Shown here piece by piece: positions 1 to 64,000 of a stretch of DNA of 64,000 bases. This stretch comes from Eledone cirrhosa. Taxonomy: Eukaryota. Within the stretch, counting starts at the first letter, position 1; each line of letters opens with the position of its first letter. Location of the stretch: positions 38,068,001-38,132,000 of the forward strand of contig OZ024754.1 of NCBI GenBank assembly GCA_964016885.1, in the 5' to 3' direction. The notes under the pieces are model-generated. The model saw only the letters and a list, made by a program, of their open reading frames with translations. It did not search any database and was not told where the DNA came from. The translations under genes were made by a program, and so were the position numbers.

Positions 1-1214
1 TATGTGCGTATATCACTTTCTCAATATCATTTTCGTGTTTGAGTGCTGGTTATGAGAAGAGAAGTTTAACCGACAAGATATTGTCTGAGAGTATATGTGA
101 AGGCGGGCTTTATAGACAGCTGACTGTAATGATGCAGACTATATGTGTACGTGTTGCTGCTTGCTTGTGTAGATATAGAGAGAGAGAGAACGGGGAGGAA
201 GGAATGGAGGTTATAACGAAGAGGAGGTTGGTATGTGAGAAATAATGCGAGGGGCAAATTACTATAAATAGAGTTACAGTTGTTTAGCCCCTGAACGCTT
301 GGACCTATGACCAAGCTTTAACCAACTATTTTTTTGTGGGGAATAGTTTTACCCTGGACTACATTATCCAGTGTGTCTCTTGTAAGAAGGTTGGGTGTGG
401 TTTGAGGAAAGTTTGGCTTCTATTTCTACCAAGTCAAGCAAATACATAGAGGTTTTATCAATGCCTCGTAAATATTATAAGAGTTGTTGCTTAAATTAGC
501 AGAATTGTCAGAGCGTCGGATGAAATTCTGGTTTCAAATCTTGCCGAGGTCAACTTTGCATTTCATCTTTCTGGGGTCGATAAAATAAAGTACCAGTCAA
601 GAACTGAGGGAGGTATAATCGATTGTTCCCTTTCCCCATGAAATTGTTTGTTGGCCTTGTGCCAGAATTAGAAACCATTGAAGTTTAGTCCCATGTCGGC
701 CCCGATCGAAGTCAACTGTGATGAAAAGGCGTCCCAACTGCGACATTAGCGTCTTTTTTGCAGGCACAGGACGCTTATGACGACGTTATCTATCCTTCTT
801 TTCTGAGAGAGTAGGGTGGCTTGAACAATATATGGCTGCTATTTCTAACAGGTAGATCAACCGTCTCCATCATTAACTCATAATATTTATATATTTAAAT
901 GAAGTGTAAAAGATATAAGGTTATAAGATGATGTGGAGGGAGAGATTATCTATTTGATAGATGGAGAAATAGAAAGAAAATTACTGCCCGTATCAATTCA
1001 CAAAGCTTAAATTGGAGGCAGGGAGGGGTAACAATTGTTAGATTAGTTACTCATTATCTAAGAAAGTAATGTGATATTTAGGTTAATATACACAACAGTA
1101 AAGAACAAAACAGACAACAGAAATGATGGTACTAAAGCATAAACAAAATTAATTAGTAGATCGAAAAAAATTCTGAACACTAAAATATTCCATGGCCTTG
1201 ATTATGCATAATAA

Positions 1215-1611
1215 TAATTGTTTCTACAATAGGCACAAGGCCAGCAATTATCCCAGTGTATTACTGGTACTTTATTTTATCGACCCCCGTTAGGATGAAA
1301 GGCAAAGTTAACCTCGACGGAATTTGAACTCAGAATGGCAAGGGCCGTAACTCTATGCGTCAAAGCATGGCGTCCGACCCTCTACCGATACTGAATGATT
1401 TCTGGTATAGGCACAAGGCCAGTAATTTGGGGCGGGGGGGGGGTCGATTTAATCGACTCCAGTACGTTACTGGTGCTTTATTTTATCGATCCCGTAAGGA
1501 TGAAAGGCAAAGTCAACCTCGGCGGGATTTGAACTCAGATCGTAAAGGGACGTAACTATGCTGGAAAGCATGGCGTCCGATCCTCTACTGATACTGCCAA
1601 TCGACCGCCCT
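1215..1611 (-). mobile_element. Two tandem tRNA-derived SINEs (family A)
   Basis: Reverse complement of head gggcggt..tggcagtatcagtagag, B-box gttcaaatcc and core tttgcctttcatccttacgggatcgataaaataaagcacc. Confidence 0.85.
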
Positions 1612-1868
1612 TAATAATAATAATAATAATAATAATAATGAAATTATTGTGTACAGTGCTCAGGTGCACTACAACTCATCAAAGGCGCATGTATAGTACA
1701 TAGAATAATGTACAAATATCAGGAAAGTGAAGGGTGTGTCATGACTTACATGTGTGCATATGTGTGGAGGGGGGATATCAGGTGTAGTGTTGGCAAATTT
1801 CAGGAAGCATGGAGGTTTTAAAGGATGCAGTGTCTCGGCAGCCAACAACTGGTGCAGGTAGTTTGTTG
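1612..1868 (-). mobile_element. CR1-clade LINE 3' end
   Basis: Same 3' UTR and (ATT)n tail as the copies at 30876-31440 and 57782-58207. Confidence 0.8.
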
Positions 1869-2189
1869 ATCAATGGTAACACGCAGGAATCAGAAATCAC
1901 CTACATTCAAGCCCCTTATATAAAAATCCCCATGTAGATCGATTTTTTGGAGGAGGTATGATAGCAGGTTCTCTGGAGATTGAGGAACCTCTGAAAAAGA
2001 TAGCAGTTGGTGTTAAAGTTTTCTTCTTTGGATTGTGTGATGTGTTTTCGTGTGGAACAGGACGTTAAGAGTTTTACAGTTTCTTTGATTATTTTCTAGA
2101 TATTTTTCCACCCCATAAATATAGGTTCACTACATGTGTGTGTGTGTAGATTTACACATTGAATATTTAGACGTGTAAACATGCCAACA

Positions 2190-2935
2190 TCATGTATTTT
2201 GATTCAGCTTCTTGCTTTCCACCACTCATGAAAACGAACCCCAGATACTTGAACTTCTCCATTTGCTTCACTCACATGTAGAACGCATCCTACACTCGCT
2301 GGTCTTTGTACTACTTCAACTCAAACTACGTATGTCAATCCTGTTCATAAAGATTATGATCAGGAGAGGTGACAATACGCACCCTTGGCGGAGTCCGATA
2401 CCCTCATTGAAAAGTTTCCACTACGCACCATTTATTCGAACACAAATACTAGAGCATTAGCACAGGGATTTGAAGGTAATAAGAAGCTATCCGTCGATCC
2501 CATATTCTTACAGAACGATGTCGTATGCTTTTTCAAGGTATATGAAACAAGCATACACCTCTTAGCAATACTCTCACGATTTCTTGGAGACCTGCCGCTG
2601 TGTGATCATTTGGTCGTCTGTGCTGCGTCCTGAGTGAAAACCAGTTAGCCAGTTAGCTTGAGCTTGAGAATATCCCTACATTTCTTTGCCAGACACCTAG
2701 CTTAGACTTTATTGGAAAGGCTTAACAAGGAGATCCCTCTCTAATTGGAACGATCTCTCATGTCAATCTTTTTGAAAATAAAGATTATCACTTCCGATTG
2801 CTATTGTTTAGGTGCTTCTCTAGAGATTTAACCCACCCGGCACACACGAATCAACTACAGAATACCTTCTCTGTATAAGGATTTTAACATCCTCCCCTGT
2901 GGTCTTGCCATATTTGAGCTCTTTACTGGGCCAGT
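2190..2935 (-). mobile_element. Degraded RTE-type LINE reverse transcriptase
   Basis: Minus-strand remnants IFKK..RGISLLSL, YACFIYLEKAYD, GLRQGCVLSPLL and EKFKYLG, with many stops. Confidence 0.75.
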
Positions 2936-3199
2936 GCCGTTGTTAATGGTGGCAATAGCGTTGAACGTATTTAATTTTCAGAGTCCAGGATTGCTTGATA
3001 TATGTATGAACAATCATATAAACTTGAAATTTGCGTTTTGATAAAAAGCTGCAGCTAAATATCGCACGGAATTTTGTTCGATGCTTTCACGATTCTGCCA
3101 ATCCAGCGCTCACACTAGGAAGAGTGACTGGCGCAGCGGATGTCGCTGGCTGTTCTCCGCCGAAATGCCTTCGTCATTTTGTCCGCGGCGAGGCACTGC

Positions 3200-3230
<31 letters not shown>

Positions 3231-3234
<4 letters not shown>

Positions 3235-3428
3235 AAAGAGTATGACCCCGACGACAGAGCTCAAGCCGTTTCGACGGCTATTTCTGTACTCCAGAAAGAG
3301 CCGTCGAAACGGCTTGAGCTCTGCCGTCGGGGTCATATTTTTTCCTATTTCCCACTCTACTACCCTAAGTATTGAGTATTCTGGTGCGTTATGGTCCATC
3401 TGGTTCCTTACCACAATTCCTTTGTTAT
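3231..3428 (+). mobile_element. Short Penelope-like terminal element with inverted 5' arm, in (TA)n; second copy at 63837-63990
   Basis: ~50-bp inverted arms; hammerhead-like 3' half gccgtc GAAA cggc-ttgagctct-gccg TC ggggt; the ~100-bp tail is shared with 63837-63990. Confidence 0.55.
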
Positions 3429-3992
3429 ATATATATATATATACCACATAAACTGGGGTGTACAGTTTTACTTTCGCTATTTAATTTGTTCTATTTTTTT
3501 TTTTTTAATACGCAGATGTTGACTAATTGTTAAATTCTTTCTTTTATTTTAAAATAAAGTTTATTTCTTGGAAATTTATGGTGATAGGATGTGATTTGAG
3601 GGAAATCTAGCTACTATACCTAGCTCGGTTGTACATACGTGATATAGGTTGTCTTTTGAATGTGAGATACGTGTCTGTCGCCGTGGCATTTTAGGAAGTG
3701 TAACATTCAGCAATGCTGAAGGAAGTTGCAGCAGCAACAAGGGGTACAGGGAAGAGTTAATGCCTGCTGCCAACAAAATTCTGGGGATGGGGGTCAACAG
3801 CAGGAACCCAACTAACGGGGGAACCAATTCGTCATCATCAAAGATGAACTCCATAAAATGTTAATGTTAATGTTAATAAATCGTGGTGAGAGAGGGGTAT
3901 AAAGAGAAACGCGTGCCTGTATTACTTAGCCTTGCCGATATTATCACCGAATTCTGGCTCACATTTTCTTGGCAATAAAATCTATTCATTAT

Positions 3993-4220
3993 CCCGTCGA
4001 GGTTAACTTTGCCTTTCATCTTTACGGGGTCGATAAAATAAAGTACCAGTAATGCACTGGGTAATTTGCTGGCCTTGTGCCAAAAAGAAGAAACAATTAT
4101 TATTTAAAATCCCGCCGAGGTTAACTTTGCCTTTCATCCTTACGGGATCGATAAAATAAAGTACCAGTAATGAACTGGGTATTTGCTGGCCTTGTGCCAA
4201 AAAGTAGAAACAATTATTAT
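3993..4220 (+). mobile_element. Two 5'-truncated family A SINEs in tandem
   Basis: Repeated gaggttaactttgcctttcatc...ggccttgtgccaaaa. Confidence 0.8.
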
Positions 4221-5626
4221 TCAGATAATTTTGCGTGTTTTTGTTGTTGTTTTGTGTTTTTTTAATACCAGACTAGGAAGATGGCAGCGGCAGCGGTGTT
4301 GTTTAAATACCAGATCAACCTCTCATCGAGCAAGCCTATGATCAACGGCATTCCTGGCGTGACCACCCTTTATTTTTAGTAGACATATGAAACAGCAGAT
4401 CCATATAACGTGTTTGTTTTTGTTTTTTTCGTGGAGGAGGAGGGTTAATTTCAAAGTGATTTGGCTACTACTTTTAGCAGCTTGTGCGACAAGCGCCGTT
4501 TAAAAAGGGTGTCAGCTATATTTATCAGGGTGATGGCACTATTATTTATAGAAAAAAAAATACATACTGAATTACAGAAAAGAATTATATATTATGAATA
4601 AATGGTATGTATCACTGGTATATAAATGGAATAAATGGTATGTATAAAATGCGTGTGTATAACTGTCGTTCGTCTAATACACATATCAATGAAAACAGCC
4701 TTCCGCATTAAGTCGGTTTTGTGATTCCTGCTGCAACTGTCATATTTTTATGTATATTATCAGATTTATACTTGGTTAACCACGTCTGTGCGAGCGACAA
4801 CGAGGAAATCTCTAGCTTGTCACTCAGCCTTCTAGAAATAGCAGCCAAATCTCCGTCAAATCATACTTTAGAAAATGAAACGTTTAAGAAAATGTTCCAA
4901 AGTATATTGTCTGAAAATAGACAGGATGGCCATAGTCTAGAGCTAAGCAACGGTAACAACAATAGAGGGAACCTCTGCGTGGTCATTTAACCTGCTAGAA
5001 ACATCAACCAAATCTTCATCCATATCGTCTTTAAAAAGGAATAAATATACAAAATTGTATACTAAAAGACGAGATGACCATAAGTGGAATGCCTGACTTA
5101 GGCCAGTGGTGTGCAGAGGTTTTTTAATGCTCAAGACCAAATCCTTGACTGTTTTCCCCTAAAACCTAGTAGTGAGAAATATGAGAAAGGAAGACATTTT
5201 AAACGTATAAAAACAGATGCAACATGAAATAAATACTTCATTCAAACTAATTTTAAATCGACCATAATTATTAAATCTGGTTCCCGAAATGAGATCTTTT
5301 GTCGGAAAAATCTTACTTCGGAAAATGATTCATTTAAGAATGTGTTCCTAATCACACTGTCTGAAAATAGCCCGGAGTTAAGCAACAACAACAACAATAA
5401 ACGTGCCTCTATATGGTCGTTTAACCTGCTAGAAATATCAACCAAATCTCCCTCGATTAACACCATACCATCATTGCTTAAGTTTGTCCGTACATAAGCA
5501 TCGAATCTCAGTTTTTTTTTTTTTGCTTTTTTGTTTTTTATCTAGGCTGAAAACTGGGCGCAAATTTTGGATGGCCGCTGCGTTCAGTAGTTGTATTGAA
5601 TATACCAGGGCGTATCAAATAATTAT

Positions 5627-6025
5627 TTTTTCCATCCTGTGACGTTCGGTGGAGTTGGGCCGCTGACATCAAAGTTCTTGACTTCACTGGCGGCTCACCT
5701 TACTGAGGTGTCAGGTGATGCCCACGAGGGTGCCTGGTTATTTCAGCGCCTTCGCCATCACCCGTGGTAATGCTGCGAGCATGTTGGCTTGCCTGAAGGT
5801 GTGAAGTTAACCCATAAAGTGTGTGGTGTAGCCGATTATCACACTTGGTGGTGAATTCCCCCCCCCCTCCCTTTATCTTTTTTGTTTAATGAATATATTA
5901 TTGTGTTATTATACACGGTTTAGACATTTGAACGAATTGCGAGCAATCTATAATGTTATTTATGTATATATTTAAAACATATTTGCAACGTTATTCTACT
6001 GTAAATTTATACAATTGTAATAAAG
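5627..6025 (+). mobile_element. CRE-like (RLE-type) non-LTR retrotransposon 3' remnant; related pieces at ~15790-15960 and ~31540-31870
   Basis: Translation FGGVGPLTSKFLTSLAAHLTEVSGDAHEGAWLFQRL..AITRGNAASML resembles the QR.S.A.QRGNA C-terminus of CRE-clade elements. Confidence 0.6.
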
Positions 6026-7524
6026 TAGTTACCCCTTATTGAGAACTCTGTGTGACTCTTTGGTTGAATACCCCCACCACTTGCCCCGATATAGACGTCG
6101 GCGTCTGTCTCACCCTCGGCCCCACTGTGCGGTTATCTATAATTAGACGCAGGTATGACTGTATAGTTAACAAATTCGCCTCGCAATCATTTGCTTTGGG
6201 TGTATTTATACGGCCGTTCGACTAACTAGAAATAGCAACCAAATCTCCTTTAATGCACACCCAACCTACTTTAAGAGACCGCGTGGTTCTTGATATACAG
6301 TGCTTAGAAAATATGACACCGTAGCTACGGATGAAACTCCTTTCGACATATAGTTTGCTTGATCAGAGCCTGACCTGGGGTTAAACAAATCACAACCGCC
6401 ACCTATGAAATGAAATCAACATTTTTAGTTGATTTTTTAAAAATAAAACAACTTTGGAAAAATGTAGAGTTAGAGTGACCTCCCGTTGAATGTAATTCTA
6501 GTTTTTTGTTTTTGTTGTTGTTTTTTTCTATTGTAAAATCTTTATTGATAAACACAATTCATATATTATATTAGTATATAAACGCTATTCATATTTTTTA
6601 AAATCATATTTAAAAAAAGAGGAAAAAATGAGAGAAGAAACACTCCATCACATTACAATTAGGGATTCTGGAGTTTCCTTTTAATAAGATCTAGCTCCCT
6701 GTGTGGAACTCCATCGGTTACGACGACGAGTGTTCCAGTTGGTAGTGGTAGTGGTGGTGGTGGTGGTGGTGGTGGTGGTGGTGGTGGTGGTGGAGTTAGT
6801 GCTCATGCTACTGCTGGTTGTGGTAGTGGAGGAGGTGGTGGTGGTGGTATTTCTGCGGCTGCTGCTAGTTTAGTTGTTCAATAATTGATTTTTTGTGTAT
6901 TGCGCTTGTTCTTTTTTTAATTGATTCTTTGTGTATTGCAAGCTGCTACATATTAATGAACAAACAAACAACAACAACAACGAACATAAACCATTGAGGG
7001 AGCCTCTGCGTGGTCGCTCAGCATGCTAGAAGCAGAAGACAAACTTACCTCAAATCTCACCGTCTTGTATAACGGCTTCTGATTTTAGGTACAAGATCAG
7101 CAATTTCAAGAGAAATGGAAAGTCGATTAAATCGATCCCTAGTACTGTACTGATATTTTATTTTATCAACCTTGAAAGGATAAAAGGCAAAGTTAATCTC
7201 GATGGGATTTGAACTCAGAACGTAGGATGTTTTTATTAAATAATATATTTATATACATAAATAACATTACAAATTGCTCACAGTTCTTTCAGAATAACAT
7301 TCCAAATATAATGTCGTTGATAAACTCAAATATAAACTAACTATAAAGAAAGAAACGAAAAAAAGCGCAAGGGGGGCAAAAACGAAAACGACCATTAAGT
7401 GTGACAATTGGCCGGGCAAATTGTGACTAAATACCGTCGTATGTAATGGTTTCTAAATGTAAGCACATGGCCAGCAATTTTAGGGAGGTGCGGAGTCGAT
7501 AATATCGATCCAGTATTTTATGTG

Positions 7525-8000
7525 ATTCGTATGAAGGATAACAGCTGTATAAAAAGGTGCAGGATGATTAAAGTCGATGGAAGCTATGGAGAAGGAAGAC
7601 CTAGGAAAATTTGGGATGAGGTGATCAAATCTGATTTTGCACAATTGCACCTTTCAAAGTTCGAGATCTCTGGCGTTATGCAGTAATACAGAAGAGCTGC
7701 CTTCCCATGTGTACGGATTGAAGCATAGATCAAGCATGCACCACTTAGCTGCTATCCTTCTTCCCCCTTCCATAAACCTCGCATGCCCTAAACCCCCACC
7801 CACATTCTGATCACCCCACCTTTCTCCTAGGCCTTTACACCCATTACCCCTGTCCATAGTCCACACTGTAAAGTGGTCGTTATGGTGCCACAACAAAAAG
7901 CGCCTAGTCCACACTGTAAAGTGGTCATGTTAGTGTCGCAACAGTGTGTTTGGCGTTAGGAAGGTAAATAGCTGTTAAACGATGATGATGATGATGATTA
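7525..8000 (+). mobile_element. RTE LINE 3' fragment with long 3' UTR
   Basis: GRPRKIWDEVIKSD remnant, ccacactgtaaagtgg modules and a (GAT)n tail. Confidence 0.65.
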
Positions 8001-8003
8001 TGA

Positions 8004-8183
<180 letters not shown>

Positions 8184-8220
8184 ATAAAAGTCAAATGATT
8201 AAAATTTAGCTTCATTTATT

Positions 8221-8275
8221 ACTGCTATATATATTTCAGTGACAGCCATCTTTGGCTGTGACCTCTTCAGGCAGT
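8221..8275 (-). ncRNA. Type I hammerhead ribozyme motif (Penelope-like-element type)
   Basis: Minus strand: actgc CTGAAGA ggtcacagcc-aaagat-ggctgtcact GAAA tatata TA gcagt; 5-bp stem I, intact core, palindromic stem III. Confidence 0.6.
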
Positions 8276-8390
8276 TTGAATTAGTATGGTATAGACAAGT
8301 ACATATGTTGTTTAGGTGTATGATATTGTCAATACTCTGATATGCCCAGTTCCTGGTTGTGTTGTTATTTCACTGGGGAACTGGAGTCAT

Positions 8391-8436
<46 letters not shown>

Positions 8437-8443
8437 ATATATA

Positions 8444-8545
<102 letters not shown>

Positions 8546-8657
8546 TCATCATCATCACCAACGTTTAACGTCCGTGTTCCACGCTTGCATGGGTTTGGAC
8601 GGGGGTTTTCCCACTTGAGGCAAGAGTGATTGTCTTGCTCGCATAGGACTGTCTGAT

Positions 8658-8736
<79 letters not shown>

Positions 8737-8737
<1 letters not shown>

Positions 8738-9672
8738 TAGCAGCAGGACCCGGCGTTGCACGGGGTAAGAAACGTGAAATAGCAACACGCATATGCAAAG
8801 ATTTAGGAATGTAGCTGTGTACTTTTTGAATTCCCTCATTCATAGGGATTGATTGAGGAACGACGTAGTCAATTGTGTGAAAACCAAATAGGGATGTACG
8901 TTTAAGTATGGATATTGAGATGACGGAATCAGCGTGGCATAGTGCAATTAGCACATACGCTGACGGCACTGGATGCACTGCGTTTACATAGCAACAAAGG
9001 TACGACAAAAGGGGTCACCGCGGAATTAGCAGAACCGCTGTTCAGCGTAGTTGCGCAGGGTGTTCATACTGCAGTGTAGGTGCAACAAAAGGGGTCTTAG
9101 TAGTTTTACGGTGTCAATAACATGGCAACGTACACAGGGCCTGGATTTGAGCGTGATGAATGCACGAAGCGTCAACAGGGCGCCGACAAAAAATGTTAAG
9201 GTCCTCCTCATTTCCTCAATCTCCCTAAAATGGTCCTGCTTAAAAGTAAGTAAGTGTTGTGTCCTCTGTTAAATAAACCAAATATTTAACGAAATATTAT
9301 ACGCTACTTTCGATGTTTAAGTAGCGTTTATATTGAAAATGTAAATGGCATGTAATGCCCAATGTTAATTCGTAAATTTCCTAGAAACCATTAATGGAAT
9401 AAGAATTTTTTTTTTTTTTGTCCACAGTAATGCGAGGGGACTAACTAATGTGTGCCGCAAATTTCGAGGAAATCGGGTGGATTATCTTTAAATTACGCCT
9501 CAAAAAAGCCTTAAAATGCCTTTAAAATGTGGTGTTTCGGCTAGGGCAGAAAAAGTTAAAATCTTTATAGCACATTGCACTTCAAGAAATATAAGTAACA
9601 CATGTGCAAAGTTTGAAAAAAATCGGTCGGGTACTTCTCGAGTTTTAGGGATTTACACATACAGACATCGTC

Positions 9673-9680
<8 letters not shown>
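8737..9680 (-). mobile_element. Non-autonomous Helitron
   Basis: The minus-strand end has the hairpin cccgtgcaacgccggg shortly before CTAG|T (8740-8737). The other end, aaagtttgaaaaaaatcggtc...acatacagac...ttttatata, is typical of animal non-autonomous Helitrons. Inserted in (TA)n. Confidence 0.75.
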
Positions 9681-9753
<73 letters not shown>

Positions 9754-9850
9754 AAAGTTTTATTTAAATTGTTGGGATACAAGCAAATATTTTTATAACT
9801 GATATAAAGCACTCGACAAATATTTGGAGTAGATATACGATATTAATATC

Positions 9851-9898
<48 letters not shown>

Positions 9899-9900
<2 letters not shown>

Positions 9901-10099
9901 GTTATTCCGGGTTGAATCGGAGGTAACCACAGTAAGTAAGGTACTCAATACATAGCAGAGTATAAAAGTTTTAATATAGATGAGATTCTACAGGACTAGA
10001 ACTGTTTCATTCATTAGAAATCATCAGGATTCCTGATGATTCCTGATGATTTCTAATGAATGAAACAGTTCTAGTCCTGTAGAATCTCATCTATATTAA

Positions 10100-10103
<4 letters not shown>
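9899..10103. mobile_element. Penelope-like short element with ~62-bp perfect inverted repeat; family members at 26330-26522 and ~16540-16615
   Basis: Arms 9968-10029 and 10041-10103; the 9899-9975 segment is the reverse complement of 26445-26522; flanked by (TA)n. Confidence 0.6.
10038..10086 (+). ncRNA. Type I hammerhead-like motif; an inverted copy lies at ~9985-10033 on the - strand
   Basis: gattc CTGATGA t-ttc-taat-gaa-t GAAA cag-ttctagtc-ctg TA gaatc; U-U mismatch at the base of stem II. Confidence 0.55.
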
Positions 10104-10168
<65 letters not shown>

Positions 10169-10170
10169 TA

Positions 10171-10206
<36 letters not shown>

Positions 10207-10312
10207 ATTATATATAATTATATATCTATAATTATATACATATATATAATTATAAATATATAATTATATATTTATATATAATTGTATATATATATATATA
10301 TATATAATAATA

Positions 10313-10376
<64 letters not shown>

Positions 10377-10474
10377 ATTATATATATGTGTGAATGAAGT
10401 AATTCCGTCGGAAAGGTCCATATATTTTTATATTTTTGCTTTCAAATCCGCATTCAATAAAAACACCAAGATTT

Positions 10475-10534
10475 TTTCATTCTGACGACTGAAAGCAGAT
10501 TTGTTTGCTTTCAAGAAACCACTGGTAAATGAAA
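10475..10534 (+). ncRNA. Type I hammerhead ribozyme motif
   Basis: tttcatt CTGACGA c-tgaaagcaga-tttg-tttgctttca-a GAAA cc-act-gg TA aatgaaa; perfect 7-bp stem I, 10-bp stem II, GUA site. Confidence 0.68.
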
Positions 10535-10752
10535 TAATTATCTTATGTTGTTTATTACTTATATAATTATATATATATATATTCATAATTATATATATGT
10601 ATATGTATGTGTGTCTGCGTGTGTGTGTGTACATATATATATATATTTATATATATATATGTACATACATCGATACATATATACATGTGTATGTATATAT
10701 GTATGTACGTATGTATACAAAGATGTGAGTAGTCAATGCATATATTCCCTTT

Positions 10753-10827
<75 letters not shown>

Positions 10828-10955
10828 ATAAATAAGTAAGGAGTGTCTGTAATTTTAACCGTTGTTTATTGGAGTCACATGCTTTTGTTTGTCTCATTAT
10901 TGACCTCAAAGCTGGAACATTATTTGGCCATCTCCCTCTGTTTTCTTCACACACA

Positions 10956-11028
<73 letters not shown>

Positions 11029-11173
11029 ACACTCAATCTCTCTCTCTCTCTCTCTCCCTCTCTATCACACTCAATCTCTTTCTCTCTCTGTTTCTGTTTA
11101 TCTCTCTCTCTCTATCTATTTATCCATCTATCTGTCTGTATGTCTGCTTCGCTGTCTGTCTGATTATCTATCT

Positions 11174-11611
11174 ATGGTGGACAAGGTTGAAAGGGCTGAG
11201 GTCAGACACCTTTCTCTCCGGCCAACAACTGATTCTTTTTTTCAAATACCACTTTGGAAGAAGAATCAGGATGGAGAGAGAGGTGCTGTACCCCAGCAAG
11301 TTTTATGAAAGGTGGGTGAAAGTGGCGAGAATGGCCCGAGTGAATGGGCCTTCTCTCTATATCAGCCTGTAGGTTGAGGAAAAGGAGGAGGAGAGGAAAG
11401 GAGTACAAGCTCTTCGTACTCCTGGAGATGAGGGTTGCACATTTTTTTCGGGGGTCTGTGTTACCCATATAAACTGTCTCCCTCTATTGGGGAAAATCGA
11501 CTAACTTTTAAATTCCATCTGTGATAACATTTTACACGTTTTTATTGTATGTAAACTTCCCCCTTTGTATTTGTCCCCTTCTTTTGTGCCCCTGTGGCTA
11601 ATAAAGAAATA
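11174..11611 (+). mobile_element. Tx1/L1-clade LINE, 5'-truncated copy 1
   Basis: Almost identical to 13981-14420 (WWTRLKGLRSDTF...YISL*), AATAAA, (TCTA)n tail. Confidence 0.9.
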
Positions 11612-11688
<77 letters not shown>

Positions 11689-11693
11689 ATATC

Positions 11694-14420
11694 TGAGTGG
11701 CAACGTAGCCAGCGTGCTAGCAACGAGAACGGCCTTGGACCAGTTCTTCGACGCAAAGCATGAGGGCTGCGTTGTCAGAAGCAAAATACGTGCTCTGGGA
11801 AACAGGGAGCCAAAGCTGTTAGCTGGGCTCGAGTGACGGAGGCAAAAAGTGGCAACAAGTCCACGATTCGGTCTTTGAAGGACCAAAACGGACGCGTGAT
11901 ACGTGAGCCGAAGCAGATGTGTGCGGCCTTTCAGCGGCACTTTGCTCGGCTGTTCGGGCAGGGCGGCGCGCCGGGAGGGGCTATGGATTTCAGTCCATAC
12001 CTCGATGGCCTACCGCGACTCTCGGACAGCGAGGCAAAGTTCTGCGAAAAGCCGATTTCAGCTGCTGAGATAGGGGACACGTTTGAGCCAATGCGGCAAA
12101 CGCAAACCTCCAGGTCTCGACGGTCTACCCCACGAATTTTACGTAGCAATGCCGGACTTGTTCTCCGGTCTCCTGGAAGCGGTCTACTGCAACTGGCAAC
12201 AGAACGGGAGAATTCCCAGTTCTGTGACCGGAGGCGTAGTCACACTAGTCAGGAAGGACGAGAATAAGGGGGATGACATAGTCAACTTCCGGCCCATAAC
12301 TCTGCTAAACACAGAGTTACAGATTTTGGCCAAGGTGTTGGCAAAGAGGCTGGCACTTGTCGTCGAGAACCTGGTGGGAGAAGCGCAGACATGCGCAATC
12401 CCAACCAGGTCCATACACGACAACCTCCACCTCATGCGATACATCATAGAGAGGGTAGGGTGCAAACCCGGCTTCGGTGGGGCCCTGATCAACTTGGATC
12501 AGTCTAAGGCTTTCGATAGGGTTGACCATCATTACCTGGATGCAGTGCTCGAGGCGGCAGGCTTCGGACCCGTGTTCAGGGGCTGGATTGCTGCAATGCA
12601 TAACAGCAACATCTGCTCAAGGGTTAAGGTGAACAGCTACCTCTCGGAGCCGTTCCATATCACGTGATCCATTCGACAGGGATGCCCTCTCTCCTCCCTT
12701 CTGTACGTATTGACTCTCGAGCCACTACTGCGGAATGTTGGAGCTATTGCAGGGCATCCCTCTGGAACCGGGACTGCGGAAAGCGGCGTCGGCCTACGCC
12801 GACGACGTGACAGTAATGGTGTCGAGCGCCTCGCAAATCGAGGAAATCAGCACCTTACTGAAGGAATACGAAAGGTTCACAGGAGCGAAGCTGAACCGGG
12901 ACAAGTCCATCGGTTTGCAATTCGGGTCGTGGAGAGGCAAACCGATGCCTTCCGATGGCGTCGTCGGACGCTTGACGGAAAGACCAGTAAAGCTGCTCGG
13001 GGTCTGGTTTGGTCCAGACCTCCAGGTGGAGAAGAACTGGAACGAGGTGTCGGCCAAGGTGTTTGCACTCACCCAGAAGTGGGCCGAGTGCAAACTATCC
13101 TTGAAAGGTCGAGCGGAGGTGGCGAACACTTTTATAGCGTCCGCCATCTACTACCGCTTGACCGTCGTGCCTTGTCCAGCCAAAACGCTTGCCAAAATGG
13201 AGCGCGCGCTCTTCCAATTCCTTTGGAAGAGGCGGGCTCCTTTGGTGAGAAGATCCATCTGCTGCCAACGCCTTTCCAACGGAGGGCTGGAGATGCCATG
13301 GCTGACGATGTGCAAACACGCGCTCAGGCTGCGGCATCTCTACTCGTATTCCTCACCGGACAACCGGTGTGGGCCCCGTTCGTGAGGCGAGCCTTCCCAC
13401 GACTCGTCTCGCTGACCGAGCTGCAGTCCTGGGTCAAGCAAAGACTGAGGAAAATGGGCGACTGGCACATCGAATGTGCTCAGGCGCTCACAGTCCTCTG
13501 GCAGGTGGACCCGGCAGTCAGTGGAGACTCCACTTCGTCATTCTATAGAGGGTTGATCCGCAGCAAGTGTGACGACGTGCTCGGTGAAACTCTGGGTGTA
13601 GAGGAAGACGAACTGGCCAGTCTGTTCGGTAGGACCTTCCACCCGGGACCGATGGACAACTTCCAAAAGTCCCTGGTCTGGCAGTGCTACCGAGGAGCTC
13701 TACCAGTTCGAGACAAGCTTTACAGACATGGGCGCCCGGGCAGGGACCCTGCAAAAAAAATCTGTCCGAGGTGCGTACGAGACGAAGAAACCGTCGCGCA
13801 CGCATTCATACACTGCCCGGGCGTCACCGACCTGTGGGGCTACGTAGAACCACTATTGTCGTGGGTGGGACCAATCCAGTTGACCACCGAGTCCATTGTC
13901 ATGATCAAACCGCCACCCTCCTTCAAAAACGAAGGAGAGGCGGTTTTCCTTTGTGTGATAGCTATGGCGAAAGAGGTTGTATGGTGGACAAGGTTGAAAG
14001 GGCTGAGGTCAGACACCTTTCTCTCCGGCCAACAACTGATTCTTTTTTTCAAATACCACTTTGGAAGAAGAATCAGGATGGAGAGAGAGGTGCTGTACCC
14101 CAGCAAGTTTTATGAAAGGTGGGTGAAAGTGGCGAGAATGGCCCAAGTGAATGGGCCTTCTCTTTATATCAGCCTGTAGGTTGAGGAAAAAGAGGAGGAG
14201 AGGAAAGGAGTACAAACTCTTCGTACTCCTGAGATGAGGGCTGCACATTTTTTTTTCGGGGGTATGTGTTACCCATATGTAATGTCTCCCCCTATTGGGG
14301 AAAATCGATTAATTTTTTAATTGCATTTGTGATAATATTTTACACGTTTTTATTGTATGTAAACTTCCCCCTTTGTATTTGTCCCCTTCTTTTGTGCCCC
14401 TGTGGCTAATAAAGAAACAT
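11694..14420 (+). mobile_element. Tx1/L1-clade LINE ORF2 (RT plus C-terminal Cys/His domain), 5'-truncated and disrupted
   Basis: PGLDGLP, FRPITLLN, DQSKAFDRV, IRQGCPLS, YADD (12795), LLGV, CPRC...ETVAHAFIHC; frameshifts near 12085, 12733 and 13350; in-frame TGA at 12665. Confidence 0.93.
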
Positions 14421-14456
14421 ATCTGACTGTCTGTCTATTTATCTATCTATCTATCT

Positions 14457-14803
14457 AGAAGAATCAGGATGGAGAGAGAGGTGCTGTACCCCAGCAAATT
14501 TTATAAAAGGTGGGTGAATGTGGCAAAGATGGCCCGAGTGGTTGGGCCTTCTCTCTATATAAGCCTGTAGGTTGAGGAAAAAGAGGAAGAGAGGAAGGGA
14601 GTACTCACTCTTGGTGCTCCTGGAGATGAGGGTTGTACATTTTTTCGGGTTGTGTACAACCCCTGTGTAACACCTCCCCCCTATTGGGGATTTCAATTGT
14701 TATTTGTTATTGTATTAATAGTTTTATTTTCATATACCTGTATGTAAACTCCCCATTTGTATTTGTCCTCTTCTTTTGTGCCCTTGTGGCTAATAAAGAA
14801 ATT
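14457..14803 (+). mobile_element. Tx1/L1-clade LINE, diverged truncated copy 3
   Basis: RIRMEREVLYPSKF...YISL* plus 3' UTR and AATAAA. Confidence 0.88.
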
Positions 14804-15442
14804 TATCTATCTTGTTATTTATCTATCTCTCACCCTCTCTTTTACCCCCCTCTCTGTTTTTATCTATCTATCTATGTCTATCTTTCTATCTATCTATCTA
14901 TCTATTGTTTAATTTTCATTGTTATAACTTCTTTGTGTGATTTTCTGTAAAATTCCCGCTGTCATGTCTTGTAAGGTCCAATTTCTTGCGTGGCCTTGTG
15001 GCAAATAAAGAAACATTTCTCTCTCTCTAAACATGCTATGCTTCTTTCAAGCAACATATTATTTAATGATATAAAATTTCTCTCCATGTTATTTTAATGA
15101 TACAGAGTTTCTGTTCACACAGGATTTGGATCCTGTACTCAACCCTGGAATAACCACTGCCTGGTTTACTGATAATCTCATCAATGTTCTTTGTTGGCCA
15201 GAACCTCATAGATTCTCTTTGGTGTGTGTAAAAAAAGATGGCAACTTGTGCTCCAAGAATCAGCTACACCTAAATGCTGTTTTCAAACCCTCCATTACAC
15301 TTTAGCAGTGTTACAATTCAGTTTCCTCTATACCACAATATATTCAGGCAGTCATTAAAATCAGAGCTAGATTAAGATTTTTAAATGGCCTAAACACTGA
15401 AAAGATTATCTCTATACCACAATATATTCAGGCAATCATTAA

Positions 15443-15627
15443 CGGTAGATTGGCAGTATCAGTAGAGGGTCGGACGCCATACTTTCCAGCATAGTTACGT
15501 CCCTTTACGATCTGAGTTCAAATCCCGCCGAGGTTGACTTTGCCTTTCATCCTTACGGGGTCGATAAAATAAAGTACCAGTAACGCACTGGGTAATTGCT
15601 GGCCTTGTGCCTAAAGTAGAAACAATT
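15443..15627 (+). mobile_element. Family A tRNA-derived SINE inserted into an ~84-bp tandem repeat (15326-15752)
   Basis: Nearly full SINE; flanks contain three copies of ctctataccacaatatattcaggca.tcattaa. Confidence 0.85.
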
Positions 15628-18194
15628 AAAATCAGAGCTAGATTAAGACTTTTAAATACCCTGAGCACCGAAGACATTATCTCTATACCACAATATATTC
15701 AGGCAGTCATTAAAATCAGGCTTACATTAAGACCTTTAAAAGCCCTGAGTACTTGCTTATGAATTATCAGCAAACTATTTTTTCAGGCATTCAAGATGTT
15801 TGGGGAAGTTGGTCCACTGACAATGAAGTTCTTGTTATTGTTGGCAGCTCACCTTATTCAGGTATCAGATGATGCCAACAAGGGTGCTTGGTTATGTCAG
15901 TGTCTTAGTTTCACTATTACCCACGCCAATGCTGTAAGTGTGTTGTCTAGCCTAAAAAATTATTAGAGGGTAAACTACAGCAGCACTCCTTGTGTAGTGT
16001 GCAGAGCTTCTCACCTTTTCTTTTTTTAATACTATATATATATATATATATAATACTATATATATATATATTTAATACTATATATATATATTTATAACAC
16101 AAGAAGTAACTATTAGGTTGTATCAAACATGTACAAAGCACAGAGGTATTGACAAATTTATACACACACGCATATATATTATAATATTAATAATAATTGT
16201 TTTTACTTTTGGCACAAGGCCAGCAATTACCCCAGTGCATTACTGGTACTTTATTTTATCGACCCTGTAACAATGAAAGGCAAAGTTAACCTCGGTGGGA
16301 TTTGAACTCAGAACGTAAAGGGTCATGAGTAAGAAAGAGGTTTCAAAGTATCATCAAGTTTATTCAGGTGTAATGCACGTTTTGCAATTGATCAGCTCAA
16401 AGTATGATCCGTATTGATTGGGCCCAACTCTGGAATCAAGAGCTCATCAGACTCATGGATTCCGTAATAATGGGAGATATCCATGTACAGCTTTAGATTA
16501 CTATTTCTCATTCACTATATAGTATGTAGATTCCTAAATTGTGTCGGAGAGTAACCACAGTTTAAAAAGGTACTCAATACATTAGTAGAGTATAGGCATT
16601 TCTATCTCATAAGTACTAAGGGTCTCTACAGATCTTAATCTGGCCCTGACTAGAACAAACACCATAAGGAACTTTGTCCAACTCCTTAAAAATTCCAATA
16701 ATCCACTGCCCTGAACTCGAAGAGTGATAAGCGAAGTTGACTTCATTGGAATTTGAACTCACAACATAACATTGCAACCTATTTTTGTCCAATACCCGAA
16801 CATTTCTGAAAATCTTTCTCTTAAATGACAAAATTTGTTCTTGTTTGGATGAGAGTACATCGCATACAATTTGTTGCTGGGTTAACCATTAAGTTAAATA
16901 AGCACACGTTTAGGGTACCATGGGAAGAAGGACACCATTTTTATTCAAATTAAATATATATATATATTTTTTTTTTAAACCCCAAAACCCAGAATTTTGC
17001 AGGCTTTATATATGGGGAGGGGGCGCTGTAATCTTTCAAGTCTTTTGAGGCCTCAAAAACACTTAGTTTGACTCTGGCTGGCCTGTATTATTCTGGTTAA
17101 ATATCTGTTGAGACAAGCATTGCTCCATGATTAACAACAATATTACTACAACTGGCGCTATAACTACTACTGTTTTATGTTAATCTCCGTCTAGAATAAC
17201 CGCTACCATCACCGACAACACCAGAACGGCAGCCCTCAATAAAATAATCTGCCGTCTTTAGAAAAAGAAAAAGAGGGAACGATTCAAATCATGGGACGGC
17301 ATGCTACATAATAAACCAGGTCGACAACATGTGTTGAACGAACTAATCAACAGTAATTCTATCTCTCCTTCTGTAGCTATACCTTCGTTCTGGCTTACAG
17401 GGAATCAGAGTTACGTCCCTTGCTACCACAGTGTTTTCATATATCGCTTATTCAACTATCTGTTGTCTGCCATTACCAATTAGCTCTCCTCACACATATT
17501 TGTTTATCTTTCTGTCTTGTTCTAACCGCTAGTTTCTCATTCTCTTTCACATATTTACCTTTCCTTCTTTTTCATTGCTCTTTTCTTCTTCTCTTAATAC
17601 TATCTACTTATACCGCTGTCTGTATTTTCCATCTTGTTCTCCCACTTATGGTGTTTCATTCCTTCTACTTTTCTTTCTATTTTTTCTCCAACCTTATTTA
17701 ATGCACTTTCTCTTTTTCCGTCCTCTCTCCACTGTCCATCTCGAGTGTTTCGTCTTTTCCTCTCACTAACCTTTCATTATCGAGTCCCTCCTCCAACTTT
17801 CCGTCTCTTCTTATTATTATCTTATTTTTATATTATAATTCAGTTGTTTATTTTGACACTCCTTTATTGTTCACACTTCATCTTCGACTATTTTCATTGC
17901 CACTCCCTCAGCTATAAATGCTATCCTCTCCTTATTGTTCATTATCTTCGCCTTGTTTTCCCCTTCTCTAACTCTCTTCATCACATACTTCCTTCTTACT
18001 CTCTCAATCCCTTATTTTACCCCCCTTTTGTATCTGTGTTACTGTATTTCTTCTCCTATTTTATCTCTAACTTTCACTTCACCTCTCCATCTCCGTACTC
18101 GTGTTATTTCTTTCTCTCTCTCTCTCTCTCTCACACACATACACTTTCACTCCCTCTGTCATTCTCCTCCCTTCCTCTGTATGACCAGACCACC

Positions 18195-18286
18195 ATGAGC
18201 CGTCTGTACGACAACCAACCTCTACAGAATCTGGCTGTGAAAACCTACAGCTGGGCTAAATTATGGAATCCGACCCCATACAAAAG
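18195..18286 (+). CDS. ARPIN: Arpin coding exon 1 (MSRLYDNQ...TPYK)
   Basis: CCACCATG Kozak context; donor AG|GTAA at 18286/18287; 92 nt, phase 2. Confidence 0.93.
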
Positions 18287-18374
18287 GTAACCCCATATAT
18301 TCTATATTCAACCTACCTTTAAACTCCACCCTTAAGCACCTATCAACCCCATCAGCTCATCAACTATTCTCGCC

Positions 18375-18405
<31 letters not shown>

Positions 18406-21400
18406 GCTTTTCTTTTAGATGTGTTATTAAAGACTCGTGTTTTAACAATATACATAAGTTAAAATTAATATGTATATACACGTGTGTATGTTTGTATGTA
18501 TAATATGCATATATATATATATTTAGCTTTTCTTTTAGATGTATTATTAAAGGTATTGTGTATTTAATAGCACATTCGGGTTGCAAATGTGTGTGTATGC
18601 CATTATAAAATGCACTCAGCCCACACTGTATTGTGGTTGTACTGGTGCTGCCATAAAACGTACCCAACCCACTCTGTAAAGTGGCAGTGCAGACACCACG
18701 ATAAAAAGACCCAGTTCACCTTCTCAGGTCGTAGTGGTACTGTCACGATAAAATGCACACTACACATTGTGGAGTGGTTGGTGTTAGGAAGAGCAGCAGG
18801 CCGTAGGAAACGTGCCACAATGAAAGGTATGCGCAAAGCAGTCATCTGATCTGTCTAGTCTCAGAACGTAACAACCCGTCTGACCCATGCCATAATGAAA
18901 ATTAGTCGTTAAATAACGATATCTGTCTGTCCACCCATCTCTCTCTCTCTCTATATATATATATATGCTTCTATATTACATATATATATATATATATATG
19001 CACGCACACACACGCACATAATCGTGTGCGTGTTTATTTTGTGTATAAGTATCATAATTGTACAGGCTTATGTAATTATATACAAATATGTGTATTCATT
19101 TTACCCAATTCTATATACCTCCTACACCCAAGTATGTGTGTATGGGTATATAAGCTTCATGTTTATATATATACATATATATTCTTTCCCTTCCTTATAT
19201 ACGCGCGAGTATTGGGTTAGTGGGGTCGGTGGGAGGGAGGGAGTCATTGTACACACATGTCGGAGTATGTATGTATAAGTACCAGTGTTTAGATGGAGCA
19301 ACTGTGAACAGGAAGCGATTGTTGTTCAGTTGTTGCTTGGAGAGGCGGAGGGGGATTTATTTTTTATTTTTTATGTAGCTGGAGAGGAGGTTCTTACAAA
19401 AGTATGTAGTGCATAAGGATACGTAGTGGTTGTTTAACCCTAGGTCAACATTGGTCGGACATGATCAACCTTCGTTTAGTATAGCAGAAACTGGATTATC
19501 CAAAATGAGCTTTTTAAAAGACAGTAGGGCATGATTTAACGGACATTTGGTTATTATTTCTAGCAAATCAAGTTCCTGCATAGTGGCTCTAAAGTTGGTT
19601 CATCATAAGTATAAGAATGTATATGTGGAAGCTACGGCTAGCTGAACACACGTTTTTTTGTTTGTTTTTTCGGCAAAATTTTTTTTTACCGTTCTTCCTT
19701 TTCTCATTCTCCTCTATCTTTTTTTTTATTCTTTTATTTCTCATTCTATCTTCAGACGATAGACTAACGTCCGAAACGTTAAGACTCTTTTCCTACTATA
19801 TCAAACGGTAAACTGATATATATCTTCATTGTACTGTATCGTTTGCTCTGTTGTTTCCAGTTACTTTTCATACACACACATATATATATATAAAACAGTG
19901 ATTGTTTCATCTTTTCAGATAACATTCATAACATCCCTTTTATCATCTCTGCTAGTCTGCATCCTCTCATGAGCACTGGATTGTCTTTTCAATCCAGCAA
20001 CAAAAAACAAGACGAAGGAAGACCCCCCCCCTCCCCTCCATTCCCTTCATGGCACTGACAACACTCCAACATAGGGCACATCAGTATAGTTGACTGGTGA
20101 ACCATGATTACTCTCATCTAATCAGCATATCCCAAAGTGATGAATCCACAGAAGTGCCAGTATTTCATTGGCACAAATTCACATGACCTTCTAATAGCTG
20201 CTGTAATAGATTCTATGTGTCTATGATGTCAACATTAGCTATAGAGATATAAGAATGGATGGGAAGATTGCAGAAAAGATATTGGTACATCATAGATCAG
20301 GGGTCATCATCATCATCATCGTTTAACAGCCATCTTCCACGCTAGCATGGGTTAAACAGATGTTGGGTGTGCAACATATTCCATTGGTGGGCCACTTTTG
20401 AACATTGGAACAACTATTAGGGCCATCACCTAGGTGATCAGATTAGCATGGGAAGGTGGGTTTGGCTTCTGAGGCCATAGTATCTAGAATAAGGACGGGT
20501 TGGAAGAAGTTTAGGGAGCTGTTCCCTCTGTTGACGAAGAAGGGTTTCTCCCTGCATACGAAAGGATGGTTATATGATGCATGTGTAAGATGCGCGATGC
20601 TGCATGGTAGTGAGACATGGGCAGCAACTGCTGAAGATATGCGACAGCTGGAGAGAAATGAAGCAAGTATGCTCCGTTGGATGTGCAATGTCAATGTGCG
20701 TGAACGACCCAGCATAGACGAGTTGAGAAAGAAACTGGGTATAAGAGGGATAAGTTGTGGTGTGCAGGAGAGAAGGCTGAGATGGTATGGACATGTGTTG
20801 CGCATGGAGGATGACCGATGGGTGAAGAAGTGCCAGGAAGTCCCAGTGGAGGGAAGACGCAGTAGAGGAAGACCACGAAAAACATGGGCGGAGGTGGTGA
20901 GAGCAGACCTCAGATCGCTGAAACTCATGGAGGAGATGACGAAGGACCATGACGGGTGGAGAGATGCTGTGCTGAATAGGACCCGTCCCACCCTTGCAAG
21001 CAGGGAAAAGCGGACGTAAAATGATGATGATGATGATGATGATGATATTCCAAAGATTCACCACAACGTCTTTCCATAACATGGAACTGGGAAATTATAA
21101 CACACATAACCCTATCAGTGAAGCCCTTTAGTTTAGGTCAACTAACAGAAAATTGTATTACGGTTACGAAAAAATTCTAAATAAGCCTACGATGTAAAAA
21201 TTAAAAAACCGTTATTGCGGGCCACTGTGACAGGTGAGCGGAATTGTGGCCCACGGGCTGCCTGTTGCATGCCCCTGTCATAGATTATCATGTCAAATGC
21301 TTGTACAACACAAGTGTCACTCTCTAAGTGTCGGTGATAATAAAAGAACAAGCAATTACAGACATTGTAAATAAGAATCCAGGCATGTAATCCTGAGTAA

Positions 21401-21675
21401 AAACATACAATATAAAACAAAACACAGCAAAGTAGCACCTTAAATCATTCACATATATCAAAGTACATATTTAAACTGTGTTGCTCACTGATATGTATAC
21501 ACATATATGTGTGTGTATGCATATATATACATACTATATATATGCATACACACACACATATATAAGTGTATACATGAAGGACTTCTGTCCAAAACGTTGA
21601 GCCCTCCTCCATTTCCTCCAAGCGTGAACCTAATATAACTAAGTACACTTTTGTATTCTTGTGTTTGTTTTGTTT

Positions 21676-21714
<39 letters not shown>

Positions 21715-24700
21715 AGAGAGATACATATATTTTCATGCACACTTTATATATATATATATATATTAGTATTGGTGTTCTGAAATAGCGATGTATACACGAA
21801 TGTATGTATATTTGGCAATACACTGTATGTTTAATTAAAAACATTTTAAAGACCATAGAAACAGGACTGCCAATCACTCTGCTTTGCTTTTGCCGAGAAT
21901 AAATAAGTGACATAGTCACTACTTTAAAATTTATAGCGAATGGTCTTCAAAATTGTTATACTTTGGGAGGGTCATGTTGCCAATAAGAAACACACGCACC
22001 AGTTGCTTTCACTTCAATTTAATTTATTATATATTTATAAATTTATAAATTTACAAATTTATAAATTTCTGGTTGGTTGGTTGGTTCCACAACCAGATAG
22101 TTGTTTATATATATATAATCATAGTTCTTTCGTCACACACTCTGTGACCTCTTCAGTGACTGGGGATTTCTTTCTTCGTTTCTGTGCCTTTCCTTTCTTC
22201 TATCCTACGCCATTTTCATACAGTATATTGCCAAATATACTATACATACATACATTCATATATATATATATATATATACACATACACACACATATATATA
22301 TATATATATATACAATATATTAACAAATGGAAACTATATTTATAAAACCATATTTATTTTATTATACATATTTCAAGGGCCACCAAGGTAAATTATGGTG
22401 TGCTTTCATCAGATAAAATACAATACAGATTTGTTTTATAAATAAATATTGACATGCCCTGAAAAAAGACAACCTTAACGGTTGGAGCTTCCTGGATAGT
22501 GGAGATATTAGATTTATTGAGAGTGATAGAAAATTATGATTGAGTATGCAAATGAGTGTCCAATAGGACATATATATATATATATGTGTATATATATATA
22601 GGACATATATATATATATATGTAAAAGGTAAACAGAAATAACAACACAATCGGTACAGTATATGGAAGGTATATATTAGGTTAACGCTTGATATAGCAGG
22701 AAGAGGGTCTTAATGTTTTGGACGCTAGTCCTTCATCAGAAGAAAGAATGAGAAATAAAATAGATTGAGGGGATGAACGGGATGGAATTGAAAAAAAATG
22801 TCTTTAGATAAAAATAACAGGTCCATTCATGTTGACATCTCTTGCAAATATATATATACACACACACACATATATATATATATATATGTGTGTGTCTGTG
22901 AGTGTGTATTTTGTGTATATCTTTGTGCATATTTGCATTTCTATATTTATGTGTGTGTATTTTATACTATGCAGATGTAGTTTGTGCTGATCATAGAACA
23001 TCTAACCTACACAGTAGTAAGCAATACTCAGGGTAATGTGATACATCTAAGGAGACATTAGAGTGCTCCTGTTATCTCTACTATGATGGACCGAGTTAAT
23101 TAACCACACCAAAACATGGCATAATGTATGTCTGTCATCATTATCCTCAAGTTCCCACAGTTCCTGCAGCCAGTCATTGGGGTGTCACTCTAGAATCTTT
23201 CACTGACGACAGTTGCCTCTAATCTCTGTCTTCTGTGATGCATAGAAGGGTGGCAATGTTGTGACATGTTGACTTATCCAATCCTCGATGTTGCCAGACC
23301 AGGATATTCATTGTCTTCTTCTTCGCCCTCCTTTAAACTGTGCTCTGAAAATGGTTTTTGACAGGGAATTGTGATGGGATATCTGAGCTTATTAGGCAAA
23401 CTTCCATCTTTTTACCATCATAAGGAGTGGTTCCTAATTGCCAGGATATCTGTTGACTTGTTGCTTTACAAAGTTGTTTCTCTTATTCTCTGTTTATGGG
23501 ATGAATAGCAAGCAGCCTTCTGAAGCACTTGTACTCAAATGCCAGGATTCTTCTGTCCATGTCAGCTGTAAGAGTCCAGCTCTTACATCTAAACAGAAGG
23601 ACCACAGTCAACAAAGCCACCAAGCATTTCTAAGGCCCTCTGGAATACCATGGGGGATGCACAGTAAAAAGAAAAACCTGTCCAGATTGGTGAAGGGCTG
23701 GGAAACCAACAACAACATGCTCCACTGCCATTTCCATGGGTGGAGGCAACCAGTGTACAACTGGGGTGACAACAACAATGGCAATTTATGTATGTATTGA
23801 TACATAACTACTGATGGAGTCATAGGGGCACCATCAGGACATATGATGTGTTTGGGGCACTTTAAACCTGGTCAAATCTAACCTGACACCAGTTCAGGAA
23901 ACAGAAAGAGAGTGAGAAAGAGATAATTGTGGAAAGTCCAACCCATGCTGAAGATGGATGTTAAACAATGATGATGATGATGACATATATATATATATAT
24001 ATCATCATCATCATCATCATTTTACATCCGCTTTTCCCTGCTTGCAAGGGTGGGATGGGTCCTATTCAGCACAGCATCTCTCCACTTGTCATGGTCCTTC
24101 GTCATCTCCTCGGTGAGCTTCAGCAATCTGAGGTCAGCTCTCACCACCTCCACCCATGTTTTTCGTGGTCTATCTCTATTGCGTCTTCCTTCTACTGGGA
24201 TTTCCTGGCACTTCTTCACCCAGCGGTCATCCTCTATGCGCATCACATGTCCAATACCATCTTAGTCTTCTCTCCTGCACACCACAACTTATCCCTCTTA
24301 TACTCAGTTTCCCTCTCAACTCATGGTTGTTCACGCACATTGACATTGCACATCTAATGGAGCATGCTTGCTTCATTTCTCTCCAGTCGTCGCATATCCT
24401 CTGCAGTTGCTGCCCATGTTTCACTACCATGCAGCATCGCGCATCTCACACAGGAATCATATAACCGTCCTTTCGTACGCAGGGAGAAACCCTTCTTTGT
24501 CAACAGAGGAAGCAGCTCTCTAAACTTCTTCCAACCTGTCCTTATTCTAGACACTATGGCCTCGGAACACCCCCTCCCATGCCAATCTGATCACCTAGGT
24601 ACTGGAAGCTATCAACCACTTCTATAGAACCCATCTGCATTGGAAAAATGTGTCTATCAATGCGATTACTACTGTCTAATTTCCCTGTACATGTAGTTTC

Positions 24701-25354
24701 CTACATGCATATGTAGTTTCCCCTACCTGTTAGTTTTCCTGCTATCCCACTACATCTCTTGTGTACCCAAGATCTGCATTGCGTACATTTTATGGAATTT
24801 ATGCTAGTTCCTTTTCTACATATCGAACATGGTCATTTCCCTGTGGAATCAGTTTTGTCCTCTCTTCTACTTATCAACACTTTTGTCTTAGCTCTGTTCA
24901 CTCTCAGTCCTCTTGATTCCAACTGCTGCTTCCATAGTCAGAATTTATTCTCTAGCTCCTCTACTGATTCTGCTATAAGAACCAGATCATCAGCATAGAG
25001 AAGTTCCCATGGGCATCCGGTCTTAAACTCCTCTGTTATGGCTTGGAGGACTTTAATGAACAAGAGCGAGCTGAGGGCCGAACACTGATGTACACCTACT
25101 TGTATCTGGAATTCCTCACTAAACTCCATTCCTCCTCTCACTTTACTGACAGCACCTCTGTACATAGCTTGCACTGTCCTTAAAAGCCATTCCTCCACAC
25201 CTAGTTTCCTTATGGACCACCAGATGACAGATCGGGGTACCCTATCAAAGGCCTTCTCTAGGTCAACAAAAGCTAAGTATAGTGGCTTATTCTTCTTTAA
25301 GAACTTCTCTTGTAGTTGTCTCATTAAGAAGAGGGCAGATTATTACATATAAAG

Positions 25355-25385
<31 letters not shown>

Positions 25386-28300
25386 TCATCATCATCATCA
25401 TCATCATTTTACGTCCGCTTTTCCCTGCTTGCAAGGGTGGGATGGGTCTTATTCAGCACAGCATCTCTCCACTCGTCACGGTCCCTTGTCATCTCCACCG
25501 TGAGCTTCAATGATCTGAGGTCTGTTCTCACCACCTCCGCCCATGTTTTTCGTGGTCTACCTCTACCACGTCTTCCTTCAACTGGCATTTCCTGGCACTT
25601 CTTCACCCATCGGTCATCCTCCATGCGCATCACATGTCCATACCACCTCAGTCTCCTCTCCCGTACACTACATTCTATCCCTCTCAGACACAGTTTCTCT
25701 CTCAACACATTTATGCTGGGTCGTTCACGCACATTTACACTGCACATCCAACGGAGCATGCTTGCCTCATTTCTCTCCATATATATATATATGTTTATCT
25801 ATATATATGTATATATATATATATATATATATGTATATCTGGGTGATTACGCTGTCGAAATATTCGATAAATATTCCGTCGCAGCCGGCGCGAAGGGCTG
25901 GTTTCGGTTATTTGTTGAGGATTTCTTCATAGAAGCCTTATTCTTATAGCTTGGTCTATTCGATTTTTTTATATGGTTAATTATGCTAATTGGGAGAGGA
26001 AATGGTATATATTTTATCTGGTGATTCTGTAGACATGTTTTATGATATATAGCTCTGATTATTTAATTTATTAACTTTTCATTGAACCACAAAGTGACTC
26101 GTTGCAAAACACGTGTATATATATATATATATATTAATATTTGATGAACATTTACATGTTATAGTCAATTGCAACTATAACATGTAAATGTTCATCAAAT
26201 ATTAATTTATACTGCTCAGAAGCAATTCCTAGAGCTGAAATGATTGTAAATGACCTCTCTGAGTCTAAACTCTAAGCTATTTATATATATATATATATGC
26301 ATATATATATACATATATATGTATATATAATATAGAAATGGCTTCTATAAGACTAGAACTGTTTCATTTGGGAGAAATCATCATATATATATAGATTCCT
26401 GATGATTTCTAAAGAATGAAACAGTTCTAGTCCTGTAGAATCTCATCTATATTAAAACTTTTATACTCTGCAATGTATTGAGTACCTTACTGTGGTTACC
26501 TCCGATTCAACCCGGAATAACGTATATATATGTATATATATATATATATATAAACTCACACGTGTGTGTGTGCTTTGAAAGTATTTAAAGTGAAAAACAA
26601 AAGTCCTGGTTATATAACAGCCCATCCTATCATTCAAAAATATCTCATTGATTGCAGTGTCTAATTGGGGAAAAATATCTATATGTATTAATTCATGTGT
26701 ATCCCAAAGCAAATATATATATATATACAATCTTTTATAAACATATATTAGCCCCAGTCAAATTAATGTTGAGAGAGAGAGGGAGCTAAATAGGGCCCAG
26801 ATTCCTACAGGTAAATGGCCTTGCTCAATATGCAGGAAAGGAGTAGGTAGAAATTCCATTCTATGTCCCAAATACAAGCGAATGGTACATAAAAGATGTA
26901 GTGGGATCATAGGCAGGCTATCAAGGAACATGGGTTTTATTTGCAGCTGATGCTCAGGTTCAGTTAGTGGCAAGTGCCCACAGGATACTAGCTACTTCAA
27001 ATGTCTTAACAGCTCTATAGAAATAGTCAACAATTTTTGTTACTTGGGTGATGTAATCAGCAGTGGAGGTGAGTGTTCCGAAAGTACAGTAGCCAGAGTA
27101 AGAACAGGATGGAAGAAGTTCAGGGTGTTATTACCACTGTTAGCTACAAAAGGATTTTCCCTTAAATTTAACCGAAGGTTGTACAATGCATGTATATGAA
27201 CAGCAATGTTGCATGGTAGTGAGACCTGGACACTGTGCGCAGAGGACCTGAGAAGATTGGAAAGAAATGAAGCATACATGCTCCGATGGATGTGTAATAG
27301 TAATATACACGAACAGCAAAGTGTAACCGAATTAAGAGAGAAATTAGGCATAAGAGGGATCAGATGCAGTATACTGGAGAGGAAATTGTGTTGATACAAT
27401 AATGTGATGCATATGAAGGACAACAGTTGTATAAAAATGTGCAGGGTGATCAAAATTGATGGCAGCTATGGAATAGGAAGATCTGGGATGAGCTGATAAA
27501 AGCTGACCTTACTCAATTGCACCTCTTCACAGACAGTCTGTACTAAAGCAGGGCTACTGACTTCCCAGACAAGCAGGGGGTTCCCATTTTGCTTGCATAC
27601 AGTTCCACATTCTACCAAGAACATTTTATCATGGCATCAGTATTAGAGGTTGTCATTTCTTTAACATAACTGAAGTGTCCTCCCTTCCCTTTGTTTAGCA
27701 AGCTTTCTACACCTGGCTGTACTTCCTATCACCAACCACTTTACAAGTGTGTACTGGGTGTGTTTATCATATAGATCACCAACACTAAGGAGGCTATCAA
27801 GTGGTTGGCCACTGAACAGAGATAATATTGGGTAGAAAGGACTTTTCGGTCTTGCCAAGTATATGACAATTTATTGTGATGCCGTTTTGTACTTTTAAGA
27901 ATGCTTTGTTAATGTAGTTTTATGTGGTACAGGACATTATGAGTTAATTAATTAGGCAAGGGCGGTGGATTGGCAGTATCGGTAGAGGGTTAGACGCCAT
28001 GCTTTCCAGCATAGTTACGTCCCTTTACGATCTGAGTTCAAATCCCGCCGAGGTTGACTTTGCCTTTCATCCTTACAGGGTCGATAAAATAAAGTACCAG
28101 TAATGCACTGGGTAATTGCTGGCCTTGTTCCTAAAGTAGAAACAATTATGAGTTAATTAATTGTCTTTGCTATTCAGCAATGTTTAGAATTAAACAGTGA
28201 ATTGGCAGAGTCATTAGAATGCCAGATAGAATGCTTTGCAGTATTCATTCCAGTTTTCCCTTAGCTTTGGGTTAAATCATGTAAAGTTCAATGTTTCATC

Positions 28301-31300
28301 CTTTCAAGTTTGGTAAATAAAGTACTAGTCCAGTACTAGGGTTGATTCTTCCTCTATATCTTTCTCTCACTTCCCATCTCTTCTCTAGAAGAAATTGGCA
28401 ACACACCTACAATTCCCCATGGAATGACCAGACCAGACCATAGATGCATTGTTTAGGATTGTCATGAGATATTGAAACAGACTTTTCTATTTTACTTCTC
28501 TTTTCAGTGGCTGTGGTGTTATAATAGAAGGTACAATCCGAGGACGATCTCGACTGGCAATCACAGATAAAGACAAAAATAAGGTGAGTAGTTTATATCT
28601 GAGAGTTCTTCTTGAAGATTTCTTGATATTGGCCTCACAGCATCAAGCGAGTTGTTCTACATCTTTCACTTTTTAATTTATTTCATTTTCTATCTCTATC
28701 TATGGTTTAGTGGTTAGAGCATTGGCCTTGCAATCGAAAGGTTGTGAGTTCAATTCTCAGACTGTGTGATGTGTTGTTTCCTTGAGCAAGACACTTTATT
28801 TCACATTGCTCCAGTTTACTCAGCTGTAGAAATGAGATGATAGGGACTGGGGTCCATATCATTCCACTGTCAAATGGTCGTGGAGGTACCACAGCAAAAA
28901 AGCACCCAGCCCACACTGTAAAGTGGACGTGTAGGCGCCACGGCAAAAAAGTACCCAGCACTCACTATAAATGAGGTTGGTGTTAGGAAGGGCATCCAGC
29001 TGTAGAAATCAAGCCAGAATCAGTTCCCGTCCCACCCTTGCAAGCAGGGAAAAGCGGACGTAAAATGAGATGATGATGTCTATCCAGTCGTTTTTTTTTA
29101 TTTTTATTTTTTTGAGTTTTTTTCGTCTGTCTATGAAAGTAGCTACCAATGCAATTATTTTTCATGCAAACCCACCTAAAACTGCCTCTGGTTCTATAAA
29201 ACAAAACTATCCATTTAAAGGGTTCCTCTTTAAATTGAAATCTTCCAACATACATTTTATATAAGGACCTTTTTGTTATGTTAGAAATACCATCTTAATA
29301 ATTGAAATAATTTTAGTAAATCCCTACAGATTCTTCTTTGATTTTATTCAGATACAGTGTATTTTATCAGAAATAAGGTTAAAAAAGGGTTACATTTTCT
29401 AGGCAGTCTGTCTCTGTGATTCTTGACTCTTATTCTATCTATTTTTCTGTGAGGCTGCTTACATTACTCCCCCAGCCCCACCTGTTTGTCAGTCTACATA
29501 TCTGTTAATGTAAGAATAAAAACATATCTGCATGTATTTAATTTCATTGTGGACTTAGGTCCCATGAAGGCTTATTTCGGTAGTTTCAACTGAAGATTAA
29601 ACCAAGTGGTTTTGTTGTTATGTAACATTACATGAGGATCTTCTTGGCTCTCTCTGACAAAATGTGGAGTGAGTGTAGCTTACTTCACTCTCCCAAGATG
29701 TTGAGTGAGTGTAGCTTACTTCACTCTCCCAAGATGTCGAGTGAGTGTAGCTTACTTCACTCTCCCAAGATGCTGAGTGAGAGTAGCTTACAGATGTTGA
29801 GTGATGGTAGCTTACAGATGCTGAGGGAGAGTAGCTTACAGATGTCGAGTGATGGTAGCTTACAGATGTTGAGTGAGTGTGCTTACTTCACCCTCCCAAG
29901 ATGCTGAGTGAGAGTAGCTTACAGATGTTGAGTGATGGTAGCTTACAGATGCTGAGTGAGAGTAGCTTACAGATGTCGAGTGATGGTAGCTTACAGATGT
30001 TGAGTGAGTGTAGCTTACTTCACTCTCCCAAGATGCTGAGTGAGAGTAGCTTACAGATGTTGAGTGATGGTAGCTTACAGATGCTGAGGGAGAGTAGCTT
30101 ACAGATGTTGAGTGAGAATAGCTTACAGATGTTGAGTGATGGTAGCTTACAGATGTTGAGTGAGAATAGCTTACAGATGTTGAGTGATGGTAGCTTACAG
30201 ATGCTGAGTGAGAGTAGCTTACAGATGTTGAGTGAGAATAGCTTACAGATGTTGAGTGATGGTAGCTTACAGATGCTGAGTGAGAGTAGCTTACAGATGT
30301 CGAGTGATGGTAGCTTACAGATGTCGAGTGATGGTAGCTTACAGATGCTGAGTGAGAGTAGCTTACAGATGTTGAGTGAGAGTAGCTTACAAATGTCGAG
30401 TGATGGTAGCTTACAGATGCTGAGTGAGAGTAGCTTACAGATGTTGAGTGAGAGTAGCTTACAGATGCTGAGTGAGAGTAGCTTACAGATGTCGAGTGAT
30501 GGTAGCTTACAGATGTCGAGTGATGGTAGCTTACAGATGCTGAGTGAGAGTAGCTTACAGATGTTGAGTGAGAGTAGCTTACAAATGTCGAGTGATGGTA
30601 GCTTACAGATGCTGAGTGAGAGTAGCTTACAGATGTTGAGTGAGAGTAGCTTACAGATGTTGAGTGAGAGTAGCTTACAGATGTTGAGTGAGAGTAGCTT
30701 ACAGATGTCGAGTGATGGTAGCTTACAGATGCTGAGTGAGAGTAGCTTACAGATGTTGAGTGGGAGTTGCTTATCTCAGTTTCTCAAGATGTGTGTCTAA
30801 GCACAACTCAGATCCTCACCCGAAATTGTCAAAAAAGCCCTCATGGGGTATAATTTCATTGTGAGACTGAACATATATAATAATAATGAAATTATTGTGT
30901 ACAGTGCTCAGGTGCACTACACCTCATCAAAGATGCATGCATAGTACATAGAATAATGTACAAATGTCAGGAAAATAAACAGTGTACGAGTCATGAAATA
31001 CATGTGTGCATGTGTATGGAGGGGGGGGGGACATCAGGTGTAGTGTTGGCGAATCTCAGGAAGCATGGAAGTTTTAAAGGATGCAGTGTCTCGGCAGCTA
31101 ACAACTGATGCAGGTAGTTTGTTCCATGCTTCAGCAACTCTGAGCGTGGAAAAATGTTTCCGAAAGTCATGGGAGCTGTGCTGTTTTCTGACTTTGTTGG
31201 CATGCCCACGTGTGTTAGACACATGGAAATCAAAACATGGTGCTCAGGGTTGTTGTTGGCAAGACGGGTAATAATTTTGTGGGTGTTTACCAAGTCAGTT

Positions 31301-33973
31301 GCCAGACGTCGGAGCTTCAATGTATCCATGTCCAGGGAAGCAAGGCATTCAGAGTATGGTAGATGCTTGATGGAGGGTATTCGCTTGGTTGCACATCTCT
31401 TAACAGTTTCCAGGAGGTCAATGTTCTGAGCAAGATAGGGGTTAGTCTGTTTATATATTTATTCAAAAGCCACACTTTAGTGTTGGTACTATAATAATTA
31501 TTGTCTTTTTATCTGTCAGCTAATTTAGATAGCCGAATACTGGGACTTGACTGACTGCCTTCTTTTTCATGCCGGTCACCATCAAGACCTCTAGTGTCAT
31601 CAATCTCCAAACTGCATCGCACCTTGGGAAGGAACCCCATGAGGTGAAGCGGCTGATGAAGCGGGGTACTGTTGACAGTTCTCCATGGCAATGCCTTTGT
31701 TGCCATTTTGTCCGTAGGGTGCAGCTGAGATATACCACCTAGACTGATGTCCAGAGTCTGCTACTCCCTCCTTACATTCCTTTACTTTTGCTATTTAATT
31801 ATTTTCCTCCTTTCATTTTCTTTTTTATTGTAAATATCCTATAATCCGATTGAAATATGTTGAATAAAGTTTTGTGTATTATAGATAAGTTATTAAATCT
31901 TCTGAAGTAATTTTGTTTTTGTTTTCTAATTTTTCTCCTACTCTTAACAACAGCAACTCCCTACAATCAAAGCAACTAACCTCCCCAATCCCACTGTCCT
32001 TATTTAAAACACCCCTAATATCAAAATATTAGCACACCCACAATATAAACATCACCAACACATCAACAAACACCACCAACACATCAACAAACACCACCAA
32101 CACATCAACAAACACCACTAACACATCAACAAACACCACCAACACATCAACAAACACCACCAACACATCAACAAACACCACCAACACATCAACAAACACC
32201 ACTAACACATCAACAAACACCACCAACACATCAACAAACACCACTAACACATCAACAAACACCACCAACACATCAACAAACACCACCAACACATCAACAA
32301 ACACCACCAACACATCAACAAACACCACTAACACATCAACAAACACCACCAACACATCAACAAACACCACCAACACATCAACAAACACCACCAACACATC
32401 AACAAACACCACCAACACATCAACAAACACCACTAACACATCAACAAACACCACCAACACATCAACAAACACCACCAACACATCAACAAACACCACCAAC
32501 ACATCAACAAACACCACCAACACATCAACAAACACCACTAACACATCAACAAACACCACCAACACATCAACAAACACCACCAACACATCAACAAACACCA
32601 CCAACACATCAACAAACACCACCAACACATCAACAAACACCACCAACACATCAACAAACACCACCAACACATCAACAAACACCACCAACACATCAACAAA
32701 CACCACTAACACATCAACAAACACCACCAACACATCAACAAACACCACCAACACATCAACAAACACCACCAACACATCAACAAACACCACTAACACATCA
32801 ACAAACACCACCAACACATCAACAAACACCACCAACACATCAACAAACACCACCAACACATCAACAAACACCACCAACACATCAACAAACACCACTAACA
32901 CATCAACAAACACCACCAACACATCAACAAACACCACCAACACATCAACAAACACCACCAACACATCAACAAACACCACCAACACATCAACAAACACCAC
33001 TAACACATCAACAAACACCACCAACACATCAACAAACACCACCAACACATCAACAAACACCACCAACACATCAACAAACACCACCAACACATCAACAAAC
33101 ACCACCAACACATCAACAAACACCACTAACACATCAACAAACACCACCAACACATCAACAAACACCACCAACACATCAACAAACACCACCAACACATCAA
33201 CAAACACCACTAACACATCAACAAACACCACCAACACATCAACAAACACCACCAACACATCAACAAACACCACCAACACATCAACAAACACCACCAACAC
33301 ATCAACAAACACCACCAACACATCAACAAACACCACTAACACATCAACAAACACCACTAACACATCAACAAACACCACCAACACATCAACAAACACCACC
33401 AACACATCAACAAACACCACCAACACATCAACAAACACCACCAACACACCCACCAGCACCACCAACACATCAACCAACACCACCAACCAACACCACCAAC
33501 ACCACCCACCAACACCACCAACACATCAACCAACACCACAAACACCACTAACAAACACCACCAACACATCAACCAACACCACCAACCAACACCACCAACA
33601 CCACCCACCAACACCACCAACACATCAACCAACACCACCAACACCACCAACCAACACCACCAACACCACCCACCAATGCCACCAACACCACTAACAAACA
33701 CCACCAACACTACCCACCAACACCACCAACACCACTAACAAACACCACCAACACACCCACCAACACCACCACAATGACCATTCCTATAAACAATACCTAT
33801 ACCACTTGTACCCAGGCACAAAGTACCATCACTGAGCTGTGGAACTGACCTTTGCTATAATGTCAATGTTATTCTGCTGCTCTTGACATTTTCAATGACA
33901 ATCAGTTGTGGCTTTGTATTTTAAAATTAGTCCAGAAATATTTTTAACTCAACCTTTGGGCACTGAGTGTATA

Positions 33974-34046
<73 letters not shown>

Positions 34047-34363
34047 GATCGAGTATCGAAAAATCGGCGCACGAGTTCACGATAAACAAAATTCGAAATG
34101 AGCGGCAGAGGGCTCAATACTTCAGATGAATCAGAGCTATAACTATCGTTAAAATACCGTCACATATAGAACAAGTCCACAATCAACCATACGATAAAAA
34201 ATCGATAATAGAAGATTCGGGACAAACAGATAAAAAATATCAATAAAACAATACATCAATAATTTAAATGAATTATATATATATATATGTAGGAGGTGAG
34301 TTTTATTGTAGCACAATAAAGCAATGCAATATATATATATATATGTTGTATTTGTGTTGTTTT

Positions 34364-34412
<49 letters not shown>

Positions 34413-35409
34413 TAACAGATTAAAGTTCAAGCAAAGAATCGCTGCTTTCACCCTTAACGGGATCTTCTCTAAACTTTAATCTGTTATTTTAATAAATATT
34501 TGCTTTGCGGTTTTTATATATACATTATCCTTATTGAGCCCTCTTCGGGTTTTAGTCTTCACATTTATTATCATTACTGTATATATGTATATATGAGTGT
34601 ATGTGTTTATCCCGGGTTTATCCGACACTTTACAGTGTCGGCTGGGTGCTTTTTGCCCTGTCACCATCGCAATCACTTTACAGTGTGGGCTGGAGGCTTC
34701 CCCAGATGTATATATAGCATGGTGCATGGCTAAGGTGAAGGTGCATGGCTTAGTGGTTAGAACATTGGGCTTGCAATTGAAAGGTGAGTTCAATTCTTGG
34801 ACCGGGTGATGTGTTGTTTCCTTGAGCGAGACACTTTATTTCACGTTGCTCCAGTTTATTCAGCTGTAGAAATGAGATGATAGGACTGGGGTCCCTATCA
34901 TTAAATCACCCAAGACACCTCCAACAAAATATACCTTGGAGGAGGCCAACTAAACCTGCATAGGTGTGAGCTGTCACACACACATATATATATATATATG
35001 CTTCAACTTCGGCCTGGGCCTGTGGGAAGTTAGGTCTTCTGTATTTTTGCGTAATACCATTGATATTCTAATCACTCTTCTCTTACCTGTTGAATAAAAC
35101 CCCATCCTAAAGGGCACTGAAATCTTCTATTTTCTCTTAGTAACCAGTATTTTGATTTTGTTATTGTTTTTTATTCTGCTATTGACACATTCTTCCAAGT
35201 TTGAAATAATTTCTGCTGCTCTTTGATAGATTTTGCAATAAGAACAACATTTTAACATATAAGTTCTATGCCATGTATATTCCAGTTTTTGAATAGGTTC
35301 ACTGTTTCGCTGCATGTCATATGGGGTGATAAAAAGGGCATCCAACTGCAAAACACTGTCTCAAACCATCTCATCCAAACCCATACCAGCATAGAAAAGT
35401 GGACATATG

Positions 35410-35451
<42 letters not shown>

Positions 35452-36318
35452 ACTATTATTTGGCAGAATCAGTAGAGCGTCGGGCAAAATGCTTTGCAGT
35501 ATTTATTTACGGCCCTTTACATTCTGAGTTTAAATCCAGCTGAGGTTAGCGTTGCCTTTCATCCTTATAGGGTCGATAAAATAAAGTACCAGTAATGGAC
35601 TGGAGTCGATTTAATTGACTTTACCCCTCCCCCAAAATTGATGACTTTGTGCCAAAAGTAGAAACAATTATTATTATTATTATTATAGTTGCATTTATCT
35701 TGCTTTATGTTCATACGAGTTATCACCAAGTCACAACCAGTGACCTCAAGAGACAACAAGGTCCGCCATGTTCAAGAAAGAACATACATACACACACATG
35801 CATCTTTAGTGTTTAGACTTGTGATGTACTTATATTGACAGAATCTTCCTTAGTATATGGGCAGTTCCCATTAGTACTATCTTTTGTATTTCTCCTATAC
35901 GCGGGTTTCCTGGGATTTGCGATATGTAATCATTAGACCCCTTAGGTATCATTCCCAGAGCGCCTACAACCACTGGTATTGTTTTAGTTCTCAATTTCCA
36001 CATTTTTCCAATTTCTATCTCCAGGTCCTTATACTTGCTCAATTTTTCAAATGTTTTTATAGATACATTCTTGTCTATTGGAACAGACATATCAATTAGC
36101 AGGCATACCCTCTTTTGAAAGTCTTTCAATATTATATCAGGTCTGTTTGCATCTATTTTTCGGTCTGTTTGGATGCTAAAGTTCCACAAGATTGAGATGT
36201 GATCTTTTTCAAGTATGGGAGGTGGTTGATGCTCTCACCAATTCTTTTGATGGGGCAGGTCAAAATGCTTACACATTATCCAATGTATGTATTGTGCAGC
36301 TCTGTCATGCCTGTTTAG

Positions 36319-36355
<37 letters not shown>

Positions 36356-39300
36356 CAGCAGATTGGCAGGGTCAGTAGAGCGTTAGACAACATGCTTCAC
36401 AGCATAAAGTTATGGTCCTTTATGTTCTGAGTTCAAATCCCGCCACGGTTAACTTTGCCTTTCATCCTCAGGGGGGGGGGGGGGGGGGGGGCGATAAAAT
36501 AAAGTACCAGTCACATACTGGGGTCAATTTGATCGACTTTCCTCTTCTCCAAGATTGCTGGCCTTGTGCCTAAATCAGAAATCATCATCATCATCATTAT
36601 TATTATTATTATTATATAAATAAATAAATAATAAAGAAATGAGGAGGAGGTGGAGGAGTTCACCCAAATTTCCAGCTCTAAATTCCTAATTGTTATTACT
36701 TCCAGAACTATAAAGGCCAGTAAAATGATGGAGACTGTACGATTGTGATCACTGAACTTGTTAATAACCTTGCCTTTTTTTACAATAGCCACCCACCCAC
36801 CCTCTATATGGTTTCAATACCTCCCACATACCATTCATCTACAGTTAGTTTCCTCAGCACTCACCAGACTAAAGAACATGGTATTTTATTGTAAGATTTA
36901 TTATTCCCTTTCATAGGCATCTACAATCCACTGTACTGGTGCTTATCTCCTGTTTTCTCAATTTTAAGTGGATGAAACACAAATTTCTACTGGATAAGAA
37001 GCTAGACTTTTGGAGGTAATCCAGTACTGCATCTATTCCATATTGATATACTCTCACTTTAGTCACTTTTATATTATATCCAACTACTGTTTCCTTAGTT
37101 ATTATTATTCTATCTTATCTTCTGTGCCATTACCATAATAATTGTTGTTCTTTCATTCTTTCCTTAACCATGCATTGTAGCTATAGTTATGTCTATCCAC
37201 TGTACACTGTCACTGTAATTACCACCCTGCACTTCAGTTCTTTTACCCATGTACTGTAGTCACACTTACCTATTTTCAAGCACCACTGCCACATCTATCT
37301 TTACCTAGCCACTACCTATGCAACACTGCCATGGTTAATATTCTGACTTACATCCTCTCTTTTCCATAGTTCCGTTATGTGGTCTTGCACATAGTCTGCC
37401 AGAGAGCTCACAAGAGAAAGTTTGATGCCACAAACAAAGAAATTGAACCAAACTTCAGTGAAACGCAGAAGGTTTCAACTGGTTTTCTGAATTCTTCTTA
37501 CAGTAAGTTTCTAGAATCTTCCAGTTTGTGACCATATTTGTCATGTGTGCCCTGATTTTTAGAATAGAAACATTGTATCCTTGTGTATCGTATAGGGTTG
37601 GTAGTATCCTTGTGTATTAAAGGGCTGGTAGTGTCAGAAAGGGCATCTGGCTATAAAACATTGTCCCAAAACATCCCATCCAGTCGTTGCCGGCATGGAA
37701 AAATGGATGTAAAAATGATGATGATTCCTAAAGTAATACACACTGCCTGTATGTGTCAGTCAGTCACATGGTCCAGGTACAACCCCATTGCGTGGCACCT
37801 TTGACAAGTGTCTTAAATCTCGTTCATAGCCTCAGGTCTACCCAAGCTTTGTGAGTGAAATTTGACTGACAAAACTTGTCCAGAAGCCCATTGGATAGAC
37901 TGCTACCTATTTTTGTTTTGAATTGTCTTATCTCCTGGTTTAACACCACAACATGACATTTAACCCTTTAGTATTCACATTACTATTATATACTATTATA
38001 TTCACATTACTATTATATTTTCATGGTGAAGGCTTTACCTCACATAATTATCTCACATAATATCGAATCTATGAGATTTTGAAAGTATTTATTTTGAGAA
38101 CAATACCTTAACATCAGTTTGAGCGACCAGTTACAGCCAGTTTCAACAGAAAGAGGTAGAGAATTCTGGTCGGTTTTGGCCAGTTTGAACATTAAAGGGT
38201 TAAGTTGTTTTAGTAAGGATAGGCTCTGCCAAACTGTATTTGCCCAAGATACTCTGAATAAGGCACTGTCACTAACGACGCTGGAGGGTCAAGAGAAAAG
38301 AGAAGTGACTCAGTTGCAAGCATTCAAGATCATGTGTTTAGTCTGAGAATTAAGTCGATATCTTGATGTGCTACCACCTACTATAGTATCTCATAAATTA
38401 TTGTTTCATATTTACTTTTATATGAAAAGTCTTGGATGTCCTGAAATAAAAAAAAGTTTATAGATACTGCACTTCCACCTTTTGGTAAACCATAGAAAGT
38501 TTTTTTCAAATTACAATACAAACTAACCAACAAGTGTTTACAGCCATCTTTCCTGCTTAAGCAGGGGTTAGCCTTGTAGCACCCATGACAATCATACTCA
38601 TCATGGGGTCTTTTCTTGAAGCAATGTTTTGAAATTAGACACCCTTCCTGGTGCCATTTAGTCACCTCTTATGACATACAGGGATACTGTGTAATTATTC
38701 TAAACTGGATGTGCAGCAAATTGACAGAGTTAGAATGTCAGATAAAATGCTTATGGCATTTGTTATTGTTATCTGTGTTTTCTGAATTCAAATCCTACTG
38801 AGGTCAACTTTGGCTTTTTATCCTTTTAGGATCAATAAAAGAAAAAAAAGGACCAGCCCAGTATTGTGGTCGATTCTTCCTCTATATCTCTTTCTCACTC
38901 TCTCAAAAGAAATTGGCTGTGTTCAAACCTGGGGGAGGTTTTAACCCTTTAGCATTTACATTGCTCTATATTTACTATTATATTTTCACAGTAACGGCTT
39001 TACCTCACATAATTATCTCACATAATATCAAATTTATGAGATTCTGATATTATTTATTTTGAGAACAATACCTTAACATAAGTATGAGCAGCTGGATACA
39101 GAAATTCTGGCCAGATACAGCCGGTTTAAATGTCTAAGACACATTGTGTGTTATTACAGCACTTCTACAACTCCATCAGGATTTATAGATTCACACAGAT
39201 TCTAAACCATATTCACACACTGAATCTTAACCAAACTCTATTGCTATGTTACAGCTAGAGGATCACTCAACAGCCTGTTACTGATTAGTTAATGTCACGA

Positions 39301-42300
39301 TAATAGTGATGTTTTTAATAAAAAACCTTACTATTTCTCTCTTTAACAACATAAGTATGTAGGGACATAGTTGATATAAGATGTTTCTTGAGCACAAGCC
39401 TGGTGGAGTCCATCCCCTCTATAAGTCTGAACACAGCCAATTTCTTCCTGAGGAAGAGAGAGAGATTGATAAAGAGGACGTGAGAAAGTGATAAAGAGGA
39501 AGAATCCATCTCAGTACTGTACTGGTATTTTATTTATCAACCTTGAAAGGAATAAAGGCAAAGTTGACTTTGGCAGGATCTGAACTCAGAATGCAGAAAG
39601 CTGGAACATATATTGCAGAGCATTCTATCTGATTTTCTAATGATTCTACCAATTTTCTGCCTGAAGGCCGTGAAGGTGCGTGGCTTAGTGGTTAGAGCAT
39701 TGGGCTTGCTATCGAAAAGTTGTAAGTTCAATACTTGGACTGGGTGATGTGTTGTTTCCTTGAGCAAGACACTTTATTTCACATTGCTCCAGTTTACTCA
39801 GCTGTAGAAATGAGATGATAGGACTGGGGTCCCTATCATTCCACTGCAAAGTGGTCGTGGAGGCGCCACGGCAAAAAAGCACCCAGCCCACACTGTAAAG
39901 TGGACGTGTAGGCGCCACGGAAAAAAAGCAGCCAGCACTCACTGTAAATGAGGTTGTTGTTAGGAAGGGCATCCAGCTGTAGAAATCAAGCCAGAGTCAG
40001 TTCCTGTATGAGCAAGACAAGGTCAGCCGGCCGGACACTGCCCACAACAGGACAACCCGTCTAACCCATGCTAGCGTGGAAGAACGGACGTAAAACGGTG
40101 ATGATGATGATGATGATACAATAACCGAACACATCACTTATATGTTTTCTCCTTCCAGAGGTGGCTGCAGTTGGTGAAACTGATGTATTGAAATTACAAG
40201 ACTTAATTTCTTTGATCTGCAAAGAGGAGCTGAATGCTTTGACAATAATAAGTCAGCCTCAGGTAGAACATCAAGAGGAATTAATTTCATTCTGGATTGA
40301 AGAGACTCATACAATGAAGATGGAACTCGTAGAAGACGACCACATCCGGTTAAGGACATGTGGAGACTCTCCTTTCATTGGTAAGGCATTATTATTATAA
40401 AACTTTCCTCCAATTAGTGAAGCAATATCACTGATGTTTCTTCCTTTCCTTGCTATCACATTCATTTACCTCTTATCATCTTGTCATTACAGAGAGGGCT
40501 GAGTGCATCTTATTGTGGCATCAACACTGCCACTTCGCCATGTGAGCTGGATATATTTTATCATGGCACCAACACTACCACTTTACAGAGTGGGCTTGGT
40601 GTATTTTATTGTGGCACCAGAACCACCCCTTTACAGAGTGGGTTGTGTGCATTTTATTGTGGCACCAGCACTATCATTTGATCTTGACCTCTGCCACCTT
40701 AATCTTCCCCTCCTCGACTTCCAGTTCTTCATCTAGCCATGACAGCATGAAAAGACAAGTGCACCCCACAATGTACTCCTTATATTTCAATATAACACTA
40801 TCTATTGGCTTTCCCCTCTCCTCCTTATATATACATTATACCAACAGAGATTCCTTCCAAGCTCTTACTTCCCCTCCCTTTTTTTTATGTCATGACTATG
40901 TGTGTATTTGGTTAAGAATAGGGACTCTGTATACTTGCATGCCATAAAAAGCAACTAAAAGCATTGGTGTCAGGAAGGGCATCTGGCTGTAAAACATTGC
41001 CTCAAAAAGTCCCACCCAACCTTTGCCAGCATAGAAAAGGAAACATAAAAATGATGATGATGATGCAATCACCATCATCATCATCATCGACATAATGGAA
41101 ACTTTTCTCTTTAACTAACTGGTTTTGTTTGTTTATAGAGAGCATTGTCAAACTGGATGAAAGTGGAGAACCTATGACAGTTGGTAACTACAGTGGAGGA
41201 GAGGACATTGGATCAAGCTGGACAGAAAAAATCATGAATCTGAAATTGACCGATAGCCCAAGCACGGCCGTAGCTGCTGCTCAGGGTGAATGTGCTGATG
41301 ATGATGAATGGGTAAGTGAACCAGTTCATTAATAATAATAATGATAATAATGAAATTATTGTGTACAGTGCTCAGGTGCACTACAACTCATCAAAGGTGC
41401 ATGTATAGTACATAGAATAATGTACAAATGTCAGGAAAATGAACAGTGTATGAGTCATGATATAATAACAATAACAATAATGAAATATTGTGCACAGTGC
41501 CCAGGTGCACCACAACCCATCAAAAAAGTGCATGTACAGTACATAGGGCATGCACAAACATCAGTAAAATGAACAGTGCACGAGTCATGATACACACATG
41601 TGTGCATGTGTATGGAATACTATATCTTTAATGAAATACACAGGCAATGCGTTATTAATTTTGAAGTGAGCATGTGGTTAGAATGTCTTGGGAAAGAATC
41701 GCTGGACAGATTTTACGAGCAAAAACAAACTGGAAGGAGACCCAGTGGTAGACCCCCAAGCAAGATGGTTGGACAACATCAATGAGCTGAGCTGGTTTCA
41801 ATTGGGGATCCAGCTAGATAAGTTAGAGATGGTTGCTTCTGACAGGACCTACTAGGAGTGTTTGAGGACTTTGCCCTCACATCCCTTTCAAGAATAAGTG
41901 GGCGAAGAAGGAGAAGGCGGAATTTAGTAAAATTACTTTTTCATTATTAAGTTAATGTTTGAAATATAGCATAAATATTTCTTACATGAAGTTATAATGG
42001 AAGGTTTTTAAAGTTTGATGTGCAGTGTTGGTGTGGATGAACTGAGAGACAAGTTATGTATAAGAGGGATCAGATGCAGTGTGCAAGAGAGAGAGAGATG
42101 ACCTGCTGGTTTGGACATGTGATGCATATGGGTGAGGAATACTGGGTAAAAAAAGTCTCAGGTGATGCCAGTGGAAGGAAGCTGCTGTAGAGTAAGACTA
42201 TGAAAGACTTTGGCAGAAGTGGTGAGAGCTGATCTTAAAATACTGAACCTGACAGTGAAAATGATGAAGGGAGGTTGAGCTGGAGAGGACTCGTTCAACC

Positions 42301-42606
42301 CTTGCAAACTTGCAAAGCTATCTATCTATACTGACTGCCAGGTCAGCCAGCTATCTTTACACATGCCTGCCAAAATGGTGCCATGATAAAATGCACTCAA
42401 TTGAACCATATGTAAGCAAGATACAAACCTACTGGCCTGTCTGGAAGGGCTATAGTTATGCTGACACATCCAGCCATTGTTAGCAGGAAAAATGGATGTT
42501 AAATGATGTTTACTGACTAAGAACCAAAAATGTTTTCTTTTATGATAGATCTTTCCACTGGTTAGTAACTGATCTATCTTTACCTCTCTATTTTCAGGAT
42601 GACTAA
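18195..42606 (+). CDS. ARPIN: Arpin (Arp2/3 complex inhibitor), whole CDS: join(18195..18286,28508..28583,37370..37502,40159..40380,41139..41311,42598..42606), 705 nt, 234 aa
   Basis: Six GT-AG exons with compatible phases give MSRLYDNQPLQNLAVKTYSWAKLWNPTPYKSGCGVIIEGTIRGRSRLAITDKDKNKFRYVVLHIVCQRAHKRKFDATNKEIEPNFSETQKVSTGFLNSSYKVAAVGETD...SWTEKIM...GECADDDEWDD*. It matches recalled Arpin motifs (MSRxY, RKFD..EIEPNFS, TGFL.SSYKV, SWT..IM, acidic EWDD tail). Confidence 0.96.
20430..21045 (+). mobile_element. RTE-clade LINE 3' part
   Basis: ORF 20456..21019 with MLHGSETW, RRLRWYGHVLR and RGRPRKTW; tail cccacccttgcaagcagggaaaagcggacgtaaaa(tga)n. Confidence 0.92.
22117..22161 (-). ncRNA. Minimal type I hammerhead-like motif
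   Basis: agtca CTGAAGA g-gtcaca-gagtg-tgtgac GAAA gaac TA tgatt. Confidence 0.5.
24001..25340 (-). mobile_element. RTE-clade LINE (RT to 3' end), frameshifted
   Basis: FVDLEKAFDRVP, LYADDLVL, MLHGSETW, same tail. Confidence 0.92.
25386..25778 (-). mobile_element. RTE-clade LINE 3' fragment
   Basis: ORF 25409..25780, same C-terminus and tail. Confidence 0.9.
26393..26443 (+). ncRNA. Hammerhead-like motif, same family as 10038-10086
   Basis: agattc CTGATGA tttc-taaa-gaat GAAA cag-ttctagtc-ctg TA gaatct. Confidence 0.55.
26760..27530 (+). mobile_element. Degraded RTE LINE fragment
   Basis: WPCSICRKGVGRNSI, FCYLGD and MLHGSETW remnants. Confidence 0.8.
27954..28144 (+). mobile_element. Full-length family A tRNA-derived SINE with 18-bp TSD
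   Basis: TSD attatgagttaattaatt at 27936-27953 and 28145-28162; A-box-like tggcagtatcgg; B-box gttcaaatcc. Confidence 0.9.
28508..28583 (+). CDS. ARPIN: Arpin coding exon 2 (SGCGVIIEG...DKNK)
   Basis: ttttcag| acceptor, AAG|gtgagt donor; 76 nt. Confidence 0.94.
28703..29078 (+). mobile_element. CORE-type tRNA-derived SINE (family B); other copies at 34736-34900, 39672-40117, ~62300-62425 (-) and ~49620-49780 (-)
   Basis: tRNA-like head tagtggttagagc..gttcaattc; MIR/CORE-like ccttgagcaagacactt...cagtttactcagctgtagaaatg; RTE-type tail. Confidence 0.8.
29660..30790. repeat. 24-bp minisatellite (gatgytgagtgagagtagcttaca) with 36-bp variants, Arpin intron 2
   Basis: About 45 units; produces the MLSESSLQ pseudo-ORF. 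Confidence 0.97.
30876..31440 (-). mobile_element. CR1-clade LINE 3' part
   Basis: TLKLRRLATDL, TRGHANKVRK..FRKHFSTLRVAEAWNKLP..EIRQHYT*, (ATT)n tail. Confidence 0.88.
32049..33772. repeat. 21-bp minisatellite (caccaacacatcaacaaacac), about 66 units, decaying into an ACC-rich tract
   Basis: Seen directly; produces the VLVVFVD pseudo-ORF. Confidence 0.98.
35688..36320 (-). mobile_element. R4/Dong-clade non-LTR retrotransposon 3' end (restriction-like endonuclease)
   Basis: ORF 35830..36189 WNFSIQTDR..NRPDII...LIDMSVP..EKLSKYKDL..VVGALG; 3' UTR ends in (TAA)n; both flanks are (ATT)n. Confidence 0.85.
37370..37502 (+). CDS. ARPIN: Arpin coding exon 3 (FRYVVLHI...EIEPNFS...SSY)
   Basis: ttccatag| acceptor, |gtaagt donor; 133 nt; carries the most conserved Arpin motif. 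Confidence 0.96.
37964..38199. mobile_element. piggyBac-type MITE (TTAA TSD, CCCTTT ends); copies at ~38945-39135 and 54900-55110 (inverted)
   Basis: ttaa|cccttta...taaaggg|ttaa; internal sequence shared among the copies. Confidence 0.8.
39672..40117 (+). mobile_element. Full-length CORE-type SINE (family B)
   Basis: Head, CORE, ccacactgtaaagtgg modules, gttaggaagggcatccagctgt and (GAT)n tail. Confidence 0.85.
40159..40380 (+). CDS. ARPIN: Arpin coding exon 4 (KVAAVGETD...GDSPFI)
   Basis: ccttccag| acceptor, G|gtaagg donor; 222 nt; overlaps ORF 40161..40400. Confidence 0.95.
41139..41311 (+). CDS. ARPIN: Arpin coding exon 5 (ESIVKLD...ADDDEW)
   Basis: tttatag| acceptor, TGG|gtaagt donor; 173 nt; overlaps ORF 41129..41332. 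Confidence 0.95.
41331..41615 (-). mobile_element. Two tandem CR1 3' UTR fragments right after Arpin exon 5
   Basis: aatgaaattattgtgtacagtgctcaggtgcactacaactcatc occurs twice. Confidence 0.8.
42598..42606 (+). CDS. ARPIN: Arpin terminal exon, coding part (DD-stop)
   Basis: Pyrimidine tract and ttttcag|GAT GAC TAA complete the acidic EWDD motif. Confidence 0.9.
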   Translation, partial: DD

Positions 42607-42831
42607 GTTGGAGATACAGATGGAAAGTTGGACAGATGGAAAGAGTTACAGAAAGAAAGAAAAGAGAGAACAAAAGGAGATAACACATCAATAGTTCAGA
42701 ATTACTAATTTCCATTGAATTCCTATAGAAGACATCATATTTCTTAACATTTTGCTTGCTAGCTCCGTTTTTATCTTTCCTATCATCCATGATAACACTC
42801 ATCAACCCATGACCCATTCCCATATATATTT

Positions 42832-42863
<32 letters not shown>

Positions 42864-42864
42864 G

Positions 42865-42928
<64 letters not shown>

Positions 42929-42990
42929 CACACACACACACACATACATATATATGTATATATATATATATATATATTTACACACACATA

Positions 42991-43042
<52 letters not shown>

Positions 43043-43531
43043 CACACACACACTCATATATATATATATACAATAAGTTGATGGAACTAGCATGGGTTTC
43101 ACTGCTAGTGCCAGTTGCATCTCAGCGTACTCAATAAGAAATGTTAAATACACTCCCAGAGCAGACAAATAGTTATTTGCTTCAATACAACAGATGTAAA
43201 GGGATACCTTCAATCTTTACCCATACTTGAGTTTCGGCCACACTTAATGCAGCAATAGAGTGCACAGCATCTTCTGTCTGCATTTATTATGCAACAATGC
43301 ACAATTGGTGCACTTGGCTTCATCAGCGGGTTTCGCCTAATCAATAACCAATCGATCGACAGAATTCGATTCCCGTCCGTGAAGGCCAACACAGTAAAAC
43401 ATTAGCAACTGAAATCCCTACGCGTCATTGCAATGCCATTCACCAATTGGCTACTGATTCAGAAATTTATGTGATGGCAGGGGATGAAATTCATGGCTCC
43501 TGCCATAAATTATATATAGAGATATAATTTA

Positions 43532-43760
43532 GAATGTATGTTAACTAAAAGTAAGCTGCTTCAAGGACAGTTTTTTTACGATAAAAAATAGGGAAAATAG
43601 TTGAACTAGTTGGACATATAAGCCCCTAGAAATGGAAAAAGACACAGGTGATGTTGTCTATTTTTGTCATGTCTAGGAGTTTATATGCCCAACTCTCTGG
43701 ACTATTTTTCATAGTCAATAAACCTGTGTTAAATTAACTTACTTTCAGCTAACATAATTC
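43532..43760. mobile_element. Degenerate fold-back (MITE-like) element
   Basis: gaatgtatgttaactaaaagtaag / cttactttcagctaacataattc and inner agttggacatataagcccctaga / tctaggagtttatatgcccaact are inverted pairs. Confidence 0.6.
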
Positions 43761-43778
43761 AATATATATATGTGTGTG

Positions 43779-43815
<37 letters not shown>

Positions 43816-43917
43816 TATATATATGCGTGTGTGTTATATATATATATATAAAATATTATATATATGCGTGTGTGTATTATATATATATATATAAAATATT
43901 ATATATATGCGTGTGTG

Positions 43918-43956
<39 letters not shown>

Positions 43957-43975
43957 TATATATATGCGTGTGTGT

Positions 43976-44007
<32 letters not shown>

Positions 44008-44128
44008 TATATATATGCATGTGTGTATTATATATATATATATAAAATATTATATATATGCGTGTGTGTATTATATATATATATGTGTGTGTGTACATAC
44101 ACACATTTATATATGTATATGAAACTAA

Positions 44129-45221
44129 AGCAATTACATTGTGGGAGAGTTATCTTAGCCCTTCAAAAACTCACAAAATCTGTTGTTAAATTCGCTTTAC
44201 ATTTCTCATTTGTTTGTTGGTGTCAAAATAATATTTTCTTAACATAGTTTATGACCTGGTCACTGTAACTCAGTGGAACTGTGTTGGGACTATATTACAA
44301 AATAATATTTTCACTACACTAACTATTTCACCTTTCTCTGCTGATTCCTTGCACTCCCAACACTTTCTCAGCCCAGGAAAGCCTGGCGCACACCCAAATG
44401 ATGGACAACACACAACCACATGCCCTAAGCAGTATATAAATATCTTCCTTTTAGACCACCAAGGGAGGCTTGGCACCACCATGACCCCAACCTTTAGTGA
44501 TGAAATGATGGACCCCTCCCCCATCAAAACCATGTTTACTAAATACCTTAGTGCTGTACTGAAATAGTGATGATGCCACTACAAAAACACCCAGTCCAAC
44601 CTATGAGACAGAAGTGCTGGTGCCACTTCAAAAGCACCCAGTTCACCCTGTAAAGTGGTAGTCCTGGTGCCACTACAAAAGCACCCAGTCCACTCTGTGA
44701 GGTGGTATTGTTGGTACCACTCCAAAAGCACCCAGTCCATCCTGTGAAGTAGTAATGCTGGTGTCACTAGAAATCACCCAGTCCATCCTATAAGATGGCA
44801 GTACTGGTACCATTACAAAAGCACCCAGTCCACCCTGGTAGGGAGTTGGTAGTATCGGACTCATGATAAAATGCTCCCAGTACATTCTGTAAAGTGGATG
44901 GTGTTAGGAAGGACATCTAGCTGTCAAAACAAAACTTATGAGCTTGCTAGGACTTAGCTAGTCACCTGACTCATCTGGCCACAGCACGTGACAACCTTCT
45001 AACCCATGCAAGCATGGAAAATAGATGTTAAACAGTGATGATGATTATTGTGCTGGTTATGGCCTGGTCACTGCAACTCAATGGCGCTATGATAGGGATT
45101 ATGTTACAAACAATACAACAAATATTTTGACAGCAAGAAATAAACGATAAGTATAAAGTGTTTTTAACAGTTTTTGTGTATTTTTGAATGGCTAAAATGA
45201 CTCTTCCTTGATGTAATTGCT
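44129..45221. mobile_element. TIR element (~100-bp inverted ends) interrupted by a SINE or RTE-3'UTR insertion
   Basis: 44129-44232 is the diverged reverse complement of ~45120-45221. Confidence 0.6.
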
Positions 45222-45230
45222 CTCTCTCTC

Positions 45231-45265
<35 letters not shown>

Positions 45266-45431
45266 GTAGAACAGTGGAAGGTAATATCCGTAGTGGTAGA
45301 GCACTCCATGGGACGAGTTTGGTAGAAGATCGGTTGTTCTTCCTGTTCCATATAACCGTGACCAGTACGAGCTGAAGACCCGCTAAGGTAAAACAATTGA
45401 TCTCGGTATGGTGAACTAACTGTTGTGTTAC

Positions 45432-45467
<36 letters not shown>

Positions 45468-46036
45468 CTTTTATTAATTATTTTTATTTTATTTGTTCAT
45501 TTTATTCTAATGGCAGTTACACACTTCTTTAAATTCACACAATGATTGTATATTAGTTGGTTTAAAGCAGTGGAATTAAACTGTATGGAGCTGAACACTT
45601 GATTCTGATGATCTTTTATAAATATTGATTATAGCTGTGGTTTAATGTTCAAAATTTAAATATAGTAGGGATTTTCCTTGGAAAATCTGTGATATATTTA
45701 GTCACTTATCATGTCACACCAAGCTATGTCTGACACCCAACTTAAAAATCATTGGTTAGTGTGCAATACTTTTCTTTTTCTAATAAGATGGCGATTTTCA
45801 AGGTTTCTCCTTTAAATCTAACCCATTAGTTGGCTAACTTTGGTGATAATCTTTATAAATAACTAGGAAAGCAATGATTAGACTCTCACAATTTGAAGTA
45901 TTAAGAACGTCTGTAGAAAATTTTGTCACACCCAGTGTGACACTTATGGCAGTTTACTTGACACTTTTAATGGCTTTCTTTCAAAACCTAACTACTTTCC
46001 ATATCACCTCTAGTAACTTGCTACAATACTTTTATT

Positions 46037-47445
46037 AGCTTGCCCCTGACATCTTAATCCATTTCCCTACGTTTTAAAATGTCATAGCAATGGCTTGCCC
46101 TGACATCTTAATCCATTTCCCTACAACATTTTAAGACGTCATAACAATGGCTTGCCCTGACATCTTAATCCATTTCCCTACAACATTTTAAGACGTCATA
46201 ACAATGGCTTGCCCTGACATCTTAATCCATTTCCCTACAACATTTTAAGACGTCATAGCAGTGGCTTGCCCTGACATCTTAATCCATTTCCCTCCAATGT
46301 TTTAAGACGTCATAACAATGGCTTGCCATGACATCTTAATCCATTTCCCTACAACATTTTAAAATGTCATAACAATGGCTTGCCCTGACATCTTAATCCA
46401 TTTCCCTACAACATTTTAAGACGTCATAACAATGGCTTGCCCTGACATCTTAATCCATTTCCCTACAACATTTTAAAATGTCATAACAATGGCTTGCCCT
46501 GACATCTTAATCCATTTCCCTACAACATTTTAAAATGTCATAACAATGGCTTGCCCTGACATCTTAATCCATTTCCCTACAACATTTTAAGACGTCATAA
46601 CAATGGCTTGCCCTGACATCTTAATCCATTTCCCTCCAATGTTTTAAGACGTCATAGCAGTGGCTTGCCCTGACATCTTAATCCATTTCCCTCCAATGTT
46701 TTAAGACGTCATAACAATGGCTTGCCCTGACATCTTAATCCATTTCCCTCCAATGTTTTAAGACGTCATAACAATGGCTTGCCCTGACATCTTAATCCAT
46801 TTCCCTCCAATGTTTTAAGACGTCATAGCAGTGGCTTGCCCTGACATCTTAATCCATTTCCCTCCAATGTTTTAAGACGTCATAACAATGGCTTGCCCTG
46901 ACATCTTAATCCATTTCCCTCCAATGTTTTAAGAAGTCATAACAATGGCTTGCCCTGACATCTTAATCCATTTCCCTCCAATGTTTTAAGACGTCATAGC
47001 AGTGGCTTGCCCTGACATCTTAATCCATTTCCCTCCAATGTTTTAAGACGTCATAACAATGGCTTGCCCTGACATCTTAATCCATTTACCTCCAATGTTT
47101 TAAGACGTCATAGCAGTGGCTTGCCCTGACATCTTAATCCATTTCCCTCCAATGTTTTAAGACGTCATAACAATGGCTTGCCCTGACATCTTAATCCATT
47201 TACCTCCAATGTTTTAAGACGTCATAGCAGTGGCTTGCCCTGACATCTTAATCCATTTCCCTCCAATGTTTTAAGACGTCATAACAATGGCTTGCCCTGA
47301 CATCTTAATCCATTTCCCTCCAATGTTTTAAGACGTCATAGCAGTGGCTTGCCCTGACATTTTAATCCATTTACCTCCAATGTTTTAAGACGTCATAGCA
47401 GTGGCTTGCCCTGACATCTTAATCCATTTCCCTCCAATGTCATCT
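46037..47445. repeat. 57-bp tandem repeat, about 24-25 copies, between the convergent genes
   Basis: Unit ggcttgccctgacatcttaatccatttccctacaacattttaagacgtcataacaat; period checked at 46092/46149. Confidence 0.98.
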
Positions 47446-47812
47446 TAATGGCTTTCCTAACACTCTTAATGACACCTTAATTGCTTCCATGACACTCTTA
47501 GTAGCTTACTGCAACACCTCTAGCTGCTTGTATAACATGTGGTCACAGGATCTGCTATGAATAGCAGCCAAATCCCTTCAAATCCCACACTATCTTAAAA
47601 AAGGAAAGATTGCATTAGATCATGTAGTCCTAGATAGCCCTAAAAAGATGGGAATGTCACGGTTGAAGTGCCTTTGATCATTGGTTTGTTCAATCATGGT
47701 TGACTTGGGGGCTAAACAACAACTATTATACAACAGTTGAAGTTGGTTGTTTTCCAGTTGGATCTTAATCCATTCCTTGCTATCTTCACCAACTTAAATT
47801 TTGACGACTTTA

Positions 47813-48497
47813 CTCTTAACATCCTGTACCAAATGAAACCACATTAGCAAGACATTATTGAAAAGTACTAAACAGTACTTGACTGCATCATATTAAAACC
47901 TAAAGTCTTTACTGTAGTTTACTGCAAACTTTTCACAACAATCTGTCCAGTAGCAAAAACATTTGAATTATCAAACCTGCATTCAGATATTTTCTACTAA
48001 ATTATTAGAGGATGTTAAGAGTTAACCAAGATGTAACAGTGAGGTTATCCTATATGGGGCCAAGTAGTGTAGTTTGCCTTGATGTGAATCTTGCTAGAGG
48101 ATATGAACTTATAACATTTATTCTTTCTTGAGCTAAGTCCAACTTGATTAAACTGTGAAGATTATTTTTACTTAACAACCAGTAGTTAACTTTATTTTAC
48201 TAAAGGTCCAAAAAAAAATAAAGTAGAGTATTAACACTTAACGTCCTGTACTGCATGAAACTGCATTAACAAGACATTCTTGGAAAGTTCAAAACAATAC
48301 TATGACATCACACTAAAATCACATTCTTGAAAAGTAGAAAACAACATTATGGCTGCGTCACATTAAAAATTGAAGTCTTTATTCTAATACTGCAAATTTT
48401 CATAACAATCTGTCCACTAATAAAGATATTACAAATATTTGAATTAACAAACCCATATTTAGATATTTTCTGCTAAATCATTATAGGATGTTAAAGA
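47813..48497. mobile_element. Two copies of a TTAA-flanked MITE (47813-48021, ~48235-48497)
   Basis: TIR ctcttaacatcct / aggatgttaagag|ttaa; the internal sequence is duplicated. Confidence 0.65.
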
Positions 48498-51400
48498 AAA
48501 TATTAAGCTGATTGCAACCTGTAATTATCAATCAACTGTTAATTAAGTCAGCCAGTAAATTATCCACAAAGCTACTTTTTTTTCAATGATTAATTAATCC
48601 ATTACAATCCAAACGACAAAAGCAAGATGCTTCTTTTTTAAATTTTTTACAAATAAACAATAAGTTTTGACAATAGAGAAAGACTTGTACAGGATTAATA
48701 AACTCCAAAATAAGAGAAGCAGTTTTACAATCAAACAACAATGATCTGAAGTAGTTTTATAATCAAACCCTGAGAAGCTTGTGCTGTATTATGCAATATC
48801 TGCTTTTCTCTTCCTCAAATTTTATCAATCATCCTTCTCTGCAATATATCAGCAATTTTGTCGCATTCCTGACCCCCCCCCCCCCCCCATTTATACAGTG
48901 TCTATATACATTATATATGTAACTCGTGCAGATATATATATATATATCTTACATATACTTATATATTATATGACAAATAAAAGATATTTTTCTTGTTAGT
49001 ATTTTCAATTTTCTTTACTGCTATTTTGTAAAAACTATCCCATTTGTTGATCTTTTTGAATCTTTTGATATGACCATGCAGTTTAAGTACTCCTGACTTG
49101 ATAACTTATGTGATTGGTTAAAAGTTCAACTCATGGTGTGAGCAACTTATGCCTAGAAAGAAAATTAGCTGGTAAAAGAAGCAAAGGGTGACAGCCAAAA
49201 CAATGGCTCGATAATGTCAACTTATGGACTGGACTTGACCTTTGCTCTTTAAACTCTGTTGTTGGTGATCGAACTTTATGGAGAAAAATATCTCGTGTTG
49301 ATGCACAGTCTGCAACAGGCGGAGTGAGCATCTAGAGAGATCCCATCTGTAGATGGATGAAAATTTGGATACTTTACATATTGTCATGAACATTTTTTTC
49401 AAAGTTGAATAATCTTATTATTTGCAACAGTTTAACTGAAGGCACAGTGGAACATGTTTTGTTAGGTAGACTTTTTTCTTTCTTACTGTTTTTTCCCAAG
49501 CCTTGAGGTTCACCAGGTTGCTGCTTATACCAGTTTCATCAGTGTTAAGTGACTGAAAATGCAGTTCCCCTCTTCCCCACCTCCTTCTGGATAGTGGCTA
49601 GGGTGCCATTGTAGGGTTAACTCCTAACTACTGCTGGCACTTATTTTCAGCTGCATGTATGTACTAGAGTAATGTAAAATGAAGTGTTTTGCTCAAGAAT
49701 ATAACATACCACCTTGTTCAGGAATTGAACTCACAACATTATAATCATAAGTCCAACACCCTGACCACTATGCTGTGTACTTTAATAGATAGGTTTACTG
49801 CAACTTACAAACTTTTATAGAGGAAAATTTTCAACTAATGGCTATATAACATTTCTATATCATGATTTCAGTGAGCCATGAGGCTTGGTTAGGGATTTTG
49901 TTCATAATTAAATGGTTGCGAGTTTGGTTCCTGGCACCTCATTAATAAGACACTTTATTTCATGTTACTCCAGTTCACCCAGCTGACAAAAATGGGTTGT
50001 CTAATTCAAAAGGGGCTAGCTTTGACACTGAATCTCTCTGAGAATTATGTTAAAGATTTGCATGTCTGTATAATGCTCAGCCACTTGCATATTAATTTCA
50101 CAAGCAGGCTATTCTGTTGTTCCATTGACTGCAACATTCGTTGGAAGTGATAGAGGTCTGACTAAAAATATCTCACTAATATTTTAGCACTTTATAGAAA
50201 GTTTCTCTGTAATGGTAATAGCAATTGTAAATGTTCCCGAACACATATTCAATTTTCCACATTTTCCACTTCAGTGTGTATCCCAGGTTTTAGAATAGGT
50301 ACACTAGCTGTCCTGGTGTCATGCCAGTCTACCCTGTAAAGTGTTAGTGCTGATGCCACAAAATATGCACCCAGACCACCCTGTAAGGTGCTACAACAAA
50401 AAGCATCCAGTCCACCCTGTAAGGTGGTTGGACTGGTGCCACAACAAAAAGCACCCAGTTCACCTTGTCAAGTGGCAGTGCTTGTGCCACCAAAAAGCTC
50501 TCAAATACACATTTTAAGATGGTTTGGAGGACTCTTCACTTAAGTCAAGGGCATTAACCTTCACAATAATCAGTACACTCTGTAAAATGGTTTGGTGATA
50601 GGAAAGGCATCCAGCCATGGAAGACTCTTCAGTTGTGTCAAAGACATGACAGCCTCCCTAGTGTTGGCACTATGATAAAATGTACATGGTGTACTCTATA
50701 GAGTGTGGGAACATATGTTAGCAAGATGTTATCCATTTCATCCTGCCCTGGTCGATCTGAAAGATCAGTAGCACTGTTTTAACTAACTTAGCCTGTCATG
50801 ACCCTTTCTAACAGAAAGAAGCAGATGTTGAGTGGTGGTGATAACCAAAAGAGTATATATTTTATTCTAAAATTATTCACAATGTTTCGGTGTTAATACA
50901 TTTACATAAAAAGGTTGATCAGTCAATCACTAGATGCATATTTGTTTGCATAACAACAAAGTGCTGCAAAGATAATGGACAAAGCATTTTGTTGGACAAA
51001 TTATTATTTTCAGCTTTAGACACACAGGCAGTAAAAGGAAGTGGGGGAGAGAAGTCGACTTAACTGCTACTTTATTTTATCGACTGCTGAAAGAATGAAA
51101 AGTAAAGTTGACCTTGGTAGGATATGCACTTAGAATCTATAGGATCGGAAAAAATGCTGCAAAGCATTTTATCTGACACTAATGATACTGCCAATCAAAA
51201 ATTAATACTGTGTGTGATAGAAAAACCTCCCATATTTCTCACAGTGAACATGTAAAATAAAGGAGGTATTTCTGCTATACCATGTGGAAGTATATAGATA
51301 ATATATTTGATTAGAAATATGGCTACAGAAGAGTTAAAGCACTTATTATGAAATTTCTTAGATTTTAAAAGTAAAAAAAAAAAATATTTATTACTTAGTA

Positions 51401-51575
51401 AGCATTCATTATAATTATGTATCGATTATAACATTAACAGGAAAAAATCAAACTGCAAGGAAATGATAAGAAAAAACAGAGTTTAATTTGAAAATGTGAA
51501 AGTCCTAAAAGCAGAAAATTGTAATAAGTCAATATTTATAAGTAATAGTTGAGAAAATTGGGTAGATTACCCTTA

Positions 51576-51830
51576 AAATAATAATGAACAATGGTTGTGT
51601 ACAGTGCTCAGGTGCACTACAACTCATCAAAGGTGCATGTATAGTAAGAACAGTGTATGAGTCATGATATACAAACACACACACGGAAGTTTTGAAGGAT
51701 GCAGTGTCCCGACAGCAAACAACCAATGCAGATAGTTTGTTCCATGCTTCAGCAAGTCTGAGCGTGAAAAAGATTTTTCCGAAAGTCATGGGAACTGTAC
51801 CATTTTCTGATTTTGTAAGTATGTCCACAG
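51576..51830 (-). mobile_element. CR1 3' fragment inside the RNase T2 3' UTR
   Basis: FFTLRLAEAWNKLS..CRDTASFKTS plus CR1 3' UTR. Confidence 0.8.
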
Positions 51831-51990
51831 ACATAAGGGTAATCTACTCAATTTTCTCAACTACTACTTATAGTAATTGACTCCTATTACAGTTATTTTC
51901 TGCTTTGGGGACTGTCACATTTTCAAATTTCAAGCACTCCTAGTGCTTTGATAACTCATAACTTTTATAATTCCATTTGATAGCCACATT

Positions 51991-52182
51991 TTAATAGTTC
52001 ATTGTAGCTACAAGTAAAAAAAGAATGGTGAAAAGAAGTCCAGTGCTTCCAAAATGCTGAGGACTTCCACTGGGCAAGTATTTCACTTCAGAATTCATAT
52101 TACAATTTTTATATTGGTTACAGTTAATTTGTTGAAAGAATTTGTCGAAACAAGTGTAAACTTCGGTGATGTAGATTACATT
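51991..52182 (-). CDS. RNASET2: RNase T2 last coding exon with hydrophobic C-terminal tail
   Basis: atcttcag| acceptor; EVYTCFDK..INC...C..VKYLP family end, followed by SGSPQHFGSTGLLFTILFLLVATMNY*; TAA at 51993-51991. Confidence 0.92.
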   Translation of the reverse strand, partial: NVIYITEVYTCFDKFFQQINCNQYKNCNMNSEVKYLPSGSPQHFGSTGLLFTILFLLVATMNY

Positions 52183-55100
52183 CTGAAGATATAAAGAAAA
52201 TACATATAGAACACAGCAAGTTCAGGAAACAAGACAGAAAACAGACTAAAACATTTTTCAGAGCAGACAAAGTTAACAGGGAAGTAGGGAAAATATTTTA
52301 TAGAGCAGGAGAGTCATGGGCTCTCTAGAAGTGGGGAAGGGTCAGGAAGTTTTAATCCTTTTGATACCAAACCACCCTTGGTTCTACAATATAAATAATT
52401 TTAAGGGGCTTATATTTAGCTAAAATCTTTCTATCATAATTCTATGTAAGAACCTTTGTTAAGTTATGATCTGAATACCAGTTCAATATTAATTTTCTAC
52501 AAGAAGAGCAATTTTGTAGGGAAGAGAATGGAAAGCAGGGCTGGATTTAATGGGGGAGGGACAAAGGGGGCAATTGCCCTGGGCCTCCTGCAGTGTGTGT
52601 GTGGGGGGGCTCCATTAGTGATGGTCATAGCAATTTATTTATGCCCTCAGCTGGGCTTTTTAGTTTTAGGATGGTTAGAATTTTTGAATTTAATACCTGT
52701 ATGTATAACTTTTCAATTCCAATTACTTGCGCCAAGGTGACTTTGATATGTAAAAGTGTGTGGGGGGGGGGGGGGGGGGGGCTGTGTATTCTAATTTTTC
52801 GTGCATGATCACCCCCCACCCCCACCCCCAAGGTCTAAATCCAACCATGGGGGAAATTTGAGTATATCAACCCAAGTACTTGTCAAGTATATCAACTTTG
52901 GAAGGATTTGCCAATTTGCACTCAGCACAAAGAGCAAGAACTGTTAAGAACTTGTCCAATGTTTGTTACAGACATAATAATGATAATAATAATGAAATAT
53001 TGTGTACAGTGCTCAGGTGCACTACAAATGTAACTCAACTGTATAGAAACAAGATGAAATGAATTCCTAACATCCTGTAATGTATGTATGAACCTGTAAT
53101 TGTTAATGGAATCTTAAAGATACCGTTGTGACATAAAGTGTGTCCTGGATACTTTAAACCTGTCAGAGTCAACCTCCTCGCCAGTTCGGAACACAGCCAA
53201 TTTCTTCCAGAGAAGGAGAGAGAGAGGAAGTGAGAAAGAGATATAGAGGAAGAATTGATCCCAGTAGTGAACTGGTACTTTTTTTTATCAATCTCGAGAG
53301 GATGAAAGGTAAAGTTGACCTTGGCAGAATTTGAACTCAGTTAGTGCAGAGAACGTGAATGAATACCACAAAACATTCTGATATTCTAACAACTCTGTCT
53401 ATTTGTTATATGTAACACCTGTAATGTGTCATGTATGGCAAGTTTGTTAATCAAAATATTTATAGTATAATTACTAGAAGACAGATTGTTATGAAAATTG
53501 TCAGTGTAATTTTTAATCTGAAGCAGTCATAGTGCTATTTTATACTTTTCATGAATGTCTTGCTAATGTGGATTCATGTGGAACAGGACTTTAAGAGTTA
53601 AACACTAGATAACTTTGTTTATTACAGAAGAATCTCTACTTACATCAACCTTGTTACATTTCAGAAGAAACTGGTAATTAGATAAATCCTTCAGAGCTTT
53701 CTGCATGTCAGCCAACTACAAAAAATAATAGCAAAACTCTGAATATCAATAACAAAAACGAGCTGAGAGAAGGCAATGCTGGTATAGACATGTGGTGCAT
53801 ACGGAGGATGAGCCGAAGAGGTGCCAGGGGAAGGAAGCTGAATTAGAGGAAGGCCAAATCAAACCTGGGCAAAGTTGGTGAAAGCAGATATCACAGAGGA
53901 TGTTTGGAGGGAGACTGGGCTAGAAAAGACATATTCGACCCATGTAAACACGGAAAAATAGACATGATGATGATGATGATGATCTGATTATGATGTGATG
54001 GTGATGATGATCTGATTATGATGTGATGATATGTTCATGATGTGATGATATGTTCATGATGATGATGATAATGAAACCCCATATGTGAAGGAGGTACATA
54101 GTCAGTTGAGTCAACATTAACACATTGGTGGCACTTTATTTACCTTTGACAGTGATGACCAAATTGACTCTGGCAACACTATTGATCAAGAGTCATCAAA
54201 ATACTGTGTTATTTAGTGAAGCACAATTATTTTCCCTCCTATACACCAGCAACCCTTGGAATAAATGATTGTTTCTACTTTTGGCACAAGGCCAGCAATT
54301 ACCCAGTGCATTACTGGTACTTTATTTTATCGACCCCGTAAGGATAAAAGGCAAAGTCAACCTCGGCGGGATTTAATAATAATAATAATTGTTTCTACTT
54401 TTGGCACAAGGCCAGCAATTACCCCAGTGTATTACTGGTGCTTTATTTTATAGATCCCGCAAGGATGAAAGGCAAAGTTAACCTCAGCGGGATTTGAACC
54501 ATAATTCTATACTGCAAAGCATGTCTGATGCTTTACCAATACTGCTAAATGACTATGTCAGCTCTGTTTTAACCTGATGTAGAGACAAGAGAGAATACTT
54601 TGACTATGTCAGCTCTGTCACATCCTGATGTAGAGAAACAAGAGGCAGCCTCAACAAGATGTCTGTGTCACTCTGAGACAGCCTCAACAACAGATCTCTA
54701 TGTCACTCTAAGACAGCCTCAACAACAGATCTCTATGTCACTCTAAGACAGCCTCAACAAGATGTCTATGCTACTCTATGACAGCCTCAACAAGATGTCT
54801 ATGCCATCCTGAGGCAGCCTTAACAACAGATCTCTATGTCACTTTATCTCTGGCAGTTTCACATATTTCACTCTCCTAAAGTCAGATGTCAAGACTTAAC
54901 CCTTTTATGCTCAAACCGGCCAGAATTCTCTACCTCTTTCTGTTGAAACTGGTTGTAACTGGTCACTCAAACTGATGTTAAGGTATTGTTCTCAAAATAA
55001 ATACTTTCAAAATCTCATAGATTCGATATTATATGAGATAATTATGTGAGATTTATTCATTTACCATGAAAATACAATAGTATATATAAAATAATGTGAA

Positions 55101-58100
55101 TGCTAAAGGGTTAAGGCAACCATCAATTTGATTCCCAAAGCTTGGTTTTTGTGGGTTGTACAGACAAGTATTACTGAATCAAATCTTTCTTGATCATTGT
55201 GTTAAGTAGTGGGTAGGAACTTGTTTGCCGATATACATATTGATTGGTGATATAGTCTGCTCTGCTGATGTAAGGTATAATACACACGTCATCATCATCA
55301 TTTTTACGCCTGCTTTTCCATGCTTGCATGGGTTGGACGGGTCTTTCTCAGTATGTTATCTCTCTGCTCATCGTGTTCCTTTGTCATCTCCTCTGTGAGT
55401 CTCAGCAATTTGAGGTTAGCTCTCACAACCTCTGCCCAGGTCTTTCTTGGTCTACCTTTACTGGGATTTCCTGGCATTTCTTCACCCAGTGATCATCACC
55501 CATGAGCCTCACATGTCCATACCAATGCAGTCTTCTCTCCTGCACACCACCTCAGCCAGTCCAAGCTCTGCCTTTCTCTCACACTTACATTGCACATCCA
55601 ATGAAGCATGGTAGCTACATTTCTCTCTATTCTACACACTGTAATCTACACACTTTAACAAGAAACCACATGTGTGTGTGTGGTTGAGTATGTGTATATA
55701 TGTGTGACATCTGAATATGTATCCTCCACCTTCAACTAACTTACTCTCTGCCGCTTGGTCCCGGCCAACAGGATGGAGAATACATATTAGCTATTACTTT
55801 CTTTTTTTTTGGCTCCTCCTTTCTCATGACATAAACAACTCACTGTTATTTATATTTTTATTTTATCTTTAAATTTAGCGCCTCCTATTTTAATGGCTTA
55901 ATAATAGTGTGATCACATTCAATTATCAATATGATATTGTCATTCACATGTTTCTTCCTTAGGAGACTTGCTTCTACTAAAATTTATATATATTTTAAAA
56001 TATCTCTGAATATATAAATGAGATGTGCAAAATATATGTTGAGGGAAGTCTTTGATTTTATGTTTGGAACTAAGTATATAGATGTACTGGACTGGAATCC
56101 TTGGTTCACCGAGAATCCTTGGTTCCCATGCTCTACTGAGTGAATTTTATTAAACCACCAGCACTAGGGAGGTTGTCACATCTTTGACATCACTGAAGAG
56201 TCCTCCCAACTCTTTGTTTGGCTCATTTACTATGGCTGGATGCCCTTCCTGTTACCAACGACTTTATAAAGTATACTAAGCCTTCATGTTAATGTATTTA
56301 TGTATATAATTAGACATATATTTGGGAATATTTGGGTCGATAAAATAAAGTACCAGTAACATACTGAGGTTGATTTAATTGACTTTCCCTTCGCCACAAA
56401 ATTGTTGGCCTAGTGCCTAAATCAGAAACCATTTAAATCTATTAAAACCACTAACCTTGTAAAGTTTATGATATGATGGGACAATATTTTTCTTCTTGAG
56501 AGCACTGCAATAGAATAAAATAGTAATATTAACAATTAGATCTTATCATCATCACCACCACCACCATTTAACATCTATTTTCCATGTTAGCATGGATTAG
56601 ATAAGTTGCCTAGTTACACTGCCCCTGTTAATGCCAACCACATTACAGTGAAGTGGGTACTTTTATTATTGCACTAAAAATGACCACCTGATAAGGTAGA
56701 CTGGGTGCTTTTTCATTGTTGTACCAGCACGACAACCCAGTGTTGACTGGTTGCTTTTTGTCATGTCACCAGCATGACCTCCATATACAACTGAATGGGA
56801 ACTTTTTGTTGTGTCACCAGCACGACCACCATATAGGGTGGACATTGTGCTTTTTGCCATGTTACCAGCATTACCACTTTATAGGGTGGACTGGATGCTT
56901 TTTGCCATGTTACCAACATGACTACTTTATAGGGTGGACTTGGTGCTTTTTTGCCATATTACCAATATGACTACTTTATAAGGTAGATACAAAATCGGGA
57001 TTCATTCAAAGGTGGATATTGGTGAATAAACAGAGACACTTACACCATTTTTCTCACTTATCAAACTTTATTTTTTTTGTGAAATTTAGTTTCTATATGC
57101 TTTCTTATTTAATCTTTTTTTTTAATTCACAAAGAGTCTAGGATGTAAAGAATTTAATTTTTTTTTTTTCACATACTTAAATATGTTGTATTTCTTTTGT
57201 AACTGAAGAACTTTTTCAAAATATTGAAGTTGGTTGAAGTTACTACATCTACCATGTTTTTCCCACTCATGTTTCCTGGAAAATAGAAGTTGAATTTGAA
57301 AACCCAATGCAGTGATTAAAAATATTGATCTTGAAAAGAAAACAGTCAAAAGAAAGACACATTATGCCTAAAAAAAAACAATAAAACAATAGGATGGTGA
57401 ATGGCAATGCTAAAATACCTTATATCATAGGTCTACTTGATAATACATTTGCTGGGGCTAAACAACAATATCATCTTAAGGTACAGACATTTCGTTAGTC
57501 CGGAGAACCAACTTGTTGAACCTGTGCTCATGTAAATGCATAAAAAAATGTTTACTCACAAAATGAAATAAAGAAAATAAGGAAAAAAAGGTGAGTTCTT
57601 AACAGGGGCAGGTAATGATCTAATTGGTCATTCATTTTCTATGTGCTTCTTGCACTCTTGCTCTTCTTTCTTTGCAGACCTCTTGGCTACCTTGTAAGTC
57701 TGATGAGCTGACTCCTCTGCTACTATACCCCATGCTCTCTGTCATTCTCTGAACCTCATTCTTTTCTCATCAATTCATTTTCTAACTACGTCTGACAAGT
57801 GACTTGGTAAACACCCACAAAATTATTAACCATCTTTCCAACAACAATCCTGAGGACCTTTTTGATTTCCACGTGTCTAACACGCGTGGGCATGCCTACA
57901 AAGTCAGAAAACAGCACAGTTCCCATGACTTTCGGAAACATTTTTTCATGTTCAGAGTTGATGAAGCATGGAACAAACTATCTGCATCAGTTGTTAGCTG
58001 TCGAGACACTGCATCCTTTAAAACCTCCATGTTTCCTGAAATTCGCCAACACTATACCTGATAGTCTCCCTCCATACACATGCACACTGTTCATTTTCCT

Positions 58101-61100
58101 GACATTTGTACATTATTCTATGTACTATACATACACCTTTGATGAGTTGTAGTGCACCTGAACACTGTACATAATAATTTCATTATTATCATTATTATTA
58201 TTATTATGGCCCTTGCCATTCTGAGTTCAAATCCCGCTGAGGTTAACTTTGCCTTTCATCCTTACGTGGTCAATAAAATAAAGTACCAGTAATGCACTGG
58301 GATAATTGCTGGCCTTGTGCCAAAAGTAGAAACAATTATTATTATACCATCTTGTTTACAAATGTCTTGGTGGTCCTTTTTGTATATCCACAGATATCAC
58401 CAACAGCTCTTAACAAACCACCTTCCAAAGACTTCTAAGAACTTGCAAGTTTGATTTGTGTCATATTTTAACATACTCAGTTTCTCTCAGAGTTTTTCTG
58501 ACTCATTTAACCTCTACACCTTCAATCTTGGTTGATAATTCCTCTGTTGAGCTCTCCTTCCAACTTTACTTCCTCAGGTCAGTTAAATAGATGAGGCTGT
58601 GTAACAACCTGAAATCAGACAACAATGGGCAAGAGACTGTTAACTTACCAGAAATTTTTATTAGGTTGAGAATAGCTTGGCCATTTAGCATCCATTTCCT
58701 TTCTTATGCTCTGATAATTAGAATGAAAATTTCAAAGAAAAGTTGTTGTTATTTTTTTTTTTACTGAAGGAATAAATATCAACAAAATAGTCCCTACAGA
58801 TGATGAGCAGGAACCAGTGGAGGAGATCAGATGCTACTGGTTAGATATAGTTGGGGTTTCCTCAACAAGGTTCCATGGCTCTGGTACTGTAGATTTGGGT
58901 GGAGGATGGAAACTCCATTATTCAGGTGTGGTGCCAGAAAAGACTGCCAGAATGTGTTATGGAGTGATTACCATTGGGAGAGAGGATTTGTCTCTTGAAA
59001 CTTTGGCTGAAAGAAAGGTCTGTGTAGATGATGCAAGTTTATGTGCCAAACAGAGAGCTCGAGTATAGATCCTTCCTTGATGAAGTCACTGCAGTGTTAG
59101 ATGTAGCTAGACTGAGTCATATATCCAATGCACATGTTGGAACCAACTACCTGACATGGAAAGGAGTGATTAGAAGGAACAGCAATCCCGATCTAACAGA
59201 GAAGCCATATTAGACTTCTGTTCTAGTAATCGGCTCTCTATTATGAACACTTTCTTTCAGCACAAAGACATCCATAAATGCACGATATAAGGGGAATCAG
59301 AGACGAGACAGAGATCAATAACTAATCTTTTTTTGCATGGCAGTGAGACCTGGGCATTGTGTGCAGAGGATATATGCAGACTAGAGAGGAACGAAGCTTG
59401 CATGCTCCGCTGGATGTGTAATAGTAATATACGTGAACGGCAAAGCATAAACGAACTAAGGAAAAAATTAGAAATAAGAGGGATCAGATGTTGTTTACTC
59501 GAGAGAAGGCTACGTTGGTATGGTCACGTGATGCGCATGAAAGACGATAGCTGTATAACAAAGTGCAGGGCAATAAAGATAGACGGTAGCCACGGAATAG
59601 GCAGACCCAGAAAAACCTGGGACGAGCTGATAAATTCTGACCTCACACACTTACACCTCTCCAAGACAATGTCACTGGACCGAGACCTTTGGCGGTACTC
59701 AGTAATAGAGAAGACCCGCCTTACCTAAACACAAAGTAAAACCTACTACAGTCAGTAGGCATCTCTAACAAAATACACCCCCGTCCCACCACCCCCACCC
59801 CATTCACACTGCCCCCTTCTATGTAAAGTTATGTTGGTGCCACAACATCCAGGCCGAAACAAATGAGATCGTGTAGGTGTCACGACAAAAAAACACACAG
59901 TCCACGCTGTAATGTGGCCGTGTAGGCAACACGGTAAAAACCTCCCAGCCCCACACTGTAAATGTGGTTGGTGTTAGGAAGGGCATCCAGCTGTAGAAAA
60001 CCCGCCAGACAGTCCTATGCGAGCAATGACAACCACTCTTGCCTCAAGTGGGAAAATGCCCGTCCAAACCCATGCAAGCGTGGAACAGGGACGTTAAACG
60101 TTGATGATGATGTCTCTGATCTCTTTGATTCTGTGTTGGATGTTCATGTTAAGAGAGGGATGAGCTGTCAACTGATCACCATCTAGTTATATGTAACCTG
60201 AGACAACCTAAAGCCCGCAAAACTCGCAGGTCCAGTTTGACCTACAGGATCGTGTGGGAAGCGCTGGCAGGTAAGGAAGTAAGGAATAGTAGCTGTGGTT
60301 TCTTAGATTTAAGCACCTCTAGAGGAAGTTTTTTTTCTTCAAATTCTATAAAACTTTTCCATGTGAAATGTCATGCATATGAATAAGTGGAATGTAGAAT
60401 GTGTGAGATGTGGAATATGTGGGATATGTGTAGAATGTAGAATGTTTCAAATGTACATGTATGAATGGAATGTAGAATCTGTGGGATGTAGAATGAGTGA
60501 GTTGTGGAATGTGTGAGATGTGTTGACTGTAGAATCTGTGGGATGTAAAATGTGTGAGTTGTGGAATGTGTAGGGTGTAGAATGTATTAAATGTAGAATA
60601 TGTGTAACATGAAATGTGTAGAATTTGGAATTTGTGGAATGTATAAAACATGTAATGTGGGTAAAGTAGAATTTTAAAACTGTGAAATGTCTAATGTGTG
60701 GAATGTGTATGCATGTATTCAACACATACACATGATTATGATTAACAAAATCTGCCTCAGGTGAGCTAAATAAGGGTCAATCTGTCTTACCCATGAATGA
60801 TGGATGCTAATCGATGAGGTTGATGAGATATTTATGTGTGTATATATATATATATGAAGTGTGTATGTAATGTATGATATGTGTATGTATATTACATATA
60901 TGGTATGTATATATATATATATGAAGTGTGTATGTAATGTATGATATGTGTATGTATATTACATATATGGTATGTATATATATATATGAAGTGTGTCTGT
61001 AATGTATGATATGTGTATGTATATTACATATATGGTATGTATATATATATATGAAGTGTGTCTGTAATGTATGATATGTGTATGTATATTACATATATGG

Positions 61101-62062
61101 TATGTATATATATATATGAAGTGTGTATGTAATGTATGATATGTGTATGTATATTACATATATGGTATATATATATATATGTGTATATCATTATCATTAT
61201 ATGTGCCTTTACGATCTGAGTTCAAATCCTGCATAGGTTAACTTTGCCTTTAATCCTTACGGGGTTGACAAAATAAAGTACCAGTAATGCACTGGGATAA
61301 TTGCTGGCCTTGTGCCAAAATTAGAAACAATTATCATTTTATGCGCATGCATATTATGCTGGTACCACAAAACATCCAGCCCTCACTGGAAAGTGATCGT
61401 GTAGGAGTCACAACAAAAAGCACCCAGCCCACACTATAAAGTGGATGTATAAAAGACATAGCAAAAAGCACCCAGCACACACTGTAAATGTGGTTGGCAC
61501 TATGAAGGGCATTCAACTGTAGAAAATCAGCCAGAAACTCTCCTATATGAGCCAACCCAACCCAACCCAACTTGCCTCTAAATGGGCGAAACCTGTCTAA
61601 CCCATGCTAGCATGGAAGATAGACATTAATTGATGATGATGATGATATATCGTCTCTGATGTTGTGAAGCAGCATCATCTGGCTCTTACTGGCCATGTCA
61701 CTCACCATGATGAACCTGCTGGAAGATTGCTCACCTGGACTCTGGATGCAAAGAGATGAGTTGACCGGCCATATATTTTATTGAAATCAATCATTGAGAT
61801 GGACAAGTCCTCAAAGGAACAGATCTACTTTATCAATGCCTCACCATCCCCCTCAAGGAATTGAGAGGAAAACGTAGAAGAGGAAGAGAAGAATAAGTTT
61901 ATCAAAAATATTCTCAGTTTGTAACATATTCTTTGTAGCCATTAGAAAATTGTTAAGGTTAATTTTAATGAGAAAATTTGAATGATTACCTCTAATTTAT
62001 TAATTTCAAAAGGAAAACTTCTTTTACAGTTTTGAGGACTTGAACCTGAAGTTTCAGAAGGC
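51991..62062 (-). CDS. RNASET2: Ribonuclease T2 family protein, 5'-partial: complement(join(51991..52182,53644..53715,56456..56504,57177..57275,58649..58710,61990..62062))
   Basis: Six GT-AG exons in frame: (W)PSETSGSSPQNCKRSFPFEINKLE SIRKEMDAKWPSYSQPNKNFW KHEWEKHGRCSNFNQLQYFEKVLQLQKKYNIFN ALKKKNIVPSYHKLYK LADMQKALKDLSNYQFLLKCNKVD NVIYITEVYTCFDKFFQQINCNQYKNCNMNSEVKYLPSGSPQHFGSTGLLFTILFLLVATMNY*. It has the CAS II motif FWxHEWxKHGxC and T2-like cysteines. The CAS I (HGLWP) exon was not found in the window. Family assignment is firm; one-to-one orthology to RNASET2 is untested. Confidence 0.92.
52536..52849. mobile_element. hAT-like MITE
   Basis: Imperfect TIRs cagggctggattta / taaatccaaccatg with G/C-run subtermini. 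Confidence 0.5.
53644..53715 (-). CDS. RNASET2: RNase T2 exon (LADMQKAL...KCNKVD)
   Basis: ttttttgtag| acceptor, GAT|gtaagt donor; 72 nt. Confidence 0.9.
54264..54500 (-). mobile_element. Two tandem truncated family A SINEs
   Basis: ttgtttctacttttggcacaaggccagcaattacccagtg occurs twice. Confidence 0.85.
54645..54843. repeat. ~32-35-bp tandem repeat (cagcctcaacaa..gatctctatgtcactctaaga), about 6 copies
   Basis: Seen directly. Confidence 0.85.
55289..55630 (-). mobile_element. Degraded RTE 3' fragment
   Basis: RRLHWYGHVR and RPRKTWAEVV remnants, (GAT)n tail. Confidence 0.7.
56456..56504 (-). CDS. RNASET2: RNase T2 exon (NALKKKNIVPSYHKLYK)
   Basis: attgcag| acceptor, AAG|gttagt donor; 49 nt; L...IxP motif. 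Confidence 0.88.
57177..57275 (-). CDS. RNASET2: RNase T2 catalytic CAS II exon (KHEWEKHGRC...YNIF)
   Basis: ttttccag| acceptor, AA|gtatgt donor; 99 nt; inside ORF 57122..57349. Confidence 0.95.
57782..58207 (+). mobile_element. CR1-clade LINE 3' part
   Basis: ORF 57804..58061 TRGHAYKVRK..RVDEAWNKL..EIRQHYT*, (ATT)n tail. Confidence 0.88.
58649..58710 (-). CDS. RNASET2: RNase T2 exon (SIRKEMDAKWPS...NFW)
   Basis: attatcag| acceptor, TG|gtaagt donor; 62 nt; M..xWP motif. Confidence 0.92.
58780..60290 (+). mobile_element. Old RTE APE-endonuclease remnant interrupted by a younger RTE 3' fragment (59333-60110)
   Basis: LDIVGVSSTR, QVYVPN, NAHVG and IMNTFFQHK before the insert; VLDVHVKRG..STDHHLV after it. 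Confidence 0.75.
60840..61180. repeat. ~65-bp AT-rich tandem repeat, 5 copies
   Basis: gaagtgtgt recurs at about 60856, 60923, 60988, 61053 and 61118. Confidence 0.9.
61990..62062 (-). CDS. RNASET2: RNase T2 exon (W|PSETSG...NKLE)
   Basis: ttgttttag|G CCT acceptor completes the Trp of HGLWP; GAG|gtaatc donor; 73 nt. Confidence 0.88.
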
Positions 62063-62554
62063 CTAAAACAAAATATAATAAATAGTAAAATATTAACTGT
62101 ATTGGCTTACTTTCCGGGCCCAAATAATGGGTTTAAATTCTTATAAGTGGGGGTTGGAATAAATGAGGCGGGATGGGTCAGTAATTGAATAGTGTATGTT
62201 CGTAAACGTGGGATTTTTTGTAATGTTCTTTTTTTTTTTTTATCATAATGTAAAACAAAATTATTAGATTCTCCAGCTGCTGTATCAATATGAAACACTT
62301 TAACAGTAAACTGGAGCAATGTAAAATAAAGTGTCAAGGAAACAACACATCACCCGGTCTGAGAATTGAACTCACAACCTTTTGATTGCAAGCCCAATGC
62401 TCTAACCACTAAGCCATGTGCCTCCATAATGTATATATGTTTATGCAATTGAAGAAAGCTGGTTGGTTGAAAATCTTAACAGATGTGATGCACTCCATGG
62501 TTTTTGTTCATTCGTATATCCCTATTTATTTTGTTATACTATATATGTGAATGA

Positions 62555-62850
62555 TCAAGCATAGACGAGTTGAGAGAGAAACTGTGTATAAACGGGATAG
62601 AAGACTGCATTGGTATGGACATGTGATGCGCATGGAGAATGACCACTGGGTGAAGAAGTGCCAAGTAAACCCAGTGGAAGCAAGACCACGAAAAACATGA
62701 GCGGAGGTGGTGAGAGCAGACCTCAGATTGCTGAAGCTCACGGAGGAGATGACAAAGGACTGTGACGAATGGAGAGATGCCGTGCTTAATAAGACCGGTC
62801 CCACCTTTGCAAGCAAGGAAAAGCGGACGTAAAATGATGATGATGATTAT
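62555..62850 (+). mobile_element. RTE 3' fragment
   Basis: RRLHWYGHVMR, RPRK, tail gaaaagcggacgtaaaa(tga)n. Confidence 0.8.
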
Positions 62851-62891
62851 GTATATGTATATATACACACAGTATATATATATATATAAAT

Positions 62892-63072
62892 AATTGTTTC
62901 TTCTTTTGGCACAAGGCCTGCAACTACCCAGTGCATTACTGGTACTTTATTTTATTGACCCCGTAAGGATGAAAGCCAAAGTTAACCTCGGTGGGATTTG
63001 AACTCAGAATGGCAAGGGCCGTAACTCTATGCGTCGCGTCCGACCCTCTACTGATACTGCCAATCCACCACC
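62892..63072 (-). mobile_element. Family A SINE whose 5' end runs into a tandem array
   Basis: Family A body followed by ctactgatactgccaatccacc. Confidence 0.85.
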
Positions 63073-63537
63073 ATTACTGCCAATCCACCGCCATATTGCC
63101 AATCCACCGCCATACTGCCAATCCACCGCCATATTGCCAATCCACCACCATACTGCCAATCCACCGCCATACTGCCAATCCACCGCCATACTGCCAATCC
63201 ACCGCCATACTGCCAATCCACCACCATTACTGCCAATCCACCGCCATATTGCCAATCCACCACCATACTGCCAATCCACCGCCATACTGCCAATCCACCG
63301 CCATATTGCCAATCCACCGCCATACTGCCAATCCACCACCATACTGCCAATCCACCGCCATACTGCCAATCCACCGCCATTACTGCCAATCCACCGCCAT
63401 ACTGCCAATCCACCGCCATACTGCCAATCCACCGCCATACTGCCAATCCACCGCCATATTGCCAATCCACCGCCATATTGCCAATCCACCGCCATACTGC
63501 CAATCCACTGCCAATCCACCGCCATACTGCCAATCCA
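63054..63537. repeat. 19-bp minisatellite (catactgccaatccaccgc), about 25 copies, derived from the SINE head
   Basis: The unit is the reverse complement of the SINE 5' end gcggtggattggcagtat (compare 27962-27979). Confidence 0.95.
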
Positions 63538-63799
63538 TATATACATAATGCAGTGATGACATAGTGCTGGTGTCACGACAAGAGCATGCTGTCCACCCTG
63601 TATGGTAGTAGTGCTGGAATCACGATAGAATATTCCTAGTACACAGTGTAAAGTAGTTGGTATTAGGGAGGGCATTCAGCTGCAGAAACCAAGCCAAGCA
63701 ATGTGTACGAGTAGAACCTAGTCACCTAACTGGTCTAGCCTCAGCATGTGATGCATGTAACCACGAAAAATAGATATTGAATAGTGATGATGATGATGA

Positions 63800-63840
<41 letters not shown>

Positions 63841-64000
63841 AACCAGTAAGACCCCGAATTAGCCGTCGAAACGGCTTGAGCTCAGCTGTCGGGGTCTTAC
63901 TGGTTCCTATTACCCACTCTACTACCTCAAGTATTGAGTACTTTGGTGCGTTATGGTCCACCTGGTTCCTTACCACATTTCCTTCGTTATATATATATAT

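What the first reader, a model, noticed from the sequence alone, without database searches (positions are those of the whole stretch)
51991..52071. RNase T2 with a GPI-anchor-like C-terminal tail: candidate cell-surface ribonuclease
Seen: the family's terminal V-x-Y-x-P motif (VKYLP) is followed by 26 extra residues, S-G-S, a polar spacer (PQHFGSTG), a hydrophobic run (LLFTILFLLVA) and TMNY-stop, with no charged cytosolic tail. The ~181 visible residues have no N-x-S/T sequon and are basic (25 K/R versus 14 D/E). Established: small omega residues, a ~8-residue spacer and a terminal hydrophobic stretch define GPI signals, while typical animal RNase T2 enzymes are soluble, N-glycosylated lysosomal or secreted proteins. 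Inference: this may be a membrane-tethered ecto-RNase, possibly a lineage-specific paralogue.
Basis: partly seen in the sequence, partly recalled or inferred. Interest (0 to 1): 0.75.

Follow-up and report, generated by a model that had tools for sequence, protein, structure and literature searches.

The report
Octopus RNase T2 with GPI-type tail
Octopuses keep a second, neighbouring copy of the RNA-degrading enzyme RNase T2 whose conserved tail is predicted to be swapped for a lipid (GPI) anchor, so this normally soluble enzyme would likely sit on the outside of cells.

Summary
The tail at 52071-51991 ends an intact nine-exon, 238-residue RNase T2 gene (gene A). Its first exon, 8 kb outside the window, encodes a signal-peptide-like stretch, and both active-site motifs are intact. 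A tail-less paralogue (gene B; three N-glycan sites, neutral pI) lies 47 kb upstream on the same strand. Orthologues of A in Octopus bimaculoides, O. sinensis, O. vulgaris and Argonauta hians (43-51% identical in the three measured) all keep small residues right after the last strand, a short spacer and an uncharged hydrophobic end, though the tail's letters differ. One full-length orthologue sits on a 1,169-base contig, so it is almost certainly a spliced transcript. The layout fits published GPI-signal rules except that there is no unstructured linker before the omega site. No GPI predictor, expression data or experiment was available. Best reading: an octopod GPI-anchored ecto-RNase (about 70%). 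Lack of N-glycan sites is particular to this species. Hydrophobic tails also occur in tick, mite and spider RNases T2. My searches found no paper on a GPI-anchored RNase T2. Verdict: new variant of a known family, moderate interest.

The parts
51991..52071 (-). Predicted GPI-attachment signal: omega S213 (52071-52069), omega+1/+2 G-S, spacer 216-223, hydrophobic run L224-A234 (52038-52006), TMNY, stop
   Evidence: rules from PMC2571997 and PMC7125958; same layout in four other octopods
51991..52182 (-). Gene A exon 9 (last coding exon, residues 176-238): last cysteines, final V-K-Y strand and the tail
   Evidence: contigs of three runs agree letter for letter
53644..53715 (-). Gene A exon 8 (72 nt, phase 0/0)
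   Evidence: picked from 5 candidates; aligns with orthologues
56456..56504 (-). Gene A exon 7 (49 nt)
57177..57275 (-). Gene A exon 6 (99 nt): second active-site motif KHEWEKHGRC (H104, E105, K108, H109)
   Evidence: PF00445 35.5 bits against a cut-off of 26; PDB RNase T2 hits
58649..58710 (-). Gene A exon 5 (62 nt)
61990..62062 (-). Gene A exon 4 (73 nt), the first exon inside the window
62063..64000 (-). In-window part of gene A intron 3. Beyond the window edge lie exon 3 (G000:C14:38133870-38133928; first active-site motif TIHGL, H54), exon 2 (38136587-38136644), exon 1 (38140375-38140427; ATG and signal-peptide-like stretch) and the tail-less tandem paralogue gene B (38187722-38210859; nine exons, same intron phases, 243 residues, 3 sequons, core pI about 6.7), all on the minus strand
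51387..51392 (-). First AATAAA below the stop, followed by a T run: candidate polyadenylation signal about 600 nt into the 3' UTR (an ATTAAA lies at 51487)
   Evidence: not tested against RNA

Best explanation
Gene A is an intact RNase T2 paralogue, kept across octopods beside a tail-less copy, whose conserved C-terminal tail is likely a GPI-attachment signal, so the enzyme would be lipid-anchored on the outer cell surface and would likely cut RNA there. Shown: nine-exon open frame, both active-site motifs, RNase T2 fold (model of the O. bimaculoides orthologue), tandem tail-less paralogue, tail layout kept in five species, basic core in five species. Inferred: the signal peptide is removed in the ER; GPI transamidase cuts after S213 and replaces the last 25 residues with GPI; the basic enzyme (core pI 9.2-9.7) faces outward, probably on an apical epithelial membrane such as gut or digestive gland, and breaks down extracellular RNA, while gene B does the usual lysosomal RNA recycling. 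Tissue and substrate are guesses.
For: Omega S, omega+2 S, polar spacer (mean hydropathy -1.06), hydrophobic end from omega+10, propeptide of 25 residues, no charged residue after the run. This matches PMC2571997 and PMC7125958. The same layout is in O. bimaculoides, O. sinensis, O. vulgaris and Argonauta (S-G-S, or S-S-G-N; propeptide 26-30), with core identity of only 50, 51 and 43% in the three measured. A hand-made rule set passed 7 of 146 RNase T2 rows: 6 are A-type octopod rows (two from one species), 1 is a mite. Best 19-residue hydropathy is 1.5-2.0 in A-type tails against 3.1 in two relatives that look like true transmembrane forms. The hydrophobic moment is 0.2-0.7 against 1.1-1.4 in the amphipathic insect and sea-spider tails. 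A-type rows form one clade with the tail cut off (98/91). P0005, a complete 244-residue ORF with signal peptide and tail on a 1,169-base contig, can hardly be genomic for a gene whose counterpart here spans 20 kb. In 4 of 4 named species the A and B proteins share the same longest-contig length, and the Argonauta accessions are consecutive.
Against: No trained predictor (NetGPI, PredGPI, SignalP) was run, and my rule's thresholds were set after seeing the target. The roughly 11-residue unstructured linker before omega that PMC2571997 describes is missing: in the orthologue model the last strand is 212-214 and omega is 218. The hydrophobic run in gene A is 11-15 residues, shorter than the 'about 20' of PMC7125958. 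One O. vulgaris model (P0124) leaves the last exon early and has no tail, so tail-less isoforms may exist. One O. vulgaris B model (P0127) has a hydrophobic stretch of its own, with charges, which fails the rule. Nothing here shows localisation, activity at extracellular pH or tissue.
Confidence: 0.7

Rival explanations
1. The tail stays on as a short C-terminal membrane anchor (minimal transmembrane or in-plane helix), holding the enzyme on ER, endosome or lysosome membranes, in the way pestivirus Erns is held by its C-terminal helix.
For: AlphaFold models residues 234-243 of the orthologue as a helix, at low confidence (pLDDT about 54). Other invertebrate RNases T2 carry apparent transmembrane or amphipathic tails. 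The linker before omega is missing.
Against: No cytosolic residues or basic flank in any of the five species. Best 19-residue hydropathy is 1.5-2.0 against 3.1, and the hydrophobic moment is low. The small-residue triplet is kept at a fixed place, which a plain anchor would not need.
Confidence: 0.14
2. GPI is added, or the tail is simply cut off, but the working form is soluble: the enzyme is shed or secreted (digestive juice, mucus, saliva) and the tail is only a sorting or transit device.
For: PMC7125958 notes that GPI proteins can be shed. The studied family members are secretory-pathway enzymes (PMC4136927). A tail-less model exists in O. vulgaris (P0124).
Against: P0124 also loses the last cysteine and the last strand, so it may not fold. 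Nothing here shows release. This rival shares most steps with the best explanation and differs only in the final location.
Confidence: 0.12
3. The tail is a neutral read-through into T-rich DNA and has no function.
For: T-rich DNA readily codes for F, L and I; 1.3% of random extensions pass a relaxed test. The tail letters differ between species.
Against: The same layout persists in 5 of 5 species whose cores are about half identical; random extensions pass the strict test 0.17% of the time.
Confidence: 0.04

Closest known systems
Animal RNase T2 (Pfam PF00445): human RNASET2 (PDB 3T0O), squid RNase T2 Q7M439 (P0015), 'ribonuclease Oy-like' proteins, Drosophila RNase X25
   Same: Signal peptide, both active-site motifs, cysteine pattern and fold (Foldseek of the orthologue model: 3T0O E 5.8e-15, TM 0.71/0.87). 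Gene B groups with the squid and cuttlefish enzymes (98/92).
   Different: The other mollusc, coral and deuterostome rows end within about 3-15 residues of the Y-x-P motif, without a long hydrophobic run. Cephalopod B-type cores are mostly neutral or acidic (pI 6.0-6.7 in 5 of 6, 8.3 in one). Gene A and its orthologues are basic (9.2-9.7 in 5 of 5) and carry the GPI-like tail.
Database models 'ribonuclease DdI(-like)' of Octopus bimaculoides (XP_014790239.1), O. sinensis (XP_029643117.1) and Argonauta hians (GAB1601466.1), and CAI9730645.1 of O. vulgaris
   Same: These are the orthologues of gene A: one clade, same tail layout.
   Different: Named by automatic similarity only. None of five accessions searched (O. 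bimaculoides and O. sinensis entries) occurs in the paper library. They carry 1-2 sequons; gene A has none.
Pestivirus Erns (RNase T2 fold, C-terminal membrane anchor)
   Same: An RNase held on membranes by its C-terminus (abstract openings of PMC4536213 and PMC3937272; weak fold match to 4DW5, E 0.013).
   Different: Erns uses a long amphipathic helix lying in the membrane plane; the octopod tail is short, evenly hydrophobic and preceded by a GPI-type omega triplet.
GPI-anchored ecto-hydrolases such as 5'-nucleotidase/CD73 and alkaline phosphatase (recalled examples)
   Same: Proposed way of working: a hydrolase shown on the cell surface through GPI. PMC7125958 lists hydrolytic enzymes among GPI proteins.
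   Different: Unrelated folds (recalled). The word 'ribonuclease' does not occur in that review's text.

Membership tests
RNase T2 (PF00445) | Profile match over the curated cut-off | tested here: met
   Exon 6 alone scores 35.5 bits against 26; orthologues carry PF00445
RNase T2 (PF00445) | First active-site His (HGLWP) and second-site H-E-W-x-K-H | tested here: met
   Both motifs intact in gene A and in 4 of 4 orthologues
RNase T2 (PF00445) | RNase T2 alpha/beta fold | tested here: met
   Model of orthologue P0005 (pLDDT 85.6); the 19 matches at E<=0.001 are RNase T2-type structures by their titles. Gene A itself was not folded.
RNase T2 (PF00445) | Endoribonuclease activity | not testable with these tools
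   Needs an assay
GPI-anchored proteins | N-terminal ER signal peptide | tested here: met
   Exon 1: M-K plus hydrophobic core, 9-residue hydropathy 3.71; alike in three full-length orthologues. By eye and hydropathy only.
GPI-anchored proteins | Small omega and omega+2 residues | tested here: met
   S-G-S in this genome and three Octopus species; S-S-G or S-G-N in Argonauta
GPI-anchored proteins | Polar spacer omega+3 to +9, hydrophobic tail from omega+10 to the end, 20-30 residue propeptide, no cytosolic tail | tested here: met
   Propeptide 25 here, 26-30 in orthologues; no charges in the tail. The run is on the short side, and the Argonauta spacer is mildly hydrophobic.
GPI-anchored proteins | Unstructured linker of about 11 residues before omega | tested here: not met
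   In the orthologue model the last strand (212-214) ends 4 residues before omega (218). PMC2571997 gives this as a rough trait; GPI proteins without it are recalled, not checked.
GPI-anchored proteins | Positive call by a trained predictor | not testable with these tools
   No NetGPI, PredGPI or big-PI available
GPI-anchored proteins | Tail replaced by GPI; PI-PLC release from the surface | not testable with these tools
   Needs an experiment
Type I single-pass membrane proteins | About 20-residue hydrophobic helix followed by a cytosolic, usually basic, tail | tested here: not met
   Best 19-residue hydropathy 1.73 and 4 uncharged residues after the run
Erns-type amphipathic anchor | Long helix with a strong hydrophobic moment | tested here: not met
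   Moment 0.63 over 11 residues against 1.1-1.4 in amphipathic insect and sea-spider tails; Erns itself was not scored

The most novel reading that the evidence does not exclude
Octopods carry a dedicated GPI-anchored cell-surface ribonuclease, a kind of ecto-enzyme not found in my literature searches. It polices extracellular RNA at epithelial surfaces, and ticks and mites arrived at or inherited the same solution, making surface-tethered RNase T2 a recurring, overlooked feature of invertebrates.
Probability: 0.5. Interest if true: 0.7.

Novelty: new variant of a known kind. Interest (0 to 1): 0.5.

Why it matters
Animal RNase T2 is described as a secretory-pathway enzyme with a housekeeping role in RNA recycling (PMC4136927). 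A GPI-anchored copy would be an ecto-RNase: it would set how long extracellular RNA (dietary, viral, host-derived, or experimentally applied for RNAi or mRNA delivery) survives at octopus cell surfaces. The tandem pair gives a clean case of a duplicate changing address, and charge, while keeping its active site. The claim can be tested cheaply in cultured cells. Interest is held to the middle because the anchor is predicted, the function unknown, and hydrophobic tails on invertebrate RNases T2 are not unique to octopods.

Tried and rejected
1) Expression in this species: the one run search (a 7-kb query, which can hide RNA holders) listed no RNA holder; this is no evidence either way.
2) Word-indexed protein searches with single exons found nothing. 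The HMMER search with the two last exons found 4 hits, 2 of them unrelated repeat proteins (P0001, P0003), dropped from all counts.
3) I first thought the S-G-S-P...G-S segment was inherited from gene B, whose end reads F-G-S-P-I-K-S-G-S-D-V here. Other B-type proteins end Y-P-P plus a different short tail, so I dropped this.
4) An ancient octopod-plus-tick subfamily: the 38-row careful tree with the tail removed joined them at 96/92, but the 124-row quick tree did not. AU tests did not reject A joined with cephalopod B (p 0.13) or with octopod B (p 0.10 careful, 0.16 quick). The age of the duplication is unresolved. For the 124-row tree I left out 24 of 148 rows: the 2 unrelated hits and 22 near-duplicate or alternative-isoform rows, among them P0124 and P0127.
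5) No squid or cuttlefish A-type protein appeared among the 120 listed of 216 hits; weak, because the search is word-limited.
6) No third RNase T2 copy turned up in three searches of the genome; these are lower bounds and missed even known exons.
7) The Atlas search with P0004 only returned RNase T2 clusters.
8) Literature: 'RNase T2'+'GPI-anchor' gave 7 papers, none on this by title or abstract opening; the one read says its enzyme has no GPI site. 'ribonuclease T2'+'octopus' 0; 'RNASET2'+'octopus' 0; accessions 0; ecto-RNase and GPI-anchored-RNase phrases 1 unrelated paper; tick+T2+GPI 3 papers, 2 listed, unrelated. Searches listed nothing on this gene in the rows shown. Subscription journals are mostly not held, and no supplements were searched; octopus proteome or single-cell tables could bear on tissue.

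Full report
Observation. The minus strand at 52182-51991 is a last exon with a pyrimidine-rich AG acceptor. It encodes the closing cysteines and V-K-Y-L-P of an RNase T2, then 26 residues: S-G-S, PQHFGSTG, LLFTILFLLVA, TMNY, stop. Contigs from three public runs of one sample cover the exon without a difference or gap. They may be the assembly's own sample, so this only argues against an assembly error. Random read-through of local DNA gives such a tail at 458 of 263,972 minus-strand starts under a strict test and 3,451 under a relaxed one.

The gene. The window is G000:C14:38068001-38132000 of a 3.0-Gb genome. With 200 kb of neighbouring sequence the gene closes as nine exons over 20 kb, all introns GT-AG, giving 238 residues without a break. 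Exon 1 encodes a signal-peptide-like start. Exons 3 and 6 hold the two active-site motifs, intact (H54; H104, E105, K108, H109; the roles of single residues are recalled, while PMC4136927 marks the histidines of both motifs as catalytic). Exon 6 alone passes Pfam's cut-off for PF00445. Exon 8 was chosen from five candidates by splice signals and aligns with the orthologues. A candidate poly(A) signal lies about 600 nt below the stop.

The neighbour. The family search found a second hit 60 kb beyond the window. It is a complete paralogue, gene B, on the same strand, ending 47 kb upstream of gene A's start, with the same eight intron phases. It is 36% identical over the core, has three sequons and a near-neutral core, and ends 11 residues after its Y-L-P with no hydrophobic run. 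In the careful tree it groups with octopod, squid and cuttlefish enzymes (98/92), so it is the conventional copy.

Conservation. A profile of the two last exons retrieved O. bimaculoides XP_014790239.1 and Argonauta GAB1601467.1. A full-length search then gave 216 relatives, 120 listed. A-type orthologues exist in O. bimaculoides, O. sinensis, O. vulgaris and A. hians; core identity to gene A is 50% (O. bimaculoides), 51% (O. sinensis) and 43% (Argonauta). All end in small residues directly after the last strand, a short spacer and an uncharged hydrophobic end, with little letter-by-letter identity beyond the triplet. That is what selection for a signal, not a sequence, looks like. All five A-type cores are basic (pI 9.2-9.7); five of six cephalopod B-type cores are at pI 6.0-6.7 and one at 8.3. 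The orthologues have one or two sequons, so their absence is particular to this species. In all four named species A and B report the same longest contig, and the Argonauta accessions are consecutive; adjacency itself is shown only in G000. P0005 is a whole 244-residue ORF, signal peptide to tail, on a 1,169-base contig; I infer it is a spliced transcript. Against a single form: O. vulgaris has a second model, P0124, that leaves the last exon early and has no tail, and a B model, P0127, with a charged hydrophobic extension.

What kind of tail. PMC2571997 describes a low-structure linker before omega, small residues at omega-1 to omega+2, a spacer to omega+9 and a hydrophobic tail from omega+10. 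PMC7125958 gives a 20-30 residue signal with about 10 hydrophilic and about 20 hydrophobic residues, and small omega and omega+2. Gene A has one candidate under my coding of these rules, S213, with a 25-residue propeptide. Seven of 146 rows pass: six A-type octopod rows and one mite. The thresholds were set after seeing the target, and no trained predictor was available. The linker criterion is not met: the AlphaFold model of P0005 (pLDDT 85.6; tail about 54) ends its last strand four residues before omega. A transmembrane reading fits worse (best 19-residue hydropathy 1.5-2.0 against 3.1 in two relatives with long anchors and basic tails), as does an amphipathic helix (moment 0.2-0.7 against 1.1-1.4). 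The fold search returned RNase T2 structures, human RNASET2 among them.

How it likely works. Shown: gene structure, active-site motifs, paralogue, conservation. Inferred: entry into the ER, exchange of the tail for GPI after S213, display on the outer membrane face, and cleavage of extracellular RNA by a basic enzyme, with gene B left to lysosomal turnover. An apical digestive or barrier epithelium is my guess, by analogy with other GPI-anchored hydrolases (recalled); no expression data were obtained. I put this at 0.7, a retained peptide anchor at 0.14, a shed or secreted working form at 0.12 and neutral read-through at 0.04.

Origin. A-type rows form one clade with the tail columns removed (98/91; 99), so the duplication predates the split of Argonauta, Octopus and this genome's lineage. 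It may be older: A lies outside the cephalopod B clade in all four trees, but AU tests do not reject a cephalopod (p 0.13) or octopod (p 0.10) origin. A join with tailed tick and mite enzymes (96/92) vanished with more taxa, so I do not rely on it. Lineage-specific RNase T2 duplication in molluscs is known (PMC4136927, section 14).

Novelty. The family, mollusc duplications and one membrane-anchored relative (pestivirus Erns) are known, and the orthologues are in databases under automatic names. My ten searches showed no paper on a GPI-anchored RNase T2 or on this gene; most subscription journals are not covered. Hydrophobic tails are not unique to octopods: 14 of 123 rows have one, and the 124-row tree needs 7 changes of that label, at least 4 forced by strong branches. 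An earlier scan note (e1-9970910) reports a transmembrane-anchored RNase T2 in another animal; it agrees but is not independent support.

What I saw of each paper: PMC2571997, PMC7125958, PMC6726743, PMC2720953 and PMC11310096, passages found by term; PMC4136927, passages and section 14; the Erns papers, search listing with abstract openings; no supplements.

Verdict. Real, conserved, and most likely a GPI-anchored ecto-RNase paralogue of octopods; new variant of a known kind; interest 0.5.

Noticed in passing
P0053, P0050, P0051, P0040, P0056, P0096, P0115 (ticks and a mite): All 7 rows of the tick and mite clade end in a spacer plus hydrophobic stretch. The Galendromus protein passes my GPI rule; the tick ones fail it and several end in basic residues. 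They may be a second anchored lineage.
   Followed up: partly
P0016 (Parasteatoda), P0017, P0057 (unnamed): RNases T2 with a full-length hydrophobic helix followed by a basic tail, like type I membrane proteins.
   Followed up: partly
P0110, P0086, P0092, P0101, P0079, P0093, P0106, P0038 (beetles, a stick insect, a sea spider, unnamed rows): A conserved C-terminal segment with a high hydrophobic moment (1.1-1.4 in the three scored), suggesting an in-plane amphipathic helix reminiscent of the Erns anchor.
   Followed up: partly
Gene B last exon, L008:5722-5880 minus: Gene B ends Y-L-P-F-G-S-P here but Y-P-P in other cephalopods. Another reading frame below this point looks by eye like the long C-terminal extension of O. 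sinensis model P0007, hinting at a frame change near the 3' end.
   Followed up: no
P0124 (O. vulgaris CAI9730644.1); window 52103: This model leaves the last exon at the final cysteine codon. The matching GT in this genome is a weak donor (4 of 9 consensus letters).
   Followed up: partly
window 11764-14176, plus strand: Overlapping open frames in a GC-rich block (56% at 12001-14000) with reverse-transcriptase-like words (recalled), probably a broken LINE-type element.
   Followed up: no
window 29768-30773, 32047-33771, 46038-47440, 63054-63513: Long tandem arrays with periods 24, 21, 57 and 19; the 21-mer array explains the extreme strand skew at 32001-34000.
   Followed up: no
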